A stretch of 41,343 nucleotides of DNA. Origin: Prevotellaceae bacterium. GTDB taxonomy: Bacteria > Bacteroidota > Bacteroidia > Bacteroidales > UBA932. The stretch spans positions 1 to 41,343 of the forward strand of contig JAISGH010000103.1 in assembly GCA_031263185.1 (NCBI GenBank), written 5' to 3'. The translations under genes were made by a program, and so were the position numbers. Shown piece after piece: positions 1-41,343 of the stretch. Below the pieces are notes generated by a model. That model searched no databases, had not been told where the DNA came from, and saw nothing but the letters and a program-made list of their open reading frames with translations. How positions within the stretch are numbered: position 1 is the stretch's first letter; each line of letters starts with the position of its first letter.

Positions 1-336
1 AACCGTAGATACGAATATTTTAATGTTCAGCAAGGATAAAAACCGACAACAAACGCAAGCTTGCGTGGTCAAAAAGGAAGGTATAAAAGATTTGAGCGTT
101 TATTTTAGACAAAACGCTGAATGCTGTAAATTCGGCCCTGACAGTTGGGTGATCCTTTCTCCCATTGAGCAACAGATAAAGGCTAAAATTGAGGCTGTTG
201 GAACACCGCTGAAGGATTGGGATATTCAAATTTATCGCGGTATTCTGACAGGATATAATGAAGCTTTTATCATTGACGGAAAGAAGAAAGACGAATTGAT
301 TGCAGAAGACCCAAAATCAGCCGAGATTATACGACC
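1..336. repeat. IR-L, the left arm of a long inverted repeat. It is cut by the window edge and lies inside the spare TRD cassette.
   Basis: nt 1-100 are the exact reverse complement of nt 1746-1845 (checked base by base). nt 141-336 match 1705-1510 with only a few mismatches (about 154, 230, 302, 304). nt 101-140 are a diverged 40-bp patch of equal length. Position x pairs with 1846-x. Confidence 0.9.
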
Positions 337-931
337 TATTTTACGTGGCAGAGACATAAAAAGATATGGTTACGATTTCGCTGATTTATGGCTAATCAAT
401 ACTCATAATGGCATAAAGGAAAAAGGAATAAAACCTATAAACATAGATGATTATCCTGCCATTAAAAAACACTTAGATAAATATTTTCCGGAATTGAAAA
501 AACGTGCAGACAAAGGCAATACTCCATACAATTTAAGAAATTGTGCTTATATCGAGGATTTTTCTAAGCAAAAAATAGTATGGTTAACAATAACAGATTC
601 GCCAAAATTCGCAATGGATTCATCCAAATCTATTTGCCTCAATTCGGTATTCTTCATGACAGGTAGTGACTATTTGTATATAATTTTAGCTTCACTAAAC
701 TCAAAACTAATCGAATGGTATTTTGACGGTATATGTGTATCGACTGGAGAGGGAACCAATAAATGGGAAAAGTTTGTGGTTGAGAGAATACCCATTCCAA
801 AACCAGATAAGCAAATCGAACAACAAATAGAGAAATTATTGTTATTAAAAAAACATAAAGAAATTGATAAATTGATTTATAATATGTACGGATTAAGCGA
901 AAAAGAGATAAATTTTATTGAAATTCTATAA
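2..931 (+). CDS. 5'-incomplete alternative C-terminal target-recognition cassette (TaqI_C-like) of the neighbouring methyltransferase. It is either a silent cassette or the tail of a gene that starts left of the window.
   Basis: The open frame runs from nt 2 (TVDTNILMFSKDKNRQQTQACVVKKEGIKDLSV...). The first ~112 aa are almost identical to residues in the C-terminal third of the 915..4286 protein (YRGILTGYNEAFIIDGKKKDEL). The remaining ~200 aa are unrelated in sequence but end in the same ...LSEKEI.FIE motif. No catalytic MTase motifs are in view. Confidence 0.75.
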   Translation, partial: TVDTNILMFSKDKNRQQTQACVVKKEGIKDLSVYFRQNAECCKFGPDSWVILSPIEQQIKAKIEAVGTPLKDWDIQIYRGILTGYNEAFIIDGKKKDELIAEDPKSAEIIRPILRGRDIKRYGYDFADLWLINTHNGIKEKGIKPINIDDYPAIKKHLDKYFPELKKRADKGNTPYNLRNCAYIEDFSKQKIVWLTITDSPKFAMDSSKSICLNSVFFMTGSDYLYIILASLNSKLIEWYFDGICVSTGEGTNKWEKFVVERIPIPKPDKQIEQQIEKLLLLKKHKEIDKLIYNMYGLSEKEINFIEIL

Positions 932-3900
932 ATTCTATCTCTTCTTCTGAAAGTTTGTATATATTATAAACTATGTCATCAATATTTTGATAATCTTCTA
1001 TTTGCAACATTTTTTCTATTTGCTGTTTAGTTTCGAAATCTGGAATAGGTATTTTTATGGGCTCAATAGCCTGCACACTTATTAATAAATCACCTGTTCC
1101 TGTTTTAGGTGAATCTTGTAGCATATAGTTTCCTAATCTAGAATTTAATATTCCAACCAGATATTGCAGGTTCTCTCCCGTTGCAAAACATGTACTATCA
1201 AGAACTGTATGCTTCTTTTCATCATAACAAAATCGAAGAATTGAACCTACTCGTTTCCACACAATTTTTTGTTTATCTAAATCCTCCCAATAACTTATCG
1301 AGTCTTGTGTCTCAAACCATTTATTATTAGTCCTTTTCCTTGCTCCTGCTTCGCCTGTCTGCTTCAGTCGGTCATAGCCAAAGCTCATAAGATGCTTTTT
1401 TACAGCCGGATACTGTTCGATATCTATTTTAAGACTTGGAAATGTTATAATTAAGTATAAATCAGCAAATTGATAACTGTATCTTTTAATATCTCGCCCT
1501 CTGAGTAACGGTCGTATAATCTCGGCTGATTTTGGGTCTTCGGAAATCAATTCGTCTTTCTTCTTTCCGTCAATGATAAAAGCTTCATTATATCCTGTCA
1601 GAATACCGCGATAAATATGAATATCCCAATCCTTCAGCGGTGTTCCAACAGCCTCAATTTTAGCCTTTATCTGTTGCTCAATGGGAGAAAGTATCACCCA
1701 ACTGTTGGAGCCAAAGCTGCAATCAGCGGCATTTTGCCTAACAAAAACGCTCAAATCTTTTATACCTTCCTTTTTGACCACGCAAGCTTGCGTTTGTTGT
1801 CGGTTTTTATCCTTGCTGAACATTAAAATATTCGTATCTACGGTTGCCGATTCGAATATTTTTACGCCGGCAAAGTCTATTAATTGGAGCGGATTGGTAT
1901 TTTCAGCAAAGAACCTCCGCGTATTTTCTCCATAACCTGCCCGCATCCATTTATTGGATGTTATGAAGCATAAATATGCTTGTGGTTTAAGTAGTTGATA
2001 GCCTCGTTCGTAAAACAGCGAGTATAAATCGCCCATGCTGTCAAATGTCTGATACGGACTTGGGATGTTTTTTTTATTTTCCTTTTTGGGTCCGTAAAGT
2101 TTTGACAATTCACCGCCGTTTTTTTGCAGCTGAACATACGGCGGATTGCCGATAATGATGTCAAAACCTTGCGTAACGCCAAACATCCGTTCAGCATCAA
2201 AAAACGGCGAAGTGGCGTTTGGGTTATAAGGATCCCAATCCGAAATTTTTTGTGCAGTGTCGTTGTCGTAGCCGATTTCTTTCAGTTTTTTGGCAATTTG
2301 TCCGCGCAGTTCGCGGTCTTTTTGCCGATATTTTGCTTTTGTTTCTGATGTGCGTGCGCTGAAATGCTTGTGCCGTACTACTGCAAGTTCTTTTTCGAGC
2401 GGAGCAATAATATCCATGCCAATAGTCAGTTGCGTCGGTTTGTCAAGTCCTGTGAGCGTGTTTGCTGCCACAAATTTGGTTTCGAGGTTTGGCAGCGGGC
2501 GTATTCCCAAATTCGGTTTTTCGGGGTTAGGGGTTTGCTCGCATACCAATGAAATAAAAAATCGCAGCTTTGCAATCTGCACAGCAATCGATTGAATATC
2601 AATACCAAAAATACAATTTTCAATCAAAAATAATTTTCGCCCATAATTCAGCTCGTTATTTTCAAATGCCTCCTCAATATTTTTAATGGCAAATTCACGC
2701 GCCTTTTCGTCTTCAATCTTTTCTGCCAGAGAAAGTTGCCGCTGTTTCCAGAGATTGTTATTAGGATCGAGCTTTTGTAAAACCTGCACCATTTTATTGA
2801 GAATACCCATAGGAAATGCACCCGAACCACAGGCGGGGTCAAGAATTTTGCAATTATCAAGAGCCGAAATCAATTTTTGAGTATTTTCTTTGTCAAAAGG
2901 ATTTTCGGAATTGTCGTCAAACAAAATTTTCAGGTTGTTTTCCAAATCATTTTCATTCAAAAAATCATTTTTCAAATATGCAATGAGCGATTCCTGCACC
3001 ATATAGTCCACAATTTCGCGGGGCGTGTAGAAACTGCCGGTCTGTTTGCGGGCGGTTGTTTGCGTTTCAGGATTATAGCTTGCCAAAAGATTTTCAAAAA
3101 CTTTTCCCAAAAGTTCAGGGTCAAGCGCAATTTCCACATCGACAGGCGTATTTTCTTCAATCGTGAAATTATAGGTTTGCAAAATATCAATCAATCCGCG
3201 AACTTTGTACGTTTTGCTTTTGGTATCGTAAATTTCATTTAAATCAACCGATTTTTCCTCATTAAAAAACAGAAAATCAGGAATTTTTAAAAGTTCTTCC
3301 TTATCTGTTCGATTTGAAAAACAGTCAATTCGTATTTCGTTTTCCTGTCCAATATTTTTATCCAGATTTTCAAAAAGCCCGCCGTTGAGAAAAGGAATAT
3401 TTTGTATGAGTTTGAGAAATCGCTCTTTGTCTTTGAAAAATCTTTCGTAGCGGTAAAAACCTTGAACACCGCTTTGCCGATTGACAAATTTTCTCTTTTC
3501 ACCCATTTCAGTATTAAGTGTGGCAAAAAAGAGATTTTGCAAAATTGCTTTATAATAAGTGCTCCCTGCTTTATCTTTGTAATTCAATATATTAGAAAGT
3601 TTTTGCCTGTCAAAAAAATCATTGTCTATTAATTTTTTCTGTTTCAAAAACCAGACAAACATCAATCGCGTAATCAGGCGAATAACCGCAGTTTCATTAC
3701 TGTTTTGCGGAAATTGCACATTTTGCAACGCCCAAAAATACCAGTTTGAAAGTTCTTTGAAAAATTCTTTAGTAAGCATTTCGACAGAAAATGCATCCAT
3801 CAATGTTTTGAGCGAAACTCCGTCGGTTAGCAATTTTGTAAATCGCTCAATTGCCGTATGGTAGTGTTGCGTTTCATCGCCAAACACAAATGTAAACCGT

Positions 3901-4286
3901 TTTGGCGAAGTTTCTTCGCCTTTTATGTCGGAAATAAGCGAAACCCGCCATGCCACCCCGTCGTCGAAAACGGCAAGCGCAGCGTCGAACACTCCCCAAC
4001 GCGGGTTGGTAAAGGTTTTTACAAGGTTTCGCAGCCCAACGCGGCGATGAACAACGCTTCCGCTGTTGAGCCTGAAATAGAAAAGCCCGATTTCAGCGTC
4101 GGGAGCGGAAAGCTTGCCGAGATAGTACGCCGTTTCGGTTTCGGTCGAAACGGCGAGCTGTTCGGGCGTTTGCCTCAATTCGCGCACTCCGAAAAGGTTG
4201 AGCAGCATAGCTTGCCAGGTATCGGCGCTGAACGCCGACTGAAAAATGGTCTGCAATTCTTCTTTTGAATACATTATCCTGTTCAT
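915..4286 (-). CDS. Large single-chain N6-adenine DNA methyltransferase, Eco57I/Type IIG-like gamma class, with a C-terminal TaqI_C-like specificity domain.
   Basis: 1123-aa ORF. Contains FYTPREIVDYMV, motif I ILDPACGSGAF, motif IV IIGNPPYVQL, and the TRD signature YRGILTGYNEAFII. Motif I precedes NPPY. No obvious PD-(D/E)XK motif was recognised in the N-terminal ~140 aa. Confidence 0.9.
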   Translation of the reverse strand: MNRIMYSKEELQTIFQSAFSADTWQAMLLNLFGVRELRQTPEQLAVSTETETAYYLGKLSAPDAEIGLFYFRLNSGSVVHRRVGLRNLVKTFTNPRWGVFDAALAVFDDGVAWRVSLISDIKGEETSPKRFTFVFGDETQHYHTAIERFTKLLTDGVSLKTLMDAFSVEMLTKEFFKELSNWYFWALQNVQFPQNSNETAVIRLITRLMFVWFLKQKKLIDNDFFDRQKLSNILNYKDKAGSTYYKAILQNLFFATLNTEMGEKRKFVNRQSGVQGFYRYERFFKDKERFLKLIQNIPFLNGGLFENLDKNIGQENEIRIDCFSNRTDKEELLKIPDFLFFNEEKSVDLNEIYDTKSKTYKVRGLIDILQTYNFTIEENTPVDVEIALDPELLGKVFENLLASYNPETQTTARKQTGSFYTPREIVDYMVQESLIAYLKNDFLNENDLENNLKILFDDNSENPFDKENTQKLISALDNCKILDPACGSGAFPMGILNKMVQVLQKLDPNNNLWKQRQLSLAEKIEDEKAREFAIKNIEEAFENNELNYGRKLFLIENCIFGIDIQSIAVQIAKLRFFISLVCEQTPNPEKPNLGIRPLPNLETKFVAANTLTGLDKPTQLTIGMDIIAPLEKELAVVRHKHFSARTSETKAKYRQKDRELRGQIAKKLKEIGYDNDTAQKISDWDPYNPNATSPFFDAERMFGVTQGFDIIIGNPPYVQLQKNGGELSKLYGPKKENKKNIPSPYQTFDSMGDLYSLFYERGYQLLKPQAYLCFITSNKWMRAGYGENTRRFFAENTNPLQLIDFAGVKIFESATVDTNILMFSKDKNRQQTQACVVKKEGIKDLSVFVRQNAADCSFGSNSWVILSPIEQQIKAKIEAVGTPLKDWDIHIYRGILTGYNEAFIIDGKKKDELISEDPKSAEIIRPLLRGRDIKRYSYQFADLYLIITFPSLKIDIEQYPAVKKHLMSFGYDRLKQTGEAGARKRTNNKWFETQDSISYWEDLDKQKIVWKRVGSILRFCYDEKKHTVLDSTCFATGENLQYLVGILNSRLGNYMLQDSPKTGTGDLLISVQAIEPIKIPIPDFETKQQIEKMLQIEDYQNIDDIVYNIYKLSEEEIEFIEFQ
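1510..1845. repeat. IR-R, the right arm of the inverted repeat, inside the expressed methyltransferase gene.
   Basis: Reverse complement of nt 1-336. It has a perfect 100-bp core at 1746-1845. Confidence 0.9.
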
Positions 4287-4320
4287 CTTAAAAATCTTAC
4301 TAAAATCATGATTCAGACAG

Positions 4321-7300
4321 TCAAATAAACGTTTCAGAAATTACAATATTTGGTTCGGTATTATCAATAGTCGATTCGGTCGAAACGGCTGTATAGTACT
4401 TGTCGTAGAGTTCATTTATCTGAATATCAATTTCATACTGTTTGTTTTTCATAATCTGCCTGTCGTTTTTAAGCTCGCGCGAAATGGTGCGGACTGTTTT
4501 TGCCAGCTGTGCGTAGATGCCCTGCTGAATATATTCACGAAGGCGCTTACAGCGACTGCGAATATCGTCATCTTCGGTTACCAGAGCATAACTTTGCAGA
4601 AACCGCTGCGCTTCGGCAGTGCCGCGGTCGTGCGATAATTCGTTCAAACTGCCGGTATCCTGCTGCGTAATACTTTCCATCTTAAATTTTTGCAAAGCAC
4701 GATTAACCTGTTCGTAATGAATCGATTCGGCATCTGCAAACGGCGCAGCCTGTTCCTCGCATTTTGCTTTCAAAATAAAAGCGGCTTCGAGGAAATCTAT
4801 CGGTTTTACTTCGCTTTGCGAAACGTTGTAATATTCTGTTTTTCTTGGCGATGAAACAAAAGCGATTGTTTCGTTGGATGCGTGGCGCACCGCGTCTGTA
4901 CATTTTCTTGCCACGCGGCTTTTCATCGGCAACGCCTTTATTTTTTTGTAAAGAGCACGGTCGGTATTGTACAGCTCCCGCACTTCGCGCAGCAGCTCCA
5001 ACTGTTTATCGACCTTGTCTTTGACTTTGGGGTTGAAAAGCTGAAATTCGCGAACAATTTCCTCCTTTGAATAAATCTGGGCATCTTCGCCCAAAGCCGA
5101 ATGAAATCCCTGCAACTTGATTAAAGCGTTGCGGTAGAGCTGAATTTGCGCATCGCCCTGCGCCGACGGATAAAACATATAATTATAGATTTCGCCTGCA
5201 ACCGAGCCGATACGGTTTACGCGCCCGATGCGCTGCATCAGTCGGGTTGCGTTCCAGGGCGAATCGTAGTTGACAATCACGTTTGCGCGGTGCAGATTGA
5301 CGCCTTCCGCCAGCACATCCGACGTGAGAAGAATATTGTATTTGTTGTCGAAATGTTCATAATTGGCGTCGAAGCAGCGGCGAATTGCGTCAAATTCGCG
5401 AGTGCGATTTACCGATGTAACTTCCAAAATATCGTGCCGCTGCAATTTTTCTATCAGATTTTTTTTCAGATAGTTGAGGGTATCTACGCTTTCCGAAAAA
5501 ACAACCACCTTTCCGGTTGGATTTTTTTGTTTGTCAAACAGCTCTGTTTTCAGTTTTTCGACGAACAAATCAAGCTTGGGGTCGTCGGTAATTTTGTCCC
5601 ACTGATTTTTCAGCTTAATCAGGCAATCGCGGTCGGCTTCAAGCATTGGCAGCAATTCTTCGGTAATTTCTGTTTCTTCTTCCGCTTCCGTATCTGCGAT
5701 TTTTTGTGGTTTGGCAGTAAAATCGTCGGGCGCAAAAACAATGTCCGCAGCGTCATAACCTTTTTCCACAGCGTATTCAATAATTCGGTCGAGTTCCCAA
5801 CCTTTTGCCTGCAAGTCTTTAATTTTCAATTCTGGCGCAACAATAATTTTGCCTTCTGCAAACATTTTAATCATATCGTTTGTAATACGCAAAAACGTAT
5901 CGAGCGATTTACGAAAGGCATCAAAGCTGCTTTCCAGACGTTTAACCATATGAACACGATATATTTCGGCAAGGTTTTTGCCGATATTGGCAGGATTTTT
6001 GAATTTCTTGCTGTGTTCCTCATTCAGAAACTCAACCGCACGGTATCGGGCATAGTGCAATTCGTTTGCCAGCACGTTTAATGTGCTGTAAAACAGCTCG
6101 TTAAGCTTGCCGTTTAATTTGTATGTCAAATCGTTGGGCGGTAATATGTCGGGGAATTTAATTTTTTGGTCGTCCAAATCGTGCTGATAATCCTCGTCGT
6201 TCATAATATTATGGCGGGTACGGCGAACGGTGATTTTATCGAGAGCCTGATTGCGGATTTCCTCATAAATGGCATCTATCTCGGCTGTGTCTGTCAAACG
6301 TTTGCGAGCTTTCATTATTTGGTTGTAGCGATCAATACGCGGCGCGAAAAATGCCTGTAAATTGCTTATTCCGGCTATGGTACAGCGTCGCGCATCCTGA
6401 AACAGCAGCATCAAATTGAGCAGGTCGTTCGGGCGATTATTCAAAGGGGTAGCCGAAAGCAGCATGATTTTTTTCCGTTCGCTTTTTATCAAACCGGCAT
6501 TATTGCGGGGCGACTTGCAAATCTGCTGCAATTCGTCGTATCGCGTAGTGCTGTCGCTGCGGAATCCGTGCGCCTCGTCAACAATTATCAGGTCAAATTC
6601 TTCTTTGGCCTTGTAATTGTTTTTGCCTTCAATCACTTTCGACAAGCTGCCATTGCTTACAAACTGCGCTTTTTTGCTGATTCCGAACCGCCGGAACGTA
6701 TCTTTCCAGTTGTCTTTCAATGCGGGCGGATAAACAACCAAAATATTGGTATTGCGTCCGTTTGCCTCTACAAATCGTTTTGCAATCATCGTTGCCACAA
6801 TAGTTTTACCCAAACCTACCACATCTGCAAGGAAAAAACCGTTGTGTTCGCAAAGCATCTGATAGCCCTGAATTACAGCATCGCTTTGATATTTCAGGTT
6901 GCGGATACCGTCGGGCAAAGCGGTAGAAAAATCATCTTCAATCTGGTCGCCGAAACTGTCAATCAACACCTTGATATACAATTCGTAAGGAGTGGGATAG
7001 ATGCCAATGTGGGTTTTAATTTTGCTTTTTTCAATATCATTTGCAGTAATCGGAATAGCTGTTTCCCACAGCTTATCAAATTCTTCCTTGCAGAAAGCCA
7101 CATCATCATAATCTTTCATAGCCACATTCAGCTCGTAACGTGGCGGTTCTGTCAGCCCCAATCCCGATTCCGAAATATTGGAAGACCCCATAATAACCCA
7201 GCCGTCGCTGTGCTGGGAATGAGTTTGCGGCAGGCAGAGGTAAAATTTGGCGTGTAAATTTTTTGTCGCATGAATTTTCATTTCCACTTTGCCTGTATGC

Positions 7301-7647
7301 AGGTCGTCGCACAGCTGTAAAATTCCCTGTTCAACCTCCGGCGCATAGCGGGCAGCCTGTACGTCGTTGATAAAATCCTGACTGTAAATCTCTTTTGCTT
7401 CTTCTTCATTGCCCAGCATCAGCATGGCGCGGTTATGCTTGCGAAAAATATTGTCGATATTGATTCCGACAAGAATTTGAATTTTCTGCACATTTGCAAG
7501 TTCTTCCCGCAGGCGAAAATAACCGGACGACCTGAAAAAACCAACAACAGCGTGAAAGCTGTGAAAATTTGCCATACCCTGCGCAATCCCTCCGAATTTA
7601 TCGAAGAGGGTGTTACCTGTCTGATTTGTAAAGAATTTTGAGGACAT
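4321..7647 (-). CDS. PLD-family (HKD) nuclease domain fused to an SNF2/SF2 helicase, followed by an uncharacterised ~300-aa C-terminal region.
   Basis: 1108-aa ORF. N-terminal HKD motif HAKFYL...GSSNIS. Helicase motifs LADVVGLGKT (I), IIVDEAHGF (II, DEAH), LLSATPLNN (III) and LAEGVNL...QRIGRVNRIG (V/VI). It lies 34 bp upstream of the MTase start on the same strand. Confidence 0.9.
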   Translation of the reverse strand: MSSKFFTNQTGNTLFDKFGGIAQGMANFHSFHAVVGFFRSSGYFRLREELANVQKIQILVGINIDNIFRKHNRAMLMLGNEEEAKEIYSQDFINDVQAARYAPEVEQGILQLCDDLHTGKVEMKIHATKNLHAKFYLCLPQTHSQHSDGWVIMGSSNISESGLGLTEPPRYELNVAMKDYDDVAFCKEEFDKLWETAIPITANDIEKSKIKTHIGIYPTPYELYIKVLIDSFGDQIEDDFSTALPDGIRNLKYQSDAVIQGYQMLCEHNGFFLADVVGLGKTIVATMIAKRFVEANGRNTNILVVYPPALKDNWKDTFRRFGISKKAQFVSNGSLSKVIEGKNNYKAKEEFDLIIVDEAHGFRSDSTTRYDELQQICKSPRNNAGLIKSERKKIMLLSATPLNNRPNDLLNLMLLFQDARRCTIAGISNLQAFFAPRIDRYNQIMKARKRLTDTAEIDAIYEEIRNQALDKITVRRTRHNIMNDEDYQHDLDDQKIKFPDILPPNDLTYKLNGKLNELFYSTLNVLANELHYARYRAVEFLNEEHSKKFKNPANIGKNLAEIYRVHMVKRLESSFDAFRKSLDTFLRITNDMIKMFAEGKIIVAPELKIKDLQAKGWELDRIIEYAVEKGYDAADIVFAPDDFTAKPQKIADTEAEEETEITEELLPMLEADRDCLIKLKNQWDKITDDPKLDLFVEKLKTELFDKQKNPTGKVVVFSESVDTLNYLKKNLIEKLQRHDILEVTSVNRTREFDAIRRCFDANYEHFDNKYNILLTSDVLAEGVNLHRANVIVNYDSPWNATRLMQRIGRVNRIGSVAGEIYNYMFYPSAQGDAQIQLYRNALIKLQGFHSALGEDAQIYSKEEIVREFQLFNPKVKDKVDKQLELLREVRELYNTDRALYKKIKALPMKSRVARKCTDAVRHASNETIAFVSSPRKTEYYNVSQSEVKPIDFLEAAFILKAKCEEQAAPFADAESIHYEQVNRALQKFKMESITQQDTGSLNELSHDRGTAEAQRFLQSYALVTEDDDIRSRCKRLREYIQQGIYAQLAKTVRTISRELKNDRQIMKNKQYEIDIQINELYDKYYTAVSTESTIDNTEPNIVISETFI

Positions 7648-7649
7648 AA

Positions 7650-7787
7650 TTATCTTTCTTTTTTTGCTGATACGAGTAAATCTTTTATTTCCACATTCAA
7701 CAATTCTGCGATTGTATGTAGTGTTTCAAGCGATGGTTGTACTTCATTGGTACACCATCTTGATACCGCTGTTTCATTCTTGCCCAA
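7650..7787 (-). pseudogene. 5'-truncated XRE-family helix-turn-helix gene remnant (controller-like).
   Basis: The minus-strand frame reads (TTG)LGKNETAVSRWCTNEVQPSLETLHTIAELLNVEIKDLLVSAKKER*. This is the recognition helix and tail of a typical ~65-aa XRE HTH. An in-frame TAA sits immediately upstream, so the first ~20 aa are missing. Its stop lies 2 nt before the helicase ATG. Confidence 0.6.
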
Positions 7788-7875
7788 TTATTCGGGTGAA
7801 CGACAAAATTCCCATTCCTATAAAGTGCTAAGGGATGAGAAATAAATAACATATAACGGATATAAAAGCTGTAGA

Positions 7876-7904
7876 GACCTCACCCCCAGCCCCTCTCCAA
7901 AGGA
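7876..7904. repeat. Single-arm copy of the GC-rich palindromic element family seen complete at 14521-14625.
   Basis: gacctcacccccagcccctctccaaagga versus gacctcaccccctgcccctctccgaagga at 14521, with 27 of 29 positions identical. It sits at the junction between the AT-rich and GC-rich regions. Confidence 0.6.
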
Positions 7905-7964
7905 CCGCGCGGAGTGGCCGAAATGTAACTCATGTTAATTATGCAATATATTGAATTTTAAATA

Positions 7965-7972
7965 CAAAGATA
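7965..7972 (-). promoter_or_regulatory. Candidate Bacteroidetes -7 box (TATCTTTG on the minus strand) pointing into the XRE-remnant/helicase/MTase operon.
   Basis: Plus-strand CAAAGATA is the reverse complement of the TAnnTTTG consensus. The -33 element is poor. Confidence 0.3.
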
Positions 7973-8132
7973 CTATTTTTTGCTGACTTGTACAAGATTT
8001 TTAATGATTTTTAAGAAAAAATTTTTCTGTGCTTTTTTAGTTTTCACGCAGCCTCCAAAAGTTTTTCAGCTGGGAGCAGCTGATCACCTGACCTACTTCT
8101 ACTCGAATACTGAAAATGGCATAAAAAAGTTG

Positions 8133-8140
8133 TATCTTTG
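8133..8140 (+). promoter_or_regulatory. Candidate -7 box TATCTTTG upstream of the epimerase gene.
   Basis: Matches the Bacteroidetes TAnnTTTG consensus about 50 nt upstream of the ATG at 8190. Confidence 0.4.
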
Positions 8141-8189
8141 CGCAATAAATCATAGCTATCCGAACTTTTAATCTTTAATTTTTTTGGCG

Positions 8190-9206
8190 ATGAAAATTCT
8201 ATTTATTGGCGGGACAGGCACCATTAGCGCGGCCATTTCTCGCGCACTTCTTGCCGAAGGGCATGAGCTTTACCTTATCAACCGTGGCAGCAGGAACAGC
8301 CTCCTTCCCCAAGGAGCAACTTCGCTGCTGGCCGATGTTAACGACGAGCAAAAAGTAGCAGCGCTAATCAAAGATTTGACCTTTGATGCCGTTGCCGACT
8401 TTATAGCTTTTGTGCCGGAGCACTTGGAGCGCGACTACCGGCTGTTTAAGGGGAAAACAAAGCAGCTGGTTTTCATCAGCTCTGCCTCGGCGTACCAAAA
8501 GCCGCTGTCGGATTACCGAATATCGGAGGGAACGCCGCTTGCCAACCCGCTTTGGAAGTATTCGCGCGACAAAATTGCCTGCGAGGATTACCTAACGCAC
8601 CTGTACCGCACCGAAGGATTTCCGGTAACCATTGTTCGTCCGAGCCACACCTACTGCGAAACCTCCGTCCCGCTTGGGGTGCATGGCGCAAAGGGCAGCT
8701 GGCAGGTGATAAAAAGAATGTTGGAGAAGAAGCCGGTGATTATTCACGGCGACGGCACCTCGCTCTGGACAATGACCGATAGCCGTGATTTTGCGCGGGC
8801 GTTCGTCGGCTTGCTGGGCAACATTCACGCCATTGGCGAGGCCGTACAAATCACCTCCGACGAAACGCTTACGTGGAACCAGATTTACGAGTGCATTGCG
8901 CGCGCGCTGAACGTACCCTTGCGCGCGGTACATGTATCGTCGGAGATGCTGGCTGCCTGCAGCGACTACGATTTTACCGGCGGGCTTATCGGTGATAAGG
9001 CAAACTCTGTTGTGTTTGACAACGCCAAGCTGAAGCGCCTTGTTCCCGGCTTTGCGGCAACAATTCGCTTTGACCAGGGGATAAAGAGAACGGTTGACTA
9101 CATGCTTGCGCACAAGGAGTGCCAACAGCCCGACGAAGAGTTCGATGCATGGTGCGATAAAGTCATTGCTGCCGTAGAAAAAGCTGTAAAAGAAGTTGGA
9201 AGTTGA
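8190..9206 (+). CDS. NAD-dependent epimerase/dehydratase (extended SDR) family protein.
   Basis: N-terminal Rossmann motif MKILFIGGTGTISAAI. The length is about 338 aa. I chose the ATG at 8190 rather than the TTG at 8184 used by the ORF track. Confidence 0.85.
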   Translation: MKILFIGGTGTISAAISRALLAEGHELYLINRGSRNSLLPQGATSLLADVNDEQKVAALIKDLTFDAVADFIAFVPEHLERDYRLFKGKTKQLVFISSASAYQKPLSDYRISEGTPLANPLWKYSRDKIACEDYLTHLYRTEGFPVTIVRPSHTYCETSVPLGVHGAKGSWQVIKRMLEKKPVIIHGDGTSLWTMTDSRDFARAFVGLLGNIHAIGEAVQITSDETLTWNQIYECIARALNVPLRAVHVSSEMLAACSDYDFTGGLIGDKANSVVFDNAKLKRLVPGFAATIRFDQGIKRTVDYMLAHKECQQPDEEFDAWCDKVIAAVEKAVKEVGS

Positions 9207-9238
9207 GAATAAGCCCGCCAAGGGCTACCGAAATTCTC

Positions 9239-9985
<747 letters not shown>

Positions 9986-10549
9986 GCGGAGTTCAGATTT
10001 GAAGTTCAACAAAATTGTACTGCACGATATATAATCTTATGCTGATTACAAACATGTAAAAATACAAAAATATCTTGAATAAGGGCTATCGTCAAAATGA
10101 GTAATGAGTTTAAAAGTGGCAAAATTATATGAAAAAATATATATTATTGAACGTCATATATTTGCTGTTTTTTTGCAGCGCTTGTATCTTTACGGCTATA
10201 TGCTATACTTCGCGTGGCGTGGTTTTGTGCATTGCCCGTTAGGACATTCATATCAATAGAATATGGGCGTCACCGAATTTTTCAAGCGCAAGGCTTTTGA
10301 GCACTTTTGCCATATTTCCTTGCACTTATATCACGTAATGTACAATATGCTGATTTATATATAATTACTACTTTTTCAACAGACCCTATTTAAAGCGACT
10401 ATTTGAAATACACCCGCACCTAAAAATATCGCAGAAAATAGCTGTATATACTTACCCATCAGGATTGTTAAATTTTTAGTGGTATGGTTGAGCCGCTCAA
10501 TAAATGAATTTTGAGCCGCTGAGGAAACCACAATTAAAATCTTTCGCTT

Positions 10550-10557
10550 TACCTTTG
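10550..10557 (+). promoter_or_regulatory. Candidate -7 box TACCTTTG upstream of the flavodoxin-like gene.
   Basis: TAnnTTTG match 28 nt upstream of the ATG at 10585. No good -33 TTTG was seen. Confidence 0.35.
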
Positions 10558-10584
10558 GGCTTTCATTTAAAAAAATAACAGCGT

Positions 10585-11139
10585 ATGAAGAAAATGACGT
10601 TTTTGGCAGCGTCCGTCCTTGCTTTAAGTAGCATTGCGCAGGCGCAGAGCAAGGGAAAAATCCTTATTGCCTACTTTTCGTGGGGCGGAAATACCCGCGA
10701 AGTGGCAAAGCAAATCCAGCAGCAAGCGGGTGGCGATTTGTTCGAAATCGCTACGGTAAAGACTTACCCCGCCGACTACGACGATTGCGTGGCGGAAGCC
10801 AAGCAAGAGCAGCAAGCCGACGCCCGTCCGCCGCTTGCAGCTGAGGTAAAGGATATGGCGGCTTACGACGCAGTTTTTGTGGGCTACCCCAACTGGTGGG
10901 GAACGATGCCCATGGCGCTGTTCACCTTTTTGGAAAAGTACGACCTCGGCGGCAAATCCGTTATCCCGTTCTGTACGCACGGCGGCGGGCGCTTGGGGCG
11001 TAGCGTGAACGACCTTCAAAAGTTGTGCCCCAACGCTACCCTCCTCGAAGGGCTGGCCGTTAGCAGCAACATGTCAAAGCGCTCAAAAGACGATGTAGCG
11101 CAGTGGCTGCAAAAAATAGGAATGATAAACGGTAAATAA
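10585..11139 (+). CDS. Exported flavodoxin-like protein (Flavodoxin_4-like).
   Basis: Sec-type signal MKKMTFLAASVLALSSIAQA. This is followed by KILIAYFSWGGNTREVAKQI...YDAVFVGYPNWWGTMP...VIPFCTHGGG, which is typical of this flavodoxin family. Confidence 0.8.
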   Translation: MKKMTFLAASVLALSSIAQAQSKGKILIAYFSWGGNTREVAKQIQQQAGGDLFEIATVKTYPADYDDCVAEAKQEQQADARPPLAAEVKDMAAYDAVFVGYPNWWGTMPMALFTFLEKYDLGGKSVIPFCTHGGGRLGRSVNDLQKLCPNATLLEGLAVSSNMSKRSKDDVAQWLQKIGMINGK

Positions 11140-11159
11140 AAAGAAATAAAATAAAACGT

Positions 11160-12665
11160 ATGCTACGAAAAGTTAGAACCATCCTCGCCTGTATTTTCTT
11201 TTTGCTGATTACGCTGCTATTCCTTGACTTTACGGGGACAATGCATCTGTGGTTTGGCTGGCTGGCAAAAATACAGCTCATGCCGGCAATACTGTCGGCT
11301 GCTACTGCCGCAGTAGCGTTTATTGTAATTCTCACGCTGCTTTTCGGGCGTGTTTACTGCTCTGTAATCTGTCCGCTGGGCGTACTTCAGGATAGCGTGT
11401 CCTGTGTTGCAGGCAAAAGAAAGAAAAATCGGTTTCGCCATTCTCCGGCCAAATCGTGGCTGCGCTACGGCGTACTTGGGCTATTTGTTGCTGCCGCTAT
11501 CTTGGGGGGCAGCGCGGTGGTGTCCTTACTTGACCCTTACGCTGCCTACGGGCGAATAGCGTCGAACTTTTTCGCTCCGCTGTACCGCGGTGGAAATAAT
11601 CTGCTGGACTGGCTTGCAGAGCGGGTAGGCAGCTACGCTTTTTACCCAACAGAGGTGTGGATAAAAGGATGGATAACATTTGGAGTAGCAGCGGCTACGC
11701 TGGCTGCCGTCGGCATACTCGCCTGGCGCAACGGGCGTACCTACTGCAACACGATATGTCCGGTGGGGACGGCGCTTGGATTTCTTTCCCGTTTTTCGAT
11801 TTTCAAGCTGACAGTTGACACGGAGAAATGTAAAAAATGCGGCCTGTGTGAGCGAAACTGTAAGGCTTCGTGCATTGATTCTAAAAATCACACCTTAGAT
11901 AAAAGCCGCTGCGTAGCGTGCTTCACCTGCGTGGAAAAATGCAGGTTTGGAGCAATGAAGTATGCGCCGGTAAGCATTGGGAAAAAGAAAAATATCAAGC
12001 CCGAGGCGGACGGCAAAAAAAATAGCGCGGATGGCGGCGTGTCTCGCCGCGGTTTCATGTCAATAGCCGGAATCCTCGCGCTAACGCAAACGATAAAGGC
12101 GCAGCAGCTTAAAGTAGACGGCGGGTTTGCTGATATTTTGGATAAGAAGGCGCCGGAGCGGAAAACGCCCATTGCGCCTCCGGGAGCTGCGAGCTTGCGC
12201 AACATGAACAAGCGCTGCACCGGCTGCCAGCTTTGCGTATCCGTGTGCCCCAGCGGTGTGCTGCGTCCGTCGGGTAAGCTCGAAACCCTGATGCAGCCCG
12301 AAATGTCATACGAAAAAGGCTACTGCCGCCCGGAGTGTACCGAGTGCTCGCAGGTTTGCCCAACGGGCGCCATTCGGAAGATTGCTCCGGCCGATAAGTC
12401 TGCCATTTCCATAGGTAAGGCTGTATGGGTGGAGGATACCTGCCTTGTAAATCGCGACAAAATACAGTGCCAGAGCTGCGTGGATAGTTGCTTGACAGGC
12501 GCTATCACCCTTGTTGCCATCAACCCGGAAGACAAAAAATCGCTGAAGCTTCCGGCGATTGACAAAGAGCAGTGCATAGGATGCGGAGCTTGCGAAAATC
12601 TTTGCCCTGCGCGCCCGTTCAGCGCTATTTACGTGGAGGGAAATGTTGTACATCATTCAATTTAA
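11160..12665 (+). CDS. Membrane polyferredoxin, apparently a NapH-like N-terminal half fused to a NapG-like C-terminal half.
   Basis: Several N-terminal hydrophobic helices. Two CX3CP motifs (CSVICPLG, CNTICPVG). CX2CX2CX3C motifs (CKKCGLCERNC, CVACFTCVEKC). An internal twin-arginine-like segment SRRGFMSIAGILALTQTIKA. Further cluster motifs CTGCQLCVSVCP, CTECSQVCP and CIGCGACENLCP. Confidence 0.8.
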   Translation: MLRKVRTILACIFFLLITLLFLDFTGTMHLWFGWLAKIQLMPAILSAATAAVAFIVILTLLFGRVYCSVICPLGVLQDSVSCVAGKRKKNRFRHSPAKSWLRYGVLGLFVAAAILGGSAVVSLLDPYAAYGRIASNFFAPLYRGGNNLLDWLAERVGSYAFYPTEVWIKGWITFGVAAATLAAVGILAWRNGRTYCNTICPVGTALGFLSRFSIFKLTVDTEKCKKCGLCERNCKASCIDSKNHTLDKSRCVACFTCVEKCRFGAMKYAPVSIGKKKNIKPEADGKKNSADGGVSRRGFMSIAGILALTQTIKAQQLKVDGGFADILDKKAPERKTPIAPPGAASLRNMNKRCTGCQLCVSVCPSGVLRPSGKLETLMQPEMSYEKGYCRPECTECSQVCPTGAIRKIAPADKSAISIGKAVWVEDTCLVNRDKIQCQSCVDSCLTGAITLVAINPEDKKSLKLPAIDKEQCIGCGACENLCPARPFSAIYVEGNVVHHSI

Positions 12666-12667
12666 CC

Positions 12668-14059
12668 ATGAAACAGAAAAGTAAAGCAGCCATTAACCGT
12701 AGAGATTTTTTTAAGGTGGCCGCAGCAGGAACCGTAACTGCCGGCACCCTTGTGTACCAAGGCTGCAAGCCTCGAAGCAGCGCCTCGTCCGAAGGCGGCG
12801 GCGCTGTTGGCGAAGTGCCTACCAACGGAATGACCTACCGTACTAACCCGCATACGGGAGACGTGGTGTCGCTTTTGGGGTACGGATGTATGCGCTGGCC
12901 GCTGAGGAAAAAGGCCGATGGCAGCGGCGAAGAAGTCGATCAGGAAATTGTTAACATGCTGGTGGATTACGCCATTGAGCACGGCGTTAACTATTTTGAC
13001 ACGGCGCCCGTGTACATTCGCGGCTGGTCGGAAACGGCAACAGGCATTGCCCTAAAGCGGCATCCGCGCAACAAGTTCTTCATTGCCACCAAAATGTCCA
13101 ACTCCAGCGACTTCAGCAGGCAAACCGCCATCAACATGTACAATAACTCTTTCAAGGCTTTGCAGGTTGACTATATTGACTACTACCTTCTCCACTCGGT
13201 TGGCGGCGGCAACGGGGTGGAAACATTCCTGCAACGCTACATAGAAAACGGCGTTTTGGATTTCCTGATTGCAGAGCGTAAGGCAGGCCGTATCCGCAAT
13301 TTGGGATGGTCGTTTCACGGCGATGTGAAGGTTTTTGACTACGTGCTGGCAATGGATATTCAGTGGGATTTTTGTCAGATACAGCTTAACTATCAGGACT
13401 GGCACAATGCAACCGGACGAAATGTCAACGCAGAATACCTTTACGAAGAGCTTGTAAAGCGTAACGTTCCGGCGGTAATCATGGAGCCTTTGCTGGGAGG
13501 TCGCCTTGCAAGGGTTCCGGTGCAGGCATTCTCGATGATGAAAGAAGTTCACCCTCAGGACACGCCGGCGCAGTGGGCGTTTCGGTACGCCGGTACGCCG
13601 GAAAATGTTTTGACCGTGCTTAGCGGCATGGTCTATATGGAGTACCTGCAGGAGGATATACGCACCTACGCGCCGCTTGTGCCGCTCAACGAGCAGGAGT
13701 ACAAAACGCTCGAAGAGGTAACCAAAGTGCTGATTGACTCGGATTATATCCAGTGCACAGAGTGCCAATACTGTATGCCGTGCCCCTACGGTATTGACAT
13801 TCCCGGCACGTTTGGGCACTACAACCGCTGCGTAAGCGCCGGAAAAATATTGAAAAGCGCAAACGACAACAGCTACAAAGAAGCGCGCCGTACATTTTTG
13901 GTTGGGTATGACCGCAGCGTTCCCAAGCTGCGCCAGGCCGACCACTGCATTGGCTGCGACATTTGCAGGCCTCGCTGCCCGCAAAGAATAAACATCCCGA
14001 GCGAAATGCGCCGCATTAACCGCTATGCGGAAAATCTGAAGCAAAAATCGGTATTTTGA
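12668..14059 (+). CDS. Tat-exported aldo/keto reductase with C-terminal Cys-rich 4Fe-4S-type motifs.
   Basis: Starts MKQKSKAAINRRDFFKVAAAG (twin-arginine signal) 2 nt after the preceding stop. AKR core (LGYGCMRWP...NYFDTAPVY...DYYLLH). C-terminal CTECQYCMPCP and CIGCDICRPRCP. The 12572 start in the ORF track would overlap the upstream gene. Confidence 0.85.
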   Translation: MKQKSKAAINRRDFFKVAAAGTVTAGTLVYQGCKPRSSASSEGGGAVGEVPTNGMTYRTNPHTGDVVSLLGYGCMRWPLRKKADGSGEEVDQEIVNMLVDYAIEHGVNYFDTAPVYIRGWSETATGIALKRHPRNKFFIATKMSNSSDFSRQTAINMYNNSFKALQVDYIDYYLLHSVGGGNGVETFLQRYIENGVLDFLIAERKAGRIRNLGWSFHGDVKVFDYVLAMDIQWDFCQIQLNYQDWHNATGRNVNAEYLYEELVKRNVPAVIMEPLLGGRLARVPVQAFSMMKEVHPQDTPAQWAFRYAGTPENVLTVLSGMVYMEYLQEDIRTYAPLVPLNEQEYKTLEEVTKVLIDSDYIQCTECQYCMPCPYGIDIPGTFGHYNRCVSAGKILKSANDNSYKEARRTFLVGYDRSVPKLRQADHCIGCDICRPRCPQRINIPSEMRRINRYAENLKQKSVF

Positions 14060-14064
14060 TAGCC

Positions 14065-14655
14065 ATGAAAGAAATAGTGGATATGCTGCGCGAAGGGAAA
14101 TATTCGTGCGTTATCAGAAACGGAGAAATCCGCACGTTCACGCGGCCGGGCGTAATTGACGCGTACTGCCTGCTGAAAAATGAGCCGGCTTTTCTGAAAG
14201 GAGCGTCGGTAGCCGATAAGGTTGTCGGGAAAGGCGCTGCTGCGCTCTTTGCCTTGGGCGAAGTAAGCGAGCTTTACGCAGACGTAATCAGTACGCCGGC
14301 GCTTGATTTGCTGAAAAAAACACCTGTCAAGGCGCTTTACAGGGAAGAAGTTCCTGCTATTAAAAACAAGTTGAATACGGGATTATGCCCGCTTGAGGCC
14401 AAGTGCGCCGGCAAAAATTCCGCCGCCGACATTCTTCCCCTTATTGATGACTTTATGAAAGAAAAATTACAGAACAAATGCGAATCAGTGGTAGAAAAAG
14501 TTGAATTACAATTTTGTAAAGACCTCACCCCCTGCCCCTCTCCGAAGGAGAGGGGAGCAAAGCCGCAACAGCTACCCTCGTGTACCGACTCCCCTCTCCT
14601 TCGGAGAGGGGCAGGGGGTGAGGTCTCAACCCTTAATTCGCAGAACAAAGTATAA
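14065..14655 (+). CDS. DUF1893 (TM1506-like) domain protein whose 3' end reads into a palindromic repeat element.
   Basis: MKEIVDMLREGKYSCVIRNGEIRTF...ADKVVGKGAAALFALGEV..YADVIS.PALDLL resembles the DUF1893 family as I recall it. The last ~45 codons (DLTPCPSPKERGAK...) are encoded by the repeat at 14521-14625. Confidence 0.7.
   Translation: MKEIVDMLREGKYSCVIRNGEIRTFTRPGVIDAYCLLKNEPAFLKGASVADKVVGKGAAALFALGEVSELYADVISTPALDLLKKTPVKALYREEVPAIKNKLNTGLCPLEAKCAGKNSAADILPLIDDFMKEKLQNKCESVVEKVELQFCKDLTPCPSPKERGAKPQQLPSCTDSPLLRRGAGGEVSTLNSQNKV
14521..14625. repeat. GC-rich nested palindromic element (REP/MITE-like).
   Basis: Arms 14521-14556 and 14590-14625 are perfect 36-bp reverse complements. Each arm contains its own palindrome cccctctccGAAGgagagggg. 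The spacer is 33 bp. Confidence 0.9.
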
Positions 14656-14666
14656 ATTAGAAGTAT

Positions 14667-14731
14667 CACATTAAAATCACCACATTTAAAATCATCACAT
14701 TTAAAACCATTACATTTAAAACCACTACATT
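14667..14731 (+). repeat. About 4.4 tandem copies of a 15-bp unit (YACATTTAAAAYCAY) abutting a start codon.
   Basis: Units cacattaaaatcac, cacatttaaaatcat, cacatttaaaaccat and tacatttaaaaccac, then a partial tacat that leads into the ATG at 14732. Confidence 0.9.
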
Positions 14732-15244
14732 ATGACACCTGCAAGCGTTAGATTTTATTCCTTTGGCTACAACGAGGCCAAAACTTACTTAGCTGCCTCC
14801 CTATTTGCGGTAGGAAATATTGCTTTGCCGCAGCTTTTTCATCTCGTGCCACAGGGCGGCATGACTTGGCTTCCGATTTACTTCTTTACGCTCATTGCCG
14901 CGTACAAGTACGGCTGGAAGGTCGGGTTGCTTACCGCAATTTTGTCTCCTCTGGTAAATTCGACCATTTTCGGGATGCCCGCATTGGCGTCTCTTCCCGC
15001 CATCCTCATTAAATCCATGCTGCTGGCGGTTGCCGCAAGCCTTGCCGCAAAGCATTTTGGTAAGGTTACCATTCTCCTGCTGCTGGGAGTTGTGCTATCG
15101 TACCAAGTTGTGGGTTCGCTGGCGGAGTGGCTCATAACCGCAAGCTTCAACGCCGCTACTCAAGACTTCCGCATGGCAATTCCGGGCATGCTGCTTCAAG
15201 TATTAGGAGGCTACGCTTTCATCAGGTTCGTACTAAAAAAATAG
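14732..15244 (+). CDS. Small polytopic membrane protein, possibly a vitamin-type (ECF S-component-like) transporter subunit.
   Basis: 170 aa with about 5-6 hydrophobic helices. The family assignment is only an impression from size and topology. Confidence 0.5.
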   Translation: MTPASVRFYSFGYNEAKTYLAASLFAVGNIALPQLFHLVPQGGMTWLPIYFFTLIAAYKYGWKVGLLTAILSPLVNSTIFGMPALASLPAILIKSMLLAVAASLAAKHFGKVTILLLLGVVLSYQVVGSLAEWLITASFNAATQDFRMAIPGMLLQVLGGYAFIRFVLKK

Positions 15245-15248
15245 CTTA

Positions 15249-17153
15249 GTGAAAAAACTCTCTTTTGCTTCTTTACTGTGCCTTTCCTGCGCGGCGTACG
15301 CGCAGGAAGCGGCGCAGGACAGTATTACTCACAACCTCGGAGATGTGGTGGTTACCGCCACCCGTACAGAGGTAAACCGTAGCAATGTACCCATGACCAT
15401 ATCGGTGGTGGGGCGCGAAGAAATAGAGCAAAGCGGCGAGTCGTCGGCGCTCTCAGCCTTGAGCGGACGGGTGCCGGGCTTGTTTATCACCGAGCGCGGC
15501 GTTACAGGTTTTGGCGTTTCAAACGGCGGCACGGGTGGTATCAGTATTCGCGGCGTTGGCGGATCGCCGACAACGGAAGTGCTGGTGCTCATCGACGGAC
15601 ATCCGCAGTACATGGGCGTTATGGGGCATCCGCTGCCCGACGCCTACATCGCCTCCGACGTAGAAAGAATAGAGGTAATACGCGGCCCCGCCTCGGTTCT
15701 TTACGGCAGCAACGCTATGGGCGGCGTGATTAACCTCATCTCGCGCCGGCAGACTTCCGACGGGTGGAAAGCAAACGCCCGCCTGATGTACGGCTCGTTC
15801 AACACGCAAAAGTATTCCGCTAATGCAGGCATCAACAAAAATAGCTTCGACGGCTTTATCTCCGTTAACCACGACCGAACCGACGGGCACCGCGATAACT
15901 CGCCTTTCAACCTGACCGGCGTTAACGGCCGCGTGGGCTATCGCCCGCTGGAGCAGCTGTATGTACATCTTGACGCAAATGTAGCCTCGTATATGGCGCA
16001 AAATCCGGGGGAAGAAGCCGCTCCCGTGTTTGATAACATTGCCGATATCCTGCGCGGCGAGGCGGCGTTAACAGTCGAAAATCATTTTGACAAAAACGGC
16101 GGCACCATCAAGCTGTTCTACAACTTCGGCGACCACTACATTAACGACGGGTACTATGACAGCAGATTTTCCACGCTCACGCCTCAGGTGTCACGCCCCA
16201 ACCGTTTTAAATCCAACGACCACAACTACGGTGTGCTGCTTTACCAAAGTGTCCGATTATTTAAAGGAAATACCATTACCGCCGGCATAGACTACAAGAA
16301 TTACGGCGGCTTTGCGCGGCAGGTGAACGCCGAAACAGGCGATGTGGCAGACGTTTTGCTCGCCGACACTTCATTTTACGAGGCGGCGGGGTACCTTACG
16401 GTTCAGCAGACGCTGTTTGACCGCTTTACGCTGAACGTCGGCGGGCGCTACGAGCACAACCAGCTCTACGGCGGCGAGTGGGCGCCGCAGGCAGGAATAA
16501 CTTATGCGCCGCAGAAAACAACCATACTGAAAGCCTCTGTAGCCAAAGGTTACCGTAGCCCTACGCTGCGCGATATCTTTATGTTTGTCCCTGTCCGCAA
16601 CCCCGACCTGAAGCCGGAGCGCATGTGGAATTACGAAGTATCGTGGGAGCAAAAGCTGTTAGGCAACCGGCTTTCGTTTGAGCTCACCGGTTTTATTGCC
16701 GATGGCAGCGGGCTTATTCAACGAGTAGGCAACCAAAATGTCAATAGCGGCAATTTCCGTAACACCGGCGCCGAGGTAGCCGTCAAATATCAGCCTTTGC
16801 AGCACTTGCACCTGCACGGCAGCTACTCCTACCTTCACATGCCCGCCGACAAGCGTGTTGCCTACGCTCCCGAGCAAATGGCGGAGCTCTCTGCCGCATA
16901 CGCAGGGCTGAAAAAGTGGAATTTCAACGCCGGCTATCGCTACGTAAAGGATGTGTATTCCAACGTCAGCACAGGCATCAAAAGCAGCTACGGATTGCTC
17001 GACGCGCAGATTTCGTACCGTCCCCTACAATGGCTCAACGTATTTGTAAAGGGTGAAAATCTTACCGATAAAAAATACGAAATTGTTACAGGGTACCCAA
17101 TGCCGGGTATTACAGTAATGGGGGGAGTAAGCGTGTCGCTCGGCAGCCGATAG
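15249..17153 (+). CDS. TonB-dependent outer-membrane receptor (small BtuB/CirA-size class).
   Basis: Signal peptide. Plug region LGDVVVTATRTE...ISVVGREEIEQSG. Motif IEVIRGPASVLYGSNAMGGVINLI. Total length is 634 aa. It has a GTG start 4 nt after the previous stop. Confidence 0.9.
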   Translation: MKKLSFASLLCLSCAAYAQEAAQDSITHNLGDVVVTATRTEVNRSNVPMTISVVGREEIEQSGESSALSALSGRVPGLFITERGVTGFGVSNGGTGGISIRGVGGSPTTEVLVLIDGHPQYMGVMGHPLPDAYIASDVERIEVIRGPASVLYGSNAMGGVINLISRRQTSDGWKANARLMYGSFNTQKYSANAGINKNSFDGFISVNHDRTDGHRDNSPFNLTGVNGRVGYRPLEQLYVHLDANVASYMAQNPGEEAAPVFDNIADILRGEAALTVENHFDKNGGTIKLFYNFGDHYINDGYYDSRFSTLTPQVSRPNRFKSNDHNYGVLLYQSVRLFKGNTITAGIDYKNYGGFARQVNAETGDVADVLLADTSFYEAAGYLTVQQTLFDRFTLNVGGRYEHNQLYGGEWAPQAGITYAPQKTTILKASVAKGYRSPTLRDIFMFVPVRNPDLKPERMWNYEVSWEQKLLGNRLSFELTGFIADGSGLIQRVGNQNVNSGNFRNTGAEVAVKYQPLQHLHLHGSYSYLHMPADKRVAYAPEQMAELSAAYAGLKKWNFNAGYRYVKDVYSNVSTGIKSSYGLLDAQISYRPLQWLNVFVKGENLTDKKYEIVTGYPMPGITVMGGVSVSLGSR

Positions 17154-17297
17154 CAAACTGTCATAATACCGGCACTTGGGCCGGAGCGTATGTCGGAAAT
17201 GTATCAATGCCGACAACTCTTTTTTTTGATGCTGATGTTCTCAACTTCAGCGGTATCTCTGATGCCTATACCAGCCTATACCACTATCAATCTTTTT

Positions 17298-17348
17298 CTA
17301 CGCAATCATTGAAATTTTTTTTTGCCGAAAATTTCAATGATTGCGTAG
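17298..17348. terminator. Perfect 21-bp stem hairpin between the TonB receptor gene and tRNA-Pro.
   Basis: ctacgcaatcattgaaatttt (17298-17318) pairs with aaaatttcaatgattgcgtag (17328-17348). There is no clean U-tract on either strand, so a terminator function is tentative. Confidence 0.4.
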
Positions 17349-17432
17349 CGCGAATTGTTAACTGTATCTAAACTGTATCTGAGATTTTGATACAGTTATT
17401 AATATCTGTATTTCAACGGCTTATTCTATAAG

Positions 17433-17507
17433 TCGGGGTGACTGGATTCGAACCAGCGGCCACGCGCCCCCCAGACGCGTACTCTAACCGGGCTGAGCTA
17501 CACCCCG
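17433..17507 (-). tRNA. tRNA-Pro (anticodon GGG).
   Basis: Minus strand CGGGGTG-TA-GCTC-AGCCCGGTTA-GAGT-A-CGCGT-CTGGGGG-GCGCG-...-GCTGG-TTCGAAT-CCAGT-CACCCCG-A. All four stems pair. The T-loop is TTCGAAT and the anticodon loop is CU-GGG-GG. No CCA is encoded. Confidence 0.9.
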
Positions 17508-17584
17508 AGCGTAGCATTTTGCGGGCACAAAGATAGTATTTTCTTTTTAATACGCAAAAGGATTTCTTTGAATTTTGAATTCTA

Positions 17585-17636
17585 AATTTTGAATTTTGAA
17601 TTGGCTTGCGCCGTCAGGAATTCAAAATTCAAAATT
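17585..17636. terminator. 18-bp stem hairpin built from GAATTTT heptamer repeats, overlapping the stop codon of the GH95 gene.
   Basis: 17585-17602 (aattttgaattttgaatt) pairs with 17619-17636 (aattcaaaattcaaaatt) around a 16-nt loop. More heptamer copies flank it on both sides (17568-17644). Confidence 0.5.
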
Positions 17637-20078
17637 CAAAATTTCCCCCGCCTCCGTTGCCACATCGTACTCCATGCTTGGTTTGAGCATTGGCGTGTGC
17701 AGCGTTGCCCGAGGCGAGGCAATGAGCGGCTTTGCTGCCTGCAAGGCAAAGAGCGGATTTTGGTTTTCGCCTTTTGCCGTCGCTGCTGTCGCTCCTTGCA
17801 GGGTAAGCGGGCTATGAGTACGCAGGCGCAGGTTGCCGCCCAAGTTCGATTTTATGGTTACCTTCGAGAGCTTTCCGTCGCTCCACTCCAGCGCTACAAT
17901 TTCAAACCCGCCGCGCGCGCGCAACCCCGAGATTTTGCCGCTTTGCCATGCGTCGGGCAGGGCGGGTAGCAGGTGCACCGCGCCGTCGTGGCTCTGCATA
18001 AGCATTTCGGCAATGCCGGCAGTGCAGCCAAAGTTACCGTCAATCTGGAACGGCGGATGGGCATCGAAAAGGTTGGGATACGTCCCGCCGCTCTCCTTGC
18101 GCGGTGAGATAGGGCGCACGGGCGACAGCTGGTCGGCAATGAGCTTGGCAGCGTGGTTGCCGTCCAGAAAGCGCGCCCACAGGCAAACTTTCCAGCCCAT
18201 GCTCCAGCCGGTGGAAACATCGCCACGGTAGATGAGCGATTGCCTGGCTGCCTCAAAGAGCTGCGGCGTGCGGAAGGGCGATATTTGGCAGCCCGGATAC
18301 AAGCCCCACAGGTGCGACACGTGCCGGTGCTTGTCCTTCGGGTCGTCCCAATCGTGCATCCATTCTTGCAGCTGGCTGTGCTGCCCGACCTGCATGGGAG
18401 CCAGCCGCTCGCGGGCTGCCTTGAGCTGCGCTGCAAAATCGGCATCAACGCCCAGCAGCGCGGCAGCGTGTATGGTGTTGGAAAACAAATCGAACACCAG
18501 CTGGTTGTCCATCGTATTGCCGGCAAAAACTTCCGCTTTTACGGGCAGCGTTTTGGGCGTATTTTCGGGCGATACCGAAGGGGCTACTACTAACCAGCCG
18601 TGCTCGGGTTCGGGGGTCAGGAAATCTAAAAAAAACTCTGCCGCTTCCTTCATTTGCGGGTAAGCGCTACGCAGAAAATTTTTATCGCCCGAATACAAAT
18701 ACCGGTCCCACAAATGCCGGCATACCCACGCTCCACCCACAGGCCATGTGCCCGACGCGGCGCGGTCTATGGCTCCCGTAACGCGCCAAATGTCGGTGTT
18801 GTGGTGCAGCGCCCAGCCGCGCGCGCCGTACATTACGTCGGCGCTCTGCCGGCCTGTTTCCGACAGCTCTTTCACCATCTGCAAAAACGGCTCGTGCATT
18901 TCGCTCAGGTTGGCAACCTCAGCCGGCCAGTAGTTCATCTCTGCGTTGATGTTGGTGGTGTACTTGCAATCCCACGAGGGCTTCATTTGGAAATTCCAAA
19001 TACCTTGCAGGTTGGCAGGCTGTCCGCCGGGCTGCGAGGCGCAGATGAGCAGGTAGCGCCCAAACTGAAAGTAAGTCGCCACCAGCTGCGGGTCGCTCTG
19101 CGAGGCGTATTCATTAATGCGGACGTCGGTTGTTTTCTCTGCCTGCGCTGTTTTCCCAAGGTCTATCTGTACGCGGTCGTAGTACTTTTTGTACGCCAGC
19201 GTATGGTCGTTGAGCAGGCTTGCAAAGGTTTTTTTCTCTACATTCTTCAAAAATGCTTCGGCGCGCTCAGCAGGGTCGCCGCTAACATCCTTATAATTTT
19301 TGAAGCTGGTAGCAGCCGACAGCAAAATGGTTGCCGAGGTTGCATTTTTTACGCTTATCGCAACGTTGTCGGAGGTAGCAACTCCGCCGTGGAGCAGCGC
19401 TTTCGCTACGGCGTAAAACCTCACCGCTCCCTTCACACCTTCATGGCTGCCCGACACTCCCTCAAGCGTCAGCGCGTTGCCACCCTGCACCCTGACGGTG
19501 GAGGTTTGCGGGCTGCTCAGCTGCATCGAAAAGCTCAGCTGCTCCGGCTTTGAGGCGGTCAACCGGATGGCTATCACCTGCGCCGCAAACGATGTTAACA
19601 CCTCGCGCTTAAACTCCACATCGCCTACCCTGTGCCTGACCGTAGCCACCGCCGTTTCCAAATTCAAATCGCGATAGTAGTCGGAAAATTGCTCGTGACC
19701 GTCAAAGGTGAGCCACAAGCTTCCTAAGGGTTGGTAGGGCATCCCGTGGTTTGTTTTTGACTGGATATTGCTGTCGCAGGCAGCCTGCGCCTCCCTGTAC
19801 TTTCCGTCGAAAATGAGCCGACGTATGCGGGGCAATTGGTCTTTTGCCTTCGGGTTAGGGTTGTTATTCGGCGCTCCCGCCCACAGCGTTTCCTCGTTGA
19901 GCTGCAACTCCTCGTGCGCCGGATTGCCGTACAGCATGGCGCCCAGCCGCCCGTTGCCCAGCGGCATAGCCTCCACCCACTTTTCGGCAGGCTTGTCGTA
20001 CCAGAGCGTAAAATCGTTTTGCGGTTGCGCCAAAGCAGCCGCAGGCATCATGAAAAATAGCAAACAAAATCGCCGCAT
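17622..20078 (-). CDS. Glycoside hydrolase family 95 (alpha-L-fucosidase-type).
   Basis: Signal peptide, then [46 protein letters not shown], the typical GH95 N-terminus. Total length is 818 aa. Confidence 0.9.
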
Positions 20079-20137
20079 AGCTGCTGAGATTTGAGGGTTA
20101 AACTTTTTTCGGGGACGTTACGCATCCATCAGCGTTA

Positions 20138-21325
20138 TCATCGCTTAGCTTTTTCCAGCTCAAGCGCCAGCAAAATAAACGGCGCCACTGCTTTTGGGTC
20201 GTTATCGCGCACCGGTTCGCTGATGTAGTACTCAAAGCTGCCGTCGCGGTAGCGCCCCGCGCCGCCCAAGCCCGATACTACGCAGCCTTTGGTGAGGTTG
20301 ATGGTGTTGTCGTTGTCGTTCACGGTAACGAACGTTTGCACCATGCCGTCAAAGACCTCTTGAGCTTTTTGCAGGTAGCTTTTGTCAAGCCAGCCGTTGT
20401 TTGCTCCCTTTGCCCAAGCGTAGCCAAACATAGCGGTGCCTGACGACTCCAGATAGTTGCCCTCGCGACTTCCCATGTCGGTTACCTGATACCACGTTTT
20501 CGATTGGGGGTCTTGCTGCTTTTCCAGCGCAACCGAAAGCTCCTTTAAAATATCAACAACGGCTCTATGCTTGGGGTGTTCCGGCGGCAAGTACTCCAGC
20601 ACATCCACCAGCGCCATCATGTACCAGCCCATGCTGCGGCTCCAGAAGTTGGGCGACATTCCGGTTTCCTTGTTTGCCCAGCGCTGCTCGCGGCTCTCGT
20701 CCCAACCGTGGTAGAAAAGACCCGTAACGGTATCGCGGGTGTGCCGCGCTACCAGCAGCAGCTGGTGCGTCACCTCGTCGTACAGCGCAGGCTCGTCAAA
20801 CGTCTTGCCGTATAGCGTGAGGAACGGCGAGGCCATGAACAGCCCGTCGAGCCACATCTGGTGGGGGTAAATCTGCTTGTGCCAGAAGCCGCCCTCGCTC
20901 GTGCGCGGATGCCGGCGCATTTGCTCGCGCAGCAGGTCGGCGGCATTTTTATACTTTTCCTCGCCGGTTTCGCTGTACAGCGCAAGCATTGTTTTGCCGC
21001 CGGCAATGTTGTCAATGTTGAACTTCTCGAGGTCGTAGGTGCGAATAGCGCTACCGTTGTCCTGCACCATAGTGTCGCCAAAGCTGCGCGCGTAGTCAAA
21101 GTATTTTTTAGCGCCGGTAGCCTTGTACACCTCATATATGGCGTAGGTTTCCAGCCCTTGGCAGTAGCCCCACTTGGGCTTTTTGGAGAAGTCGAGCATC
21201 CAGCTTTCGGGGTAGCGCGCCATTTCCGAATCGGTCATGCGCACCGACCATTTTTCGCTTGAGCAACCTGTGCTCGCCGCCAACGCCGCTGCGATGGCCA
21301 CTGTAGAAATACGTAATAAGTTCAT
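20138..21325 (-). CDS. GH88/GH105-family unsaturated rhamnogalacturonyl/glucuronyl hydrolase (lipoprotein).
   Basis: Chosen start MNLLRISTVAIAAALAASTGCSS (lipobox). The core HPRTSEGGFWHKQIYPHQMWLDGLFMASPFL matches Glyco_hydro_88-type proteins. The upstream 42 codons in the track look non-coding. Confidence 0.85.
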   Translation of the reverse strand: MNLLRISTVAIAAALAASTGCSSEKWSVRMTDSEMARYPESWMLDFSKKPKWGYCQGLETYAIYEVYKATGAKKYFDYARSFGDTMVQDNGSAIRTYDLEKFNIDNIAGGKTMLALYSETGEEKYKNAADLLREQMRRHPRTSEGGFWHKQIYPHQMWLDGLFMASPFLTLYGKTFDEPALYDEVTHQLLLVARHTRDTVTGLFYHGWDESREQRWANKETGMSPNFWSRSMGWYMMALVDVLEYLPPEHPKHRAVVDILKELSVALEKQQDPQSKTWYQVTDMGSREGNYLESSGTAMFGYAWAKGANNGWLDKSYLQKAQEVFDGMVQTFVTVNDNDNTINLTKGCVVSGLGGAGRYRDGSFEYYISEPVRDNDPKAVAPFILLALELEKAKR

Positions 21326-21540
21326 AGCTAATGTTGATTTAAAAAATGTATTTATGTTCGCAACATGAACAAAAGGCGGTGCAAGGTACGCAAAAAAATA
21401 AAAGCAGCAAAGAAAATTGTGTGCGCACACGAAAAAATAAAGCTTGCACAAAATTATTGTCTGTGTTTGCCTTTCTTAGCATGTTAATTTGAAATGCACC
21501 CCCTTTCGCTTTCGTATTTGTAAAGATGAGATTTTTCATG

Positions 21541-21548
21541 TAAGTTTG
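21541..21548 (+). promoter_or_regulatory. Candidate polA promoter: -7 box TAAGTTTG with a -33 TTTG at 21517-21520.
   Basis: TAnnTTTG match with a TTTG 20 bp upstream. The ATG lies 33 nt downstream. Confidence 0.45.
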
Positions 21549-21580
21549 CAGGCCAAATAATAAGAATCAACCGTATTTTC

Positions 21581-24376
21581 ATGAAGAAATTATTCCTCCT
21601 TGACGCGTTTGCCCTCATCTACCGAGCGTACTACGCTTTTATCCGAACCCCAATGGTGAACTCCCAGGGGCTAAACACGTCGGCAATTTTTGGATTTACC
21701 AAGACCCTGCTGGACCTCATGCGCCGCGAAAACCCCACGCACATAGCCGTATGCTTCGACCCAAGCGGCGAAACATTCCGCCACATGATGTACCCCGAAT
21801 ACAAGGCCAACCGCAACGAGGCGCCGGAGGTAATTACGCAGTCGGTGCCCTTCATTCAGGAAATTATAGCGGGCTTCAACATTCCCATCATCATGGTGCC
21901 GGGCTTTGAGGCCGACGACGTAATCGGGACGCTGGCAAAAAAGGCTGAGGCCGCCGGATTTGTAACCTACATGATGACGCCGGACAAGGACTACGGCCAG
22001 CTGGTAACGGATAATATTCTAATCTTCCGACCGGCGCGCTGGGAAAAGCCGGACGAAAAAATCGGGGTGCACGAAATATGCAGCCACTACGGTATAGACC
22101 GCCCCGAGCAAGTTATAGATGTGCTTGCGCTCTGGGGCGACACCTCGGACAACGTGCCCGGAGCGCCGGGCATTGGCGAGAAAAAAGCTACGCGGCTCAT
22201 TGCGCAGTATGGCAGCGTGGAAGGCGTGATTGAGCATGTGCACGAGCTGACAGGCAAAGTCCGCGAGTCGATAGAGCAAAACGTTGCGCAGCTGGAGCGG
22301 GCAAAAAAGTTGGTAACAATAGACCTGAACGTTCCCGTAGAGCTGGACGAGGAGCAGCTGCGAAAAAAAGAGCCTGATAAAGACGCGCTGCGCGCCTTAT
22401 TTACCGAGCTGGAGTTTCACTCCCTTGCGCGGGAGGTGCTCGGCGGAAGCGCTTCGCCGCCAGCGGCAAAAAAATCGCACGAGGTACAAATACAGGGTGA
22501 CTTGTTCAGCGCAGCCGCGCCGGTGCAAGCCGACGCCGACCACACCAAATCGCACCTCAAAACAAGCGCCGACGTTCCCCATACATACCACACAGCGCAA
22601 AGCGTGAGCGACGTAAAGGCGCTGTGCGATATGCTAATGCAGCAAAGCGAATTTTGCTTCGACAGCGAAACGGATGGCATTGACCCCATTGACGCCGACA
22701 TAGCAGGCCTGTCGTTTGCCGTTAAGCCCTACGAGGCTTGGTTTGTACCGCTATCTCCCGGCAAAGAGCAGTTTGCAGAAAAAATTGCGCTGCTCCGCGC
22801 ACCGCTGGAAAATGCAAGCATTGCAAAAACAGGCCAAAATATTAAGTTCGACTACCTCGTGCTAAAGCGCGTTGGCATTGCGCTGCAGGGCAAGCTGCTC
22901 GATACCATGCTGGCGCACTACCTGCTGGAGCCGGATATGCGCCACAACATGAACTACCTCGCCGAGGTTTACCTGAGCTACCAGCCCATCCCCATCGAAA
23001 GGCTGATAGGAGAAAAAAAGGATGGACAGGGAAAAATATCGCAGGCGCCGCCGGAGCTGCTGACAGAATACGCCGCCGAAGACGCCGACGTAACCTTGCA
23101 GCTGCGCAAAATCTTATTCGACGAGCTGGACAAAAACAACCTGCGCGCGCTGTACGAGGAGGTAGAGGCGCCGCTGGTGTACGTGCTGGGCGATATGGAG
23201 TGGGAAGGCGTACGCATTGACGCCAGCGGGCTGGCCGAATACGGAAAAGAGCTGGCGGTAGAGCTGCAAAAGCTCGAAAGCGAAATTCAGGAAATTGCCG
23301 GCGAGCCTACGCTCAACGTCTTCTCGCCAAAGCAGCTGGGCGAAGTGCTGTTTGAAAAGCTCAAAATCTCGGACAACGCCCGCACCACCGGAAAAACAAA
23401 GCAGTACTCCACCAGCGAGGATACGCTGACAACGCTGCGCGACAAGCACCCGATTATTGACAAGGTGCTGGAGCTTCGCGGGCTGAAAAAGCTGCTTTCG
23501 TCGTACGTAGAAACCCTGCCCACGCTGGTAAACCGGCGCACGGGGCACATCCACACCTCCTTCAACCAGGCGGTAACCTCCACCGGCAGGCTGAGCAGCA
23601 ACAACCCCAACCTGCAAAATATCCCCATCCGCGACGAGCGCGGGCGCGAAATTCGGAAAGCATTCATCCCCTCCGACGAAAACCACATCCTGCTCTCCGC
23701 CGACTACTCGCAGGTGGAGCTGCGGCTAATGGCGCACCTGAGCAACGACGCCAACCTTGTGGAGGCTTTCCTGAAAAACGAGGATATTCACGCCAGCACC
23801 GCCTCAAAAATATTCCACGTGCCCATCGACAAGATTAGCAAGGAGCAGCGGCGACGCGCAAAAACCGCCAACTTCGGCATTATTTACGGCATATCGGCGT
23901 ACGGCCTGGCGCAGCGGCTCAACATTCCGCGCAGCGAAGCAAAAACCCTCATCGACGGATATTTTGCCACCTACCCGCAGGTGCGCACCTACATGGACAA
24001 CGCCATTCGGGTGGTGCGCGACAAGGGCTACGTGCAAACCCTCTGCGGGCGTAAGCGAATGTTGCCCGACATCACCTCGCACAACGCTGTGGTGCGCGGA
24101 TTTGCCGAGCGGTACGCCATCAACGCCCCCATACAAGGCTCGGCTGCCGACATTATCAAGCTGGCCATGATAAAAATCCACAGCCGCCTGCGCAGGGAAA
24201 ACTTCCAATCGCGCATGATTTTGCAGGTGCACGACGAGCTGGTTTTTGACGTGTGCAAATCCGAGCTCGACAGGGTGCGGCAGCTGGTGGTTACCGAAAT
24301 GGAGTCGGCGTACAAGCTGGTAGTCCCGCTGATTGCCGAGGCCGGAACGGGGGATAACTGGCTCAGCGCACATTAG
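21581..24376 (+). CDS. polA: DNA polymerase I.
   Basis: 931 aa. 5'-nuclease N-terminus (KKLFLLDAFALIYRAYYA), a 3'-5' exonuclease region, and family-A polymerase motifs (LLSADYSQVELRLMAHLS, RRRAKTANFGIIYG, QVHDELVF). Confidence 0.97.
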   Translation: MKKLFLLDAFALIYRAYYAFIRTPMVNSQGLNTSAIFGFTKTLLDLMRRENPTHIAVCFDPSGETFRHMMYPEYKANRNEAPEVITQSVPFIQEIIAGFNIPIIMVPGFEADDVIGTLAKKAEAAGFVTYMMTPDKDYGQLVTDNILIFRPARWEKPDEKIGVHEICSHYGIDRPEQVIDVLALWGDTSDNVPGAPGIGEKKATRLIAQYGSVEGVIEHVHELTGKVRESIEQNVAQLERAKKLVTIDLNVPVELDEEQLRKKEPDKDALRALFTELEFHSLAREVLGGSASPPAAKKSHEVQIQGDLFSAAAPVQADADHTKSHLKTSADVPHTYHTAQSVSDVKALCDMLMQQSEFCFDSETDGIDPIDADIAGLSFAVKPYEAWFVPLSPGKEQFAEKIALLRAPLENASIAKTGQNIKFDYLVLKRVGIALQGKLLDTMLAHYLLEPDMRHNMNYLAEVYLSYQPIPIERLIGEKKDGQGKISQAPPELLTEYAAEDADVTLQLRKILFDELDKNNLRALYEEVEAPLVYVLGDMEWEGVRIDASGLAEYGKELAVELQKLESEIQEIAGEPTLNVFSPKQLGEVLFEKLKISDNARTTGKTKQYSTSEDTLTTLRDKHPIIDKVLELRGLKKLLSSYVETLPTLVNRRTGHIHTSFNQAVTSTGRLSSNNPNLQNIPIRDERGREIRKAFIPSDENHILLSADYSQVELRLMAHLSNDANLVEAFLKNEDIHASTASKIFHVPIDKISKEQRRRAKTANFGIIYGISAYGLAQRLNIPRSEAKTLIDGYFATYPQVRTYMDNAIRVVRDKGYVQTLCGRKRMLPDITSHNAVVRGFAERYAINAPIQGSAADIIKLAMIKIHSRLRRENFQSRMILQVHDELVFDVCKSELDRVRQLVVTEMESAYKLVVPLIAEAGTGDNWLSAH

Positions 24377-24568
24377 AGCGGTACGCAGGGCGCTCGCTGT
24401 GGCCTGCGCTGCTTCCGCTTTGTGTGTCCGAGCACATATTTTTAGTATGCTGAAAAACAGCATATTTGGCTATTTCATAGTGAAATTTATGCTTGACTAA
24501 TAGCATAATTACACGAAAAAGATTACTTTTGTATCCGTGCTTTACACGAAAGCAAGCACGAAAACAAA

Positions 24569-24731
24569 AGAGTTTATATTCAATAGTTGGTTAGCTGCCA
24601 AAAATGATTTTGTTGCAACGGTGATGGGCGCTTGCGCCGTCCCGTAGGGACGGAAGACGACGGGGTATTCCGTTTTCTACCAATATTCCGTCCCTACGGG
24701 ACGACGCAAGCATCTATTGAATATAAACTCT
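24569..24731. repeat. Nested-palindrome, MITE/REP-like element of 163 bp.
   Basis: Outer perfect 18-bp inverted repeat: agagtttatattcaatag (24569-24586) with ctattgaatataaactct (24714-24731). Inner 25-bp inverted repeat 24630-24654 with 24687-24711 (gcttgcgccgtcccgtagggacgga), with one mismatch. Confidence 0.85.
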
Positions 24732-24803
24732 AAAGTAGTTTCGTGATTATCGAGGCAAAATTGTAAAAAATTCATATTGTAAAACCATAAATTATCCTTA
24801 ACC

Positions 24804-25901
24804 ATGTCTGAATTAAATAAAGACGAGAGAATACGCATAAAAGACATAGCGACTTTGGCTAACGTATCGGCGGGTACTGTTGACCGCGTAATTCACAACC
24901 GCGGCGGGGTTGCCCCCGAAAGCAAAAAGCGTATTGAAGAAATACTGAACCAGATGAACTTCAAGCCAAATAAAATGGCGCAGTTGCTGGCCATCAAAAA
25001 GGAGTACCAGCTGGTGGTGTTGCTCCCCGAAGCCGTGCAAGGCGACTACTGGTGGGATATTATTAAGGGTATTAAGCGCGCCGAAGAGGAGGTGTCCGAT
25101 TACCACGTAAAAACGGAAATCTTGCAGTTCAACCAGTACAACATGGAATCGTTTGCCGGCTTAGCGCAGCGCTTGCTCGAAATGAACCCCGCAGGCGTGC
25201 TGATGGCCCCTTTCTTCAGGCGCGAGGTGCTCAAGCTCACCAAAGAGCTGGAGGAACGCAGCATTCCGTTTGTTTTCATAGACTCCAACGTGGAAAGCGT
25301 GAACAGCCTTGCCTACTACGGGCAGCAGTCGCACCAAAGCGGATACGTGGCCGCAAAAATCATGCTAAGCAGCCTTGAGCAATTCTCCACCATACTCTTG
25401 GTGCACATGCAGCGCACCGGTGGTACCTCCATTGGCTCCAACCAAACGGCAAGGCGCGAGGAAGGATTTTTGGCCTACCTCGAAAAGTATTCGCTGGAGT
25501 CGTCCTACCAGATAGTGCGGGTAAACCTGCATGCCGAAGACGACAGCGGGAACGAGGCGCTGCTGGAGGAAGTGTTCAGCCAAAATCAGAATATACGGGG
25601 AATTGTTATGTTCAACTCGCGCATTTACCGCATAGCCGATTTTTTGGAAAAGCGAAAGATAAGAAACATCCGCACCATAGGCTACGATTTGCTTGAGCGC
25701 AACGTACAGTACCTGAAAAACGGCATGGTAGAGTGCCTCATTGCGCAGCGTCCGCAGCTGCAAGGATACTACGGCCTGACGGCGCTTGCGCGGCACCTCG
25801 CATTTAAGCAGGTATCCAAATCGGTATGCTACATGCCAATCGATATTCTTTTTAAGGAAAATATCAACGACTACAAGGTGTACCCGTTTGATGTGGACTA
25901 A
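24804..25901 (+). CDS. LacI-family transcriptional regulator.
   Basis: N-terminal HTH IKDIATLANVSAGTVDRVIHNRGGVAPESKKRIEEIL, followed by a periplasmic-binding-protein-like fold length. It lies upstream of uxaB-uxaA. Confidence 0.9.
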   Translation: MSELNKDERIRIKDIATLANVSAGTVDRVIHNRGGVAPESKKRIEEILNQMNFKPNKMAQLLAIKKEYQLVVLLPEAVQGDYWWDIIKGIKRAEEEVSDYHVKTEILQFNQYNMESFAGLAQRLLEMNPAGVLMAPFFRREVLKLTKELEERSIPFVFIDSNVESVNSLAYYGQQSHQSGYVAAKIMLSSLEQFSTILLVHMQRTGGTSIGSNQTARREEGFLAYLEKYSLESSYQIVRVNLHAEDDSGNEALLEEVFSQNQNIRGIVMFNSRIYRIADFLEKRKIRNIRTIGYDLLERNVQYLKNGMVECLIAQRPQLQGYYGLTALARHLAFKQVSKSVCYMPIDILFKENINDYKVYPFDVD

Positions 25902-25941
25902 TTTTCTTTTTTTTTGAAAATCAAAAACTTACAACCAACGA

Positions 25942-27390
25942 ATGAACCGCTTAAACAGAAAAAATGCGGCGGCGCCCAGGGTGCACCCCGAAAGAATTAT
26001 ACAGTTCGGCGAAGGTAACTTCCTCCGCGCTTTTGTTGACTGGATTGTCTTCAACATGAACGAGAAGGCTGGCTTCAACAGCAGCGTGGTGGTGGTGCAA
26101 CCCATAGAAAACGGCATGGTAGATGTGCTCAACGAGCAGGACGGCCTCTACCACCTCAACCTGCAAGGAATTGACAACGGCAGGCAGGTGGACAGCATCC
26201 AGCTGATTGACGTTATCAGCCGCGGGCTAAATCCCTATACGCAGTTTGAGGAGTACCTAAAGCTCGCCGAAAATCCGGAAATGCGCTTTGTTATTTCCAA
26301 CACCACCGAGGCCGGCATTGCATTTCGCGCCGAGGATAAGCTGGGCGACAAGCCTGCAAAATCATACCCGGGCAAGCTTACCCAGCTGCTCTACCACCGC
26401 TTCAAAACCTTTGGCGGCGCCCCCGACAAAGGGCTTATCATCCTGCCCTGCGAGCTGATTTTCCACAACGGAGCCGAGCTGAAAAAGTGCATTGAGCAGT
26501 ACATTGACCTCTGGCAGCTCGACGCAGCGTTCAAAGCATGGTTCAGCTCCTCGTGCGGCGTGTACAGTACGCTGGTTGACCGCATTGTGCCGGGATACCC
26601 AAAAGATTCCATCGACGAAATTCAGGCAAAAACAGGCTACGAAGACAAGCTGGTGGTTAAAGGCGAAATTTTTCACCTCTGGGTCATTGAAGCGCCGGCA
26701 AGCGTGGCAAACGAATTTCCCGCCGACAAAGCAGGGCTGAACGTGCTGTTTGTTCCCAGCGAAAAACCATACCACGAGCGCAAGGTAACGCTGCTCAACG
26801 GGCCGCACACCGTCCTCTCGCCTGTTGCCTACCTGAGCGGAGTTGACACCGTACGCGAGGCCTGCGAGCACGAGGTAATCGGAAAGTTTATCCGCAAGGC
26901 GATGTACGACGAGCTGCTACCAACGCTTGACCTGCCAAAAGCCGAGCTCGAAGCGTTCGCCGACGCAGTGCTCGACCGCTTCCGCAACCCCTTTGTAAAG
27001 CATTTTGTAACCAGCATCATGCTAAACTCGTTCCCAAAATTCAAAACGCGCGACCTGCCCGGCATAAAAATCTACCTTGAGCGCACAGGTCGCCTGCCGG
27101 AGGCGCTGGTGCTGGGGCTTGCCGCAATTTGCGTGTACTACCGGGGCGGCAAGCGCGGCAACGACGTAATCACGCCCAACGACGACAAGACGACGCTTGA
27201 CTTCCTCGCCGCCTTGTGGGCATGGGCGCCCGACGACGCTGGAAAAGTGGCAATGGGCGTGCTTGCGGCAACCAAGATTTGGGGCGGCGAAGACCTGAAC
27301 GAAATTCCCGGCCTTACCGATTTACTTGCGCAAAATATCAGCAGCATTTTGAGCAAGGGAATGGTAGAAACGGTACGGCTACTTTTTTAA
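25942..27390 (+). CDS. uxaB: Tagaturonate reductase (altronate oxidoreductase).
   Basis: 482 aa, mannitol-dehydrogenase family. N-terminus RIIQFGEGNFLRAFVDW. Adjacent to uxaA. Confidence 0.88.
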   Translation: MNRLNRKNAAAPRVHPERIIQFGEGNFLRAFVDWIVFNMNEKAGFNSSVVVVQPIENGMVDVLNEQDGLYHLNLQGIDNGRQVDSIQLIDVISRGLNPYTQFEEYLKLAENPEMRFVISNTTEAGIAFRAEDKLGDKPAKSYPGKLTQLLYHRFKTFGGAPDKGLIILPCELIFHNGAELKKCIEQYIDLWQLDAAFKAWFSSSCGVYSTLVDRIVPGYPKDSIDEIQAKTGYEDKLVVKGEIFHLWVIEAPASVANEFPADKAGLNVLFVPSEKPYHERKVTLLNGPHTVLSPVAYLSGVDTVREACEHEVIGKFIRKAMYDELLPTLDLPKAELEAFADAVLDRFRNPFVKHFVTSIMLNSFPKFKTRDLPGIKIYLERTGRLPEALVLGLAAICVYYRGGKRGNDVITPNDDKTTLDFLAALWAWAPDDAGKVAMGVLAATKIWGGEDLNEIPGLTDLLAQNISSILSKGMVETVRLLF

Positions 27391-27411
27391 CTTCCCGAAT
27401 TTTGACCGCTA

Positions 27412-28899
27412 ATGAATAGCTTTTTGCAAATACACCCTGCCGACAACGTTGCGGTGGTGCTTACTGCGCTGCACGCTGGTAATCGGATAACGGTAAACGG
27501 CGCAAGCATTACAGTTAAAGCAGATATTCCGCAGGGGCACAAGCTTGCGCTTGCTCCGCTGCAAGCTGGCGATAACGTCGTCAAGTACGGCTACGCCATT
27601 GGGCACGCCATAGCCGACATTGCGCAGGGCGATTGGGTGAACGAAAAAAACATAAAAACCAACCTCGAAGGGCTTCTCGAATACAAATACTCGCCGGTGA
27701 GCGCCAAGGTCAGCTGCGCCAACCGCAACATGACATTCAAAGGCTACAGGCGCAAAAACGGCGAAGTAGGTATTCGCAACGAGCTGTGGATTGTGCCCAC
27801 TGTAGGCTGCGTGAACGGTACTGCCAACCAGCTGGTGGAAATGCTCAAGGCCGAAGTCGGCGAGTGCAAGCTGGACGCCATAGCGGCATACAACCATAGC
27901 TATGGCTGCTCGCAGCTGGGCGACGACCACGAAAATACGCGCAAAATTCTACGCAACATCGTGCTGCACCCCAACGCCGGCGCTGTGCTGGTGGTAGGCT
28001 TGGGCTGCGAAAACAACCAGCCGGAGGCTTTCCGCGCTTTTCTGGGTGATTACGACAGGGAGCGTATTTTTTTTCTTGAGGCGCAAAAAGTCAAGGATGA
28101 GCTGGAGGAGGGCATGAAGCTGCTGCGCGCGCTGTACGCAAAAGCGTCAGCCGACGTGCGCACCGACGTGCCGCTATCGGAGCTGCGCGTAGGGCTTAAA
28201 TGCGGAGGCTCCGACGGATTTTCGGGCATCACTGCCAACCCTTTGCTGGGCTTCTTCTCCGACTTTCTGGTAGCGCAAGGCGGCACTACGGTGCTCACCG
28301 AAGTACCCGAAATGTTTGGCGCCGAAACCATCCTGATGAGCCGCTGCAGCAACGCCGAAGTATTCGACAAAACGGTGCACCTGATTAACGACTTCAAGGA
28401 GTACTTTGTGAAAAACAACCAGCCGATATACGAAAATCCCTCGCCCGGAAACAAGGCGGGCGGCATTTCGACGCTCGAGGAAAAATCGCTGGGGTGTACG
28501 CAGAAATCCGGCAGCTCGGAGGTAAAAGATGTGCTGATGTACGGCGAAAGAATTCGGCAAAAAGGGCTTAACCTGCTAAGCGCACCCGGCAACGACCTTG
28601 TTGCGGCCACCGCGCTGGGAGCGTCGGGGTGCCAGATGGTGCTGTTCACTACCGGACGGGGCACTCCCTTTGGCTGCTTTGTGCCAACCGTAAAAATCTC
28701 AACAAACACCCCGCTTTTTGAAAGCAAGCCCGGCTGGATTGACTTCAACGCCGGAAGCATTGTAGAAAACGAAGCTATGGCGGACGCTACCGAGCGCCTG
28801 ATTGCCTACCTGACAGGCGTTGCCAACGGCGAAAAGGTGAATACCGAAAAGAAAAATTTTAGAGAAATTGCGATATTCAAAACAGGAGTAACCCTGTAG
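27412..28899 (+). CDS. uxaA: Altronate dehydratase.
   Basis: 495 aa. SAF-domain N-terminus (IHPADNVAVVL...GHKLAL) and a UxaA/GarD C-terminal region (GLKCGGSDGFSGITANP...). Confidence 0.9.
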   Translation: MNSFLQIHPADNVAVVLTALHAGNRITVNGASITVKADIPQGHKLALAPLQAGDNVVKYGYAIGHAIADIAQGDWVNEKNIKTNLEGLLEYKYSPVSAKVSCANRNMTFKGYRRKNGEVGIRNELWIVPTVGCVNGTANQLVEMLKAEVGECKLDAIAAYNHSYGCSQLGDDHENTRKILRNIVLHPNAGAVLVVGLGCENNQPEAFRAFLGDYDRERIFFLEAQKVKDELEEGMKLLRALYAKASADVRTDVPLSELRVGLKCGGSDGFSGITANPLLGFFSDFLVAQGGTTVLTEVPEMFGAETILMSRCSNAEVFDKTVHLINDFKEYFVKNNQPIYENPSPGNKAGGISTLEEKSLGCTQKSGSSEVKDVLMYGERIRQKGLNLLSAPGNDLVAATALGASGCQMVLFTTGRGTPFGCFVPTVKISTNTPLFESKPGWIDFNAGSIVENEAMADATERLIAYLTGVANGEKVNTEKKNFREIAIFKTGVTL

Positions 28900-28962
28900 A
28901 CTATAGTTTGAGCGCCGGTAGCCAAAAATTCGTTCACGGTAAAATATTTACTATATTTGTAC

Positions 28963-29913
28963 ATGGCTAAACTACCTAATCTCATGAAAAAAACAAAGGA
29001 ACCGGAAACAAGGCTAAACCCTCTAAACGACTACCTGTTCATGAAGTACATGGGCGAGAAAGGCGATGAAGAGCAACTTATGGCCTTTCTAAATGTTGTG
29101 CTGCAAAAGACGAATAGAGATGGCATTAAATCGGTTAAAATAGCTGGTGACAGAACCCTGTCCGCTGACATTATAGGCGACAAATCCAGCATATTGGACG
29201 TGCTTGCCACCATGGGCGACGGTACGAAAGTCAACATTGAAGTGCAGCTCCGCAACGTTGGCGACATGGACAGGCGTAGCCTGTTTTACTGGAGCCGCGA
29301 GTACACCAAAGGTATTAAGTCCGGCGATGACTACAGCGACCTGCCAAACGTTATAGTCATCAATATTATTGATTTTCAGTTTATTGATGTTAACGCAGTG
29401 CATACAAGTTTTCATCTGTGGGAAGACCACCACAAGGACTGCCTGCTTACGGACGCGCTGGAGGTACACTTCATTGACATGGTCAGGTTCCGGCGGTTGC
29501 GCAAGAAAGATATTGTAGGCAACGGTCTGCACCGTTGGCTGACATTTTTTGATAAGAATACAAATAACCAAGTAGTTAAGGAGGTTGTCGACATGGATGC
29601 AGCCATAAAGAAAGCCCAGCAAAAAATTATGTTTGTTTCTCAAGACGAGGACACTTTTCGTACCTACCAGATGCGCGAGATGGCCTTATCCGATTTCACC
29701 AGCGGCATAAACAATGCTCACCGGAAAGGAATGGCCATTGGCGAGAAACGAGGTGAGAAACGAGGCATTGCCATTGGCAAACAGCAAGGAAAACAGCAGG
29801 AAAAAATAAGGTTTGTTTTGAAGTTGTCCCAAGAAGGCACACCTGTTGCTGCGATTGCAAGACTCGCAGAGTTATCCGTTAAAGACGTAAAGCAAATTCT
29901 CAAAACTTCCTGA
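28963..29913 (+). CDS. Rpn-family (YhgA-like, PD-(D/E)XK) recombination-promoting nuclease / putative transposase.
   Basis: LNPLNDYLFMKYMG...ILDVLATMGDGTKVNIEVQLRN...RSLFYWSREY is the characteristic PDDEXK_2/Rpn core. The C-terminal part carries GIAIGEKRGEKRG-type repeats. The start is uncertain: ATG at 28963 or 28984, and the track start at 28957 is a TTG. A TATATTTG box lies at 28952-28959. Confidence 0.85.
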   Translation: MAKLPNLMKKTKEPETRLNPLNDYLFMKYMGEKGDEEQLMAFLNVVLQKTNRDGIKSVKIAGDRTLSADIIGDKSSILDVLATMGDGTKVNIEVQLRNVGDMDRRSLFYWSREYTKGIKSGDDYSDLPNVIVINIIDFQFIDVNAVHTSFHLWEDHHKDCLLTDALEVHFIDMVRFRRLRKKDIVGNGLHRWLTFFDKNTNNQVVKEVVDMDAAIKKAQQKIMFVSQDEDTFRTYQMREMALSDFTSGINNAHRKGMAIGEKRGEKRGIAIGKQQGKQQEKIRFVLKLSQEGTPVAAIARLAELSVKDVKQILKTS

Positions 29914-30500
29914 TACTCGATCAAAAGTGAACCGTTTCCGGCGGTTGTGTAAGAAAGATATTGTAGGCAACTATCTACACCGTTGGCTGACATTTTTTTT
30001 GATAAAAATACAATAATTAAGGAATTAAGGAAATTATCGACATGGATAAAGAGATTATCGGCATTGATGCAGCCCTAAAGAAAGCCCAACAAAGAATCAC
30101 GTTTGTTGCTCAAGACGAGGAAACTCTTCGCGCCTACGAGAGGCGCGAGATGGCCTTATCCGATTTTGTCAGCGGCATGAACAATGCCCGCCGAAAAGGT
30201 ATTGCCATTGGCGAGAAACGAGGTGAGAAACGAGGCATTGCCATTAGCGAGCGGAAAGGCATTGCCATTGGCGAACAGCGAGGAAAGCAACAGAGAGAAA
30301 TAAGGTTTGTTTTGAAGTTGTCCCAAGAAGGCAAATCTGTTGCGGAGATTGCGGAGCTTGTAGAGCTATCCGTTAAAGACGTAAAGCAAATTCTCAAAAC
30401 TTCCTGATACTCGATCAAAAGTGAACCGTTTCCGGCGGTTACGCAAGAAAAATATTGTAGGCAACGGTCTACACTGTTGGCTGACATTTTTTGATAAGAA
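29488..30500 (+). repeat. Three tandem units of the 3' third of the Rpn gene: A 29488-29935, B 29936-30429, C 30430 to about 30500 (truncated).
   Basis: Each unit opens with ttccggcggtt(g/a)(c/t)g(c/t)aagaaa.atattgtaggcaac..tc..cac.gttggctgacatttttt. Units A and B end with the same ...gtaaagcaaattctcaaaacttcctgatactcgatcaaaagtgaaccgt. Confidence 0.9.
30042..30407 (+). CDS. Free-standing Rpn C-terminal-domain ORF (121 aa) inside repeat unit B. It may be an RpnS-like small protein or a pseudogene fragment.
   Basis: MDKEIIGIDAALKKAQQRITFVAQDEETLRAYERREMALSDF... is homologous to residues 213-318 of the full gene. It begins at the position homologous to the in-frame internal ATG of the full gene (29593). 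Upstream homology is out of frame or interrupted. Confidence 0.5.
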   Translation: MDKEIIGIDAALKKAQQRITFVAQDEETLRAYERREMALSDFVSGMNNARRKGIAIGEKRGEKRGIAISERKGIAIGEQRGKQQREIRFVLKLSQEGKSVAEIAELVELSVKDVKQILKTS

Positions 30501-30517
30501 TATTAAGTAAATAATAA

Positions 30518-31390
30518 ATGATATACGGCTTACTAAAAGGCAAGAAGGGTCTTATTTTTGGGGCGCTCAACGAAAAATCTATTGCATGGAAGGTGGCAGA
30601 GCGCGCCTGCGAGGAGGGAGCACAGGTTGCGCTTACCAATACGCCTGTTTCCATGCGGCTCGGTACCATCAACGAGCTGGCAAAAAAGCTCAACACTGTC
30701 GTTATTCCTGCCGACGCAACCAAGGTAGATGATTTGGAAAATCTGGTGCAAAAGAGCATGGAGCACCTCGGAGGGCAGCTTGACTTTGTGCTGCACTCCA
30801 TCGGCATGTCGCCAAACGTGCGCAAGGGGAAAACGTACGACGACCTCGACTACGCCTACCTCCAGCAAACGCTGGATATTTCTGCCATTTCGTTTCACAA
30901 AATGCTGCAAGTATGCCGCAAGGCCGACGCCATCAGCGATTGGGGGTCGGTGGTAGCGCTGTCGTACGTTGCAGCGCAGCGTACGCTGTACGGCTACAAC
31001 GATATGGCCGACGCCAAAGCCATGCTCGAATCCATTGCCCGCAGCTTTGGCTACATCTACGGGCGCGAAAAGAAAATCCGTATCAACACCATTTCGCAGT
31101 CGCCCACGCTAACCACCGCCGGCAGCGGCATTATGGGCTTCGACAACCTCGTGGACTTTGCCGACCGCATGTCGCCGCTCGGCAACGCCGACAGCACAGA
31201 CTGCGCCAACTACGTCATCACGCTATTCTCCGACCTCACCCGCAAGGTGACCATGCAAAACCTCTTTCACGACGGCGGATACTCAAGCATGGGTATGAGC
31301 TTCCGCGCCATGAAGGTGTACAACGAGGGGCTGGAGTACAGGGACGTTAAGGAGGATAAAACGAAGCATCCGAAAGCGGATACCAAGTAG
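30518..31390 (+). CDS. fabI: Enoyl-[acyl-carrier-protein] reductase (NADH).
   Basis: GLLKGKKGLIFGALNEKSIAWKVAE N-terminus. SDR fold with the S..Y...K-type region (ALSYVAAQRTLYGYNDMADAKAMLE). Total length is 290 aa. Confidence 0.9.
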   Translation: MIYGLLKGKKGLIFGALNEKSIAWKVAERACEEGAQVALTNTPVSMRLGTINELAKKLNTVVIPADATKVDDLENLVQKSMEHLGGQLDFVLHSIGMSPNVRKGKTYDDLDYAYLQQTLDISAISFHKMLQVCRKADAISDWGSVVALSYVAAQRTLYGYNDMADAKAMLESIARSFGYIYGREKKIRINTISQSPTLTTAGSGIMGFDNLVDFADRMSPLGNADSTDCANYVITLFSDLTRKVTMQNLFHDGGYSSMGMSFRAMKVYNEGLEYRDVKEDKTKHPKADTK

Positions 31391-31441
31391 GATGATTTTG
31401 TGCATTTGCCTTTTAGTAAACCAATTAAATACGATTAAAGC

Positions 31442-32977
31442 ATGAAAAGACTAATTTTACTCCCGCTGGCAGTACTTGGGCTCAGCTCGCAGGCACTTCC
31501 GCAAAACAAGCTGGTGGTCAACGCCGATCAAGGTAAAGAGACCATAGATCGGCACATCTACGGACATTTTTCCGAGCACCTTGGACGCTGCATCTACGGC
31601 GGCTACTGGGTTGGCGAAGACTCGCCGATACCCAACACGCGCGGCATCCGCAACGATGTGGTGCAGGCGCTCAGGAATATCCAAATTCCCAACCTCCGCT
31701 GGCCCGGCGGCTGCTTTGCCGACGAGTACCACTGGAGGGACGGCGTTGGCCCGCGCAGCCAACGCCCCAAAATGGTAAATACCCACTGGGGCGGCGTAAC
31801 GGAGGACAACAGCTTCGGTACGCACGAGTTCCTCGACCTCTGCGAGCAGCTGGGCTGCGAGCCTTACATCACCGGCAACGTCGGCAGCGGCAGCGTAGAG
31901 GAAATGTCCAAGTGGGTGGAGTACATCACCTTCGACGGTGAAAGCCCCATGTCCAACCTCCGCAAGCAAAACGGACGTGAAGCGCCGTGGAAGGTGAAAT
32001 TCTGGGGCGTAGGCAACGAAAGCTGGGGCTGCGGCGGTAACATGACGGCCGAATTTTACGCCGACCAGTACCGCCGGTACGCTACCTTCTGCCGGAGCTA
32101 CGGCGATAACCGCCTCTACAAAATTGCCTGCGGCCCTAACGATGCCGACTACAGGTGGACGGAAACCCTGATGAAAAACGTTGGAAACCGCATGAATGGC
32201 TTGTCGCTGCACTACTACACCGTTCCCAAAACGTGGGGCGACAAAGGTTCGGCTACACAGTTTGACGAAGCGGAGTACTTTACCACCATCCAAAAAACGC
32301 TCTTCATGGATGAGCTGCTGGCTAAGCACTCCACCATCATGGACAGATACGACCCGCAAAAGCGAGTGGGGATTATCACCGACGAGTGGGGAACGTGGTA
32401 CAACGTAGAGCCGGAAACCAACCCCGGCTTTCTGTACCAGCAAAACACGCTGCGCGATGCCATTGTTGCCGCCGTCAACCTCAACATCTTCAACGCCCAC
32501 TGCGACCGCGTGAAGATGGCAAACCTTGCGCAAACCGTCAACGTGCTGCAGGCGGTGATCCTCACCGACAAGGAGAAAATGCTGCTTACGCCAACCTACT
32601 GGGCGTACTACCTCTACAAAGTACATCAGGACGCCACGCTGCTGCCAATTTCGCTCAAGAGCAACAAGTACGAGCTGAACGGAAAGGCAATGGATGCCGT
32701 CAGCGTATCGGCCTCCAGGAACGCCGCGGGGAAAATTCACATCACGCTGGTAAACATTGACCCCAACAAAGCGCAAGCCATTGAAGCTGAGCTGCGGGGC
32801 GTTGCTGCGCAAAAAATTTCGGGAAAAATCCTGACCTCCGCCAAAATCAGCGACTACAACTCTTTCGGAAATCCCAACGCCGTATCGGTAAAAGATTTCA
32901 AAGACGCAAAGCTGAGCAAAGGCATTCTCTCCATCAGCTTGCCGGCAAAATCGGTGCTAATGCTCGAAGTAGAGTAG
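31442..32977 (+). CDS. GH51 alpha-L-arabinofuranosidase.
   Basis: Signal peptide. [20 protein letters not shown]...[20 protein letters not shown]...[12 protein letters not shown], which contains the catalytic acid/base NE. Confidence 0.9.
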
Positions 32978-33100
32978 CAGCAAGAGATTGTAACCATCAA
33001 ATAACAACCTGATATAAAATGCTGTCTATTCACATATTTCCCAACAAAATATTTTTCAGCTGCCGTGTGCAAAGTAATTTGGGCGCTCCCAATAGCATAG

Positions 33101-33180
<80 letters not shown>

Positions 33181-33261
33181 ATCAGCTAGTTACGTCGTGT
33201 AGCTTCCACGCTATATGTAATTTTTTCGACTTTTACAATACTTTATCTCTTTTTTATTTTG

Positions 33262-33301
33262 ATGAGCAGCCAAACCAAGGTTATGGCTGCTCATTTTTTT
33301 T
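33262..33301 (+). terminator. Rho-independent terminator-like hairpin followed by a T-run.
   Basis: atgagcagcc (33262-33271) pairs with ggctgctcat (33285-33294) and is followed by T7 (33295-33301). Confidence 0.6.
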
Positions 33302-33437
33302 GCATCCACCAATGCAATGCTATCTCTACGCTTGCACATTCCAAAGGTTGTTGTGCTTTGTTGCTCCTCATAATCCTATTATAAAGCTGTTGCAGAAGCG
33401 TAATAGTGCTGTTTAAACGTAATTTACATAGAAAAAA

Positions 33438-34304
33438 ATGAAAGTAAGCGGATTTACTTTTGTACGTAATGCCGTAAAGTATGACTACCCCGTTGTGGAG
33501 GCTATTACCTCCATACTGCCCCTGTGCGACGAGTTCGTGGTGTGCTTAGGCAAATCTGACGACGAAACGGAGCTGCTGGTGCGGTCTATACCGTCGGACA
33601 AAATCAAAATCATCCACTCCGTGTGGGACAATAGCCTGCGCAAGGGCGGCAAAGTGCTGGCCGTAGAAACCGACAAAGCTTTTGACGCTATCTCACCCGA
33701 TAGCGATTGGGCATTCTACATCCAAGCGGATGAGGTAGTACACGAAAAGTACTTGCCCGCCATTCGGCAGGCTATGGAGCTGCACTTGAGCGACGCAGGA
33801 GTTGAGTGTCTGGTGCTAAAGTACCTGCACTTTTACGGCAGCTACAAGTATGTGGGGAACTCGCGCCAATGGTACCGCCGCGAAGTAAGAGTAATCCGCA
33901 ACGATAAAGGTATTCGCTCGTACAGAGATGCGCAAGGGTTTAGAAGGGAAGAAAAGAAGCTGAACGGGAAATTAGTGGACGCCTATGTTTACCACTATGG
34001 ATGGGTGCGCAACCCGTACTTGCTGACGACAAAAATAGCTGACTTTGATAAGCTCTTCCACGACAACGACGGCAAGCTTACGGTGAAGCAGGATGTGCAG
34101 TTTGATTATCAAAATGTAGCTTCGTTGGCGACCTTTGGCGATATGCACCCTCAAGTGATGCGGCAGCGCGTTGACAGCATGAACTGGCAATTTGAGTTTG
34201 ACACCTCAAAAAGGCGCCTCTCTTTTACCCACAGAGTGCTGGAGTGGGTAGAAAAGCGTACGGGAAAACGCTTCTTTGAGTTTAGGAACTATAGGCTAAT
34301 ATAG
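33438..34304 (+). CDS. Glycosyltransferase family 2-like protein.
   Basis: 288 aa. MKVSGFTFVRNAVKYDYPVVEAITSILPLCDEFVV...IQADEVVHE resembles the small GT2 proteins common in Bacteroidetes. Confidence 0.7.
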   Translation: MKVSGFTFVRNAVKYDYPVVEAITSILPLCDEFVVCLGKSDDETELLVRSIPSDKIKIIHSVWDNSLRKGGKVLAVETDKAFDAISPDSDWAFYIQADEVVHEKYLPAIRQAMELHLSDAGVECLVLKYLHFYGSYKYVGNSRQWYRREVRVIRNDKGIRSYRDAQGFRREEKKLNGKLVDAYVYHYGWVRNPYLLTTKIADFDKLFHDNDGKLTVKQDVQFDYQNVASLATFGDMHPQVMRQRVDSMNWQFEFDTSKRRLSFTHRVLEWVEKRTGKRFFEFRNYRLI

Positions 34305-34391
34305 GATGGGATGTTGCTGCATGCTTGAATTTAGGTGGTGTCCATGTTCTATTTGATATAGCTTTTATGCTGTGCGCGGGCTATTTTTATG

Positions 34392-34600
34392 CCTCCCCCG
34401 TTAGGTCAACGACCTGCGGGGACAGAGACACACCGCATCGTGTATCACTAACTACCTGAAAGGCAGGATTTTCATAACCGAAGGTCGTTGACCTGCGGGG
34501 ACAGGATAGCCCAATGATGATACAACGGCGACCGTAGGGGCGTATTGCATACGCCCTGTGATAATACCAACGGGGGGGCAACAGGGGCGTATGCAAAATA
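34392..34600. repeat. Cluster of GC-rich palindromic (REP-like) motifs.
   Basis: ggtcaacgacctgcggggacag (34404) and ggtcgttgacctgcggggacag (34484) share a core in opposite orientation. Palindrome ggggcgtattgcatacgcccc (34538) recurs in part at 34583. The flanking cccccgtt / aacggggg form an inverted pair. Confidence 0.6.
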
Positions 34601-34648
34601 ATTCATGCAAAAAAACACCAATTTTTTTGCAATTCAAAAATTAAGAGT

Positions 34649-34656
34649 TATCTTTG
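34649..34656 (+). promoter_or_regulatory. Candidate rplM promoter: -7 box TATCTTTG with a -33 TTTG at 34626-34629.
   Basis: Consensus TAnnTTTG with a TTTG 19 bp upstream, followed by CAG. It lies ~90 nt upstream of the rplM ATG. Confidence 0.55.
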
Positions 34657-34744
34657 CAGCCCTTAAAAGAGGGGGGGCGCATTGTAAGAAGGAATGCAGC
34701 TGCCTTAAATGGTAAATATTTATGGTATATTCGATAGGTTAACT

Positions 34745-35200
34745 ATGGATACTTTGAGCTACAAAACCGTATCGCAGAACAGCGCAACGGTGCAAAAAAA
34801 TTGGGTGCTGGTGGACGCTACCAACGAGGTGGTGGGACGCCTGGCGGCAACGGTAGCCTACGTGCTACGCGGCAAAAACAAGCCCGGCTTTACGCCACAC
34901 GTAGATTGCGGCGATAACGTAATCGTTATCAACGCCGAAAAAATTCGCTTCACCGGCGATAAAATGACCGACAAGCAGTACGTTCGCCATACCGGATACC
35001 CGGGAGGACAGCGCTTTATCACGCCTGCCGCGCTGCTCAAAAAAAAGCCGTTTGCTGTGGTAGAAAAAGCGGTAAAGGGCATGCTCCCCAAAACACGGCT
35101 GGGCGCAGAGCAGTTTCGGAACCTCCACGTGTATGCAGGCCCAAGCCATCCGCACGAAGCACAAAAGCCTACATTAATCAAAATAAGTGAAATCAGGTAA
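34745..35200 (+). CDS. rplM: 50S ribosomal protein L13.
   Basis: MDTLSYKT...KNWVLVDATNEVVGRLAATVAYVLRGKNKP.FTPHVDCGDNVIVINAEKI. The ATG at 34745 gives about 151 aa. Confidence 0.95.
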   Translation: MDTLSYKTVSQNSATVQKNWVLVDATNEVVGRLAATVAYVLRGKNKPGFTPHVDCGDNVIVINAEKIRFTGDKMTDKQYVRHTGYPGGQRFITPAALLKKKPFAVVEKAVKGMLPKTRLGAEQFRNLHVYAGPSHPHEAQKPTLIKISEIR

Positions 35201-35221
35201 ACAATTCGCACGCTAAAATAA

Positions 35222-35617
35222 ATGGCAACAACAGTTATAAACGCTATCGGAAGAAGAAAATCCGCAATTGCCCGCGCATACTTGAGCGTAGGAAGCGGGA
35301 AAATTACCATTAACAACCGCGAGCTGGCCGACTATTTTCCGTCGGGAATCTTGCAGTACGTGGTTACGCAGCCCTTGACGCTCACGGGCAACGAAGGCAA
35401 ATACGATATTAAGGTAAACCTCGACGGAGGCGGCGTAACAGGGCAGGCCGGAGCGCTAAGCTTGGCCATTGCCCGCGCCCTGTGCGAGGTAGATACGGAG
35501 GCGTTTCGTCCGGTGCTGAAAGCAAACGGGCTGCTCACCCGCGACTCCCGCAAGGTGGAGCGCAAAAAACCCGGACAGCCGGGCGCGCGCAAGCGCTTCC
35601 AGTTCAGCAAGCGTTAA
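35222..35617 (+). CDS. rpsI: 30S ribosomal protein S9.
   Basis: GRRKSAIARAYL..G.GKITIN...LTRDSRKVERKKPGQPGARKRFQFSKR. Confidence 0.97.
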   Translation: MATTVINAIGRRKSAIARAYLSVGSGKITINNRELADYFPSGILQYVVTQPLTLTGNEGKYDIKVNLDGGGVTGQAGALSLAIARALCEVDTEAFRPVLKANGLLTRDSRKVERKKPGQPGARKRFQFSKR

Positions 35618-35846
35618 CAGCGGCTGCTCTACAGCTTGCACTATTTATAAAGCACGGCTCAAATCTTTAAACAGGGCAGACTGGCTTATGGCCATCAGCT
35701 GTAATGGCAAATTTCCGGCCGCTACTGCGCTGTTGTTTGACCGCGATAAAACCTGCGAGACCAAGCTTGCCCTTGCTACTTGACAGGTTGACGGATGAGG
35801 TTTAAAAAACAATAGTAAAAAAACAATTTTAAACATAAACAAAAAA

Positions 35847-36707
35847 ATGCCACGTACAAATTTTGAACAGCTTCTCGAAGCAGGTGTCCACTTTGGGCAC
35901 CTAAAGCGCAAGTGGAATCCGAGAATGGCTCCATACATTTTTATGGAGAAAAACGGTATTCACATCATAGACTTGCACAAAACCATTGTAAAGATTGATG
36001 AGGCTGCTGCGGTGCTCAAGCAAATAGCAAAGTCAGGCCGCAAGGTACTCTTTGTTGCCACCAAAAAGCAGGCCAAGGATATTGTTGCCGAAAATGTAGC
36101 CAAAATCGGTATGCCTTACGTTACCGAGCGCTGGCCGGGCGGTATGCTGACCAACTTCCCCACCATTCGCAAATCGGTGAAAAAAATGGGGCAAATTGAC
36201 AGGATGAGCACCGACGGAACGTTCAGCAACGTCTCGAAGCGCGAGCGCCTGCAAATCACGCGCCAGCGGGCAAAGCTTGAGAAAAACCTGGGCAGCATTG
36301 CCGACCTGTCGCGCCTGCCCGCCGCCATATTTGTGGTGGATATTCAGAAGGAAGCAAACGCTGTGCGCGAGGCAAACCGCCTGAATATTCCGGTAATCGC
36401 TATGGTGGACACCTGCTGCAACCCTACCTCCATTGACTTTGTTATTCCCGCCAACGACGACGCTACCAAATCCATCACCTACATTATTGAGGTTATGTGC
36501 GACGCCATTCAGGAAGGCCTGGAGGAGCGCAAGCTGGAAAAGGACAAGGAGGCAAAAGATACCTCCAAACCGGAGGGCGAAGAAGGACACGAAAAAAATA
36601 CCAAGCTGAGGGCGCGTAAGTTCAGAACCGAAAAGAAGCCCGCAGCAGCAGCAGCAGCAGCAGCAAAAGAAGAAGAACCTGCAAAAGAAGCAGAAGCAAC
36701 AGAGTAA
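35847..36707 (+). CDS. rpsB: 30S ribosomal protein S2, with an Ala/Glu/Lys-rich C-terminal extension.
   Basis: LLEAGVHFGHLKRKWNPRMAPYIF...GIHIIDL...WPGGMLTNF. The tail contains (GCA)8 at 36642-36665, which encodes A8. Confidence 0.97.
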   Translation: MPRTNFEQLLEAGVHFGHLKRKWNPRMAPYIFMEKNGIHIIDLHKTIVKIDEAAAVLKQIAKSGRKVLFVATKKQAKDIVAENVAKIGMPYVTERWPGGMLTNFPTIRKSVKKMGQIDRMSTDGTFSNVSKRERLQITRQRAKLEKNLGSIADLSRLPAAIFVVDIQKEANAVREANRLNIPVIAMVDTCCNPTSIDFVIPANDDATKSITYIIEVMCDAIQEGLEERKLEKDKEAKDTSKPEGEEGHEKNTKLRARKFRTEKKPAAAAAAAAKEEEPAKEAEATE

Positions 36708-36743
36708 ATCTTACCATTCTAAACAAAACGGAGGAAAATAATT

Positions 36744-37568
36744 ATGGAAATTAAAGCATCGGATGTTGCAAAGCTGCGCCAAATGACGGGCAGCGGAATG
36801 ATGGACTGTAAAAATGCCTTGGTGGAAGCCAACGGCGACTTTGACCGCGCACAGGAAATAATCCGCGAAAAAGGAAAGCTGGTTGCCAGCAAGCGCGCCG
36901 ACCGCGAAACGAAGGAGGGCGCCGTAATTGCAAAAATTTCGGCTGACGCAGCAAAAGGTATCTTGGTGTGCCTTGGCTGCGAAACCGATTTCGTGTCAAA
37001 AACCGAAGAATTTCAGGCGCTGGCCAAAAAAGTGGCCGACGCTGCGCTGGCCAACCTGCCTGCCGATACCGAAGCGCTGCTCAACCTCAAGGTAGACGGC
37101 GCTACCATCGCAGAGCTGATTTCTCAGCAAACGGGAAAAACCGGCGAAAAGCACCAGGTGGCCTGCTACGACAAGCTGGAGGGCGCGCTCCTGACCTGCT
37201 ACAACCACATGAACGGAAAAGTTTCGTCGCTGGTAGCTTTCAGCAAGGCGCTGCTGGCAGATGCGGCCAAGTACATCGCCATGCAGACAGCCGCCATGAG
37301 CCCGGTTTCGGTAAGCAAGGACGACTGCCCAAAGGAAGTTCAGGAGAGAGAGCTGCGCATAGGCCGCGAGCAGGCCAAGCTTGACGGCAAGCCCGAAGCC
37401 ATGATTGAAAAAATTGCGCAGGGTAAGCTCAGCCGCTTCTTCAAGGACAGCACGCTGCTGGCGCAAGATTTCATCAACGACAGCAAGATTACCGTAGAAG
37501 CCTACCTCAAAAGCGTTGATAAAGACGTTACGGTAACCTCGTTCAAGCGCTTTTCGCTGAACGACTAA
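36744..37568 (+). CDS. tsf: Translation elongation factor Ts.
   Basis: VAKLRQMTGSGMMDCKNALVEANGDFDRAQEIIREKG (UBA-like N-terminus), directly downstream of rpsB. Confidence 0.97.
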   Translation: MEIKASDVAKLRQMTGSGMMDCKNALVEANGDFDRAQEIIREKGKLVASKRADRETKEGAVIAKISADAAKGILVCLGCETDFVSKTEEFQALAKKVADAALANLPADTEALLNLKVDGATIAELISQQTGKTGEKHQVACYDKLEGALLTCYNHMNGKVSSLVAFSKALLADAAKYIAMQTAAMSPVSVSKDDCPKEVQERELRIGREQAKLDGKPEAMIEKIAQGKLSRFFKDSTLLAQDFINDSKITVEAYLKSVDKDVTVTSFKRFSLND

Positions 37569-37608
37569 GCAGGCAGGATTTGTACTGAAAAAGAGAAATT
37601 TTTCTATT

Positions 37609-37646
37609 TTGCCCCAATGCAGCGAGCGCGTTGGGGCAATTTTTTT
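37609..37646 (+). terminator. Rho-independent terminator of rpsB-tsf.
   Basis: ttgccccaa (37609-37617) pairs with ttggggcaa (37631-37639) and is followed by T7. Confidence 0.75.
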
Positions 37647-37866
37647 ATTAAACTCCAAAATGACGGAACAAGCGCCACGCGCTCTCCAACCCTGTACCAT
37701 GCTCCCAATGCACAAAGCTATGCCGCGGACAGTTCACAGATGAGTTGATATTAGTTGATAGTTCTATATCCATAGTATAGAGTTCACAAATAAATCCAAC
37801 CGATATACTACATATTCAAAAATAAGCATTATTTTTGCAGCTAATTTTAGAGGCGTATTATATAAG

Positions 37867-38185
37867 ATGAATGTAGAGAGCACAAATAAAATCAACCGGC
37901 TTTTGCAGGGCTATTACCCTGGCAAGCTGTATTTTTCCGGTAGCCTGAAGCAAAACGGCTATTCCGATCAGCTACTGAAATAGTACAGAAATTCGGGATG
38001 GCTGTCCGCTTTGTCTAAAGGGGGTTATGTATCGCACCGGCGATAGGTTACTCTCCTACCCCACTCTTGCCTGCTACAACCAACAAATGGGGAAAAAATT
38101 TCATGTAGCGGCTCATTCGGCATTGGAGGAGAAGCATAAAAAGGGTATAGAAAAACTATCTTCTTATCTTTTACCCGCTGGATGA
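37867..38185 (+). pseudogene. Decayed AbiEi-family (type IV toxin-antitoxin antitoxin, N-terminal domain) gene.
   Basis: MNVESTNKINRLLQGYYPGKLYFSGSLKQNGYSDQLLK, then TAG at 37981, then YRNSGWLSALSKG. A +1 frameshift follows in a G5 run (38020-38024), then VMYRTGDRLLSYPTLACYNQQMGKKFHVAAHSALEEKH... The gene is truncated relative to my recollection of ~280-aa AbiEi proteins. A TATTTTTG box lies upstream (about 37841). Confidence 0.6.
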
Positions 38186-38256
38186 ATTAGAAAGAGTAAA
38201 AACAGTGGAAAAATTTTAGCCGTGTCCAATGGCATAATAAGTACAATTTGCATACT

Positions 38257-39555
38257 ATGACAAAATACTTTGCTTTCCCCATGCTGCTCGCTACGCTCGC
38301 CGCAGCGCTGCCGAGCTTCGCCGCAAGCCCGCTGCGCAAGGGCGCCGACGCCTGCTTCGACAGGAACATTAAAACCATCCAGCTGCGCAAGCTCAACAGC
38401 GAAATGACCGACCCCGTCGTTACGCTTGGCTCAGGTGACCAGCTGCTGCTCTCGTTCGATGACCTGTCGGAGGACATCCGCTACTTCTCCTACAGGGTTG
38501 CGCTGTGCGACGCCGACTGGAGCGAGAGCAACCTCTTTTTTTCCGACTACATCGAAGGCTTCCCCAGCGACAACATCAGCAACCGCGAGCAGTCGTTCAA
38601 CACGCTGGTGGGCTACGCGCACTACACGCTCGAAGTACCCAACCCGCAAATGCTGCTAAAGCTGTCGGGCAACTACCTGCTCAAGGTATATGACAGCGAT
38701 AACCCCGACGAGGCGCTGTTTCAAAAAAGCTTTTCGGTGGTAGAGCGCTCTGCGGTGGGCGTTCAGGTCGGCGTGCGAAAGCTGCCGCTGGCCGGAAACG
38801 ATGCCTGCTCCCAGCAGCTCGCAATCACGGTGGAGCATCCCTCGTTTCCCATCAGCCAGCCCTACACCGAAGTCAAGGTGCGGGTGGAGCAAAACGGCTA
38901 CCGCTTTCCGGACGTAGCCACGCCAACGCCGACTTTTGTCCGCAGCGGCTACATAGATTACTCCCACCCCAGCAAAAACCTGTACCCCGGCGGCAGCGAG
39001 TACCGCCACTTCGACGTATCAAGCCTTGAGTATAAAATGTTGAGGGTGAGGGAAATATTAAACATCAACGGTGCCTACCGCGTACAGGTAGAGCAGGATG
39101 AGGTTTTCAGGCAATACCTTTACAATCAGGATATTAACGGGAGGTACGTGGTGCGCAACGAGCGCTACCGCAGCGAAAGCGACACGCAGAGCGACTACCC
39201 CAGCGTGTTCCTGTCGCTGCACATGGAGCAGCCGCTTAAAGGAAAGATTTATGTTTTTGGCGAAATTTCGGGCTGGGAGCTTAGCAACGATTTCGTTATG
39301 CTGTACGATAGCCGCCGCCGCGCCTACGAGCTGTCTATACCCGCAAAGCAGGGCTACTACAACTATAAGTACGTGTACATAGACGAAAACGACACGCTCG
39401 ACATGGGAAAAATTGACGCATGTTCAAGCGAAACGGAAAATATTTACGGCGTATACGTGTACTACCGCGCCGCCACCGACCGCCACGACAGGCTGCTCAA
39501 CGTAACGTGGGTCAGCGCGCAGGAAACGCTGGGGAAAAGCAAAAGCGGCTTGTGA
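38257..39555 (+). CDS. DUF5103-like protein (the family annotated as type IX secretion plug-domain protein).
   Basis: Signal peptide MTKYFAFPMLLATLAAALPSFA. IKTIQLRKLNSEMTDPVVTLGSGDQLLLSFDDLSEDIRYFSYRVALCDADW matches my recollection of Bacteroidetes DUF5103 proteins of ~430 aa. Confidence 0.65.
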   Translation: MTKYFAFPMLLATLAAALPSFAASPLRKGADACFDRNIKTIQLRKLNSEMTDPVVTLGSGDQLLLSFDDLSEDIRYFSYRVALCDADWSESNLFFSDYIEGFPSDNISNREQSFNTLVGYAHYTLEVPNPQMLLKLSGNYLLKVYDSDNPDEALFQKSFSVVERSAVGVQVGVRKLPLAGNDACSQQLAITVEHPSFPISQPYTEVKVRVEQNGYRFPDVATPTPTFVRSGYIDYSHPSKNLYPGGSEYRHFDVSSLEYKMLRVREILNINGAYRVQVEQDEVFRQYLYNQDINGRYVVRNERYRSESDTQSDYPSVFLSLHMEQPLKGKIYVFGEISGWELSNDFVMLYDSRRRAYELSIPAKQGYYNYKYVYIDENDTLDMGKIDACSSETENIYGVYVYYRAATDRHDRLLNVTWVSAQETLGKSKSGL

Positions 39556-39568
39556 GGCTCGTGCGCTT

Positions 39569-39889
39569 TCAGTACCGGTTTTTTGGCGTGTGCCAGAAGC
39601 AGTACTTATAGCCGTTTTTTTTGCGTCCTTTTCGTTCGCAGCGCTCGCCGTCCTTGTTGATGTACAGGCAGCGATGGCGGATTTTATTCAAATCTTTGTA
39701 GTTAACGTCGTTTTTGCCAACTTCTCCGGGGCCAACTATCATCTCCGAAGGCGATTTGCTCTCCTGACGCTTTACGTTCTGCTTGGAATACTTCTTAGCT
39801 TGCCGCATGTGGCGCGCTTGAGCGCTGCAACCTGCCAGCATCAGCAGCATACAACATGCCGACAGTAAATGTATAAAATACCTACGCAT
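39569..39889 (-). CDS. Small hypothetical lipoprotein with a basic Cys/His-containing tail.
   Basis: MRRYFIHLLSACCMLLMLAGCS lipobox. The tail is RHRCLYINKDGERCERKGRKKNGYKYCFWH. No family was recognised. Confidence 0.45.
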   Translation of the reverse strand: MRRYFIHLLSACCMLLMLAGCSAQARHMRQAKKYSKQNVKRQESKSPSEMIVGPGEVGKNDVNYKDLNKIRHRCLYINKDGERCERKGRKKNGYKYCFWHTPKNRY

Positions 39890-39936
39890 AGTGAAAAAAA
39901 TGCAACAAAATGGTTTATGCACCGTATAAAGCGCAG

Positions 39937-41037
39937 CTACGCCTTATCCAGCCGGTGCAGCGCAAAGCTGTACGCGCCTATTGACATGGCGCGCAAGTCG
40001 CCCAGCTTGGAAACGCCAATCCCCACTCTTTTTACAGGGTCGTAGTCGGCGCTAATGTCGGTTCCGGCTATGGTTACTTTTTTGGGCGTTCCCTTGAGGA
40101 AGCTGCTCATCTCCTGCTCATCCTCTACGTTGTACGCGGTGAGCACAATTCTCTGCACGCGGCTGCCGTCGGCGCGGCCAATGGTGCCGTTAATAGCGGC
40201 TATGGCGTGCGGCATAAACAGGTCGTGCGCGTTGGCAACGCCTCCGCCAATCACCACCAGGCCGTCCACCACCGCAAGAATATTTGCCAGCGCGTTGCCC
40301 AGCGAGCTGCCCAGCACCTCAAAGGTTCGCAGCGCGGCAGCGCGGTTTCCGGCCTTACTTCCCTTGGCAATATCGTATACCTCCTGCGCCGATACGCTGT
40401 GGCTGTCGTCGCCGATTTCCTGCCTGTACACGCGGATTACGGCGTTGCTGTTCACCGTATCTTCTGCTATGCAGTCGGGTGCGCTCTGGGCGTGCATACA
40501 CCAGACTTCGGTAGCGGCGGCGTTGTCGCCAACGTTCAGCTTGTCGCCCTGCACCACTCCGCAGCCCAAGCCTGTCCCCAGGGTAATGCCTATCAGATTT
40601 TTGTACCGGCGTACGCTCCCTGCCTCCTCCAGCTTGCGGTTGACGTAAGGCAAAAAGCCGGCTAACGCCTCGCCGTAGGCAAACAAGTCGCCGTCGTTAT
40701 TGATAAAGGTTGGCAGCCCAAACTTGTGCTCCAGGTATGCCTTGAGCGGAACGCCGTCCGTAAAGGCCGGAAAATTGGGCAAATTGCCGATAATGCCCTG
40801 CGGGTAATCCGCAGGGCCGGGAAAGGCAAAGCTGATGGCCACAGGCGGCTCGCTCAGGCGGCTGCTCACCTGCGTAAAGCCGTCCACCAGCGTGGCAAGG
40901 CAATGCTCAAGGTTGCCGGGGTTGGGAATCAGCCTCACCGGCTTTACAACTTCGCTGTTGCTGCGCATGGCAGAAAAGCTGAAACTTTGTCCTCCTGCAT
41001 CAAGCGTAAGAACTGTGCGGGTATCCTTGCTGTACAT
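39937..41037 (-). CDS. ROK-family sugar kinase.
   Basis: N-terminal LTLDAGGQSFSFSA (ATP-binding DxGG). The GITLGTGLGCGVV motif. Total length is 366 aa. Confidence 0.85.
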   Translation of the reverse strand: MYSKDTRTVLTLDAGGQSFSFSAMRSNSEVVKPVRLIPNPGNLEHCLATLVDGFTQVSSRLSEPPVAISFAFPGPADYPQGIIGNLPNFPAFTDGVPLKAYLEHKFGLPTFINNDGDLFAYGEALAGFLPYVNRKLEEAGSVRRYKNLIGITLGTGLGCGVVQGDKLNVGDNAAATEVWCMHAQSAPDCIAEDTVNSNAVIRVYRQEIGDDSHSVSAQEVYDIAKGSKAGNRAAALRTFEVLGSSLGNALANILAVVDGLVVIGGGVANAHDLFMPHAIAAINGTIGRADGSRVQRIVLTAYNVEDEQEMSSFLKGTPKKVTIAGTDISADYDPVKRVGIGVSKLGDLRAMSIGAYSFALHRLDKA

Positions 41038-41343
41038 ACGTGAATGATTTTAGATTATGGATTTTACAGGTTTATTCAAAACTTAATCTTTAACTTTGCA
41101 GGAATTTTGTTGACCGCAAGCAAGCAAATGCGTCATTTTGTTGATAGCAATCAACTTCATGGAAAAAAAGGCAAATGTAAGCATTATTTTCGGAATAACA
41201 AAATTCAAAATTGCCCATGGGTGCATTTCAAATTGTCGTATCACGCCGCAGGCGTAGTGTCGTGTCGTTCATCAAATGTCGGATAAATTTGGGTGTTAAA
41301 CCTGAAAGGTTGAATATGAATAACCCCCAATCCTCCCCCCAAT

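What the first reader, a model, noticed from the sequence alone, without database searches (positions are those of the whole stretch)
1..1845. Inverted-repeat-bracketed spare specificity cassette: candidate DNA-inversion switch on a single-chain Eco57I/TaqI_C-type methyltransferase
Directly seen: nt 1-100 are the exact reverse complement of 1746-1845, and near-identity continues to about 336/1510. Beyond that, the two coding tails diverge completely at the protein level. They are ...DFADLWLINTHNGIKEKGIKPINIDDYPAIKKHL... versus ...QFADLYLIITFPSLKIDIEQYPAVKKHLMSFGYDRLKQTGE.... The tails converge tail-to-tail at 915-931. The plus-strand copy shows only the conserved start of the TRD plus a different variable half, and no catalytic region is in view.

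Inference: recombination between the arms would flip nt 337-1509 and replace the last ~200 aa of the 1123-aa methyltransferase. That would change its DNA target. This is the logic of Type I hsdS shufflons, which are established for Streptococcus pneumoniae, Mycoplasma pulmonis and Bacteroides fragilis. Here the switched module is part of the catalytic polypeptide itself. 100 bp of perfect identity next to fully diverged sequence argues for ongoing recombination or gene conversion rather than an old duplication.
Basis: partly seen in the sequence, partly recalled or inferred. Interest (0 to 1): 0.85.

Follow-up and report, generated by a model that had tools for sequence, protein, structure and literature searches.

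The report
Invertible DNA-target module of a methyltransferase
The contig ends inside a DNA-inversion switch that can swap the DNA-recognition tail of a defence methyltransferase for a silent spare copy; this kind of switch has already been published, so this is a new example of a known kind.

Summary
The inverted repeat is real: nt 1-396 pair with 1450-1845. A 309-codon open frame on the + strand (nt 2-931) is a promoterless spare copy of the C-terminal TaqI_C specificity region of the 1123-aa Eco57I-family methyltransferase (915-4286, -). That gene follows a PLD-nuclease/SNF2-helicase gene (4321-7647, -).

Seventeen of 80 homologous loci, from at least six phyla, have the same layout. Fourteen of those carry an Mpi-family serine invertase next to the spare copy. 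In relatives the repeat stops sharply at GAGCG(T/A)TT, which is window nt 94-101 and 1745-1752. A second motif pair, GAGGATTT, lies at 554-561 and 1279-1286. Gut-metagenome contigs of one relative differ by clean inversions with breakpoints at both motifs.

The likely crossover is therefore at the outer motif, not in 337-1509. About 276 aa would be exchanged, and possibly four alleles exist.

The window is a whole contig. Its first 93 nt lie outside the family repeat boundary, yet match the methyltransferase body 93/93. They probably show the flipped junction, which would mean both orientations were in the sample. This is inferred, because no reads could be examined and the invertase lies off-contig.

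Milman et al. 2023 validated this architecture with long reads in Bacteroides ovatus. Verdict: new member of a known kind.

The parts
1..93 (+). Exact reverse-complement copy of methyltransferase body codons about 815-845 (window 1753-1845). It lies outside the repeat boundary seen in all relatives. Interpreted as the body side of the flipped junction at the contig end.
   Evidence: 93/93 identity. In 16 relatives the sequence outside the GAGCG core is unrelated between the two arms. The window equals a whole contig.
94..101 (+). S1-L: outer candidate crossover core GAGCGTTT, left copy.
   Evidence: Motif scan. The sharp repeat boundary sits at this motif in relatives. A whole S1-to-S1 block is inverted between L086 and L090.
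102..141 (+). Cassette-specific diverged patch, 23/40 identical to 1705-1744. It encodes YFRQNAECCKFGPD versus FVRQNAADCSFGSN.
142..396 (+). Left arm of the framework repeat: 191/195 identical over 142-336, then decaying. It encodes the conserved N-terminal part of the specificity region (residues 861-946).
2..931 (+). Silent spare specificity cassette: a 309-codon open frame with TaqI_C only and no catalytic domain.
   Evidence: In all 17 relatives that carry the repeat, the convergent copy covers only residues of about 829-848 and beyond (926 in L046).
554..561 (+). S2-L: inner candidate crossover core GAGGATTT in the spare cassette (within the weak repeat 547-583).
   Evidence: Clean inversions with breakpoints in this motif in relatives.
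915..931 (.). Tail-to-tail overlap of the two stop codons (methyltransferase stop 915-917, cassette stop 929-931).
1279..1286 (-). S2-R: inner candidate crossover core GAGGATTT in the expressed gene, near residue 1001.
1450..1744 (-). Right arm of the framework repeat (1450-1704) plus the gene-specific patch (1705-1744).
1745..1752 (-). S1-R: outer candidate crossover core GAGCGTTT in the expressed gene, codons about 846-848.
915..4286 (-). Eco57I-family N6-adenine methyltransferase with a C-terminal TaqI_C specificity domain. 1123 aa as the longest ORF; 1119 aa as called in the database.
   Evidence: Pfam Eco57I 3.9e-39, TaqI_C 4.2e-10. PADLOC REase_MTase_IIG 4.6e-129. PDB sequence matches to site-specific adenine DNA methyltransferases 7lni and 8cxz and to BseCI and TaqI. 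P0121.
4321..7647 (-). PLD (HKD) nuclease fused to an SNF2-family helicase, 1108 aa, 34 nt upstream of the methyltransferase. Presumed restriction or motor partner.
   Evidence: Pfam PLDc_2, ResIII, SNF2-rel_dom, Helicase_C. PADLOC 'HKD+Snf2' 1.5e-39. A helicase homologue lies upstream of the methyltransferase in 16 of the 17 repeat-bearing relatives.

Best explanation
Nt 1-1845 are the visible part of a serine-invertase-driven specificity switch. It belongs to a two-gene restriction-like module: a PLD-SNF2 nuclease/helicase plus an Eco57I/TaqI_C methyltransferase.

The methyltransferase gene ends in a specificity region. A promoterless spare version of that region (nt about 94-931) lies tail-to-tail with it. 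An Mpi-family invertase is expected just left of nt 1. It would recombine the two inverted copies of the core GAGCGTTT (94-101 and 1745-1752) and flip about nt 102-1744. That fuses the fixed methyltransferase body (residues 1-847) in frame to the other cassette. The result is a 1123-aa enzyme with a different target-recognition domain.

A second inverted pair, GAGGATTT (554-561 / 1279-1286), may allow exchange of only the last ~120 residues. That would give up to four alleles.

The contig stops 93 nt beyond the left core, inside sequence identical to the methyltransferase body. The most likely reason is that the assembler followed reads from cells in the flipped state.

Shown: the repeat, the open spare cassette, the domain content, the conserved architecture and invertase in relatives, the sharp boundary motif, and natural inversions at both motifs in relatives.

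Inferred: that this locus has its own invertase, that it is switching in this sample, and that the two tails confer different DNA targets.
For: Repeat and open 309-codon spare frame.

Domains.

Seventeen of 80 homologous loci carry a convergent copy limited to residues of about 829-848 and beyond (926 in L046). Fourteen of them have a roughly 200-aa gene abutting it. All 10 such genes tested are Pfam Resolvase. One scores 347 bits against NCBIfam 'master DNA invertase Mpi family' (cutoff 272).

In 13 of 17 relatives the outer edge of the repeat maps to window residues 843-846, at GAGCG(T/A)TT, with unrelated sequence outside it. The window is 93/93 identical outside the motif and diverges right inside it.

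Gut-metagenome contigs that share one invertase protein show three relevant differences:
- a 2716-bp inversion at 99.9% identity, with breakpoints in the GGAGGATTT copies
- a 1432-bp inversion at 100% identity
- a whole block from outer core to outer core inverted

Two Riemerella anatipestifer strains differ by an 824-bp inversion at 100% identity, with breakpoints in GGAGGATTTTT.

Several relatives' contigs end at, or about 50-125 nt past, these motifs. Most contigs that carry the well-sampled invertase are shorter than 5 kb.

Published long-read validation exists for the same gene pair in Bacteroides ovatus CP083813.1 (PMC9881135).
Against: No recombinase gene is visible. None was found in six-frame searches of the window or among the other large ORFs over 41 kb.

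No reads were available, so neither orientation could be counted.

No public sequence holds the flipped allele or a leftward extension. The closest cassette is 66% identical and the closest methyltransferase 61%. One metagenome scan was empty, and exact-protein look-ups found nothing.

The inner site pair is weak here: 28/37 identity, with only 8-nt exact cores.

The reading of nt 1-93 as a flipped junction cannot be separated, from the assembly alone, from a locally longer static repeat. With 98% identity elsewhere in the repeat, 0 mismatches in 101 nt is not improbable on its own.

That one invertase recognises both motifs is an inference.
Confidence: 0.8

Rival explanations
1. The switch works. 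General homologous recombination, or gene conversion, between the long near-identical arms (142-336 / 1510-1704) flips about 337-1509. No dedicated site or invertase is involved.
For: 195 nt at 98% identity is ample substrate for RecA. No recombinase is visible in the window. Some invertible loci lack a nearby recombinase (PMC9881135 introduction).
Against: Natural inversions in relatives have breakpoints at the short GAGCGWTT and GGAGGATTT motifs, not inside the long arms. A highly conserved Mpi-family invertase abuts the cassette in 14 of 17 relatives. The body-to-cassette junction at the contig's left end lies within nt 94-101, outside 142-336.
Confidence: 0.08
2. A frozen relic. The spare cassette is a leftover of an old duplication or of a once-active switch, the locus no longer inverts, and nt 1-93 are simply a longer static duplication in this genome.
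For: No invertase or alternative orientation could be observed here. Degenerate relatives exist: Riemerella L081 has a fragmented methyltransferase and a 690-bp deletion, and gut MAG L092 has about 5 kb of cassettes and catalytic domain deleted. Zero mismatches in 101 nt is compatible with the 98% identity seen in 142-336.
Against: The 309-codon spare frame is fully open in an AT-rich genome. Both motif pairs are intact and symmetric. A repeat reaching at least 93 nt beyond the motif, at 100% identity and next to a 57%-identical patch, has no counterpart in 16 relatives. The contig breaks exactly there.
Confidence: 0.1
3. The + strand copy is the 3' end of a second, complete and independently expressed methyltransferase gene, convergent with the first. 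This would be two paralogous enzymes, not a switch.
For: The frame is open to nt 2, and identity to the methyltransferase body continues to the contig end. An extension further left therefore cannot be excluded from the window alone.
Against: In none of the 17 relatives that carry the repeat does the convergent copy extend N-terminal of residue about 829, and none has a second catalytic domain downstream. The database holds many standalone TaqI_C-only ORFs of about 260-310 aa of this family.
Confidence: 0.02

Closest known systems
Gene-altering programmed inversion in the Bacteroides ovatus Type II RM enzyme homologous to C. jejuni Cj0031, with an upstream PLD + SNF helicase CDS (CP083813.1:5324991-5328359). 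Milman et al., NAR 2023, PMC9881135.
   Same: Same gene pair and order: a PLD-SNF2 gene immediately upstream of an Eco57I-type enzyme of about 1122 aa. Inverted repeats overlap the 3' part of the gene, with a shorter pseudogene-like partner. Mpi-family serine invertases are enriched next to such targets. Homologues with repeats occur in several phyla.
   Different: This locus is only 40-60% identical to any public relative. Its invertase is off-contig. I could not read CP083813.1, so direct sequence comparison, its site motifs and its cassette number are untested. The two-motif nested-site description here comes from my own comparisons, and I did not find it in the parts of the paper I searched.
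Type I hsdS shufflons (S. pneumoniae SpnD39III/ivr, Bacteroides fragilis, Mycoplasma pulmonis). PMC7672463, PMC4948785, PMC7641763.
   Same: Silent, inverted partial specificity genes recombine with the expressed copy to change methylation and restriction specificity in a clonal population.
   Different: There the switched unit is a separate HsdS subunit with two recognition domains, and the recombinase is usually a tyrosine type. Here there are no hsdS, hsdM or hsdR genes. The switched part is the C-terminus of the catalytic polypeptide, and relatives use a serine invertase.
BREX type 1 PglX and Class 1 DISARM DrmMI programmed inversions (Lacticaseibacillus rhamnosus NC_013198.1 and others; PMC9881135).
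   Same: An Eco57I-like methyltransferase of a defence system has its specificity-determining part exchanged by inversion.
   Different: No BrxA/B/C, PglZ or BrxL, and no DrmA/B/C, are nearby. NCBIfam PglX and DrmD scores are far below the cut-offs.
Mpi master DNA invertase of Bacteroides fragilis, and the Hin/Gin/Cin/Pin invertases.
   Same: Relatives' recombinase passes the NCBIfam Mpi-family model. It is a small serine recombinase with a C-terminal HTH acting on short inverted sites, as in the phage Mu G segment, where alternative C-terminal gene parts are swapped (from general knowledge).
   Different: From general knowledge, Mpi is known for flipping promoters of polysaccharide loci at many unlinked sites. 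Here the invertase is locus-linked and alters a coding sequence. The core motifs found here (GAGCGWTT, GGAGGATTT) were not compared with published Mpi or hix/gix sites.
Cj0031 (CjeNII-type Type IIG enzyme) phase variation in Campylobacter jejuni (Anjum et al. 2016, cited in PMC9881135).
   Same: A homologous enzyme family that is phase-variable.
   Different: Cj0031 switches ON/OFF through a polyG tract, with no change of specificity by inversion.

Membership tests
Programmed-inversion-targeted Cj0031-like methyltransferase with PLD-SNF2 partner (Milman et al. 2023) | Eco57I-family methyltransferase with a C-terminal specificity domain | tested here: met
   Pfam Eco57I 3.9e-39 and TaqI_C 4.2e-10. 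PADLOC REase_MTase_IIG 4.6e-129.
Programmed-inversion-targeted Cj0031-like methyltransferase with PLD-SNF2 partner (Milman et al. 2023) | Immediately upstream CDS with phospholipase D and SNF2 helicase domains | tested here: met
   4321-7647(-): PLDc_2, SNF2-rel_dom, ResIII, Helicase_C, 34 nt from the methyltransferase start.
Programmed-inversion-targeted Cj0031-like methyltransferase with PLD-SNF2 partner (Milman et al. 2023) | Inverted repeats overlapping the gene, with a shorter inverted partial copy (gene/pseudogene size asymmetry) | tested here: met
   Arms 1-396 / 1450-1845. 309-aa partial copy versus the 1123-aa gene.
Programmed-inversion-targeted Cj0031-like methyltransferase with PLD-SNF2 partner (Milman et al. 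2023) | Recombinase gene at the locus | not testable with these tools
   The contig ends at nt 1, and there is no recombinase elsewhere in the window. In 14 of 17 relatives an Mpi-family invertase abuts the cassette on that side.
Programmed-inversion-targeted Cj0031-like methyltransferase with PLD-SNF2 partner (Milman et al. 2023) | Coexisting orientation variants in reads of one sample | tested here: inconclusive
   No reads were available. Indirect evidence is the body-to-spare-cassette junction at the contig's left end. Relatives show inversions between samples.
Type I restriction-modification hsdS shufflon | Separate HsdS specificity subunit with HsdM and HsdR genes | tested here: not met
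   No Methylase_S or HsdM/HsdR architecture. The specificity domain is fused to the catalytic polypeptide.
BREX type 1 (PglX) | PglX equivalog score plus brxA/B/C, pglZ, brxL neighbours | tested here: not met
   NF033452 scores 73.6 bits against a cutoff of 500. The neighbours are an epimerase and an OmpA protein.
Class 1 DISARM | DrmA, DrmB (DUF1998), DrmC, DrmD and DrmMI together | tested here: not met
   DrmD model scores 156.5 bits against a cutoff of 610. The DrmMI hit is only partial. There is no DUF1998 or DrmA gene. This is a two-gene module.
Mpi-family serine invertase system | Recombinase passing NCBIfam NF009949 | not testable with these tools
   Met in relative L026 (347 bits, cutoff 272). 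The window's own recombinase is not on the contig.

The most novel reading that the evidence does not exclude
The contig itself records active switching: its first 93 nt are the methyltransferase body joined to the spare cassette across an 8-nt crossover core. The family also uses two nested pairs of related short cores (GAGCGWTT and GGAGGATTT), read by one locus-linked Mpi-family invertase, to shuffle two sub-modules of a single-chain recognition domain independently. That would give four or more specificities from one gene. I did not find this site grammar, or the two-sub-module shuffling for this enzyme class, in the literature I could search.
Probability: 0.45. Interest if true: 0.5.

Novelty: new member of a known kind. 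Interest (0 to 1): 0.35.

Why it matters
If active, the switch lets one clone keep subpopulations with different methylation and restriction specificities. That is bet-hedging against phages, and possibly a source of epigenetic heterogeneity.

The value of this locus is incremental. It is a divergent new example (61% or less identical to any public relative) in a chromosomal Bacteroidota context.

The comparison made here pins the likely crossover points to two short conserved cores. It also shows that the module (methyltransferase, spare cassettes, Mpi-type invertase) travels together across at least six phyla.

The practical lesson is that contigs break at these sites. Automated annotation therefore calls the spare cassettes as standalone 'TaqI-like specificity domain proteins'.

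Tried and rejected
- Exact-protein look-ups of the window's methyltransferase, helicase and cassette returned nothing, so no leftward extension was obtained.
- A metagenome scan for nt 1-35 gave 0 hits.
- I looked for the predicted flipped allele (methyltransferase body plus left tail) among 5.8 billion proteins. None was found.
- I looked for any recombinase in the window. An HMM built from 10 relatives' invertases gave no six-frame hit. Pfam on the 25 other large ORFs found only a PDDEXK_2 transposase-like gene at 28957-29913, which is unrelated.
- I considered that the methyltransferase N-terminus (1-380) might be a PD-(D/E)XK nuclease, making this a true Type IIG enzyme. No acidic or lysine residues of a candidate motif are conserved in an 18-sequence alignment and there is no Pfam hit. 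The question is left open. The nuclease is more likely the PLD domain of the partner.
- I considered a pure assembler hairpin artefact. This was rejected because nt 102-396 differ from the right arm, and the join sits on the family's conserved motif.
- The promoter/terminator scan was uninformative: counts were at or near shuffle expectation, and sigma-70 consensus is not appropriate for Bacteroidota.
- My automatic boundary finder failed on the more divergent relatives, so the boundary claim rests on the printed alignments.
Full report
**Observation**

The inverted repeat is real. The repeat finder gives arms 1-396 and 1450-1845, 396 nt and 90% complementary. The alignment shows a mosaic:
- nt 1-101: exact
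- nt 102-141: only 23/40 identical
- nt 142-336: 191/195 identical
- nt 337-396: 40/60, decaying

The + strand frame is open from nt 2 to the stop at 929-931, which is 309 codons. It is a copy of residues 815-1123 of the 1123-aa protein encoded on the minus strand at 915-4286. The two stops overlap tail-to-tail at 915-931.

The two 309-aa tails are 58% identical overall. In the variable half they are roughly one third identical, with indels, and shared framework motifs remain. So they are divergent versions of one fold rather than 'completely' different.

Protein-database records for the window's own proteins give a longest contig of 41343 nt. The window is therefore an entire contig, and nt 1 is an assembly end.

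**What the genes are**

The long gene has Pfam Eco57I (residues 557-811) and TaqI_C (926-1058). It matches PADLOC 'Type IIG REase-MTase' profiles. It also matches, by sequence, solved structures of site-specific adenine DNA methyltransferases (7lni, 8cxz) and of BseCI and TaqI.

The spare copy has TaqI_C only.

A 1108-aa gene lies 34 nt upstream (4321-7647, -). It has a PLD/HKD nuclease domain fused to an SNF2-type helicase.

No hsdS, hsdM or hsdR genes, no BREX genes and no further DISARM genes are nearby. NCBIfam scores for PglX and DrmD are far below their cut-offs.

The rest of the contig is ordinary chromosomal Bacteroidota content: T9SS plug protein, GH95/GH88, TonB receptor, PolA, rpsB-tsf. 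It holds no recombinase.

The methyltransferase N-terminus (1-380) has no Pfam domain and no conserved PD-(D/E)XK signature in an 18-sequence alignment. I infer that cleavage, if any, comes from the PLD domain of the partner, as in a split Type ISP-like enzyme. This part is inference.

**Relatives**

A scan of one genome per species returned 80 loci, 38-56% identical. Self-comparison found the same inverted repeat in 17 of them.

In all 17, the downstream convergent copy covers only window residues of about 829-848 to the C-terminus (from 926 in L046). It never includes the catalytic region. A helicase homologue lies upstream of the methyltransferase in 16 of them.

These 17 loci come from Bacteroidota, Campylobacterota, Planctomycetota, Spirochaetota, Bacillota, Chloroflexota and Alphaproteobacteria.

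A gene of about 200 aa abuts the outer end of the spare copy:
- All 10 tested are Pfam Resolvase with an HTH.
- An HMM built from them finds this invertase in 14 of the 17 repeat-bearing loci and in three further loci. It finds none in the window.

By homology, the + strand copy is a partial cassette next to a recombinase, not a second complete gene. The recombinase side is exactly the side cut off by the contig end.

**Where recombination happens**

In 13 of 17 relatives the outer edge of the repeat maps to window residues 843-846. The printed arm pairs show a sharp edge at GAGCG(T/A)TT. Inside it the arms are near-identical. Outside it the sequence is unrelated: 15-23 of 60 identical in the clear cases. 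That core is window nt 94-101 and 1745-1752.

A second conserved motif, GGAGGATTT, is repeated in inverted orientation. It occurs in the gene, in the full cassette and in extra C-terminal sub-cassettes of some relatives. In the window it lies at 554-561 (+) and 1279-1286 (-), inside a weak 37-nt repeat of 76% identity.

Natural inversions confirm both sites.

- *Riemerella anatipestifer.* Two complete genomes differ by an 824-bp segment inverted at 100% identity. It is centred on the tail-to-tail junction, and its breakpoints lie in an 11-nt shared GGAGGATTTTT.
- *One well-sampled gut invertase protein.* It is seen on 719 contigs, and most carrying contigs are shorter than 5 kb. Contigs with the same chromosomal flanks differ in three ways:
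  - L084 versus L085: a 2716-bp inversion at 99.9% identity, with breakpoints in the GGAGGATTT copies.
  - L086 versus L088: a 1432-bp inversion at 100% identity.
  - L086 versus L090: inversion of the whole block from one outer core to the other (6628-10635, 99.4-99.7% identity), plus a nested inner flip.

Several relatives' contigs also end at the outer core, or about 50-125 nt past the inner one.

**Reading of the window's left end**

In the window, nt 1-93 lie outside the outer core yet are 93/93 identical to the methyltransferase body. Divergence between the arms begins right after the core. No relative looks like this.

The simplest reading is that the contig's left end shows the flipped junction: methyltransferase body, then core, then spare cassette, in frame. 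The contig's interior shows the unflipped junction. That requires reads of both states in the sample and places the crossover within nt 94-101.

I put this at about 0.6. The alternative is a locally longer static repeat. It cannot be excluded from an assembly alone, because either case would end a de Bruijn contig in the same way.

**Mechanism proposed**

An Mpi-family invertase, encoded just left of nt 1, would recombine the two outer cores and flip about nt 102-1744. This replaces residues 848-1123 (about 276 aa) of the methyltransferase with the spare version.

The inner pair could swap only the last ~120 residues, giving up to four alleles.

The long near-identical stretch 142-336 is then conserved framework kept similar by selection or conversion, not the crossover site.

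A changed DNA target is inferred from the role of TaqI_C-type domains. It was not tested.

**Comparison with what is known**

Milman et al. [quoted passage not shown] They also confirmed variant coexistence with long reads for a Bacteroides ovatus enzyme of about 1122 aa. It has an immediately upstream PLD + SNF helicase CDS, and homologues with repeats occur in three phyla.

That is this architecture. The finding is therefore a new, divergent member of a known kind. It works like a Type I hsdS shufflon but is not one.

**Limits**

- There are no reads, no leftward sequence and no close relative.
- I could not fetch the B. ovatus record.
- The two-core site description rests on my comparisons. 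I did not find it in the passages of the paper I searched.

**Scores**

- Interest: 0.35.
- Most novel reading not excluded: active switching recorded in the contig end, plus a nested two-site grammar for sub-module shuffling. Probability about 0.45; interest if true about 0.5.

Noticed in passing
L081 (CP029760.1) versus L083 (CP033039.1), locus coordinates 9505-11017: Two Riemerella anatipestifer genomes differ by an 824-bp inversion at 100% identity, centred on the tail-to-tail junction. L081 also has an adjoining deletion of about 690 bp. Its methyltransferase is split into several short ORFs, so the switch looks locked and decaying.
   Followed up: partly
L084-L091, L093, about 7500-9400: In a gut-metagenome relative the invertible region carries a complete 418-aa AAA_14/DUF4143 ATPase gene. 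Its orientation and position change with the shufflon state. There are also 2-3 extra C-terminal sub-cassettes. Riemerella has the same ATPase next to its invertase.
   Followed up: partly
L092 (GCA_977038315.1), 6638-8038: This is a deletion variant. The invertase and the first ~264 nt of the spare cassette are joined directly to the N-terminal third of the methyltransferase. About 5 kb is removed, including all cassettes and the catalytic domain, while the PLD-SNF2 gene is kept.
   Followed up: partly
L002, L020, L036, L003, L043 (contig ends): Public contigs of relatives often stop at the outer core, or about 50-125 nt beyond the inner core. Most contigs carrying the common gut invertase are under 5 kb. 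The spare cassettes are widely annotated as standalone 'TaqI-like C-terminal specificity domain-containing protein' genes.
   Followed up: partly
L001-L052 invertase genes: The cassette-linked invertases are very similar across distant phyla, for example MIYGYIRVSxDKQTVENQRFEI... in Campylobacterota, Planctomycetota, Spirochaetota and Bacteroidota. They occur in two arrangements, co-directional with the spare cassette or divergent from it. This suggests the whole module moves horizontally.
   Followed up: no
window 28957-29913 (+): A PD-(D/E)XK 'transposase' family (PDDEXK_2) gene sits among sugar-acid catabolism genes. It is not linked to the switch.
   Followed up: no
P0125: An 891-aa methyltransferase, 62% identical to the window's, is listed with no source, as the window's own proteins are. 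It sits on a 35121-nt contig. It may be a second, related locus from the same hidden dataset.
   Followed up: no

What the first reader, a model, noticed from the sequence alone, without database searches (positions are those of the whole stretch)
915..7787. Unclassified two-gene ATP-dependent R-M-like defence module: PLD-nuclease/SNF2-helicase fusion plus a giant switchable methyltransferase
Seen in sequence: a co-directional, tightly spaced operon. The XRE remnant stop lies 2 nt before the helicase ATG, and a 34-bp gap separates the helicase from the MTase. The helicase protein combines an HKD (PLD) nuclease motif, a full SNF2 motif set and an unassigned ~300-aa tail. The partner is an Eco57I-type m6A methyltransferase in which I cannot recognise its own nuclease motif.

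Established comparisons: SauUSI-type Type IV enzymes have a PLD + helicase + reader architecture. Class 1 DISARM combines SNF2 (DrmD), PLD (DrmC) and an adenine MTase (DrmMI), but it also needs DrmA and DrmB (DUF1998), which are absent from the visible sequence.

Inference: the methyltransferase specificity appears switchable (previous findings). A nuclease with its own independent sequence specificity would then be self-lethal after switching. The PLD-SNF2 protein therefore probably borrows target recognition from the MTase, as Res does from Mod in Type III systems. That would be a Type III-like logic built from non-homologous parts.
Basis: partly seen in the sequence, partly recalled or inferred. 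Interest (0 to 1): 0.8.

Follow-up and report, generated by a model that had tools for sequence, protein, structure and literature searches.

The report
Helicase-nuclease plus switchable methyltransferase restriction pair
This is a real, very widespread but never characterised two-gene restriction-modification module of gut and oral Bacteroidales. A motor-nuclease protein is almost always encoded directly upstream of a DNA methyltransferase, and the methyltransferase can change its target-recognition part by DNA inversion.

Summary
Two minus-strand genes are 34 nt apart. The first (7647..4321) encodes a protein with one PLD/HKD nuclease motif, an SNF2 motor and an unassigned tail. The second (4286..915) encodes an Eco57I/gamma-class m6A methyltransferase with a TaqI-type recognition domain (TRD). 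A truncated XRE gene lies upstream. A silent inverted TRD cassette lies downstream, flanked by a 396-nt inverted repeat.

The pairing is not chance. In 66 of 67 species-level relatives with enough downstream DNA, the methyltransferase directly follows the helicase. No DISARM, BREX or MANTIS partner genes recur nearby.

All nuclease and ATPase motifs of the helicase are invariant in 77 orthologues.

New here: the first ~160 residues of the methyltransferase match no known domain and are inherited with the helicase (rho 0.89). The methyltransferase body is not (rho 0.34-0.41) and occurs in at least two swapped classes. This fits a docking module for the helicase.

Most likely this is a Type I/ISP/III-like ATP-dependent restriction enzyme built from different parts.

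It is not wholly new. PADLOC's Type IIG profiles match the methyltransferase, and two papers noted the adjacent helicase without testing it. No restriction activity has been shown. A conserved D..DxK motif in the N-domain leaves open a second nuclease.

The parts
7650..7787 (-). Truncated XRE/HTH_3 gene (45 aa), probably the remnant of a controller protein. Its stop lies 2 nt before the helicase ATG.
   Evidence: It aligns to residues 32-68 of the 68-aa HTH upstream of the helicase in L001, L002, L060, L053 and L005. Intact HTH genes also precede distant relatives in P. nigrescens and P. distasonis.
4321..7647 (-). PLD-nuclease / SNF2-translocase protein (1108 aa), the proposed restriction subunit.
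   Evidence: Pfam. PADLOC best hit is 'HKD+Snf2' at 1.5e-39. Foldseek hits include RapA, ZorD, SMARCAD1 and SauUSI 7clg_B. It is conserved next to the MTase in 66 of 67 loci.
7003..7647 (-). N-terminal PLD domain (aa 1-215) with a single HKD motif (aa 132-157, nt 7177-7254).
   Evidence: PLDc_2 hit. H132, K134, G154, S155, S156, N157 and E172 are invariant in 77 orthologues. Only one HKD motif is present per chain.
5158..6900 (-). SNF2-type SF2 motor (aa 250-830) with a ~290-aa helical insert between the two RecA lobes.
   Evidence: GxGKT at 278-282, DEAH at 357-360, SAT at 398-400 and QxxGRxxR at 805-812 are invariant or nearly so.
4321..5070 (-). C-terminal tail (aa 860-1108), unassigned. 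The AlphaFold2 model predicts a small beta-sheet followed by a helical bundle.
   Evidence: No significant Pfam or PADLOC match. AF2 secondary structure. It is the most divergent part of the protein, with mean pairwise identity 47% against 68% for the motor.
915..4286 (-). Gamma-class N6-adenine DNA methyltransferase with C-terminal TRD (1123 aa). It is labelled Type IIG by the PADLOC profiles.
   Evidence: CamA, BseCI and TaqI MTases are the nearest solved relatives.
3792..4286 (-). MTase N-domain (aa 1-165). It is an orphan alpha/beta domain that is co-inherited with the helicase. It is proposed as the helicase-docking module and carries the candidate D101...D120-I-K122 site.
   Evidence: No Pfam, PADLOC, PDB-profile or Foldseek match. 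AF2 pLDDT is mostly 75-96 in this region. R114, S116, D120 and R130 are invariant, D101 is D or E in all 55, and K122 is K in 45 of 55. Identity correlates with the helicase at rho 0.89. The breakpoint lies at about aa 160. The domain is found only at the N-terminus of ~1000-1270-aa proteins, in 301 clusters.
1797..3791 (-). Helical region (aa 166-400) plus the catalytic MTase domain (aa 401-830).
   Evidence: Residues 171-401 match positions 240-397 of the PADLOC Type IIG profiles. Motif I and NPPY are invariant. This part occurs in two or more classes that are swapped relative to the helicase.
915..1796 (-). Active TRD (aa 831-1123, TaqI_C type).
23..931 (+). Silent alternative TRD cassette, convergent with and overlapping the MTase 3' end by 17 nt.
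   Evidence: TaqI_C at 2e-14 and the comparison. The same two TRD types occur in relatives in both arrangements.
1..396 (.). Left arm of the inverted repeat. It runs off the window start.
1450..1845 (.). Right arm of the inverted repeat, inside the MTase gene (aa ~814-945).
397..1449 (.). Invertible segment. Flipping it exchanges the variable halves of the two TRDs.
   Evidence: This follows from the geometry. A conserved serine invertase follows the silent cassette in 10 related loci, counting L003 and L011 (the same contig) once. None is present in the window, so it is presumably left of the window start.

Best explanation
This is a two-subunit, ATP-dependent restriction-modification enzyme.

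The methyltransferase protein is the M+S subunit. Its single TaqI-type TRD reads a short asymmetric site, and its gamma-class catalytic domain puts m6A on one strand, marking self DNA.

The PLD-SNF2 protein is the R subunit. It has no DNA reader of its own. It docks on the methyltransferase, most likely through the methyltransferase's orphan N-terminal ~160-aa domain. When the complex sits on an unmethylated site, the R subunit uses ATP to translocate or slide on double-stranded DNA.

Each chain has only one HKD motif. Two helicase chains must therefore meet to form a PLD active site, as in BfiI, SauUSI and MtsD. This would tie cleavage to two sites or two complexes, and so protect hemimethylated daughter DNA.

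Inversion between the 396-nt repeats, by a serine invertase encoded beyond the window edge, swaps the TRD. It changes modification and restriction specificity together, because both depend on the same TRD.

What is shown: the domains, the motif conservation, the near-obligate gene linkage, the modular co-inheritance and the inversion geometry.

What is inferred: the physical complex, the ATP-driven translocation, cleavage by the PLD site, the requirement for two sites and active inversion in this strain.
For: **Linkage**
- In 66 of 67 species-level relatives with at least 1 kb downstream, the MTase directly follows the helicase, with a median gap of about 28 nt. Six shorter contigs show the MTase start.
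- Reciprocally, in 2 of 3 sampled loci with an N-domain MTase, an intact PLD-SNF2 gene lies directly upstream. In the third, both genes are decayed.
- The same HTH-helicase-MTase order holds in relatives whose helicase is only 30-35% identical.

**No other conserved partners**
- The only other recurrent neighbours in the +/-10 kb flanks of the 80 loci are a serine invertase, a DUF1016-like gene and AAA_14.

**Purifying selection**
- The HKD, Walker A, DEAH, SAT and motif VI residues are invariant in 77 helicases. NPPY and motif I are invariant in 55 MTases.

**Modularity**
- The pairwise identity of the helicase tracks the MTase N-domain (Spearman 0.89). It does not track the helical region (0.41) or the catalytic region (0.34).
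- N-domain identity to the window is about 48% in both MTase body classes (about 55% and about 31%), with the breakpoint near aa 160.
- In L089 the MTase body is 46-48% identical although the helicase is only about 30% identical and the N-domain is undetectable.

**The N-domain replaces the usual nuclease**
- It has no match to any PADLOC Type IIG profile, Pfam family, PDB profile or PDB fold.

**The helicase lacks an identifiable reader**
- The tail has no significant match.
- The fold resembles SNF2 motors and the PLD-helicase SauUSI.

**Tolerance of single genes**
- In Viscerimonas, an intact helicase persists after loss of the MTase.
- Pin17FIII alone methylates GGYGAB in E. coli (PMC5608340).

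**Precedent**
- MtsD of MANTIS is a dimeric PLD-SF2 effector that acts downstream of a methyltransferase complex on hemimethylated asymmetric sites.
Against: - No restriction phenotype, complex or cleavage has been shown for any member of this family.
- The sequence relationship of Pin17FIII to this window was not tested directly. Only the architecture matches.
- The N-domain is encoded right next to the helicase gene. Co-inheritance could therefore reflect physical linkage and a recombination hotspot at the conserved 'AFSVE' junction rather than a protein contact.
- The N-domain carries a well-conserved D101...D120-x-K122 motif on a beta-hairpin. The MTase might therefore cut DNA itself, as in true Type IIG enzymes, with the helicase as an accessory.
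- All parts of the helicase correlate equally with the N-domain. The tail is not singled out as the interface.
- The full-length AF2 model is of modest quality (pLDDT 66).
- An orphan intact helicase (L001) could also mean that the helicase has an independent function.
Confidence: 0.6

Rival explanations
1. The MTase protein is a true Type IIG enzyme and the helicase is an accessory. The N-domain would be a divergent PD-(D/E)XK nuclease that cuts near the recognition site. The PLD-SNF2 protein would then be a second effector. It might process or degrade the cut DNA, remodel DNA to expose sites, or load or activate the enzyme.
For: - PADLOC Type IIG profiles match the MTase at 4.6e-129.
- REBASE lists Pin17FIII as Type IIG.
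- D101 (D or E) and D120 are conserved in all 55 helicase-linked MTases and K122 in 45 of 55. They lie at the start and end of a predicted beta-hairpin, as in PD-(D/E)XK sites.
- The Type IIG enzyme Cj0031 of C. jejuni is described without a helicase partner and restricts phage. Milman et al. describe some of these invertible genes as homologous to Cj0031.
Against: - The first 170 aa match none of the Type IIG nuclease profiles, no Pfam family, no PDB profile and no PDB fold.
- K122 is replaced by R, G, N, D or A in 10 of 55 close relatives, and by T, E or Q in more distant ones.
- The N-domain travels with the helicase rather than with the MTase body whose geometry it would have to match.
- The helicase's own nuclease motif is invariant. 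That would be unexpected for a mere remodeller.
Confidence: 0.22
2. The two genes belong to independent systems that travel together. The helicase would be an autonomous SauUSI-like (Type IV or other) ATP-dependent nuclease. The MTase would be a solitary, phase-variable epigenetic regulator (a 'phasevarion'). They would be co-located in a defence island without forming a complex.
For: - SauUSI is among the structural matches and shows the highest sequence identity in the list, 18%.
- An intact helicase exists without an MTase in Viscerimonas.
- Split or solitary MTases of the wider family occur without a helicase (L085, L086).
- Phase-variable MTases often act as regulators.
Against: - The same order and a ~28-nt spacing are kept in 66 of 67 species across several phyla. 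This is far tighter than defence-island co-location.
- No modification-reader domain is detectable in the helicase.
- The N-domain of the MTase co-diverges with the helicase.
- The two genes decay together in L092.
Confidence: 0.08
3. This is a reduced or variant Class 1 DISARM or BREX-related system, whose remaining genes lie beyond the left edge of the window.
For: - DrmD and DrmMI profiles give hits at 1.8e-35 and 2.2e-22.
- The window ends inside the locus.
Against: - NCBIfam scores are far below the cut-offs: DrmD 156 against 610, and PglX 74 against 500.
- In relatives with a full 10 kb on both sides, no DrmA, DrmB/DUF1998, PglZ, BrxC or DUF499 family recurs.
- Annotated relatives show only HTH, helicase, MTase and TRD fragments.
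Confidence: 0.03

Closest known systems
Type ISP restriction-modification enzymes (LlaGI, LlaBIII)
   Same: - The set of activities is the same: nuclease, SF2 dsDNA motor, gamma-class m6A MTase and a single TRD.
- The site is asymmetric and only one strand is methylated.
- Cleavage needs two enzymes to meet (PMC3874165).
   Different: - Here the activities are split over two polypeptides.
- The nuclease is PLD/HKD rather than Mrr-type PD-(D/E)XK.
- The motor is SNF2-like.
- The coupling element would be an orphan N-domain on the MTase.
- The TRD is invertible.
Type I R-M (HsdR + HsdM + HsdS)
   Same: - A separate R subunit (nuclease plus SF2 motor plus C-terminal region) depends on the methyltransferase for recognition.
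- The MTase is gamma-class.
- Specificity switches by inversion of TRD cassettes (PMC7672463, PMC9881135).
   Different: - M and S are fused and there is a single TRD, so the site is asymmetric rather than bipartite.
- The R subunit has PLD rather than PD-(D/E)XK, and an SNF2 core.
MANTIS / Gao_RL / Type-2 BREX-related systems (MtsD effector)
   Same: - An N-terminal PLD plus SF2 helicase effector with one HKD per chain acts downstream of an adenine MTase that hemimethylates short asymmetric sites.
   Different: - MANTIS needs the AAA+ ATPase MtsA and MtsB to load its MTase, MtsC; in the related BREX-like systems that MTase is, from my recollection, a DUF1156-type enzyme. None of these is present here.
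- The MTase here is an Eco57I/TaqI_C type with its own TRD.
Type IIG enzymes (MmeI, Eco57I, Cj0031; REBASE Pin17FIII)
   Same: - The MTase is matched by Type IIG profiles from residue ~170 onwards, and it has the same helical, MTase and TRD layout.
- Pin17FIII of P. intermedia 17F has the same locus architecture and gives m6A at GGYGAB.
   Different: - The N-terminal ~165 aa do not match the Type IIG nuclease domains.
- A PLD-SNF2 gene is an almost obligate partner.
Class 1 DISARM
   Same: - SNF2 helicase (DrmD-like), PLD nuclease (DrmC-like) and an Eco57I-type adenine MTase (DrmMI-like). Milman et al. found programmed inversions in DrmMI genes as well.
   Different: - No DrmA or DrmB (DUF1998) is present.
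- PLD and SNF2 are fused.
- All profile scores are far below the family cut-offs.
SauUSI (Type IV) and CglI/NgoAVII (ATP-dependent Type II)
   Same: - A PLD nuclease is combined with an SF2 ATPase, and ATP-dependent cleavage requires dimeric PLD.
   Different: - SauUSI has its own modified-cytosine reader and no MTase.

Membership tests
Type IIG R-M | N-terminal endonuclease domain in the same polypeptide as the MTase | tested here: inconclusive
   Residues 1-170 match no PADLOC Type IIG profile, Pfam family, PDB profile or PDB fold. However, a conserved D101...D120-x-K122 motif lies on a predicted beta-hairpin.
Type IIG R-M | Gamma-class N6-adenine MTase followed by a TRD | tested here: met
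   Eco57I at 3.9e-39 and TaqI_C at 4.2e-10. PDLC03601 at 4.6e-129. Motif I and NPPY are invariant.
Type IIG R-M | Cleavage at a fixed distance from the site, without ATP | not testable with these tools
   This needs biochemistry.
Type ISP R-M | Single polypeptide: Mrr nuclease, SF2 helicase, MTase, TRD | tested here: not met
   There are two ORFs separated by 34 nt. The nuclease is PLD and the motor is SNF2-like.
Type III R-M | Beta-class Mod MTase, plus Res with an SF2 motor and a C-terminal PD-(D/E)XK nuclease | tested here: not met
   The MTase is a gamma-class Eco57I type. The nuclease is an N-terminal PLD.
Type I R-M | Separate HsdR, HsdM and HsdS, with a bipartite site from two TRDs | tested here: not met
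   M and S are fused, with one TaqI_C TRD. No HsdR/HsdS family hit was found.
Class 1 DISARM | DrmA helicase and DrmB (DUF1998) present in the operon | tested here: not met
   They are absent from the visible window. They are not among the recurrent families in the +/-10 kb flanks of 80 related loci, nor in annotated relatives. The left flank of this window itself is unseen.
Class 1 DISARM | DrmD and DrmMI family membership by curated profile | tested here: not met
   NF038317 DrmD scores 156.5 against a cut-off of 610. The PADLOC DrmMI hit is only partial.
BREX | PglZ and BrxC present, and PglX membership | tested here: not met
   NF033452 PglX scores 73.6 against a cut-off of 500. No PglZ or BrxC family recurs in the flanks. 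One PglZ response-regulator gene in L091 is not part of the locus.
MANTIS / Gao_RL / Type-2 BR | AAA+ ATPase (MtsA), MtsB and a DUF1156-type MTase accompany the PLD-helicase | tested here: not met
   No such genes are in the window or in related loci. The MTase is of the Eco57I type.
MANTIS / Gao_RL / Type-2 BR | Effector with an N-terminal single-HKD PLD domain fused to an SF2 helicase | tested here: met
.
SauUSI-type Type IV | C-terminal modified-base reader domain, and no cognate MTase | tested here: not met
   The tail has no reader-family match. An MTase is an almost obligate neighbour.

The most novel reading that the evidence does not exclude
This may be a distinct, widespread class of ATP-dependent restriction-modification enzyme. 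It would be functionally a 'split Type ISP' or 'Type I with fused M-S'. A PLD-SNF2 restriction subunit would be recruited by a dedicated, co-evolving ~160-aa adaptor domain at the N-terminus of the methyltransferase. That adaptor would sit where Type IIG enzymes carry their nuclease. The helicase-plus-adaptor unit would be a portable module that has been recombined onto at least two divergent methyltransferase bodies, with specificity further varied by TRD inversion.
Probability: 0.5. Interest if true: 0.65.

Novelty: new variant of a known kind. Interest (0 to 1): 0.55.

Why it matters
Most are gut, rumen and oral Bacteroidales, with transfers to Helicobacteraceae, Alphaproteobacteria, Akkermansia and Lentisphaeria.

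From the PADLOC and NCBIfam matches, annotation pipelines would label only the methyltransferase ('Type IIG') and leave the helicase as a generic 'helicase-related protein'. If the pair is one enzyme, three things follow.

- A common barrier to phage and to genetic manipulation in Bacteroidales is mis-described.
- The unexplained extra methylation motifs reported for P. intermedia 17F get a simple explanation, namely TRD inversion.
- The PLD-helicase effector seen in MANTIS and DISARM-like systems would be shown to work with a minimal single-protein recognition partner. That would make it a much simpler system for studying how such effectors are licensed by unmethylated sites.

The modular co-inheritance of the helicase and the MTase N-domain gives a concrete, testable interface.

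Tried and rejected
- **MTase N-domain.** Sequence, profile and fold searches all gave nothing significant. I tried PADLOC and Pfam at permissive E-values, a profile search of PDB sequences and Foldseek of a good AF2 model against the PDB. The nuclease question therefore stays open.
- **Helicase tail.** There is no significant Pfam or PADLOC hit. Mirror-tree analysis did not single the tail out as the partner of the N-domain.
- **Rosetta-stone fusion.** I looked for the N-domain fused to a helicase. In 1.84 billion representatives the N-domain is always at the N-terminus of ~1000-1270-aa proteins or fragments. No helicase fusion was found.
- **Literature.** Seven full-text searches found no named defence system for this pair. 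'Leveraging defense system modularity' was irrelevant.
- **DISARM, BREX and MANTIS membership.** Rejected on curated cut-offs and missing partner genes.
- **Recombinase in the window.** None was found.
- **Sigma-70 promoter scan.** Uninformative, with fewer hits than in shuffled sequence. This is expected for Bacteroidetes.
- **Pin17FIII.** I could not obtain its sequence to test homology directly. The plasmid collection gave only a P. nigrescens relative whose helicase is 34.5% identical.

Full report
**1. What is in the sequence**

The region holds two long ORFs on the minus strand.
- The upstream ORF, 7647..4321, encodes 1108 aa.
- The downstream ORF, 4286..915, encodes 1123 aa.
- They are separated by 34 nt.

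The upstream protein has three recognisable parts:
- a PLDc_2 domain (aa 101-194);
- ResIII/SNF2-related N-lobe motifs (aa 252-402);
- Helicase_C (aa 697-814).

It has exactly one HKD motif, H132-A-K134...G154-S-S-N157. The last ~250 residues match no Pfam or PADLOC model significantly.

The downstream protein has an Eco57I methylase domain (aa 557-811), N6_Mtase/MmeI_Mtase signals and a TaqI_C recognition domain (aa 926-1058). Motif I lies at D483 and NPPY at 714-717. By sequence, its nearest solved relatives are the adenine methyltransferases CamA, BseCI and TaqI.

Upstream, the 45-codon ORF 7787..7650 ends 2 nt before the helicase ATG. It aligns to residues 32-68 of an intact 68-aa HTH_3 protein that sits in the same place in five related loci. 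It is therefore a truncated controller-type gene.

The island (1 to ~8000) has 33-46% G+C, against about 43-59% in the rest of the window. The rest of the window is ordinary Bacteroidales chromosome: PolA, GH95, GH88, a TonB-dependent receptor and a LacI-family regulator.

**2. The switch**

A 396-nt inverted repeat has arms at 1-396 and 1450-1845, 90% complementary. It brackets the 3' end of the methyltransferase gene and a convergent + strand ORF (23..931). That ORF is a second TaqI_C recognition domain.

The two recognition domains are about 93% identical over the ~130 residues encoded by the repeat. They are only about 33% identical over the remaining ~180 residues. Inversion of 397-1449 would therefore exchange the variable halves.

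The left arm runs off the window, and no recombinase is present in the window. In ten related loci (counting L003 and L011, the same contig, once), a conserved serine invertase (63-73% identical among loci) follows the silent cassette.

The same two recognition-domain types recur in other species in both arrangements:
- same as the window: L012, L018, L068;
- swapped: L027, L028, L031, L065.

In addition, 27 of 80 related contigs end 2.0-4.6 kb downstream of the helicase, as the window does. This is what mixed orientations do to short-read assemblies.

Active inversion in this particular strain is inferred, not shown.

**3. Is the pairing more than chance?**

A scan of one genome per species found at least 430 genomes that encode a relative of the helicase. 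Eighty loci were kept (52-69% identity). Most are Bacteroidales, but Helicobacteraceae, Alphaproteobacteria, Akkermansia and Lentisphaeria also appear.

Forward association:
- In 66 of the 67 loci with at least 1 kb downstream, a homologue of the methyltransferase, including its N-terminal 390 residues, starts directly after the helicase. The median gap is about 28 nt.
- Three loci carry a ~1.1-kb inserted gene between the two.
- Six shorter contigs show the start of the methyltransferase.
- The one exception, L070, has a truncated helicase.

Reverse association:
- Of three sampled loci holding methyltransferases with this N-terminal domain, two have an intact PLD-SNF2 gene directly upstream.
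- The third shows both genes in pieces.

Relatives whose helicases are only 30-35% identical keep the same HTH-helicase-methylase order. Inverted methylase fragments also follow in P. nigrescens, but not in P. distasonis.

Clustering all flanking ORFs of the 80 loci showed few recurrent partners: the serine invertase, a DUF1016-like gene and an AAA_14 gene. No DrmA, DrmB, PglZ or BrxC was found.

**4. Which catalytic sites are under selection?**

Across 77 helicase orthologues, the following are invariant or nearly so:
- PLD site: H132, K134, G154-S-S-N157, E172;
- motor: GxGKT, DEAH, SAT, QxxGRxxR.

In the 55 linked methyltransferases, motif I and NPPY are invariant.

The nuclease, the motor and the methyltransferase are therefore all maintained.

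**5. The methyltransferase N-terminus**

Residues 171-401 align to positions 240-397 of the PADLOC Type IIG profiles. Residues 1-170 match nothing:
- no PADLOC profile;
- no Pfam family at E up to 10;
- no PDB sequence with a 21-sequence profile;
- no PDB fold below E = 0.001, although the AlphaFold2 model is good (mean pLDDT 83, and mostly 75-96 in this domain).

In 1.84 billion representative proteins the domain defines only 301 clusters. It is always at the extreme N-terminus of ~1000-1270-aa proteins or their fragments.

It is a conserved alpha/beta domain. R114, S116, D120 and R130 are invariant, D101 is D or E in all 55, and K122 is K in 45 of 55. D101 and D120-I-K122 lie at the start and end of a predicted beta-hairpin. 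That is the geometry of a PD-(D/E)XK site.

**6. New result: modular inheritance**

I compared pairwise identities over 55 helicase/methyltransferase pairs. The helicase correlates:
- strongly with the N-domain (Spearman 0.89; 0.84-0.86 for each helicase region);
- weakly with the helical part of the methyltransferase (0.41);
- weakly with the catalytic part (0.34).

The methyltransferase bodies fall into at least two classes, about 55% and about 31% identical to the window. The N-domain is about 48% identical in both, with the change at about residue 160.

In the P. distasonis plasmid relative, the body is 46-48% identical although the helicase is only about 30% identical and the N-domain is no longer detectable.

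So the helicase and the N-domain form one evolutionary unit, onto which different methyltransferase bodies have been recombined. This fits an adaptor through which the helicase docks. Simple linkage is the alternative, since the N-domain is encoded next to the helicase gene and is followed by a highly conserved junction.

**7. The helicase fold**

The full-length model is of moderate quality (pLDDT 66). Its structural matches are SF2/SNF2 motors (RapA, SMARCAD1, the Zorya protein ZorD and chromatin remodellers), RIG-I-like helicases (MDA5, LGP2) and the PLD-helicase restriction enzyme SauUSI (7clg_B; E = 7.5e-10). SauUSI has the highest sequence identity in the list, 18%.

PADLOC's best profile is an unnamed 'HKD+Snf2' model (1.5e-39), followed by DrmD. 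All NCBIfam scores are far below their cut-offs:
- DrmD: 156 against 610;
- DpdE: 135 against 500;
- 'phospholipD_antiphage': 125 against 1100.

**8. Mechanism proposed**

The methyltransferase is the recognition and modification subunit. It has one recognition domain, so it reads a short asymmetric site and methylates one strand. This is the pattern reported for Pin17FIII, which gives m6A at GGYGAB.

The PLD-SNF2 protein is the restriction subunit. It has no reader of its own and is recruited by the methyltransferase at unmethylated sites.

The single HKD per chain means that two chains must come together to make an active site. This is established for BfiI, SauUSI and MtsD. It would naturally tie cleavage to communication between two sites or two complexes. 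Type III, Type ISP and MANTIS all use such a solution for the hemimethylation problem.

Two observations fit an R subunit that is harmless without its partner and an M subunit that is self-sufficient for modification:
- an intact helicase persists after loss of the methyltransferase in Viscerimonas;
- Pin17FIII alone methylates in E. coli.

I put this model at about 0.6.

The main rival, at about 0.22, is that the N-domain is a divergent nuclease. The protein would then be a true Type IIG enzyme helped by the helicase.

**9. Comparison with known systems and novelty**

The pair works most like a Type ISP enzyme split into two chains, or a Type I enzyme with fused M and S. It uses a PLD nuclease and an SNF2 motor in place of the usual parts. 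Its effector resembles MtsD of MANTIS/Gao_RL and the HKD-Snf2 effector of Type-2 BREX-related systems. The AAA+ loader and the other MANTIS proteins are absent. It fails the membership tests for DISARM, BREX, MANTIS, Type III, Type ISP and SauUSI-type Type IV.

It is not unknown.
- PADLOC's Type IIG profiles match the methyltransferase, and the P. intermedia paper reports that REBASE assigns Pin17FIII and its neighbour as Type IIG.
- Johnston et al. 2017 described the same architecture in P. intermedia 17F: a 3354-bp RM gene, a convergent 918-bp ORF and an upstream SNF2/RAD54 helicase. They wondered whether the helicase explained two extra methylation motifs (PMC5608340).
- Milman et al. 2023 listed invertible 'Type II RM' genes with an adjacent PLD+SNF gene (PMC9881135).

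Seven full-text searches turned up no paper that names the pair, tests restriction or assigns a role to the helicase. I therefore rate it as a new variant of a known kind, with interest 0.55.

**10. Limits**

- No experiment exists for any member of the family.
- The complex could not be modelled here.
- The sequence of Pin17FIII could not be compared directly.
- The left flank of this locus is outside the window.

Noticed in passing
window 7878-7898 (-), 14523-14543 (-), 14603-14623 (+): A 21-nt G-rich repeat, GGAGAGGGGCTGGGGGTGAGG, occurs three times, where none is expected by chance. Two copies form an inverted pair near 14.5 kb. One copy sits just upstream of the truncated XRE gene, so a small dispersed element may have disrupted that gene.
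   Followed up: partly
window 9239-10012 (-), repeat array 9556-9681: An OmpA-family ORF contains a long Asn/Asp homopolymer run. It is encoded by a GAT/GAC/AAT triplet array, which could be a length-variable tract.
   Followed up: no
P0343: This 1815-aa protein matches the MTase N-domain (query residues 78-163) in six separate stretches. It appears to carry tandem copies of this otherwise N-terminal-only domain.
   Followed up: no
L005-L084 and window position 1: 27 of 80 related contigs end 2.0-4.6 kb downstream of the helicase, inside the TRD and inverted-repeat part of the MTase. The window also ends there. This is consistent with assemblies breaking at an actively inverting segment.
   Followed up: partly
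L001 10001-15295; L002: In Viscerimonas tarda the helicase is intact. The MTase is reduced to a 117-aa N-terminal remnant lying after an inserted AAA_14/DUF4143 gene. This is an orphaned restriction subunit.
   Followed up: partly
L037 13292-14410; also L045, L049; upstream of the helicase in about six loci (e.g. L005 8742-9863): A ~372-aa gene resembling DUF1016/YhcG-type PD-(D/E)XK proteins is inserted between the helicase and MTase, or sits just upstream. The family assignment is from memory and was not scanned.
   Followed up: partly
L092 6001-10666: This is a decayed locus. The N-domain MTase is truncated and the SNF2/ResIII fragments are split into several small ORFs on the other strand. 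The two genes seem to decay together.
   Followed up: no
window 7965-7972 (-): TATCTTTG matches the Bacteroidetes -7 promoter element TAnnTTTG (consensus recalled from the literature). It lies upstream of the XRE remnant and the operon. It was read by eye, and the sigma-70 scan is uninformative here.
   Followed up: no
L090 (P. nigrescens NZ_CP082843.1 379667-390856): This distant relative has an intact HTH gene abutting the helicase start, and two inverted Eco57I-domain fragments downstream separated by an ATP-binding protein gene. It appears to be a multi-cassette version of the switch. Its helicase N-terminus gave no PLD hit.
   Followed up: partly
window 17432-17507 (-): A tRNA-Pro (GGG) gene lies between a TonB-dependent receptor gene and the GH95 gene. 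It is unrelated to the finding.
   Followed up: no

Follow-up and report, generated by a model that had tools for sequence, protein, structure and literature searches.

Six co-directional genes on the forward strand of a termite-gut Prevotellaceae genome appear, from their arrangement, to form one operon-like unit: the complete form, specific to one lineage, of a module found throughout the Bacteroidales. The genes (positions 10585-17153 in the ORF list of the window, by which we mean the whole 41,343-nucleotide stretch of DNA that was analysed) encode an exported flavodoxin, a polyferredoxin, an aldo/keto reductase (AKR) with an Fe-S domain, a DUF1893/TM1506 protein, a small membrane protein and a TonB-dependent receptor (Table 1). 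An original prediction, made from the sequence by itself, had assigned these six families, and all are upheld by Pfam and NCBIfam profile matches; the spacings of 20, 2, 5, 76 and 4 bp that it gave are recovered when recomputed from the ORFs. Its overall interpretation, a periplasmic reductive pathway coupled to TonB-dependent uptake, is partly supported. With confidence slightly short of even, we propose that the module takes up a micronutrient-like compound by a route that includes a redox step in the periplasm, with the polyferredoxin as its electron conduit; our search found no functional literature on the module.

Table 1. Features of the gene cluster and its flanks, in window coordinates
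Feature	Position	Strand	Details
Operator-like repeats	10488..10523	+	13-bp near-palindrome TTGAGCCGCTCAA (10488-10500); second copy TTGAGCCGCTGA (10511-10522)
Candidate Bacteroidetes-type -7 promoter box (TAnnTTTG)	10550..10557	+	TACCTTTG; 27 nt upstream of first ATG
Flavodoxin_4 protein	10585..11139	+	Pfam 3.8e-34; N-terminal Sec-type signal peptide (…SSIAQA/QS)
NapH-NapG fusion polyferredoxin	11160..12665	+	501 aa; Fer4_5 and several Fer4 families (Pfam)
Tat-signal lipoprotein AKR, C-terminal di-cluster ferredoxin domain	12668..14059	+	Aldo_ket_red 2.2e-34, Fer4_9, TAT_signal match
DUF1893/TM1506 protein	14065..14655	+	Pfam 2.4e-42; 196 aa, domain 14065-14481, no signal peptide
MITE-like insertion	14479..14642		38-bp perfect inverted repeat (14520-14557 / 14589-14626)
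Tandem repeat	14657..14730	+	five copies of ~15-bp unit (TTAAAAYCAYCACAT); directly 5' of S-component gene
Solitary ECF-transporter S-component-like membrane protein	14732..15244	+	170 aa; weak ECF_trnsprt match 0.008
TonB-dependent outer-membrane receptor	15249..17153	+	634 aa, GTG start; Plug and TonB_dep_Rec_b-barrel, signal peptide
Possible terminator	17192..17228	+	GTCGG…CCGAC stem then eight-T run; read directly from sequence
tRNA-Pro gene	17432-17507	opposite	downstream of possible terminator

A conserved module and its optional genes

A single promoter region for the cluster is suggested by two features, a conserved operator-like motif and a -7 box, which occur upstream of the first gene only. 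About 95 bp 5' of the flavodoxin ATG are near-invariant among the window and its relatives L010 and L011, with divergence farther upstream, and the paired operator-like motif, both exact copies of which are located at 10488-10522, occurs among 178 loci only in these three. The TAnnTTTG motif carries little weight, being short: the window has 45 matches where 33 are expected. The cluster's intergenic gaps hold no further match to it on the forward strand. At the other end of the cluster, the stem of the possible terminator was left unflagged by the terminator scan, its loop being longer than 8 nt. A shorter version of the tandem repeat upstream of the S-component-like gene is also present in L010, and riboswitches were found neither in the window nor in nine diverse loci.

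The genes are strongly co-conserved in other genomes. With DUF1893 as the anchor, 80 loci from Bacteroidales species were compared: the AKR with its Fe-S domain (AKR-FeS) is present at 67, the fused polyferredoxin at 63 and the small membrane protein at 51, and the wider conserved core comprises four genes. Optional additions are the TonB receptor, at 30 loci, tatA/tatC, at 18-19, and the exported flavodoxin, at 11; the complete six-gene set is confined to this Prevotellaceae lineage (L001/L010, L011). The receptor, originally predicted as an integral member, is thus not established as one. Module genes are co-directional while their order is shuffled among loci (in B. thetaiotaomicron, for example, it is AKR, polyferredoxin, DUF1893, TonB receptor, S component, TatA, TatC), and 80 metagenome loci give the same picture. 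That unrelated genes lie together by chance, or through an annotation artefact, is extremely improbable and is contradicted by these data: conservation across the 80 species and 80 metagenome loci, linkage that survives the shuffling, tight spacing, and the pairing of polyferredoxin with exported AKR described below.

The module extends across the Bacteroidales, including human gut Bacteroides, and to one Akkermansia MAG. Its neighbours in Bacteroides include, anecdotally, Fe-ADH, Zn-ADH, AKR, SDR, Flavodoxin_2/FMN_red, DLH-like hydrolases and esterases, and one remodelled copy adjoins the conjugative-transposon genes RteC and TraG. Surroundings rich in other carbonyl/quinone oxidoreductases and esterases, the transposon-linked copy, and a NapGH-plus-Tat layout typical of respiratory reductases would suit a module that detoxifies or respires, in the periplasm, reactive carbonyls or quinones of dietary or host origin, with receptor and carrier in a peripheral role. 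We consider this quite improbable: the neighbour enrichment is anecdotal, the DUF1893 of the transposon-linked copy is cut to a 50-aa remnant, and both the conserved pairing of DUF1893 with the small membrane protein and the cytoplasmic AKR variants would be left unexplained.

The exported reductase and its probable electron link

The original prediction that the AKR is exported by the Tat system and the flavodoxin by Sec is supported for both proteins. A twin-arginine motif followed by a lipobox cysteine is present in 59 of 65 AKR relatives, and tatAC directly adjoins the module at 18-19 of the 80 species loci; the window ORF starts with the ATG at 12668, with extension to a GTG at 12572 possible. 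In an alignment of 33 sequences the tetrad D111/Y116/K142/H176 and eight cysteines are invariant, which points to an intact catalytic tetrad and to cysteines that would bind two [4Fe-4S] clusters. Like the window flavodoxin, the flavodoxin-like ORFs of cluster type listed upstream in the species loci carry signal peptides; two other listed matches (L038 and the second L075 ORF) are of a different subtype, the latter with no obvious signal. The closest solved structures to the flavodoxin (4ici, 3klb, 4j8p) are labelled putative flavoproteins or flavodoxin.

The polyferredoxin combines two halves. Its N-terminal half has four TM helices, two CX3CP motifs and cytoplasmic ferredoxin motifs; in the middle, an SRRGFMS Tat-like motif and a hydrophobic segment (about aa 303-325) precede a NapG-like multi-[4Fe-4S] domain, and the internal RR motif is kept in 54 of 60 relatives. 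Similarity to the NCBIfam models for NapH/MauN (1.1e-21) and NapG/MauM (1.9e-17) is under cutoff in both cases. The same locus encodes this polyferredoxin for 115 of the 117 AKR genes of the RR (Tat) type. By contrast, two loci with a cytoplasmic AKR-FeS beside DUF1893 and the small membrane protein are without it (L164, whose AKR shows 35% identity across the full mature protein, and L066). This association, together with the cytoplasmic versions, supports the predicted electron link between polyferredoxin and periplasmic AKR; the mediator role also predicted for the flavodoxin is not established, the gene being present at so few loci.

Of the original prediction, neither a reductive flow from quinol nor a carbonyl substrate is established, and electron flow could equally be oxidative. 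The AKR would then be a periplasmic dehydrogenase (of an aldose or alcohol, for example), its electrons passing through the Fe-S domain and the NapG/NapH-like protein to the menaquinone pool and on to fumarate respiration, with the carrier importing the oxidised product. AKRs are reversible, and it is thermodynamically downhill for menaquinone to accept electrons from a donor at the NAD(P)H level. L-galactose dehydrogenases are among the top PDB sequence matches of the AKR, which reflect generic AKR similarity (E about 1e-11), and NapH-like modules are used modularly, delivering electrons to periplasmic reductases or receiving them from oxidases (PMC8238504). As a reading of the whole pathway we nevertheless judge this unlikely, since a cytoplasmic AKR-FeS with no membrane partner would require another electron acceptor, and ECF S-component carriers are typical of micronutrients, not of bulk carbon sources. 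A difficulty of another kind is that the AKR retains NAD(P)-binding-like motifs (QIQ, MEPLLGGRL and LSGM…EHLQDN in the alignment), which makes flavin-free hydride chemistry driven by one-electron Fe-S centres hard to explain.

DUF1893 and the S-component-like protein

Relatives of the DUF1893 protein are about 139 aa long; the window ORF is longer because a MITE-like insertion of about 164 bp has moved the stop codon, and its last 57 aa are insertion-derived. Outside its perfect inverted repeat the element has further, imperfect ones, and a direct repeat, CAGAACAA, marks each end; the closest relative lacks the element at this site. Its RNA is predicted to fold into a hairpin of -94 kcal/mol (z = -12.6), which, lying between DUF1893 and the S-component-like gene, might affect transcription of the downstream genes. 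The original prediction had overlooked this extension, as it had the NapH-NapG fusion with its internal Tat-like motif, the lipoprotein nature of the AKR, the likeness of the membrane protein to S components, and an earlier published account.

In that account, Iyer, Zhang, Rogozin and Aravind (2011) described, for Firmicutes and Bacteroidetes, the association of TM1506 with a '5TM' protein and an AKR with a Cys-rich C-terminal module; they also reported TM1506 fused to TonB receptors in Bacteroidetes and proposed that TM1506 is an NAD/ADP-ribose-binding regulator of transport (PMC3239186). Part of the gene neighbourhood was therefore already known. The Cys module of the AKR was a rubredoxin-like zinc ribbon in their description, whereas here it matches di-cluster ferredoxin families with eight invariant cysteines; what goes beyond their account is the polyferredoxin, the recognition of the AKR as a Tat lipoprotein, the linkage to tatAC, the exported flavodoxin and the predicted ECF S-component fold.

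The compartment of DUF1893 is ambiguous. Signal peptides are absent from most copies and present in 6-7 of about 268, and one exported tandem DUF1893 occurs with TonB receptor, polyferredoxin, AKR and TatAC in a locus that is without the S-component gene. In-frame DUF1893-receptor read-throughs retain the receptor's own signal peptide, so that DUF1893 would stay on the cytoplasmic side. Instead of handling the substrate, DUF1893 may help to mature the Fe-S AKR or be one of its subunits: in the manner of FdhD it would load or modify a cofactor of nucleotide type (NAD(P) or similar to ADP-ribose) ahead of Tat export, or it could be exported together with the AKR as a hitchhiker. FdhD, which matures formate dehydrogenase, belongs to the same deaminase-like fold class as TM1506 (PMC3239186) and is likewise a small protein of the cytoplasm whose redox-enzyme partner is exported by Tat. 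Consistent with such a role, the upstream gene ends -8 to +25 bp from the DUF1893 start in 42 of the 47 loci counted for AKR-DUF1893 coupling, two AKR-FeS-DUF1893 fusion proteins exist (P0344 and P0367), crystallised TM1506 carried an ADP-ribosyl group on Asp56, a residue matched in alignment by the invariant Asp of the ADKVVGK motif, and the exported versions imply that the domain can work in the periplasm. We hold this to be doubtful, since DUF1893, unlike FdhD, is also found with no Tat substrate at all: it accompanies the S-component gene where AKR-FeS is missing (as a PNPOx-DUF1893 fusion in L093, and in L129) and stands apart from module partners beside ribosomal genes in Thermotoga. The read-throughs would moreover place it on the cytoplasmic side, and each fusion comes from a single short metagenome contig.

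The small membrane protein is predicted to have the fold of an ECF-transporter S component. When its AlphaFold2 model (pLDDT 79) is compared with PDB folds, ECF S components take all of the first 13 places (TM 0.50-0.64). ECF_trnsprt is matched by 27 of 28 relatives (best 9.6e-07), the window protein itself scoring 16.6 bits against a Pfam cutoff of 30.7, and the B. thetaiotaomicron homologue is named ECF transporter S component by NCBI. No NCBIfam model matched the window protein at E up to 0.01, and no EcfA/A'/T genes were seen beside it. The fold, and the persistence of the gene beside DUF1893 in variants that are without a periplasmic enzyme (L093, L025, L066, L164), support a role in import.

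An outward role may also be considered, in which this protein, possibly with DUF1893, would supply a cofactor such as flavin to the exported flavodoxin or AKR and import no substrate. A Sec-exported flavodoxin would have to gain its FMN outside the cytoplasm, the S-component gene lies directly 5' of tatA in most tatAC-containing loci, and RibU-based flavin trafficking in Listeria is a precedent for flavin export by way of an S component (PMC9973259). There is little probability in this, we believe: the S-component gene is far more widespread than the flavodoxin (51 loci against 11) and is kept in variants with cytoplasmic partners only, and no EcfT-like or ApbE-like genes were seen in the loci.

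A possible uptake route and its relation to known systems

In the micronutrient-type route that we prefer, a small polar molecule in short supply, resembling a vitamin or cofactor, would enter across the outer membrane through the TonB-dependent receptor (optional in relatives). The Tat-exported lipoprotein AKR, with its two [4Fe-4S] clusters, would then alter the redox state of the molecule in the periplasm, probably at a carbonyl or quinone function. Its ferredoxin domain would exchange electrons with the periplasmic NapG-like half of the polyferredoxin, whose NapH-like membrane half would make the connection with menaquinol or with Fe-S donors in the cytoplasm, and the exported flavodoxin may be an optional mediator. 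The compound would next pass the inner membrane through the solitary S component, and DUF1893, with its deaminase-like fold, may bind or convert it. Against this route stand the absence of receptor and flavodoxin from most relatives, the lack of a riboswitch that would hint at the substrate, the NAD(P)-binding-like motifs of the AKR, the ambiguous compartment of DUF1893, the missing EcfA/A'/T neighbours and the possible effect of the MITE hairpin, in addition to the oxidative alternative.

The electron link resembles the NapG/NapH quinol dehydrogenase of periplasmic nitrate reductase, as well as NosR and PceC. The NapH-like features (four TM helices, two CX3CP motifs, cytoplasmic ferredoxin motifs) and the NapG arrangement, in which a Tat-type leader precedes a periplasmic domain with several [4Fe-4S] clusters, are matched here, and so is the presumed role of linking a redox enzyme in the periplasm electronically across the membrane. 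In the window, however, a single protein unites the two halves around a central Tat-like motif, the scores are far under the cutoffs (77.5 against 213 for NapH, 63.3 against 269 for NapG), and the partner is an AKR in a cluster that is without napA, napB and napC. The flavinylated NapH-like systems differ in having a kind of FMN-binding domain that the window polyferredoxin lacks.

For the AKR, the periplasmic glucose-fructose oxidoreductase of Zymomonas mobilis, which is Tat-exported with NADP tightly bound, shows by precedent that a nicotinamide-dependent enzyme can acquire its fold and cofactor in the cytoplasm and be exported afterwards; it differs in its GFO/IDH/MocA fold and in having neither an Fe-S domain nor a membrane electron partner. 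The small membrane protein is like the S components RibU, ThiT, FolT, PanT and BioY in size and predicted fold, although its sequence similarity is weak and EcfA/A'/T genes are not nearby. Bacteroides vitamin loci (BtuB-type for B12; OMthi-PnuT for thiamine) likewise combine a small TonB-dependent receptor (~630 aa) with a small inner-membrane carrier and no adjoining ATPase genes. Here, by contrast, there is no cobalamin, TPP or other riboswitch, the receptor scores far under the equivalog cutoff of BtuB, its nearest known relative (155.9 against 599.7 bits), and a periplasmic redox enzyme would stand between the two transport steps.

Gene content, conservation and surroundings of the cluster

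All six of the co-directional genes originally predicted here were recovered as open reading frames on the forward strand, with intergenic gaps of 20, 2, 5, 76 and 4 bp, and the family labels first given to them are borne out by Pfam and NCBIfam matches, the NapH/NapG similarity of the second gene product lying below the NCBIfam cutoffs.

Features of the cluster and of its surroundings
Feature	Position	Strand	Remarks
Two large genes	915-7647	-	typical of a restriction-modification or defence system
OmpA-family protein	9239-10012	-	N/D homopolymer runs (~45 residues) between N-terminal region and OmpA domain
Upstream element	10488-10557		near-palindrome TTGAGCCGCTCAA, a second copy 23 bp downstream, and a -7 box
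Gene 1, Flavodoxin_4	10585-11139	+	Pfam and NCBIfam search
Gene 2, membrane polyferredoxin	11160-12665	+	NapH- and NapG-like halves, both below NCBIfam cutoffs
Gene 3, aldo/keto reductase (AKR)	12668-14059	+	Aldo_ket_red, di-cluster ferredoxin domain, Tat-signal match
Gene 4, TM1506/DUF1893	14065-14655	+
MITE-like element	14479-14642		~164 bp, just before the DUF1893 stop codon
Tandem repeat array	14657-14730		five ~15-bp units TTAAAAYCAYCACAT, filling the gap directly upstream of the gene 5 start codon
Gene 5, 170-aa membrane protein	14732-15244	+	weak ECF_trnsprt match
Gene 6, TonB-dependent receptor	15249-17153	+	Plug and barrel
PolA, LacI, mannitol-dehydrogenase-family and altronate-dehydratase block	17622-28899		inverted in L001 (13266-20420), a locus of the closest relative

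A survey of co-occurrence, which the original prediction had named among its checks, links the families to DUF1893 across Bacteroidales. Among 80 loci anchored on DUF1893 (one genome per species), that gene is adjoined by an Fe-S AKR in 67, a polyferredoxin in 63, an S-component-like gene resembling gene 5 in 51, a TonB-dependent receptor in 30, tatA in 19, tatC in 18 and an exported flavodoxin in 11; several loci end early at contig ends, and these counts are therefore lower bounds. The same picture of linkage emerges from 80 metagenome loci. Linkage is kept while gene order shuffles between genera: in Bacteroides thetaiotaomicron a divergent AraC gene is followed by AKR, polyferredoxin, DUF1893, receptor, S component, TatA and TatC, an arrangement that the B. 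ovatus locus resembles; in one other Bacteroides species the locus is limited to polyferredoxin, AKR, DUF1893 and S component; and in an Akkermansia metagenome-assembled genome (MAG) the order is S component, polyferredoxin, AKR, DUF1893. The module is carried with tatAC attached by B. thetaiotaomicron, B. ovatus, B. finegoldii and B. xylanisolvens. Because the partners recur across relatives, we take the conserved core to be four genes and the six-gene form to be a fully equipped variant.

The nearest relatives of the window, which itself traces to a termite gut metagenome, are Prevotellaceae MAGs. In the closest of these (L001/L010) all six genes recur in unchanged order, with different genes in the upstream flank, and part of the downstream flank (altronate dehydratase, mannitol dehydrogenase, LacI and PolA) is common to both but inverted. 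In the window, this block is separated from the cluster by GH95 and GH88 genes and a tRNA-Pro(GGG) gene. Of the two large genes on the other side, one encodes a 1123-aa Eco57I-type methylase with a TaqI-like specificity domain and the other a 1108-aa helicase that combines ResIII, SNF2-like and PLD-like domains; GC content is lower in this region (0.33-0.46).

A remodelled copy of the module occupies positions 1-18510 of two human gut metagenome contigs (L181/L182), where polyferredoxin, Tat-type AKR and a 50-aa DUF1893 remnant are followed by an insert of AKR, Zn-ADH, AraC, FGE-sulfatase-like and three flavodoxin-like genes, and then by S component, TatA and TatC. This copy adjoins hybrid histidine kinase, sigma-54 activator, RteC and TraG-like genes, and because of these neighbours it is probably carried on a conjugative transposon. 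The remnant marks a remodelled copy, and we rejected L181 as proof that DUF1893 is dispensable.

The upstream sequence fits a single regulated promoter before the flavodoxin gene. About 95 bp preceding its ATG are nearly invariant in the window and its close relatives L010 and L011, and include the near-palindrome, its second copy and a Bacteroidetes-type -7 box (TAnnTTTG; TACCTTTG); the paired near-palindrome was absent from all other fetched loci. The tandem array before gene 5, of which L010 has a shorter version, is possibly a regulatory site as well. A stem followed by a T-run can be read in the sequence after the receptor gene. We infer that the cluster is co-transcribed; the sequencing runs that contain the window are all DNA metagenomes from termite gut. 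Control by a riboswitch (B12, TPP, FMN, preQ1 or others) was rejected: Rfam returned only tRNA for the whole window at gathering score, no match in the 570-bp upstream region at E-values up to 10 (search range 9900-10700), and nothing beyond tRNA and RNase P in nine diverse related loci at gathering score.

The Fe-S aldo/keto reductase and the polyferredoxin

Gene 3 encodes a member of the AKR superfamily (PF00248, 119.3 bits; gathering cutoff 24). In an alignment of 33 sequences the catalytic tetrad (D111, Y116, K142, H176) and the cysteine motifs CxxCxxCxxCP and CxxCxxCxxxCP are invariant, and there is also conservation of motifs that resemble the cofactor-binding strands of AKRs and may bind NAD(P)H. 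The N-terminus of the enzyme reads NRRDFFK; an h-region rich in Ala, Gly and Thr comes next, ahead of a cysteine, and the protein scores exactly at the cutoff of the Tat-signal model TIGR01409 (16.7). An RR motif and a lipobox cysteine occur in 59 of 65 relatives, and the six relatives lacking the RR motif are mostly truncated or frame-shifted reading frames; the exception in L089 is full length, but its N-terminus is not AKR-like, and that in L086 has an RG variant (GRGEFLK). Because the two signals are found together in the window protein and its relatives, the enzyme is most readily read as a Tat-type lipoprotein. Its export would depend on TatA and TatC; tatAC is adjacent in 18-19 of the 80 relatives, and no tatAC genes were found in the 41-kb window. 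A single-sequence structure model of the AKR was discarded (pLDDT 38).

The first gene product belongs to Flavodoxin_4 (PF12682, 117.9 bits), scores just below the cutoff of NCBIfam PRK06934 (167.6; cutoff 172), and has an SWGGNT loop that would bind the FMN phosphate. It begins with a Sec-type signal peptide, as do the cluster-type upstream flavodoxin-like reading frames among those examined in the species loci; L038 and a second reading frame in L075 represent a different flavodoxin subtype, the latter with no obvious signal. Both export routes of the original prediction, Tat for the AKR and Sec for the flavodoxin, are thus upheld by the signals in the window proteins and in their relatives.

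The polyferredoxin has four NapH-like transmembrane segments (8-26, 44-62, 105-123 and 170-188), a CX3CP motif after each helix pair (CSVICP at 67, CNTICP at 196) and ferredoxin-type cysteine motifs at about 224-262; next come an internal SRRGFMS motif and a mildly hydrophobic stretch, ahead of further ferredoxin motifs. We read the protein as a fusion of NapH-like and NapG-like halves, the latter having retained its Tat-type leader; 54 of 60 relatives share the internal RR motif. It is distinct from NapH and NapG by equivalog scoring (77.5 against a cutoff of 213 for TIGR02163, and 63.3 against 269 for NF007012), and no nap genes were seen in the window, where flanking reading frames were scanned to 28.9 kb; in the related loci, neither the called genes nor searches for the six families showed any.

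The proposed electron link between this protein and a periplasmic AKR gains support from the comparison of loci. For 115 of 117 RR-type AKR genes a polyferredoxin lies in the same locus, and of the remaining two, one is at the end of its contig; leaderless Fe-S AKRs adjoin DUF1893 and an S component, with no polyferredoxin, in loci L066 and L164. The L164 enzyme is 35% identical to that of the window across the full mature protein, with every key motif conserved; a leaderless AKR in L025 is more distant (23% identity), with the Tyr, Lys and His of the tetrad apparently missing in a pairwise alignment. Because the putative wire is present with exported AKRs and absent with cytoplasmic ones, this correlation is the best evidence for the polyferredoxin as the likely electron partner of the AKR, and it also points to a single chemistry that may operate both inside and outside the inner membrane. 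The flow may instead be oxidative: in a less likely, competing explanation the AKR is a dehydrogenase feeding the quinone pool, and NapH-like modules are described as serving both reductases and oxidases (PMC8238504). A weak point of supply through the polyferredoxin is that the AKR active site still looks NAD(P)-binding, and would be awkward to drive from Fe-S centres.

Receptor, small membrane protein and DUF1893

The sixth gene product is a TonB-dependent receptor, with Plug (PF07715, 84.8 bits) and barrel (PF00593, 143.9 bits) matches above their cutoffs. Its identification as BtuB was rejected, both equivalog scores being far under their cutoffs (TIGR01779, 155.9 against 599.7; NF007926, 128.9 against 836).

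The small membrane protein scores 16.6 bits against PF12822, below the gathering cutoff of 30.7; weak matches to the same family occur in 27 of 28 relatives (best 9.6e-07), and the B. thetaiotaomicron homologue is named an ECF transporter S component by NCBI. The Foldseek search suggested in the original prediction was made with an AlphaFold2 model (pLDDT 78.9), and its top 13 PDB matches are all ECF S components (PanT, RibU, ThiT, FolT and BioY), with TM scores of 0.50-0.64 and probabilities of 0.9-1.0, but with E-values of just 0.06-0.7; as modelled, the protein has the six-helix S-component fold. No genes for EcfA, EcfA' or EcfT were seen in the window and the inspected loci. A solitary S component could serve uptake, as we prefer, or, in a rival reading, the outward supply of a cofactor.

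DUF1893 membership is firm (PF08973, 144.1 bits; gathering cutoff 27; PDB matches 1vk9 and 9e9a). The window protein has no signal peptide, and its reading frame is 57 aa longer than those of all relatives (~139 aa) because insertion of the MITE-like element removed the stop codon. This element comprises a perfect 38-bp inverted repeat (RNA hairpin of -94 kcal/mol) with imperfect inverted repeats outside it (TGCGAAT…ATTCGCA), has a CAGAACAA direct repeat at each end, and is missing from the 94%-identical relative. An invariant Asp in the family motif ADKVVGK aligns with that of IDKMVGK in the Thermotoga member TM1506, which by residue count (allowing for 12 extra residues in the PDB chain) is Asp56, the residue found ADP-ribosylated in the crystal (PMC3239186).

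The DUF1893 family is clearly tied to the module. The gene upstream of DUF1893 ends between -8 and +25 bp from its start in 42 of 47 loci, and DUF1893 is fused to the C-terminus of an Fe-S AKR (P0344, P0367), to a PNPOx-like flavin domain (P0364/P0407, adjoining an S component with no AKR) and, behind a signal peptide, to DUF2264. A tandem-DUF1893 lipoprotein (L097/L098, 1943-12543) accompanies receptor, polyferredoxin, AKR and TatAC, with no S component; this variant directly follows cobW-like, hypA and 950-aa Fe-S/flavin oxidoreductase genes, neighbours that may reflect a metal link or coincidence. Signal peptides occur in about 6-7 of ~268 DUF1893 sequences. A rival reading, in which DUF1893 is an FdhD-like maturation factor or a hitchhiker subunit of the AKR, is compatible with the AKR fusions and the aligned Asp; the PNPOx fusion, found with no AKR, speaks against it. 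Our preferred reading is of DUF1893 as a protein that would bind or convert the imported compound.

In five species (L034, L044, L059, L066 and L077) the DUF1893 reading frame continues in frame into that of the receptor. True periplasmic fusions were rejected, as the receptor keeps its own Met and signal peptide in frame; these read-throughs look like stop-codon losses that would leave DUF1893 on the cytoplasmic side, and they explain both the 'TM1506-TonB receptor fusions' of the literature and the label 'iron complex outermembrane receptor' on 139-aa DUF1893 proteins. The Thermotoga TM1506 gene adjoins a ribosomal protein operon, an uninformative context that we set aside. As for Firmicutes loci, a TM1506 fragment search gave only four proteins, plasmid tblastn a single Bacteroides record and a metagenome scan with distant DUF1893 queries Bacteroidales-type loci again, and the Firmicutes context of TM1506 is taken from PMC3239186.

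A proposed route and its relation to known systems

We tentatively propose a micronutrient-type route, to which we give somewhat less than an even chance. A scarce polar small molecule would enter through the TonB receptor in those loci that have one; the Tat-lipoprotein AKR would carry out a periplasmic redox step, supplied through the NapG-like and NapH-like polyferredoxin halves from menaquinol or cytoplasmic Fe-S donors; the compound would pass the inner membrane through the solitary S component; and DUF1893 would bind or convert it, with the exported flavodoxin as an optional mediator. Candidate substrates (quinones/menadione, B6 vitamers, pterin aldehydes) are speculation from family chemistry. 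In a further rival reading, the module detoxifies periplasmic carbonyls or quinones.

A more specific joint reading, which we consider rather improbable, is that the module represents a hitherto undescribed kind of enzyme and pathway, in which a ferredoxin-wired AKR (Tat-exported lipoprotein or cytoplasmic), fed across the membrane by a dedicated NapH-NapG fusion, performs carbonyl or quinone redox chemistry with no free NAD(P)H pool, that DUF1893 is a new ribosyl- or nucleotide-handling enzyme, and that together they salvage a cofactor or vitamin precursor in Bacteroidales; the Bacteroides Tat pathway might then have this system as its chief client.

The searched literature (DUF1893/TM1506, COG1453/K07079, exported flavodoxins, Bacteroides Tat/AKR) gave no function for the module. 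Nor did it yield the NapH-NapG fusion as a partner of the TM1506/AKR module, the Tat-lipoprotein nature of the Fe-S AKR, the tatAC linkage, the periplasmic/cytoplasmic AKR switch that tracks the polyferredoxin, or the S-component fold of the '5TM' protein. Since model human gut species carry the module with tatAC, any function assigned to it would carry over to abundant commensals. Three uncharacterised families, the Fe-S AKRs (COG1453/K07079), DUF1893/TM1506 and an orphan S-component family, would gain a role, and the Bacteroides Tat pathway would probably be found to have a major client here. Such a function would also show how an anaerobe powers a periplasmic redox step during nutrient capture. 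The correlation between AKR location and polyferredoxin offers a clean, testable handle on electron wiring. The core association, TM1506 with an AKR, a 5TM protein and TonB receptors, dates from a 2011 paper (PMC3239186), and the module is built of familiar parts: a NapGH-like wire, an AKR, a Tat lipoprotein, an ECF S component and a TonB receptor.

Follow-up and report, generated by a model that had tools for sequence, protein, structure and literature searches.

Is the small open reading frame (ORF) that follows an rpn nuclease gene in a Prevotellaceae bacterium a retained gene, or is it the leftover of a tandem duplication? The window that we analysed is a contig of 41,343 nucleotides (JAISGH010000103.1). 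In E. coli, RpnL is a toxic endonuclease that is blocked by RpnS, the product of an internal start, and one plasmid-encoded Rpn system protects against phage (PMC10400941). The original prediction described this RpnL/RpnS relationship accurately, as judged from the same paper, and proposed that an intragenic antitoxin had here been turned into a separate, duplicated gene. The interpretation is sound but not novel, as the idea has already been published under the name RpnSs. Zhong et al. 2023 described stand-alone downstream copies, ypaA (rpnESs) after rpnE and rpnCSs after rpnC, as independent local duplications of the upstream gene that differ from it by 4-aa repeats and are translated; one added repeat abolishes cross-neutralisation (PMC10400941). 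These authors also noted the N-terminal domain fused to the rpnSs region (PMC10400941), which is what the original prediction had called C-terminal domain swapping. The locus is a new example of the known RpnSs arrangement in a termite-gut-type Bacteroidales genome, and no new kind of biology. Overall, we consider it likely from the sequence comparisons below that the locus holds an Rpn-type nuclease gene and that a tandem copy of its C-terminal part persists next to it as a small gene of its own.

The full-length gene, the equivalent of RpnL, occupies positions 28984-29913 of the forward strand. Alternative starts lie upstream (ATG at 28963, TTG at 28957), and ATG 28984 is the likely start because it is used by the gene call of the collection (309 aa, P0024) and agrees with the N-terminus of the family. 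The protein matches TIGR01784 (recombination-promoting nuclease/putative transposase) over model positions 2-273 of 273, with an E-value of 5e-43 and 147.8 bits against a cut-off of 52.1. It had been labelled 'Rpn (YhgA-like)'. Membership of the Rpn family stands through TIGR01784, but the Pfam assignment is PDDEXK_2 (PF12784, E-value 3e-48), and a Pfam profile search gave no match to PF04754 (Transposase_31, YhgA-like) at E-values up to 1. In this respect the nuclease domain is unlike that of the E. coli Rpn proteins: RpnE matches PF04754 at 1e-87, and scores 172 bits against the same TIGR01784 model. The residues D72, E86 and Q88 (..D..IEVQ.. motif) are invariant in 120 homologues, and the window protein has all three. 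With the RpnL/RpnS systems (E. coli RpnA, RpnB and RpnP2; C. difficile Rpn), the protein shares TIGR01784 membership, an intact D..ExQ motif, a conserved in-frame internal methionine at a domain boundary, and a tail predicted to form a long helix with hypervariable four-residue repeats and then an HTH-like bundle. Unlike those systems, the locus is surrounded by housekeeping genes rather than lying in a defence island; the nuclease has no PADLOC match.

An AF2 model of the full-length protein (pLDDT 87.8) consists of an alpha/beta core, predicted at high confidence, and a helical tail. Searched against the PDB with Foldseek, it gave only weak matches to PD-(D/E)XK, restriction-type nucleases (E-value 0.016 or worse), with 7TH0 (RpnA-S) absent among the 50 matches listed; a sequence search of the PDB found nothing. 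When the family profile was compared with E. coli RpnE by hhalign, the tail (repeats plus HTH) alone was aligned, at an E-value of 4e-4 and a probability of 34%.

The C-terminal domain can probably also be made alone, from the conserved internal methionine. The putative RpnS equivalent is an in-frame internal ORF (29593-29913, forward strand) that would yield 106 aa from Met204 of the full protein. M204 and D205 show at least 90% conservation in the 120 homologues, and in the AF2 model Met204 marks the boundary between helices H195-204 and H206-220. Free-standing copies at other loci start at the conserved methionine or a few codons upstream of it. An AAGGAGG sequence stands 8 nt upstream of ATG 29593. 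Since initiation in Bacteroidota is generally not Shine-Dalgarno-led, this motif before Met204 says little.

The 3' ~450 bp of rpn had been described as repeated head-to-tail, as a unit B of 494 bp and a unit C of ~70 bp, and repeat search, MAFFT alignment and blastn all bore this out. Unit A (29488-29935, forward strand) is 448 nt long and comprises the last 426 nt of the rpn ORF and 22 nt past its stop. It is followed on the same strand by unit B (29936-30429, 494 nt) and a truncated unit C (30430-30502, 73 nt). Units A and B are ~80% identical over 495 aligned columns (blastn E-value 1.9e-133), with identical runs of 29, 36 and 63 nt, and unit C matches the opening 73 nt of unit A (29488-29560) at 95% identity and unit B at ~87%. 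The A/B and B/C junctions have the same sequence (..GAACCGT/TTCCGGCGG.., the slash marking the junction). A small hairpin, AACCG-TTTCCGG-CGGTT, straddles the A/B junction at 29930-29946, and an identical copy straddles the B/C junction at 30424-30440. Terminator-like matches at the unit junctions lie on the opposite (minus) strand, at chance level only. For an array of the form Q-R-J-Q-R-J-Q, the simplest origin would be unequal crossing-over between the 73-nt Q repeats, and the same homology would also permit loss of B or fusion of the B domain onto the nuclease gene.

Unit B does contain an intact 121-codon ORF, as the original prediction stated, at 30042-30407 (forward strand; gene call P0001 in the collection). 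This candidate RpnSs equivalent begins 128 nt past the rpn stop, on the same strand. It aligns to the C-terminal profile positions 191-273 of TIGR01784 at an E-value of 1e-5, below the cut-off, and is 78% identical in amino acids to the tail of A, compared to at most 61% for any other copy. Compared to A, it has 21 nt inserted immediately behind its ATG (30045-30065, DKEIIGI) and a further 24 nt at 30233-30256 (GIAISERK). The ATG of B had been thought to align with ATG 29593. This proved incorrect: 21 nt have been tandemly duplicated here, the ATG of B belongs to the upstream one of the two copies, and the true counterpart of ATG 29593 is now ATT (Ile8 of B). The leader of unit B (29936-30041, forward strand) is homologous by alignment to coding sequence of A (FRRLRKKDIVGNGLHRWLTFFDKN...) and is no longer coding, having acquired two indels (+2 T and -1 A) and in-frame stops; beside the ATG, six of the seven substitutions are GC to AT. 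Fusion of A to B by read-through or frameshift was considered and rejected, as the frame of B differs and the leader has stops.

The AF2 model of the small protein (pLDDT 67) is all-helical with a confident C-terminal HTH-like bundle, and the small and full-length models both predict a C-terminal fold of a long helix plus a short HTH-like bundle. For the small model, Foldseek returned nothing significant from the PDB; the matches were weak HTH domains only, and 7TH0 did not appear among the 50 that were listed. RpnA-S itself (7TH0) is a dimer-forming helical bundle with a long first helix. When the 121-aa and 316-aa products were looked up by exact sequence, no further contig carrying them was found, and a metagenome scan returned one distant locus only. 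No orthologous locus was found in a close relative, the best relative being 77% identical.

The two copies also differ in a tract of four-residue repeats, which falls within the long helix 222-283 of the full-length model. From the translation and outgroup alignment, the tract of copy A (29728-29799, forward strand) reads GMAI GEKR GEKR GIAI GKQQ GKQQ, and that of copy B (30198-30293, forward strand) reads GIAI GEKR GEKR GIAI SERK GIAI GEQR GKQQ. Repeat number varies in all relatives. In RpnL/RpnS systems, such hypervariable units combine one hydrophobic residue with charged residues or glycine. The GIAISERK segment had been taken as an addition in B; the 24-nt difference is present, but because the unit count is 6 in A, 8 in B and 7 in L001, the closest outgroup, the segment is probably ancestral and copy A likely lost repeats. 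If the E. coli systems are a guide, the small proteins would attach to the full-length nuclease via the shared long-helix/repeat domain and keep it inactive, and repeat number would determine the pairing partners among long and small proteins. Given that A and B are two repeats apart, B is more likely to be a partner of diverged specificity than a simple extra dose. As a mismatch in repeat number abolishes neutralisation in E. coli, B may have no effect whatever on its neighbour. The sequence comparisons themselves show how the locus is built, its place in the Rpn family, the recurrence of the arrangement and signs of selective constraint; internal initiation, binding between the proteins, toxicity, antitoxin action and defence against phage are inferred.

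We looked at related rpn loci for adjacent C-terminal ORFs, and found one or two free downstream ORFs of this kind in 4 of 23 complete loci from termite-gut genome bins (L004, L012, L021 and L028). All of these small ORFs are intact. Each free copy is closest to its own upstream gene (61-95% amino-acid identity, versus at most 61% to all others), and the value of 61% to a non-own copy is reached only between the small ORF of the window and the first downstream copy of L004. Between free and upstream copies dN/dS is 0.27-0.60, old pairs included (dS 0.5-0.8, up to 0.78). In these four loci the duplication units begin 2-27 nt before the conserved methionine, compared to 105 nt in the window. L028 has a split gene and L004 is a three-copy locus, and tandem full-length rpn arrays occur at L009 and L020. 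The protein search also returned several small S-like proteins at contig ends, which probably represent rpn genes cut short there and not free genes.

Is the small ORF maintained, or merely not yet lost? Under plain neutral decay, B and C would be functionless remnants, left by a tandem duplication or by a triplication with subsequent deletion, and the frame would still be open from the short time elapsed. The pair is indeed young (dS about 0.23, 39 substitutions), so that an open 121-codon frame is unsurprising. Chance could plausibly leave an ORF of this length intact at such divergence. As coding sequence, unit C is clearly a stub without function. The leader of B has lost its coding character, and E. 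coli ypaA is flagged as a pseudogene in RefSeq, although YpaA is translated (PMC10400941). Within the window, however, ORF B compared to A has a dN/dS of 0.46-0.49, and non-synonymous changes are fewer per site than synonymous ones in what is, with so few substitutions, a weak test (Fisher p = 0.037). In the outgroup alignment, derived amino-acid changes number 9 in B and 11 in A; the protein sequence of B has not changed faster than that of A, and it retains the family consensus in the HTH region and also consensus residues no longer present in A. The two indels within the ORF preserve the frame, whereas the two in the 106-nt leader break it, and the start codon has survived the 21-nt duplication. 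Plain decay is unlikely because intact ORFs recur in related loci with dN/dS well below one even in old pairs, the changes are shared almost evenly between B and A, frame-breaking indels occur only upstream of the ATG of B, and the internal methionine is so highly conserved. Recurrence, symmetric divergence and indel placement all favour the main inference of the original prediction, that an intragenic antitoxin may have become a separate gene, over decay. The evidence for maintenance of the small ORF by selection is supportive but not decisive, and a retained RpnSs-type gene appears to be the best reading of the locus.

Other explanations give the array a different role or deny that it exists. 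The small gene might not be a spare antitoxin for its neighbour, considering that a difference of two repeats is enough to break pairing in E. coli. The locus could then be a recombination-prone cassette array, in which three 73-nt Q repeats with the same hairpin at every junction switch the nuclease-fused dimerisation/specificity domain, or a source of cross-immunity against other Rpn paralogues where a genome has a dozen or more of them. Q would contain the internal rpnS promoter, every duplication would form a transcription unit complete in itself, and stub C would drive fabI; we regard this as quite unlikely. A silent-cassette reservoir, in which B donates an alternative C-terminal domain (repeat number, HTH surface) to the nuclease by recombination and shifts its specificity, with its own translation secondary, is decidedly unlikely, and would be compatible with a retained RpnSs-type gene. 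Such a reservoir would fit the mosaic divergence, as identical tracts beside diverged segments are expected from gene conversion or exchange, and the three Q copies, together with the identity of the junctions, imply more than one round of unequal recombination. The two leader indels would nevertheless put a fusion out of frame if the crossover fell in Q or in the leader of B, so that only crossovers in the S-coding part work. No swapped state was found on any sister contig, and purifying selection on free copies with their own start codons in five loci better fits a translated product. An assembly artefact, in which the assembler joined C-terminal parts of different rpn paralogues into an array present in no single genome, is scarcely credible. 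It is true that rpn genes are multi-copy in the termite-gut bins and often at contig ends, a sign that they break assemblies, and that the window is a single metagenomic contig seen once. Yet the longest identical tract (63 nt) is shorter than k = 119, a value given in the contig titles of related bins, usual for assemblies of this kind and presumed to hold for this contig. A and B are also each other's closest copies, both junctions are identical and in register, and the architecture occurs in independent assemblies and finished E. coli genomes.

The locus resembles rpnE-ypaA and rpnC-rpnCSs: the 3' part of rpn is followed directly, on the same strand, by a tandem copy of itself, the duplicated unit runs from a point ahead of the internal start to a point shortly past the stop, and the copy is an intact small ORF derived from its own upstream gene. 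In MG1655 the rpnE-ypaA unit starts 15 nt upstream of the internal start. Each small protein differs from its parent by whole four-residue repeats, one additional repeat (KLEG) in ypaA and two in the window. Unlike the E. coli cases, the small protein of the window has twice the length (121/106 aa, compared to 61 aa), the unit has 105 nt of former coding sequence as a leader, and a third, truncated unit abuts an essential-type gene, fabI. The host also differs, being a termite-gut-type member of the Bacteroidales, where Shine-Dalgarno-led initiation is not the rule. Separately encoded, stand-alone RpnS-like proteins with DUF4351 (PF14261) also match the Rpn C-terminal domain (PMC10400941). Unlike these, the 121-aa ORF has no PF14261 match at E-values up to 1, and represents a separate, locally derived lineage. 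The tandem full-length rpn arrays (Zhong et al., SI Fig. S1B, PMC10400941; L009 and L020) similarly result from tandem direct duplication, but in the window the C-terminal third alone is duplicated and the nuclease domain is not.

If this reading is correct, the RpnL/RpnS/RpnSs organisation is not peculiar to the enterobacterial YhgA-like proteins, and would recur independently within the PDDEXK_2 branch of the family, among Bacteroidales and also in termite-gut Margulisiibacteriota. This would strengthen the idea that duplication of the antitoxin-like tail is a general evolutionary route for Rpn systems, and that divergence in repeat number between fused and free copies is part of their function. 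Several natural L/S/Ss triples, including the L028 split gene and the L004 three-copy locus, are available for studying pairing by repeat number.

The array also reaches into the region upstream of its neighbour. The gene for enoyl-ACP reductase, fabI (30518-31390, forward strand; PF13561, E-value 4e-58), lies downstream and is not part of the system. Among the loci that we fetched, none shows synteny with uxaA or fabI. A sigma-70-like sequence, CTGACA-16-TACAAT at 29987-30014, is present in B only and is of doubtful relevance in Bacteroidota; a sigma-70-type scan of the region remained at background level, and a motif search found the Bacteroidetes-type promoter TTTG..TAnnTTTG absent from it. 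Unit C ends 15 nt before the fabI start and forms most of the fabI upstream region, such that the 110-nt spacer is repeat-derived except for its last 15 nt. Apart from this stub and the fabI leader derived from the repeat, the locus has no unusual details.

The rpn gene on the forward strand of the window (an ORF starting at 28957, 28963 or 28984 and ending at 29913) encodes an Rpn-family protein, which in a profile search matches the whole of NCBIfam model TIGR01784 (E = 5.4e-43; 147.8 bits, cut-off 52.1 bits) and also matches Pfam PF12784 PDDEXK_2 (E = 3e-48). The ATG at 28984 is the start in the public collection call (309 aa, P0024) and agrees with the family N-terminus. As originally predicted, the gene is followed by head-to-tail repeats of its own 3' end, an arrangement borne out by repeat search, MAFFT and blastn, with all units on the forward strand. 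Unit A (29488-29935) comprises the final 426 nt of the ORF and 22 nt past its stop; unit B (29936-30429, 494 nt) is ~80% identical to A (blastn E = 1.9e-133); and unit C (30430-30502) is a 73-nt stub that matches the start of A at 95% identity and that of B at ~87%. Divergence between A and B is patchy: stretches of 29, 36 and 63 nt are identical, the longest consisting of the ORF 3' end and the 22-nt tail. The A/B and B/C junctions share the same sequence, and each is spanned by a small hairpin, AACCG-TTTCCGG-CGGTT (29930-29946, with an identical copy at 30424-30440), which may be a hotspot for recombination or may result just by chance from the sequence at the junction.

The predicted 121-codon ORF in unit B (30042-30407, forward strand) is intact and was also called as a gene in the collection (P0001). 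Relative to A, it carries two in-frame inserts. One, 21 nt right behind the ATG, duplicates the start region in tandem. The B ATG had been taken as the aligned partner of the internal ATG at 29593, but it precedes this insert, and the true counterpart codon is now ATT. The other insert, 24 nt encoding two 4-residue repeats beyond A, accounts for the extra GIAISERK reported in B; the difference is real, but a gain in B is the less likely direction. Since B has eight repeats, A six and the outgroup tail L001 seven, it is probably A that lost two. The 106 nt upstream of the B ATG are homologous to A coding sequence, but contain +2 and -1 indels and in-frame stops, and are therefore non-coding now.

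This anatomy is the same as that of rpnE-ypaA in E. coli. The E. coli biology invoked for the locus proved correct: the main product of rpn genes is a toxic endonuclease, RpnL, and an internal start yields RpnS, the variable C-terminal domain, which binds and blocks RpnL (Zhong et al. 2023, PNAS; PMC10400941). The domain common to both has hypervariable 4-residue repeats in a long helix, and adding one repeat to S alone or L alone abolishes neutralisation; one plasmid-encoded Rpn system guards against some phages (PMC10400941). The same study describes separate small genes (RpnSs) 3' of rpn, namely ypaA (rpnESs) behind rpnE and rpnCSs behind rpnC in some strains, detects a tagged YpaA protein, and suggests that RpnL itself may trigger the recombination creating them (PMC10400941). 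Direct inspection of MG1655 showed that the duplicated unit begins 15 nt 5' of the internal ATG of rpnE, and that ypaA encodes the RpnE tail plus one additional repeat (KLEG). RefSeq annotates MG1655 ypaA (7817-8002 in our fetched locus) as a pseudogene despite the detection of tagged protein, and stand-alone RpnSs genes elsewhere may also be lost to automated annotation. The evidence supports the window locus as a further example of the RpnL/RpnS/RpnSs arrangement, in the PDDEXK_2 branch and in termite-gut-type Bacteroidales; the arrangement is already published, and the interpretation is not a new one. By analogy, we infer that the long protein would be toxic, the small proteins antitoxins, and the system possibly phage-defensive. 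The difference of two repeats between A and B speaks against B being simply one more dose of an identical antitoxin.

The main rival is that B is plain decay of a tandem duplication, which we consider improbable. For the A tail against the B ORF, dN/dS is 0.46-0.49 (Nei-Gojobori, two alignments; 25-26 non-synonymous and 14 synonymous changes; Fisher p = 0.037), a test that is weak by itself because the A lineage is constrained anyway. The 23 amino-acid differences were therefore polarised with five outgroup tails from related loci (L001-L005), which placed 11 changes in A and 9 in B and left 3 without assignment. If B were a pseudogene decaying beside a parent under constraint, B-derived changes should be in excess, and they are not; in the HTH region it is B that retains family-consensus residues (KSVAEIAELVEL versus MSVAEVAELVAL in L001) and A that has changed. 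Indels are in frame within the B ORF and frame-breaking in its leader only, a pattern that, like the symmetric changes, points away from decay of B. That the array is an assembly artefact is also unlikely, as the identical tract between units is at most 63 nt, neither A nor B has a closer relative than the other, and the architecture recurs in independent assemblies and finished genomes.

The survey of Rpn loci for adjoining stand-alone C-terminal ORFs was run by tblastn, with each half of the protein (N-terminal, aa 1-205; C-terminal, aa 206-309) as query, on 55 fetched loci, 23 of which have a complete rpn gene and at least 350 nt downstream. Free downstream tail copies, all intact, were present in 4 of these 23. 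A Bacteroidales locus (L004; Kf353_bin88, 4989-6669) has rpn followed by ORFs of 125 and 110 aa, 95% and 68% identical to the parent tail; repeat number differs among all three tails, and the overlapping stop and start codons suggest an operon with coupled translation. Prevotella (L012) and Margulisiibacteriota (L021) loci carry 112-aa and 96-aa ORFs. In L028 (Prevotellaceae Nc350_bin194, 42-1315), an N-terminal ORF precedes a 117-aa S ORF (starting MDAAIKKAQ) and a 100-aa ORF. Its rpn is split just 5' of the conserved internal Met, with a nuclease-only ORF of 197 aa in a different frame; this is either a naturally two-gene form or a pseudogene created by a frameshift. Each free ORF is nearest its own upstream tail (61-95% amino-acid identity, versus at most 61% to every other), and the copies therefore arose independently. 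All 7 pairs have dN/dS of 0.27-0.60, including those with dS of 0.5-0.8, and repeat number differs between free and fused copy in every case. The duplicated units in the four loci begin 2-27 nt before the conserved Met; thus, persisting duplications are those spanning the complete S reading frame. This recurrence, the A/B symmetry and the indel pattern support the proposal that an intragenic antitoxin became a separate, duplicated gene. Two more loci (L009, L020) have tandem full-length rpn genes. Elsewhere, a 96-aa S-like ORF has no rpn called beside it (Dysgonamonadaceae, JAISNS010000123; L057 1645-1935), and in L059 (1913-2896) a complete rpn is followed by a 118-aa PDDEXK_2 fragment and a 131-aa S-like ORF, which look like a broken second copy.

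D72, E86 and Q88 are invariant across 120 full-length homologues, in which M204 and the Asp after it both show at least 90% conservation. Met204 lies at a domain boundary in the confident full-length model (pLDDT 87.8, pTM 0.81), which runs from an alpha/beta core through helices 206-220 and a long repeat-bearing helix (222-283) to two short helices. The 121-aa model is all-helical, with a confident HTH-like C-terminal bundle and a low-confidence repeat tract. Foldseek searches of PDB with both models gave no significant match, RpnA-S (7TH0) being absent among the top hits listed; in Pfam, HTH matches were below threshold only and DUF4351 was not matched. In a profile-sequence comparison, the repeat-plus-HTH tail and that of E. 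coli RpnE align at E = 4e-4, but with just 34% probability.

The array can be written P-Q-R-J-Q-R-J-Q-T, where Q is the 73-nt segment, J the junction and R the remainder of the gene. The J sequences are identical, which implies that the junction arose once. The simplest path would be a ground state P-Q-R-J-Q-T followed by one unequal crossover between its two Q copies; triplication and then deletion would be an alternative. The same homology would permit loss of B. Crossover within the S-coding part, such as the 29-nt and 36-nt tracts of identity, would join the B domain to the nuclease; crossover in Q or the B leader would give an out-of-frame product.

The 110 nt from the B stop to the ATG of fabI (30408-30517; fabI starts at 30518, PF13561) comprise the 22-nt tail, the 73-nt stub C and 15 other bases. 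This repeat-derived spacer leaves fabI without its own upstream region, so that fabI must be transcribed either through the rpn/Ss units or from the Q-derived stub, formerly rpn coding sequence. In the former case B would be transcribed too; in the latter, the homologous Q copies 5' of S and Ss would be candidate promoters. A search of the region for a Bacteroidetes-type promoter motif gave none. Unit B alone has a sigma-70-like CTGACA-16-TACAAT (29987-30014, 10/12 matches), in which a +2 T insert shifts the spacer from 14 to 16 and TACAAA has become TACAAT; its relevance in Bacteroidota is doubtful. Just 5' of the B ATG, 6 of 7 substitutions are GC to AT, which would fit a relaxation of coding constraint or, equally, a need for A/T-rich sequence around the start.

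The locus sits among housekeeping genes, not in a defence island: polA, a LacI-type regulator, uxaB, uxaA, rpn with the small ORF, fabI, a GH51-type arabinofuranosidase, rpsB and tsf. Further along, 33438-34304 holds a 288-aa ORF without a Pfam match at E up to 1e-5, and the stretch of ~1.5 kb at 34305-35846, which precedes rpsB, is without an ORF of at least 200 aa. No second rpn copy was found in the window, a complete contig of 41,343 nt, no other contig has the exact rpn or small-ORF proteins, and the uxaA/fabI neighbourhood is common to none of the fetched loci. Close relatives of the rpn protein (best 77% identity) all belong to genome bins from termite guts: Prevotellaceae, Dysgonamonadaceae, Tannerella, Candidatus Symbiothrix, Margulisiibacteriota and Treponema. 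Close homologues span phyla within one habitat (Bacteroidota, Margulisiibacteriota, and proteins labelled Treponema, Spirochaetia and Clostridiales), which suggests horizontal spread. The subfamily is highly multi-copy in these bins, with at least 14 loci in Margulisiibacteriota Kf353_bin111 (L018-L050), and termite-gut rpn genes lie very frequently at contig ends, and so break assemblies.
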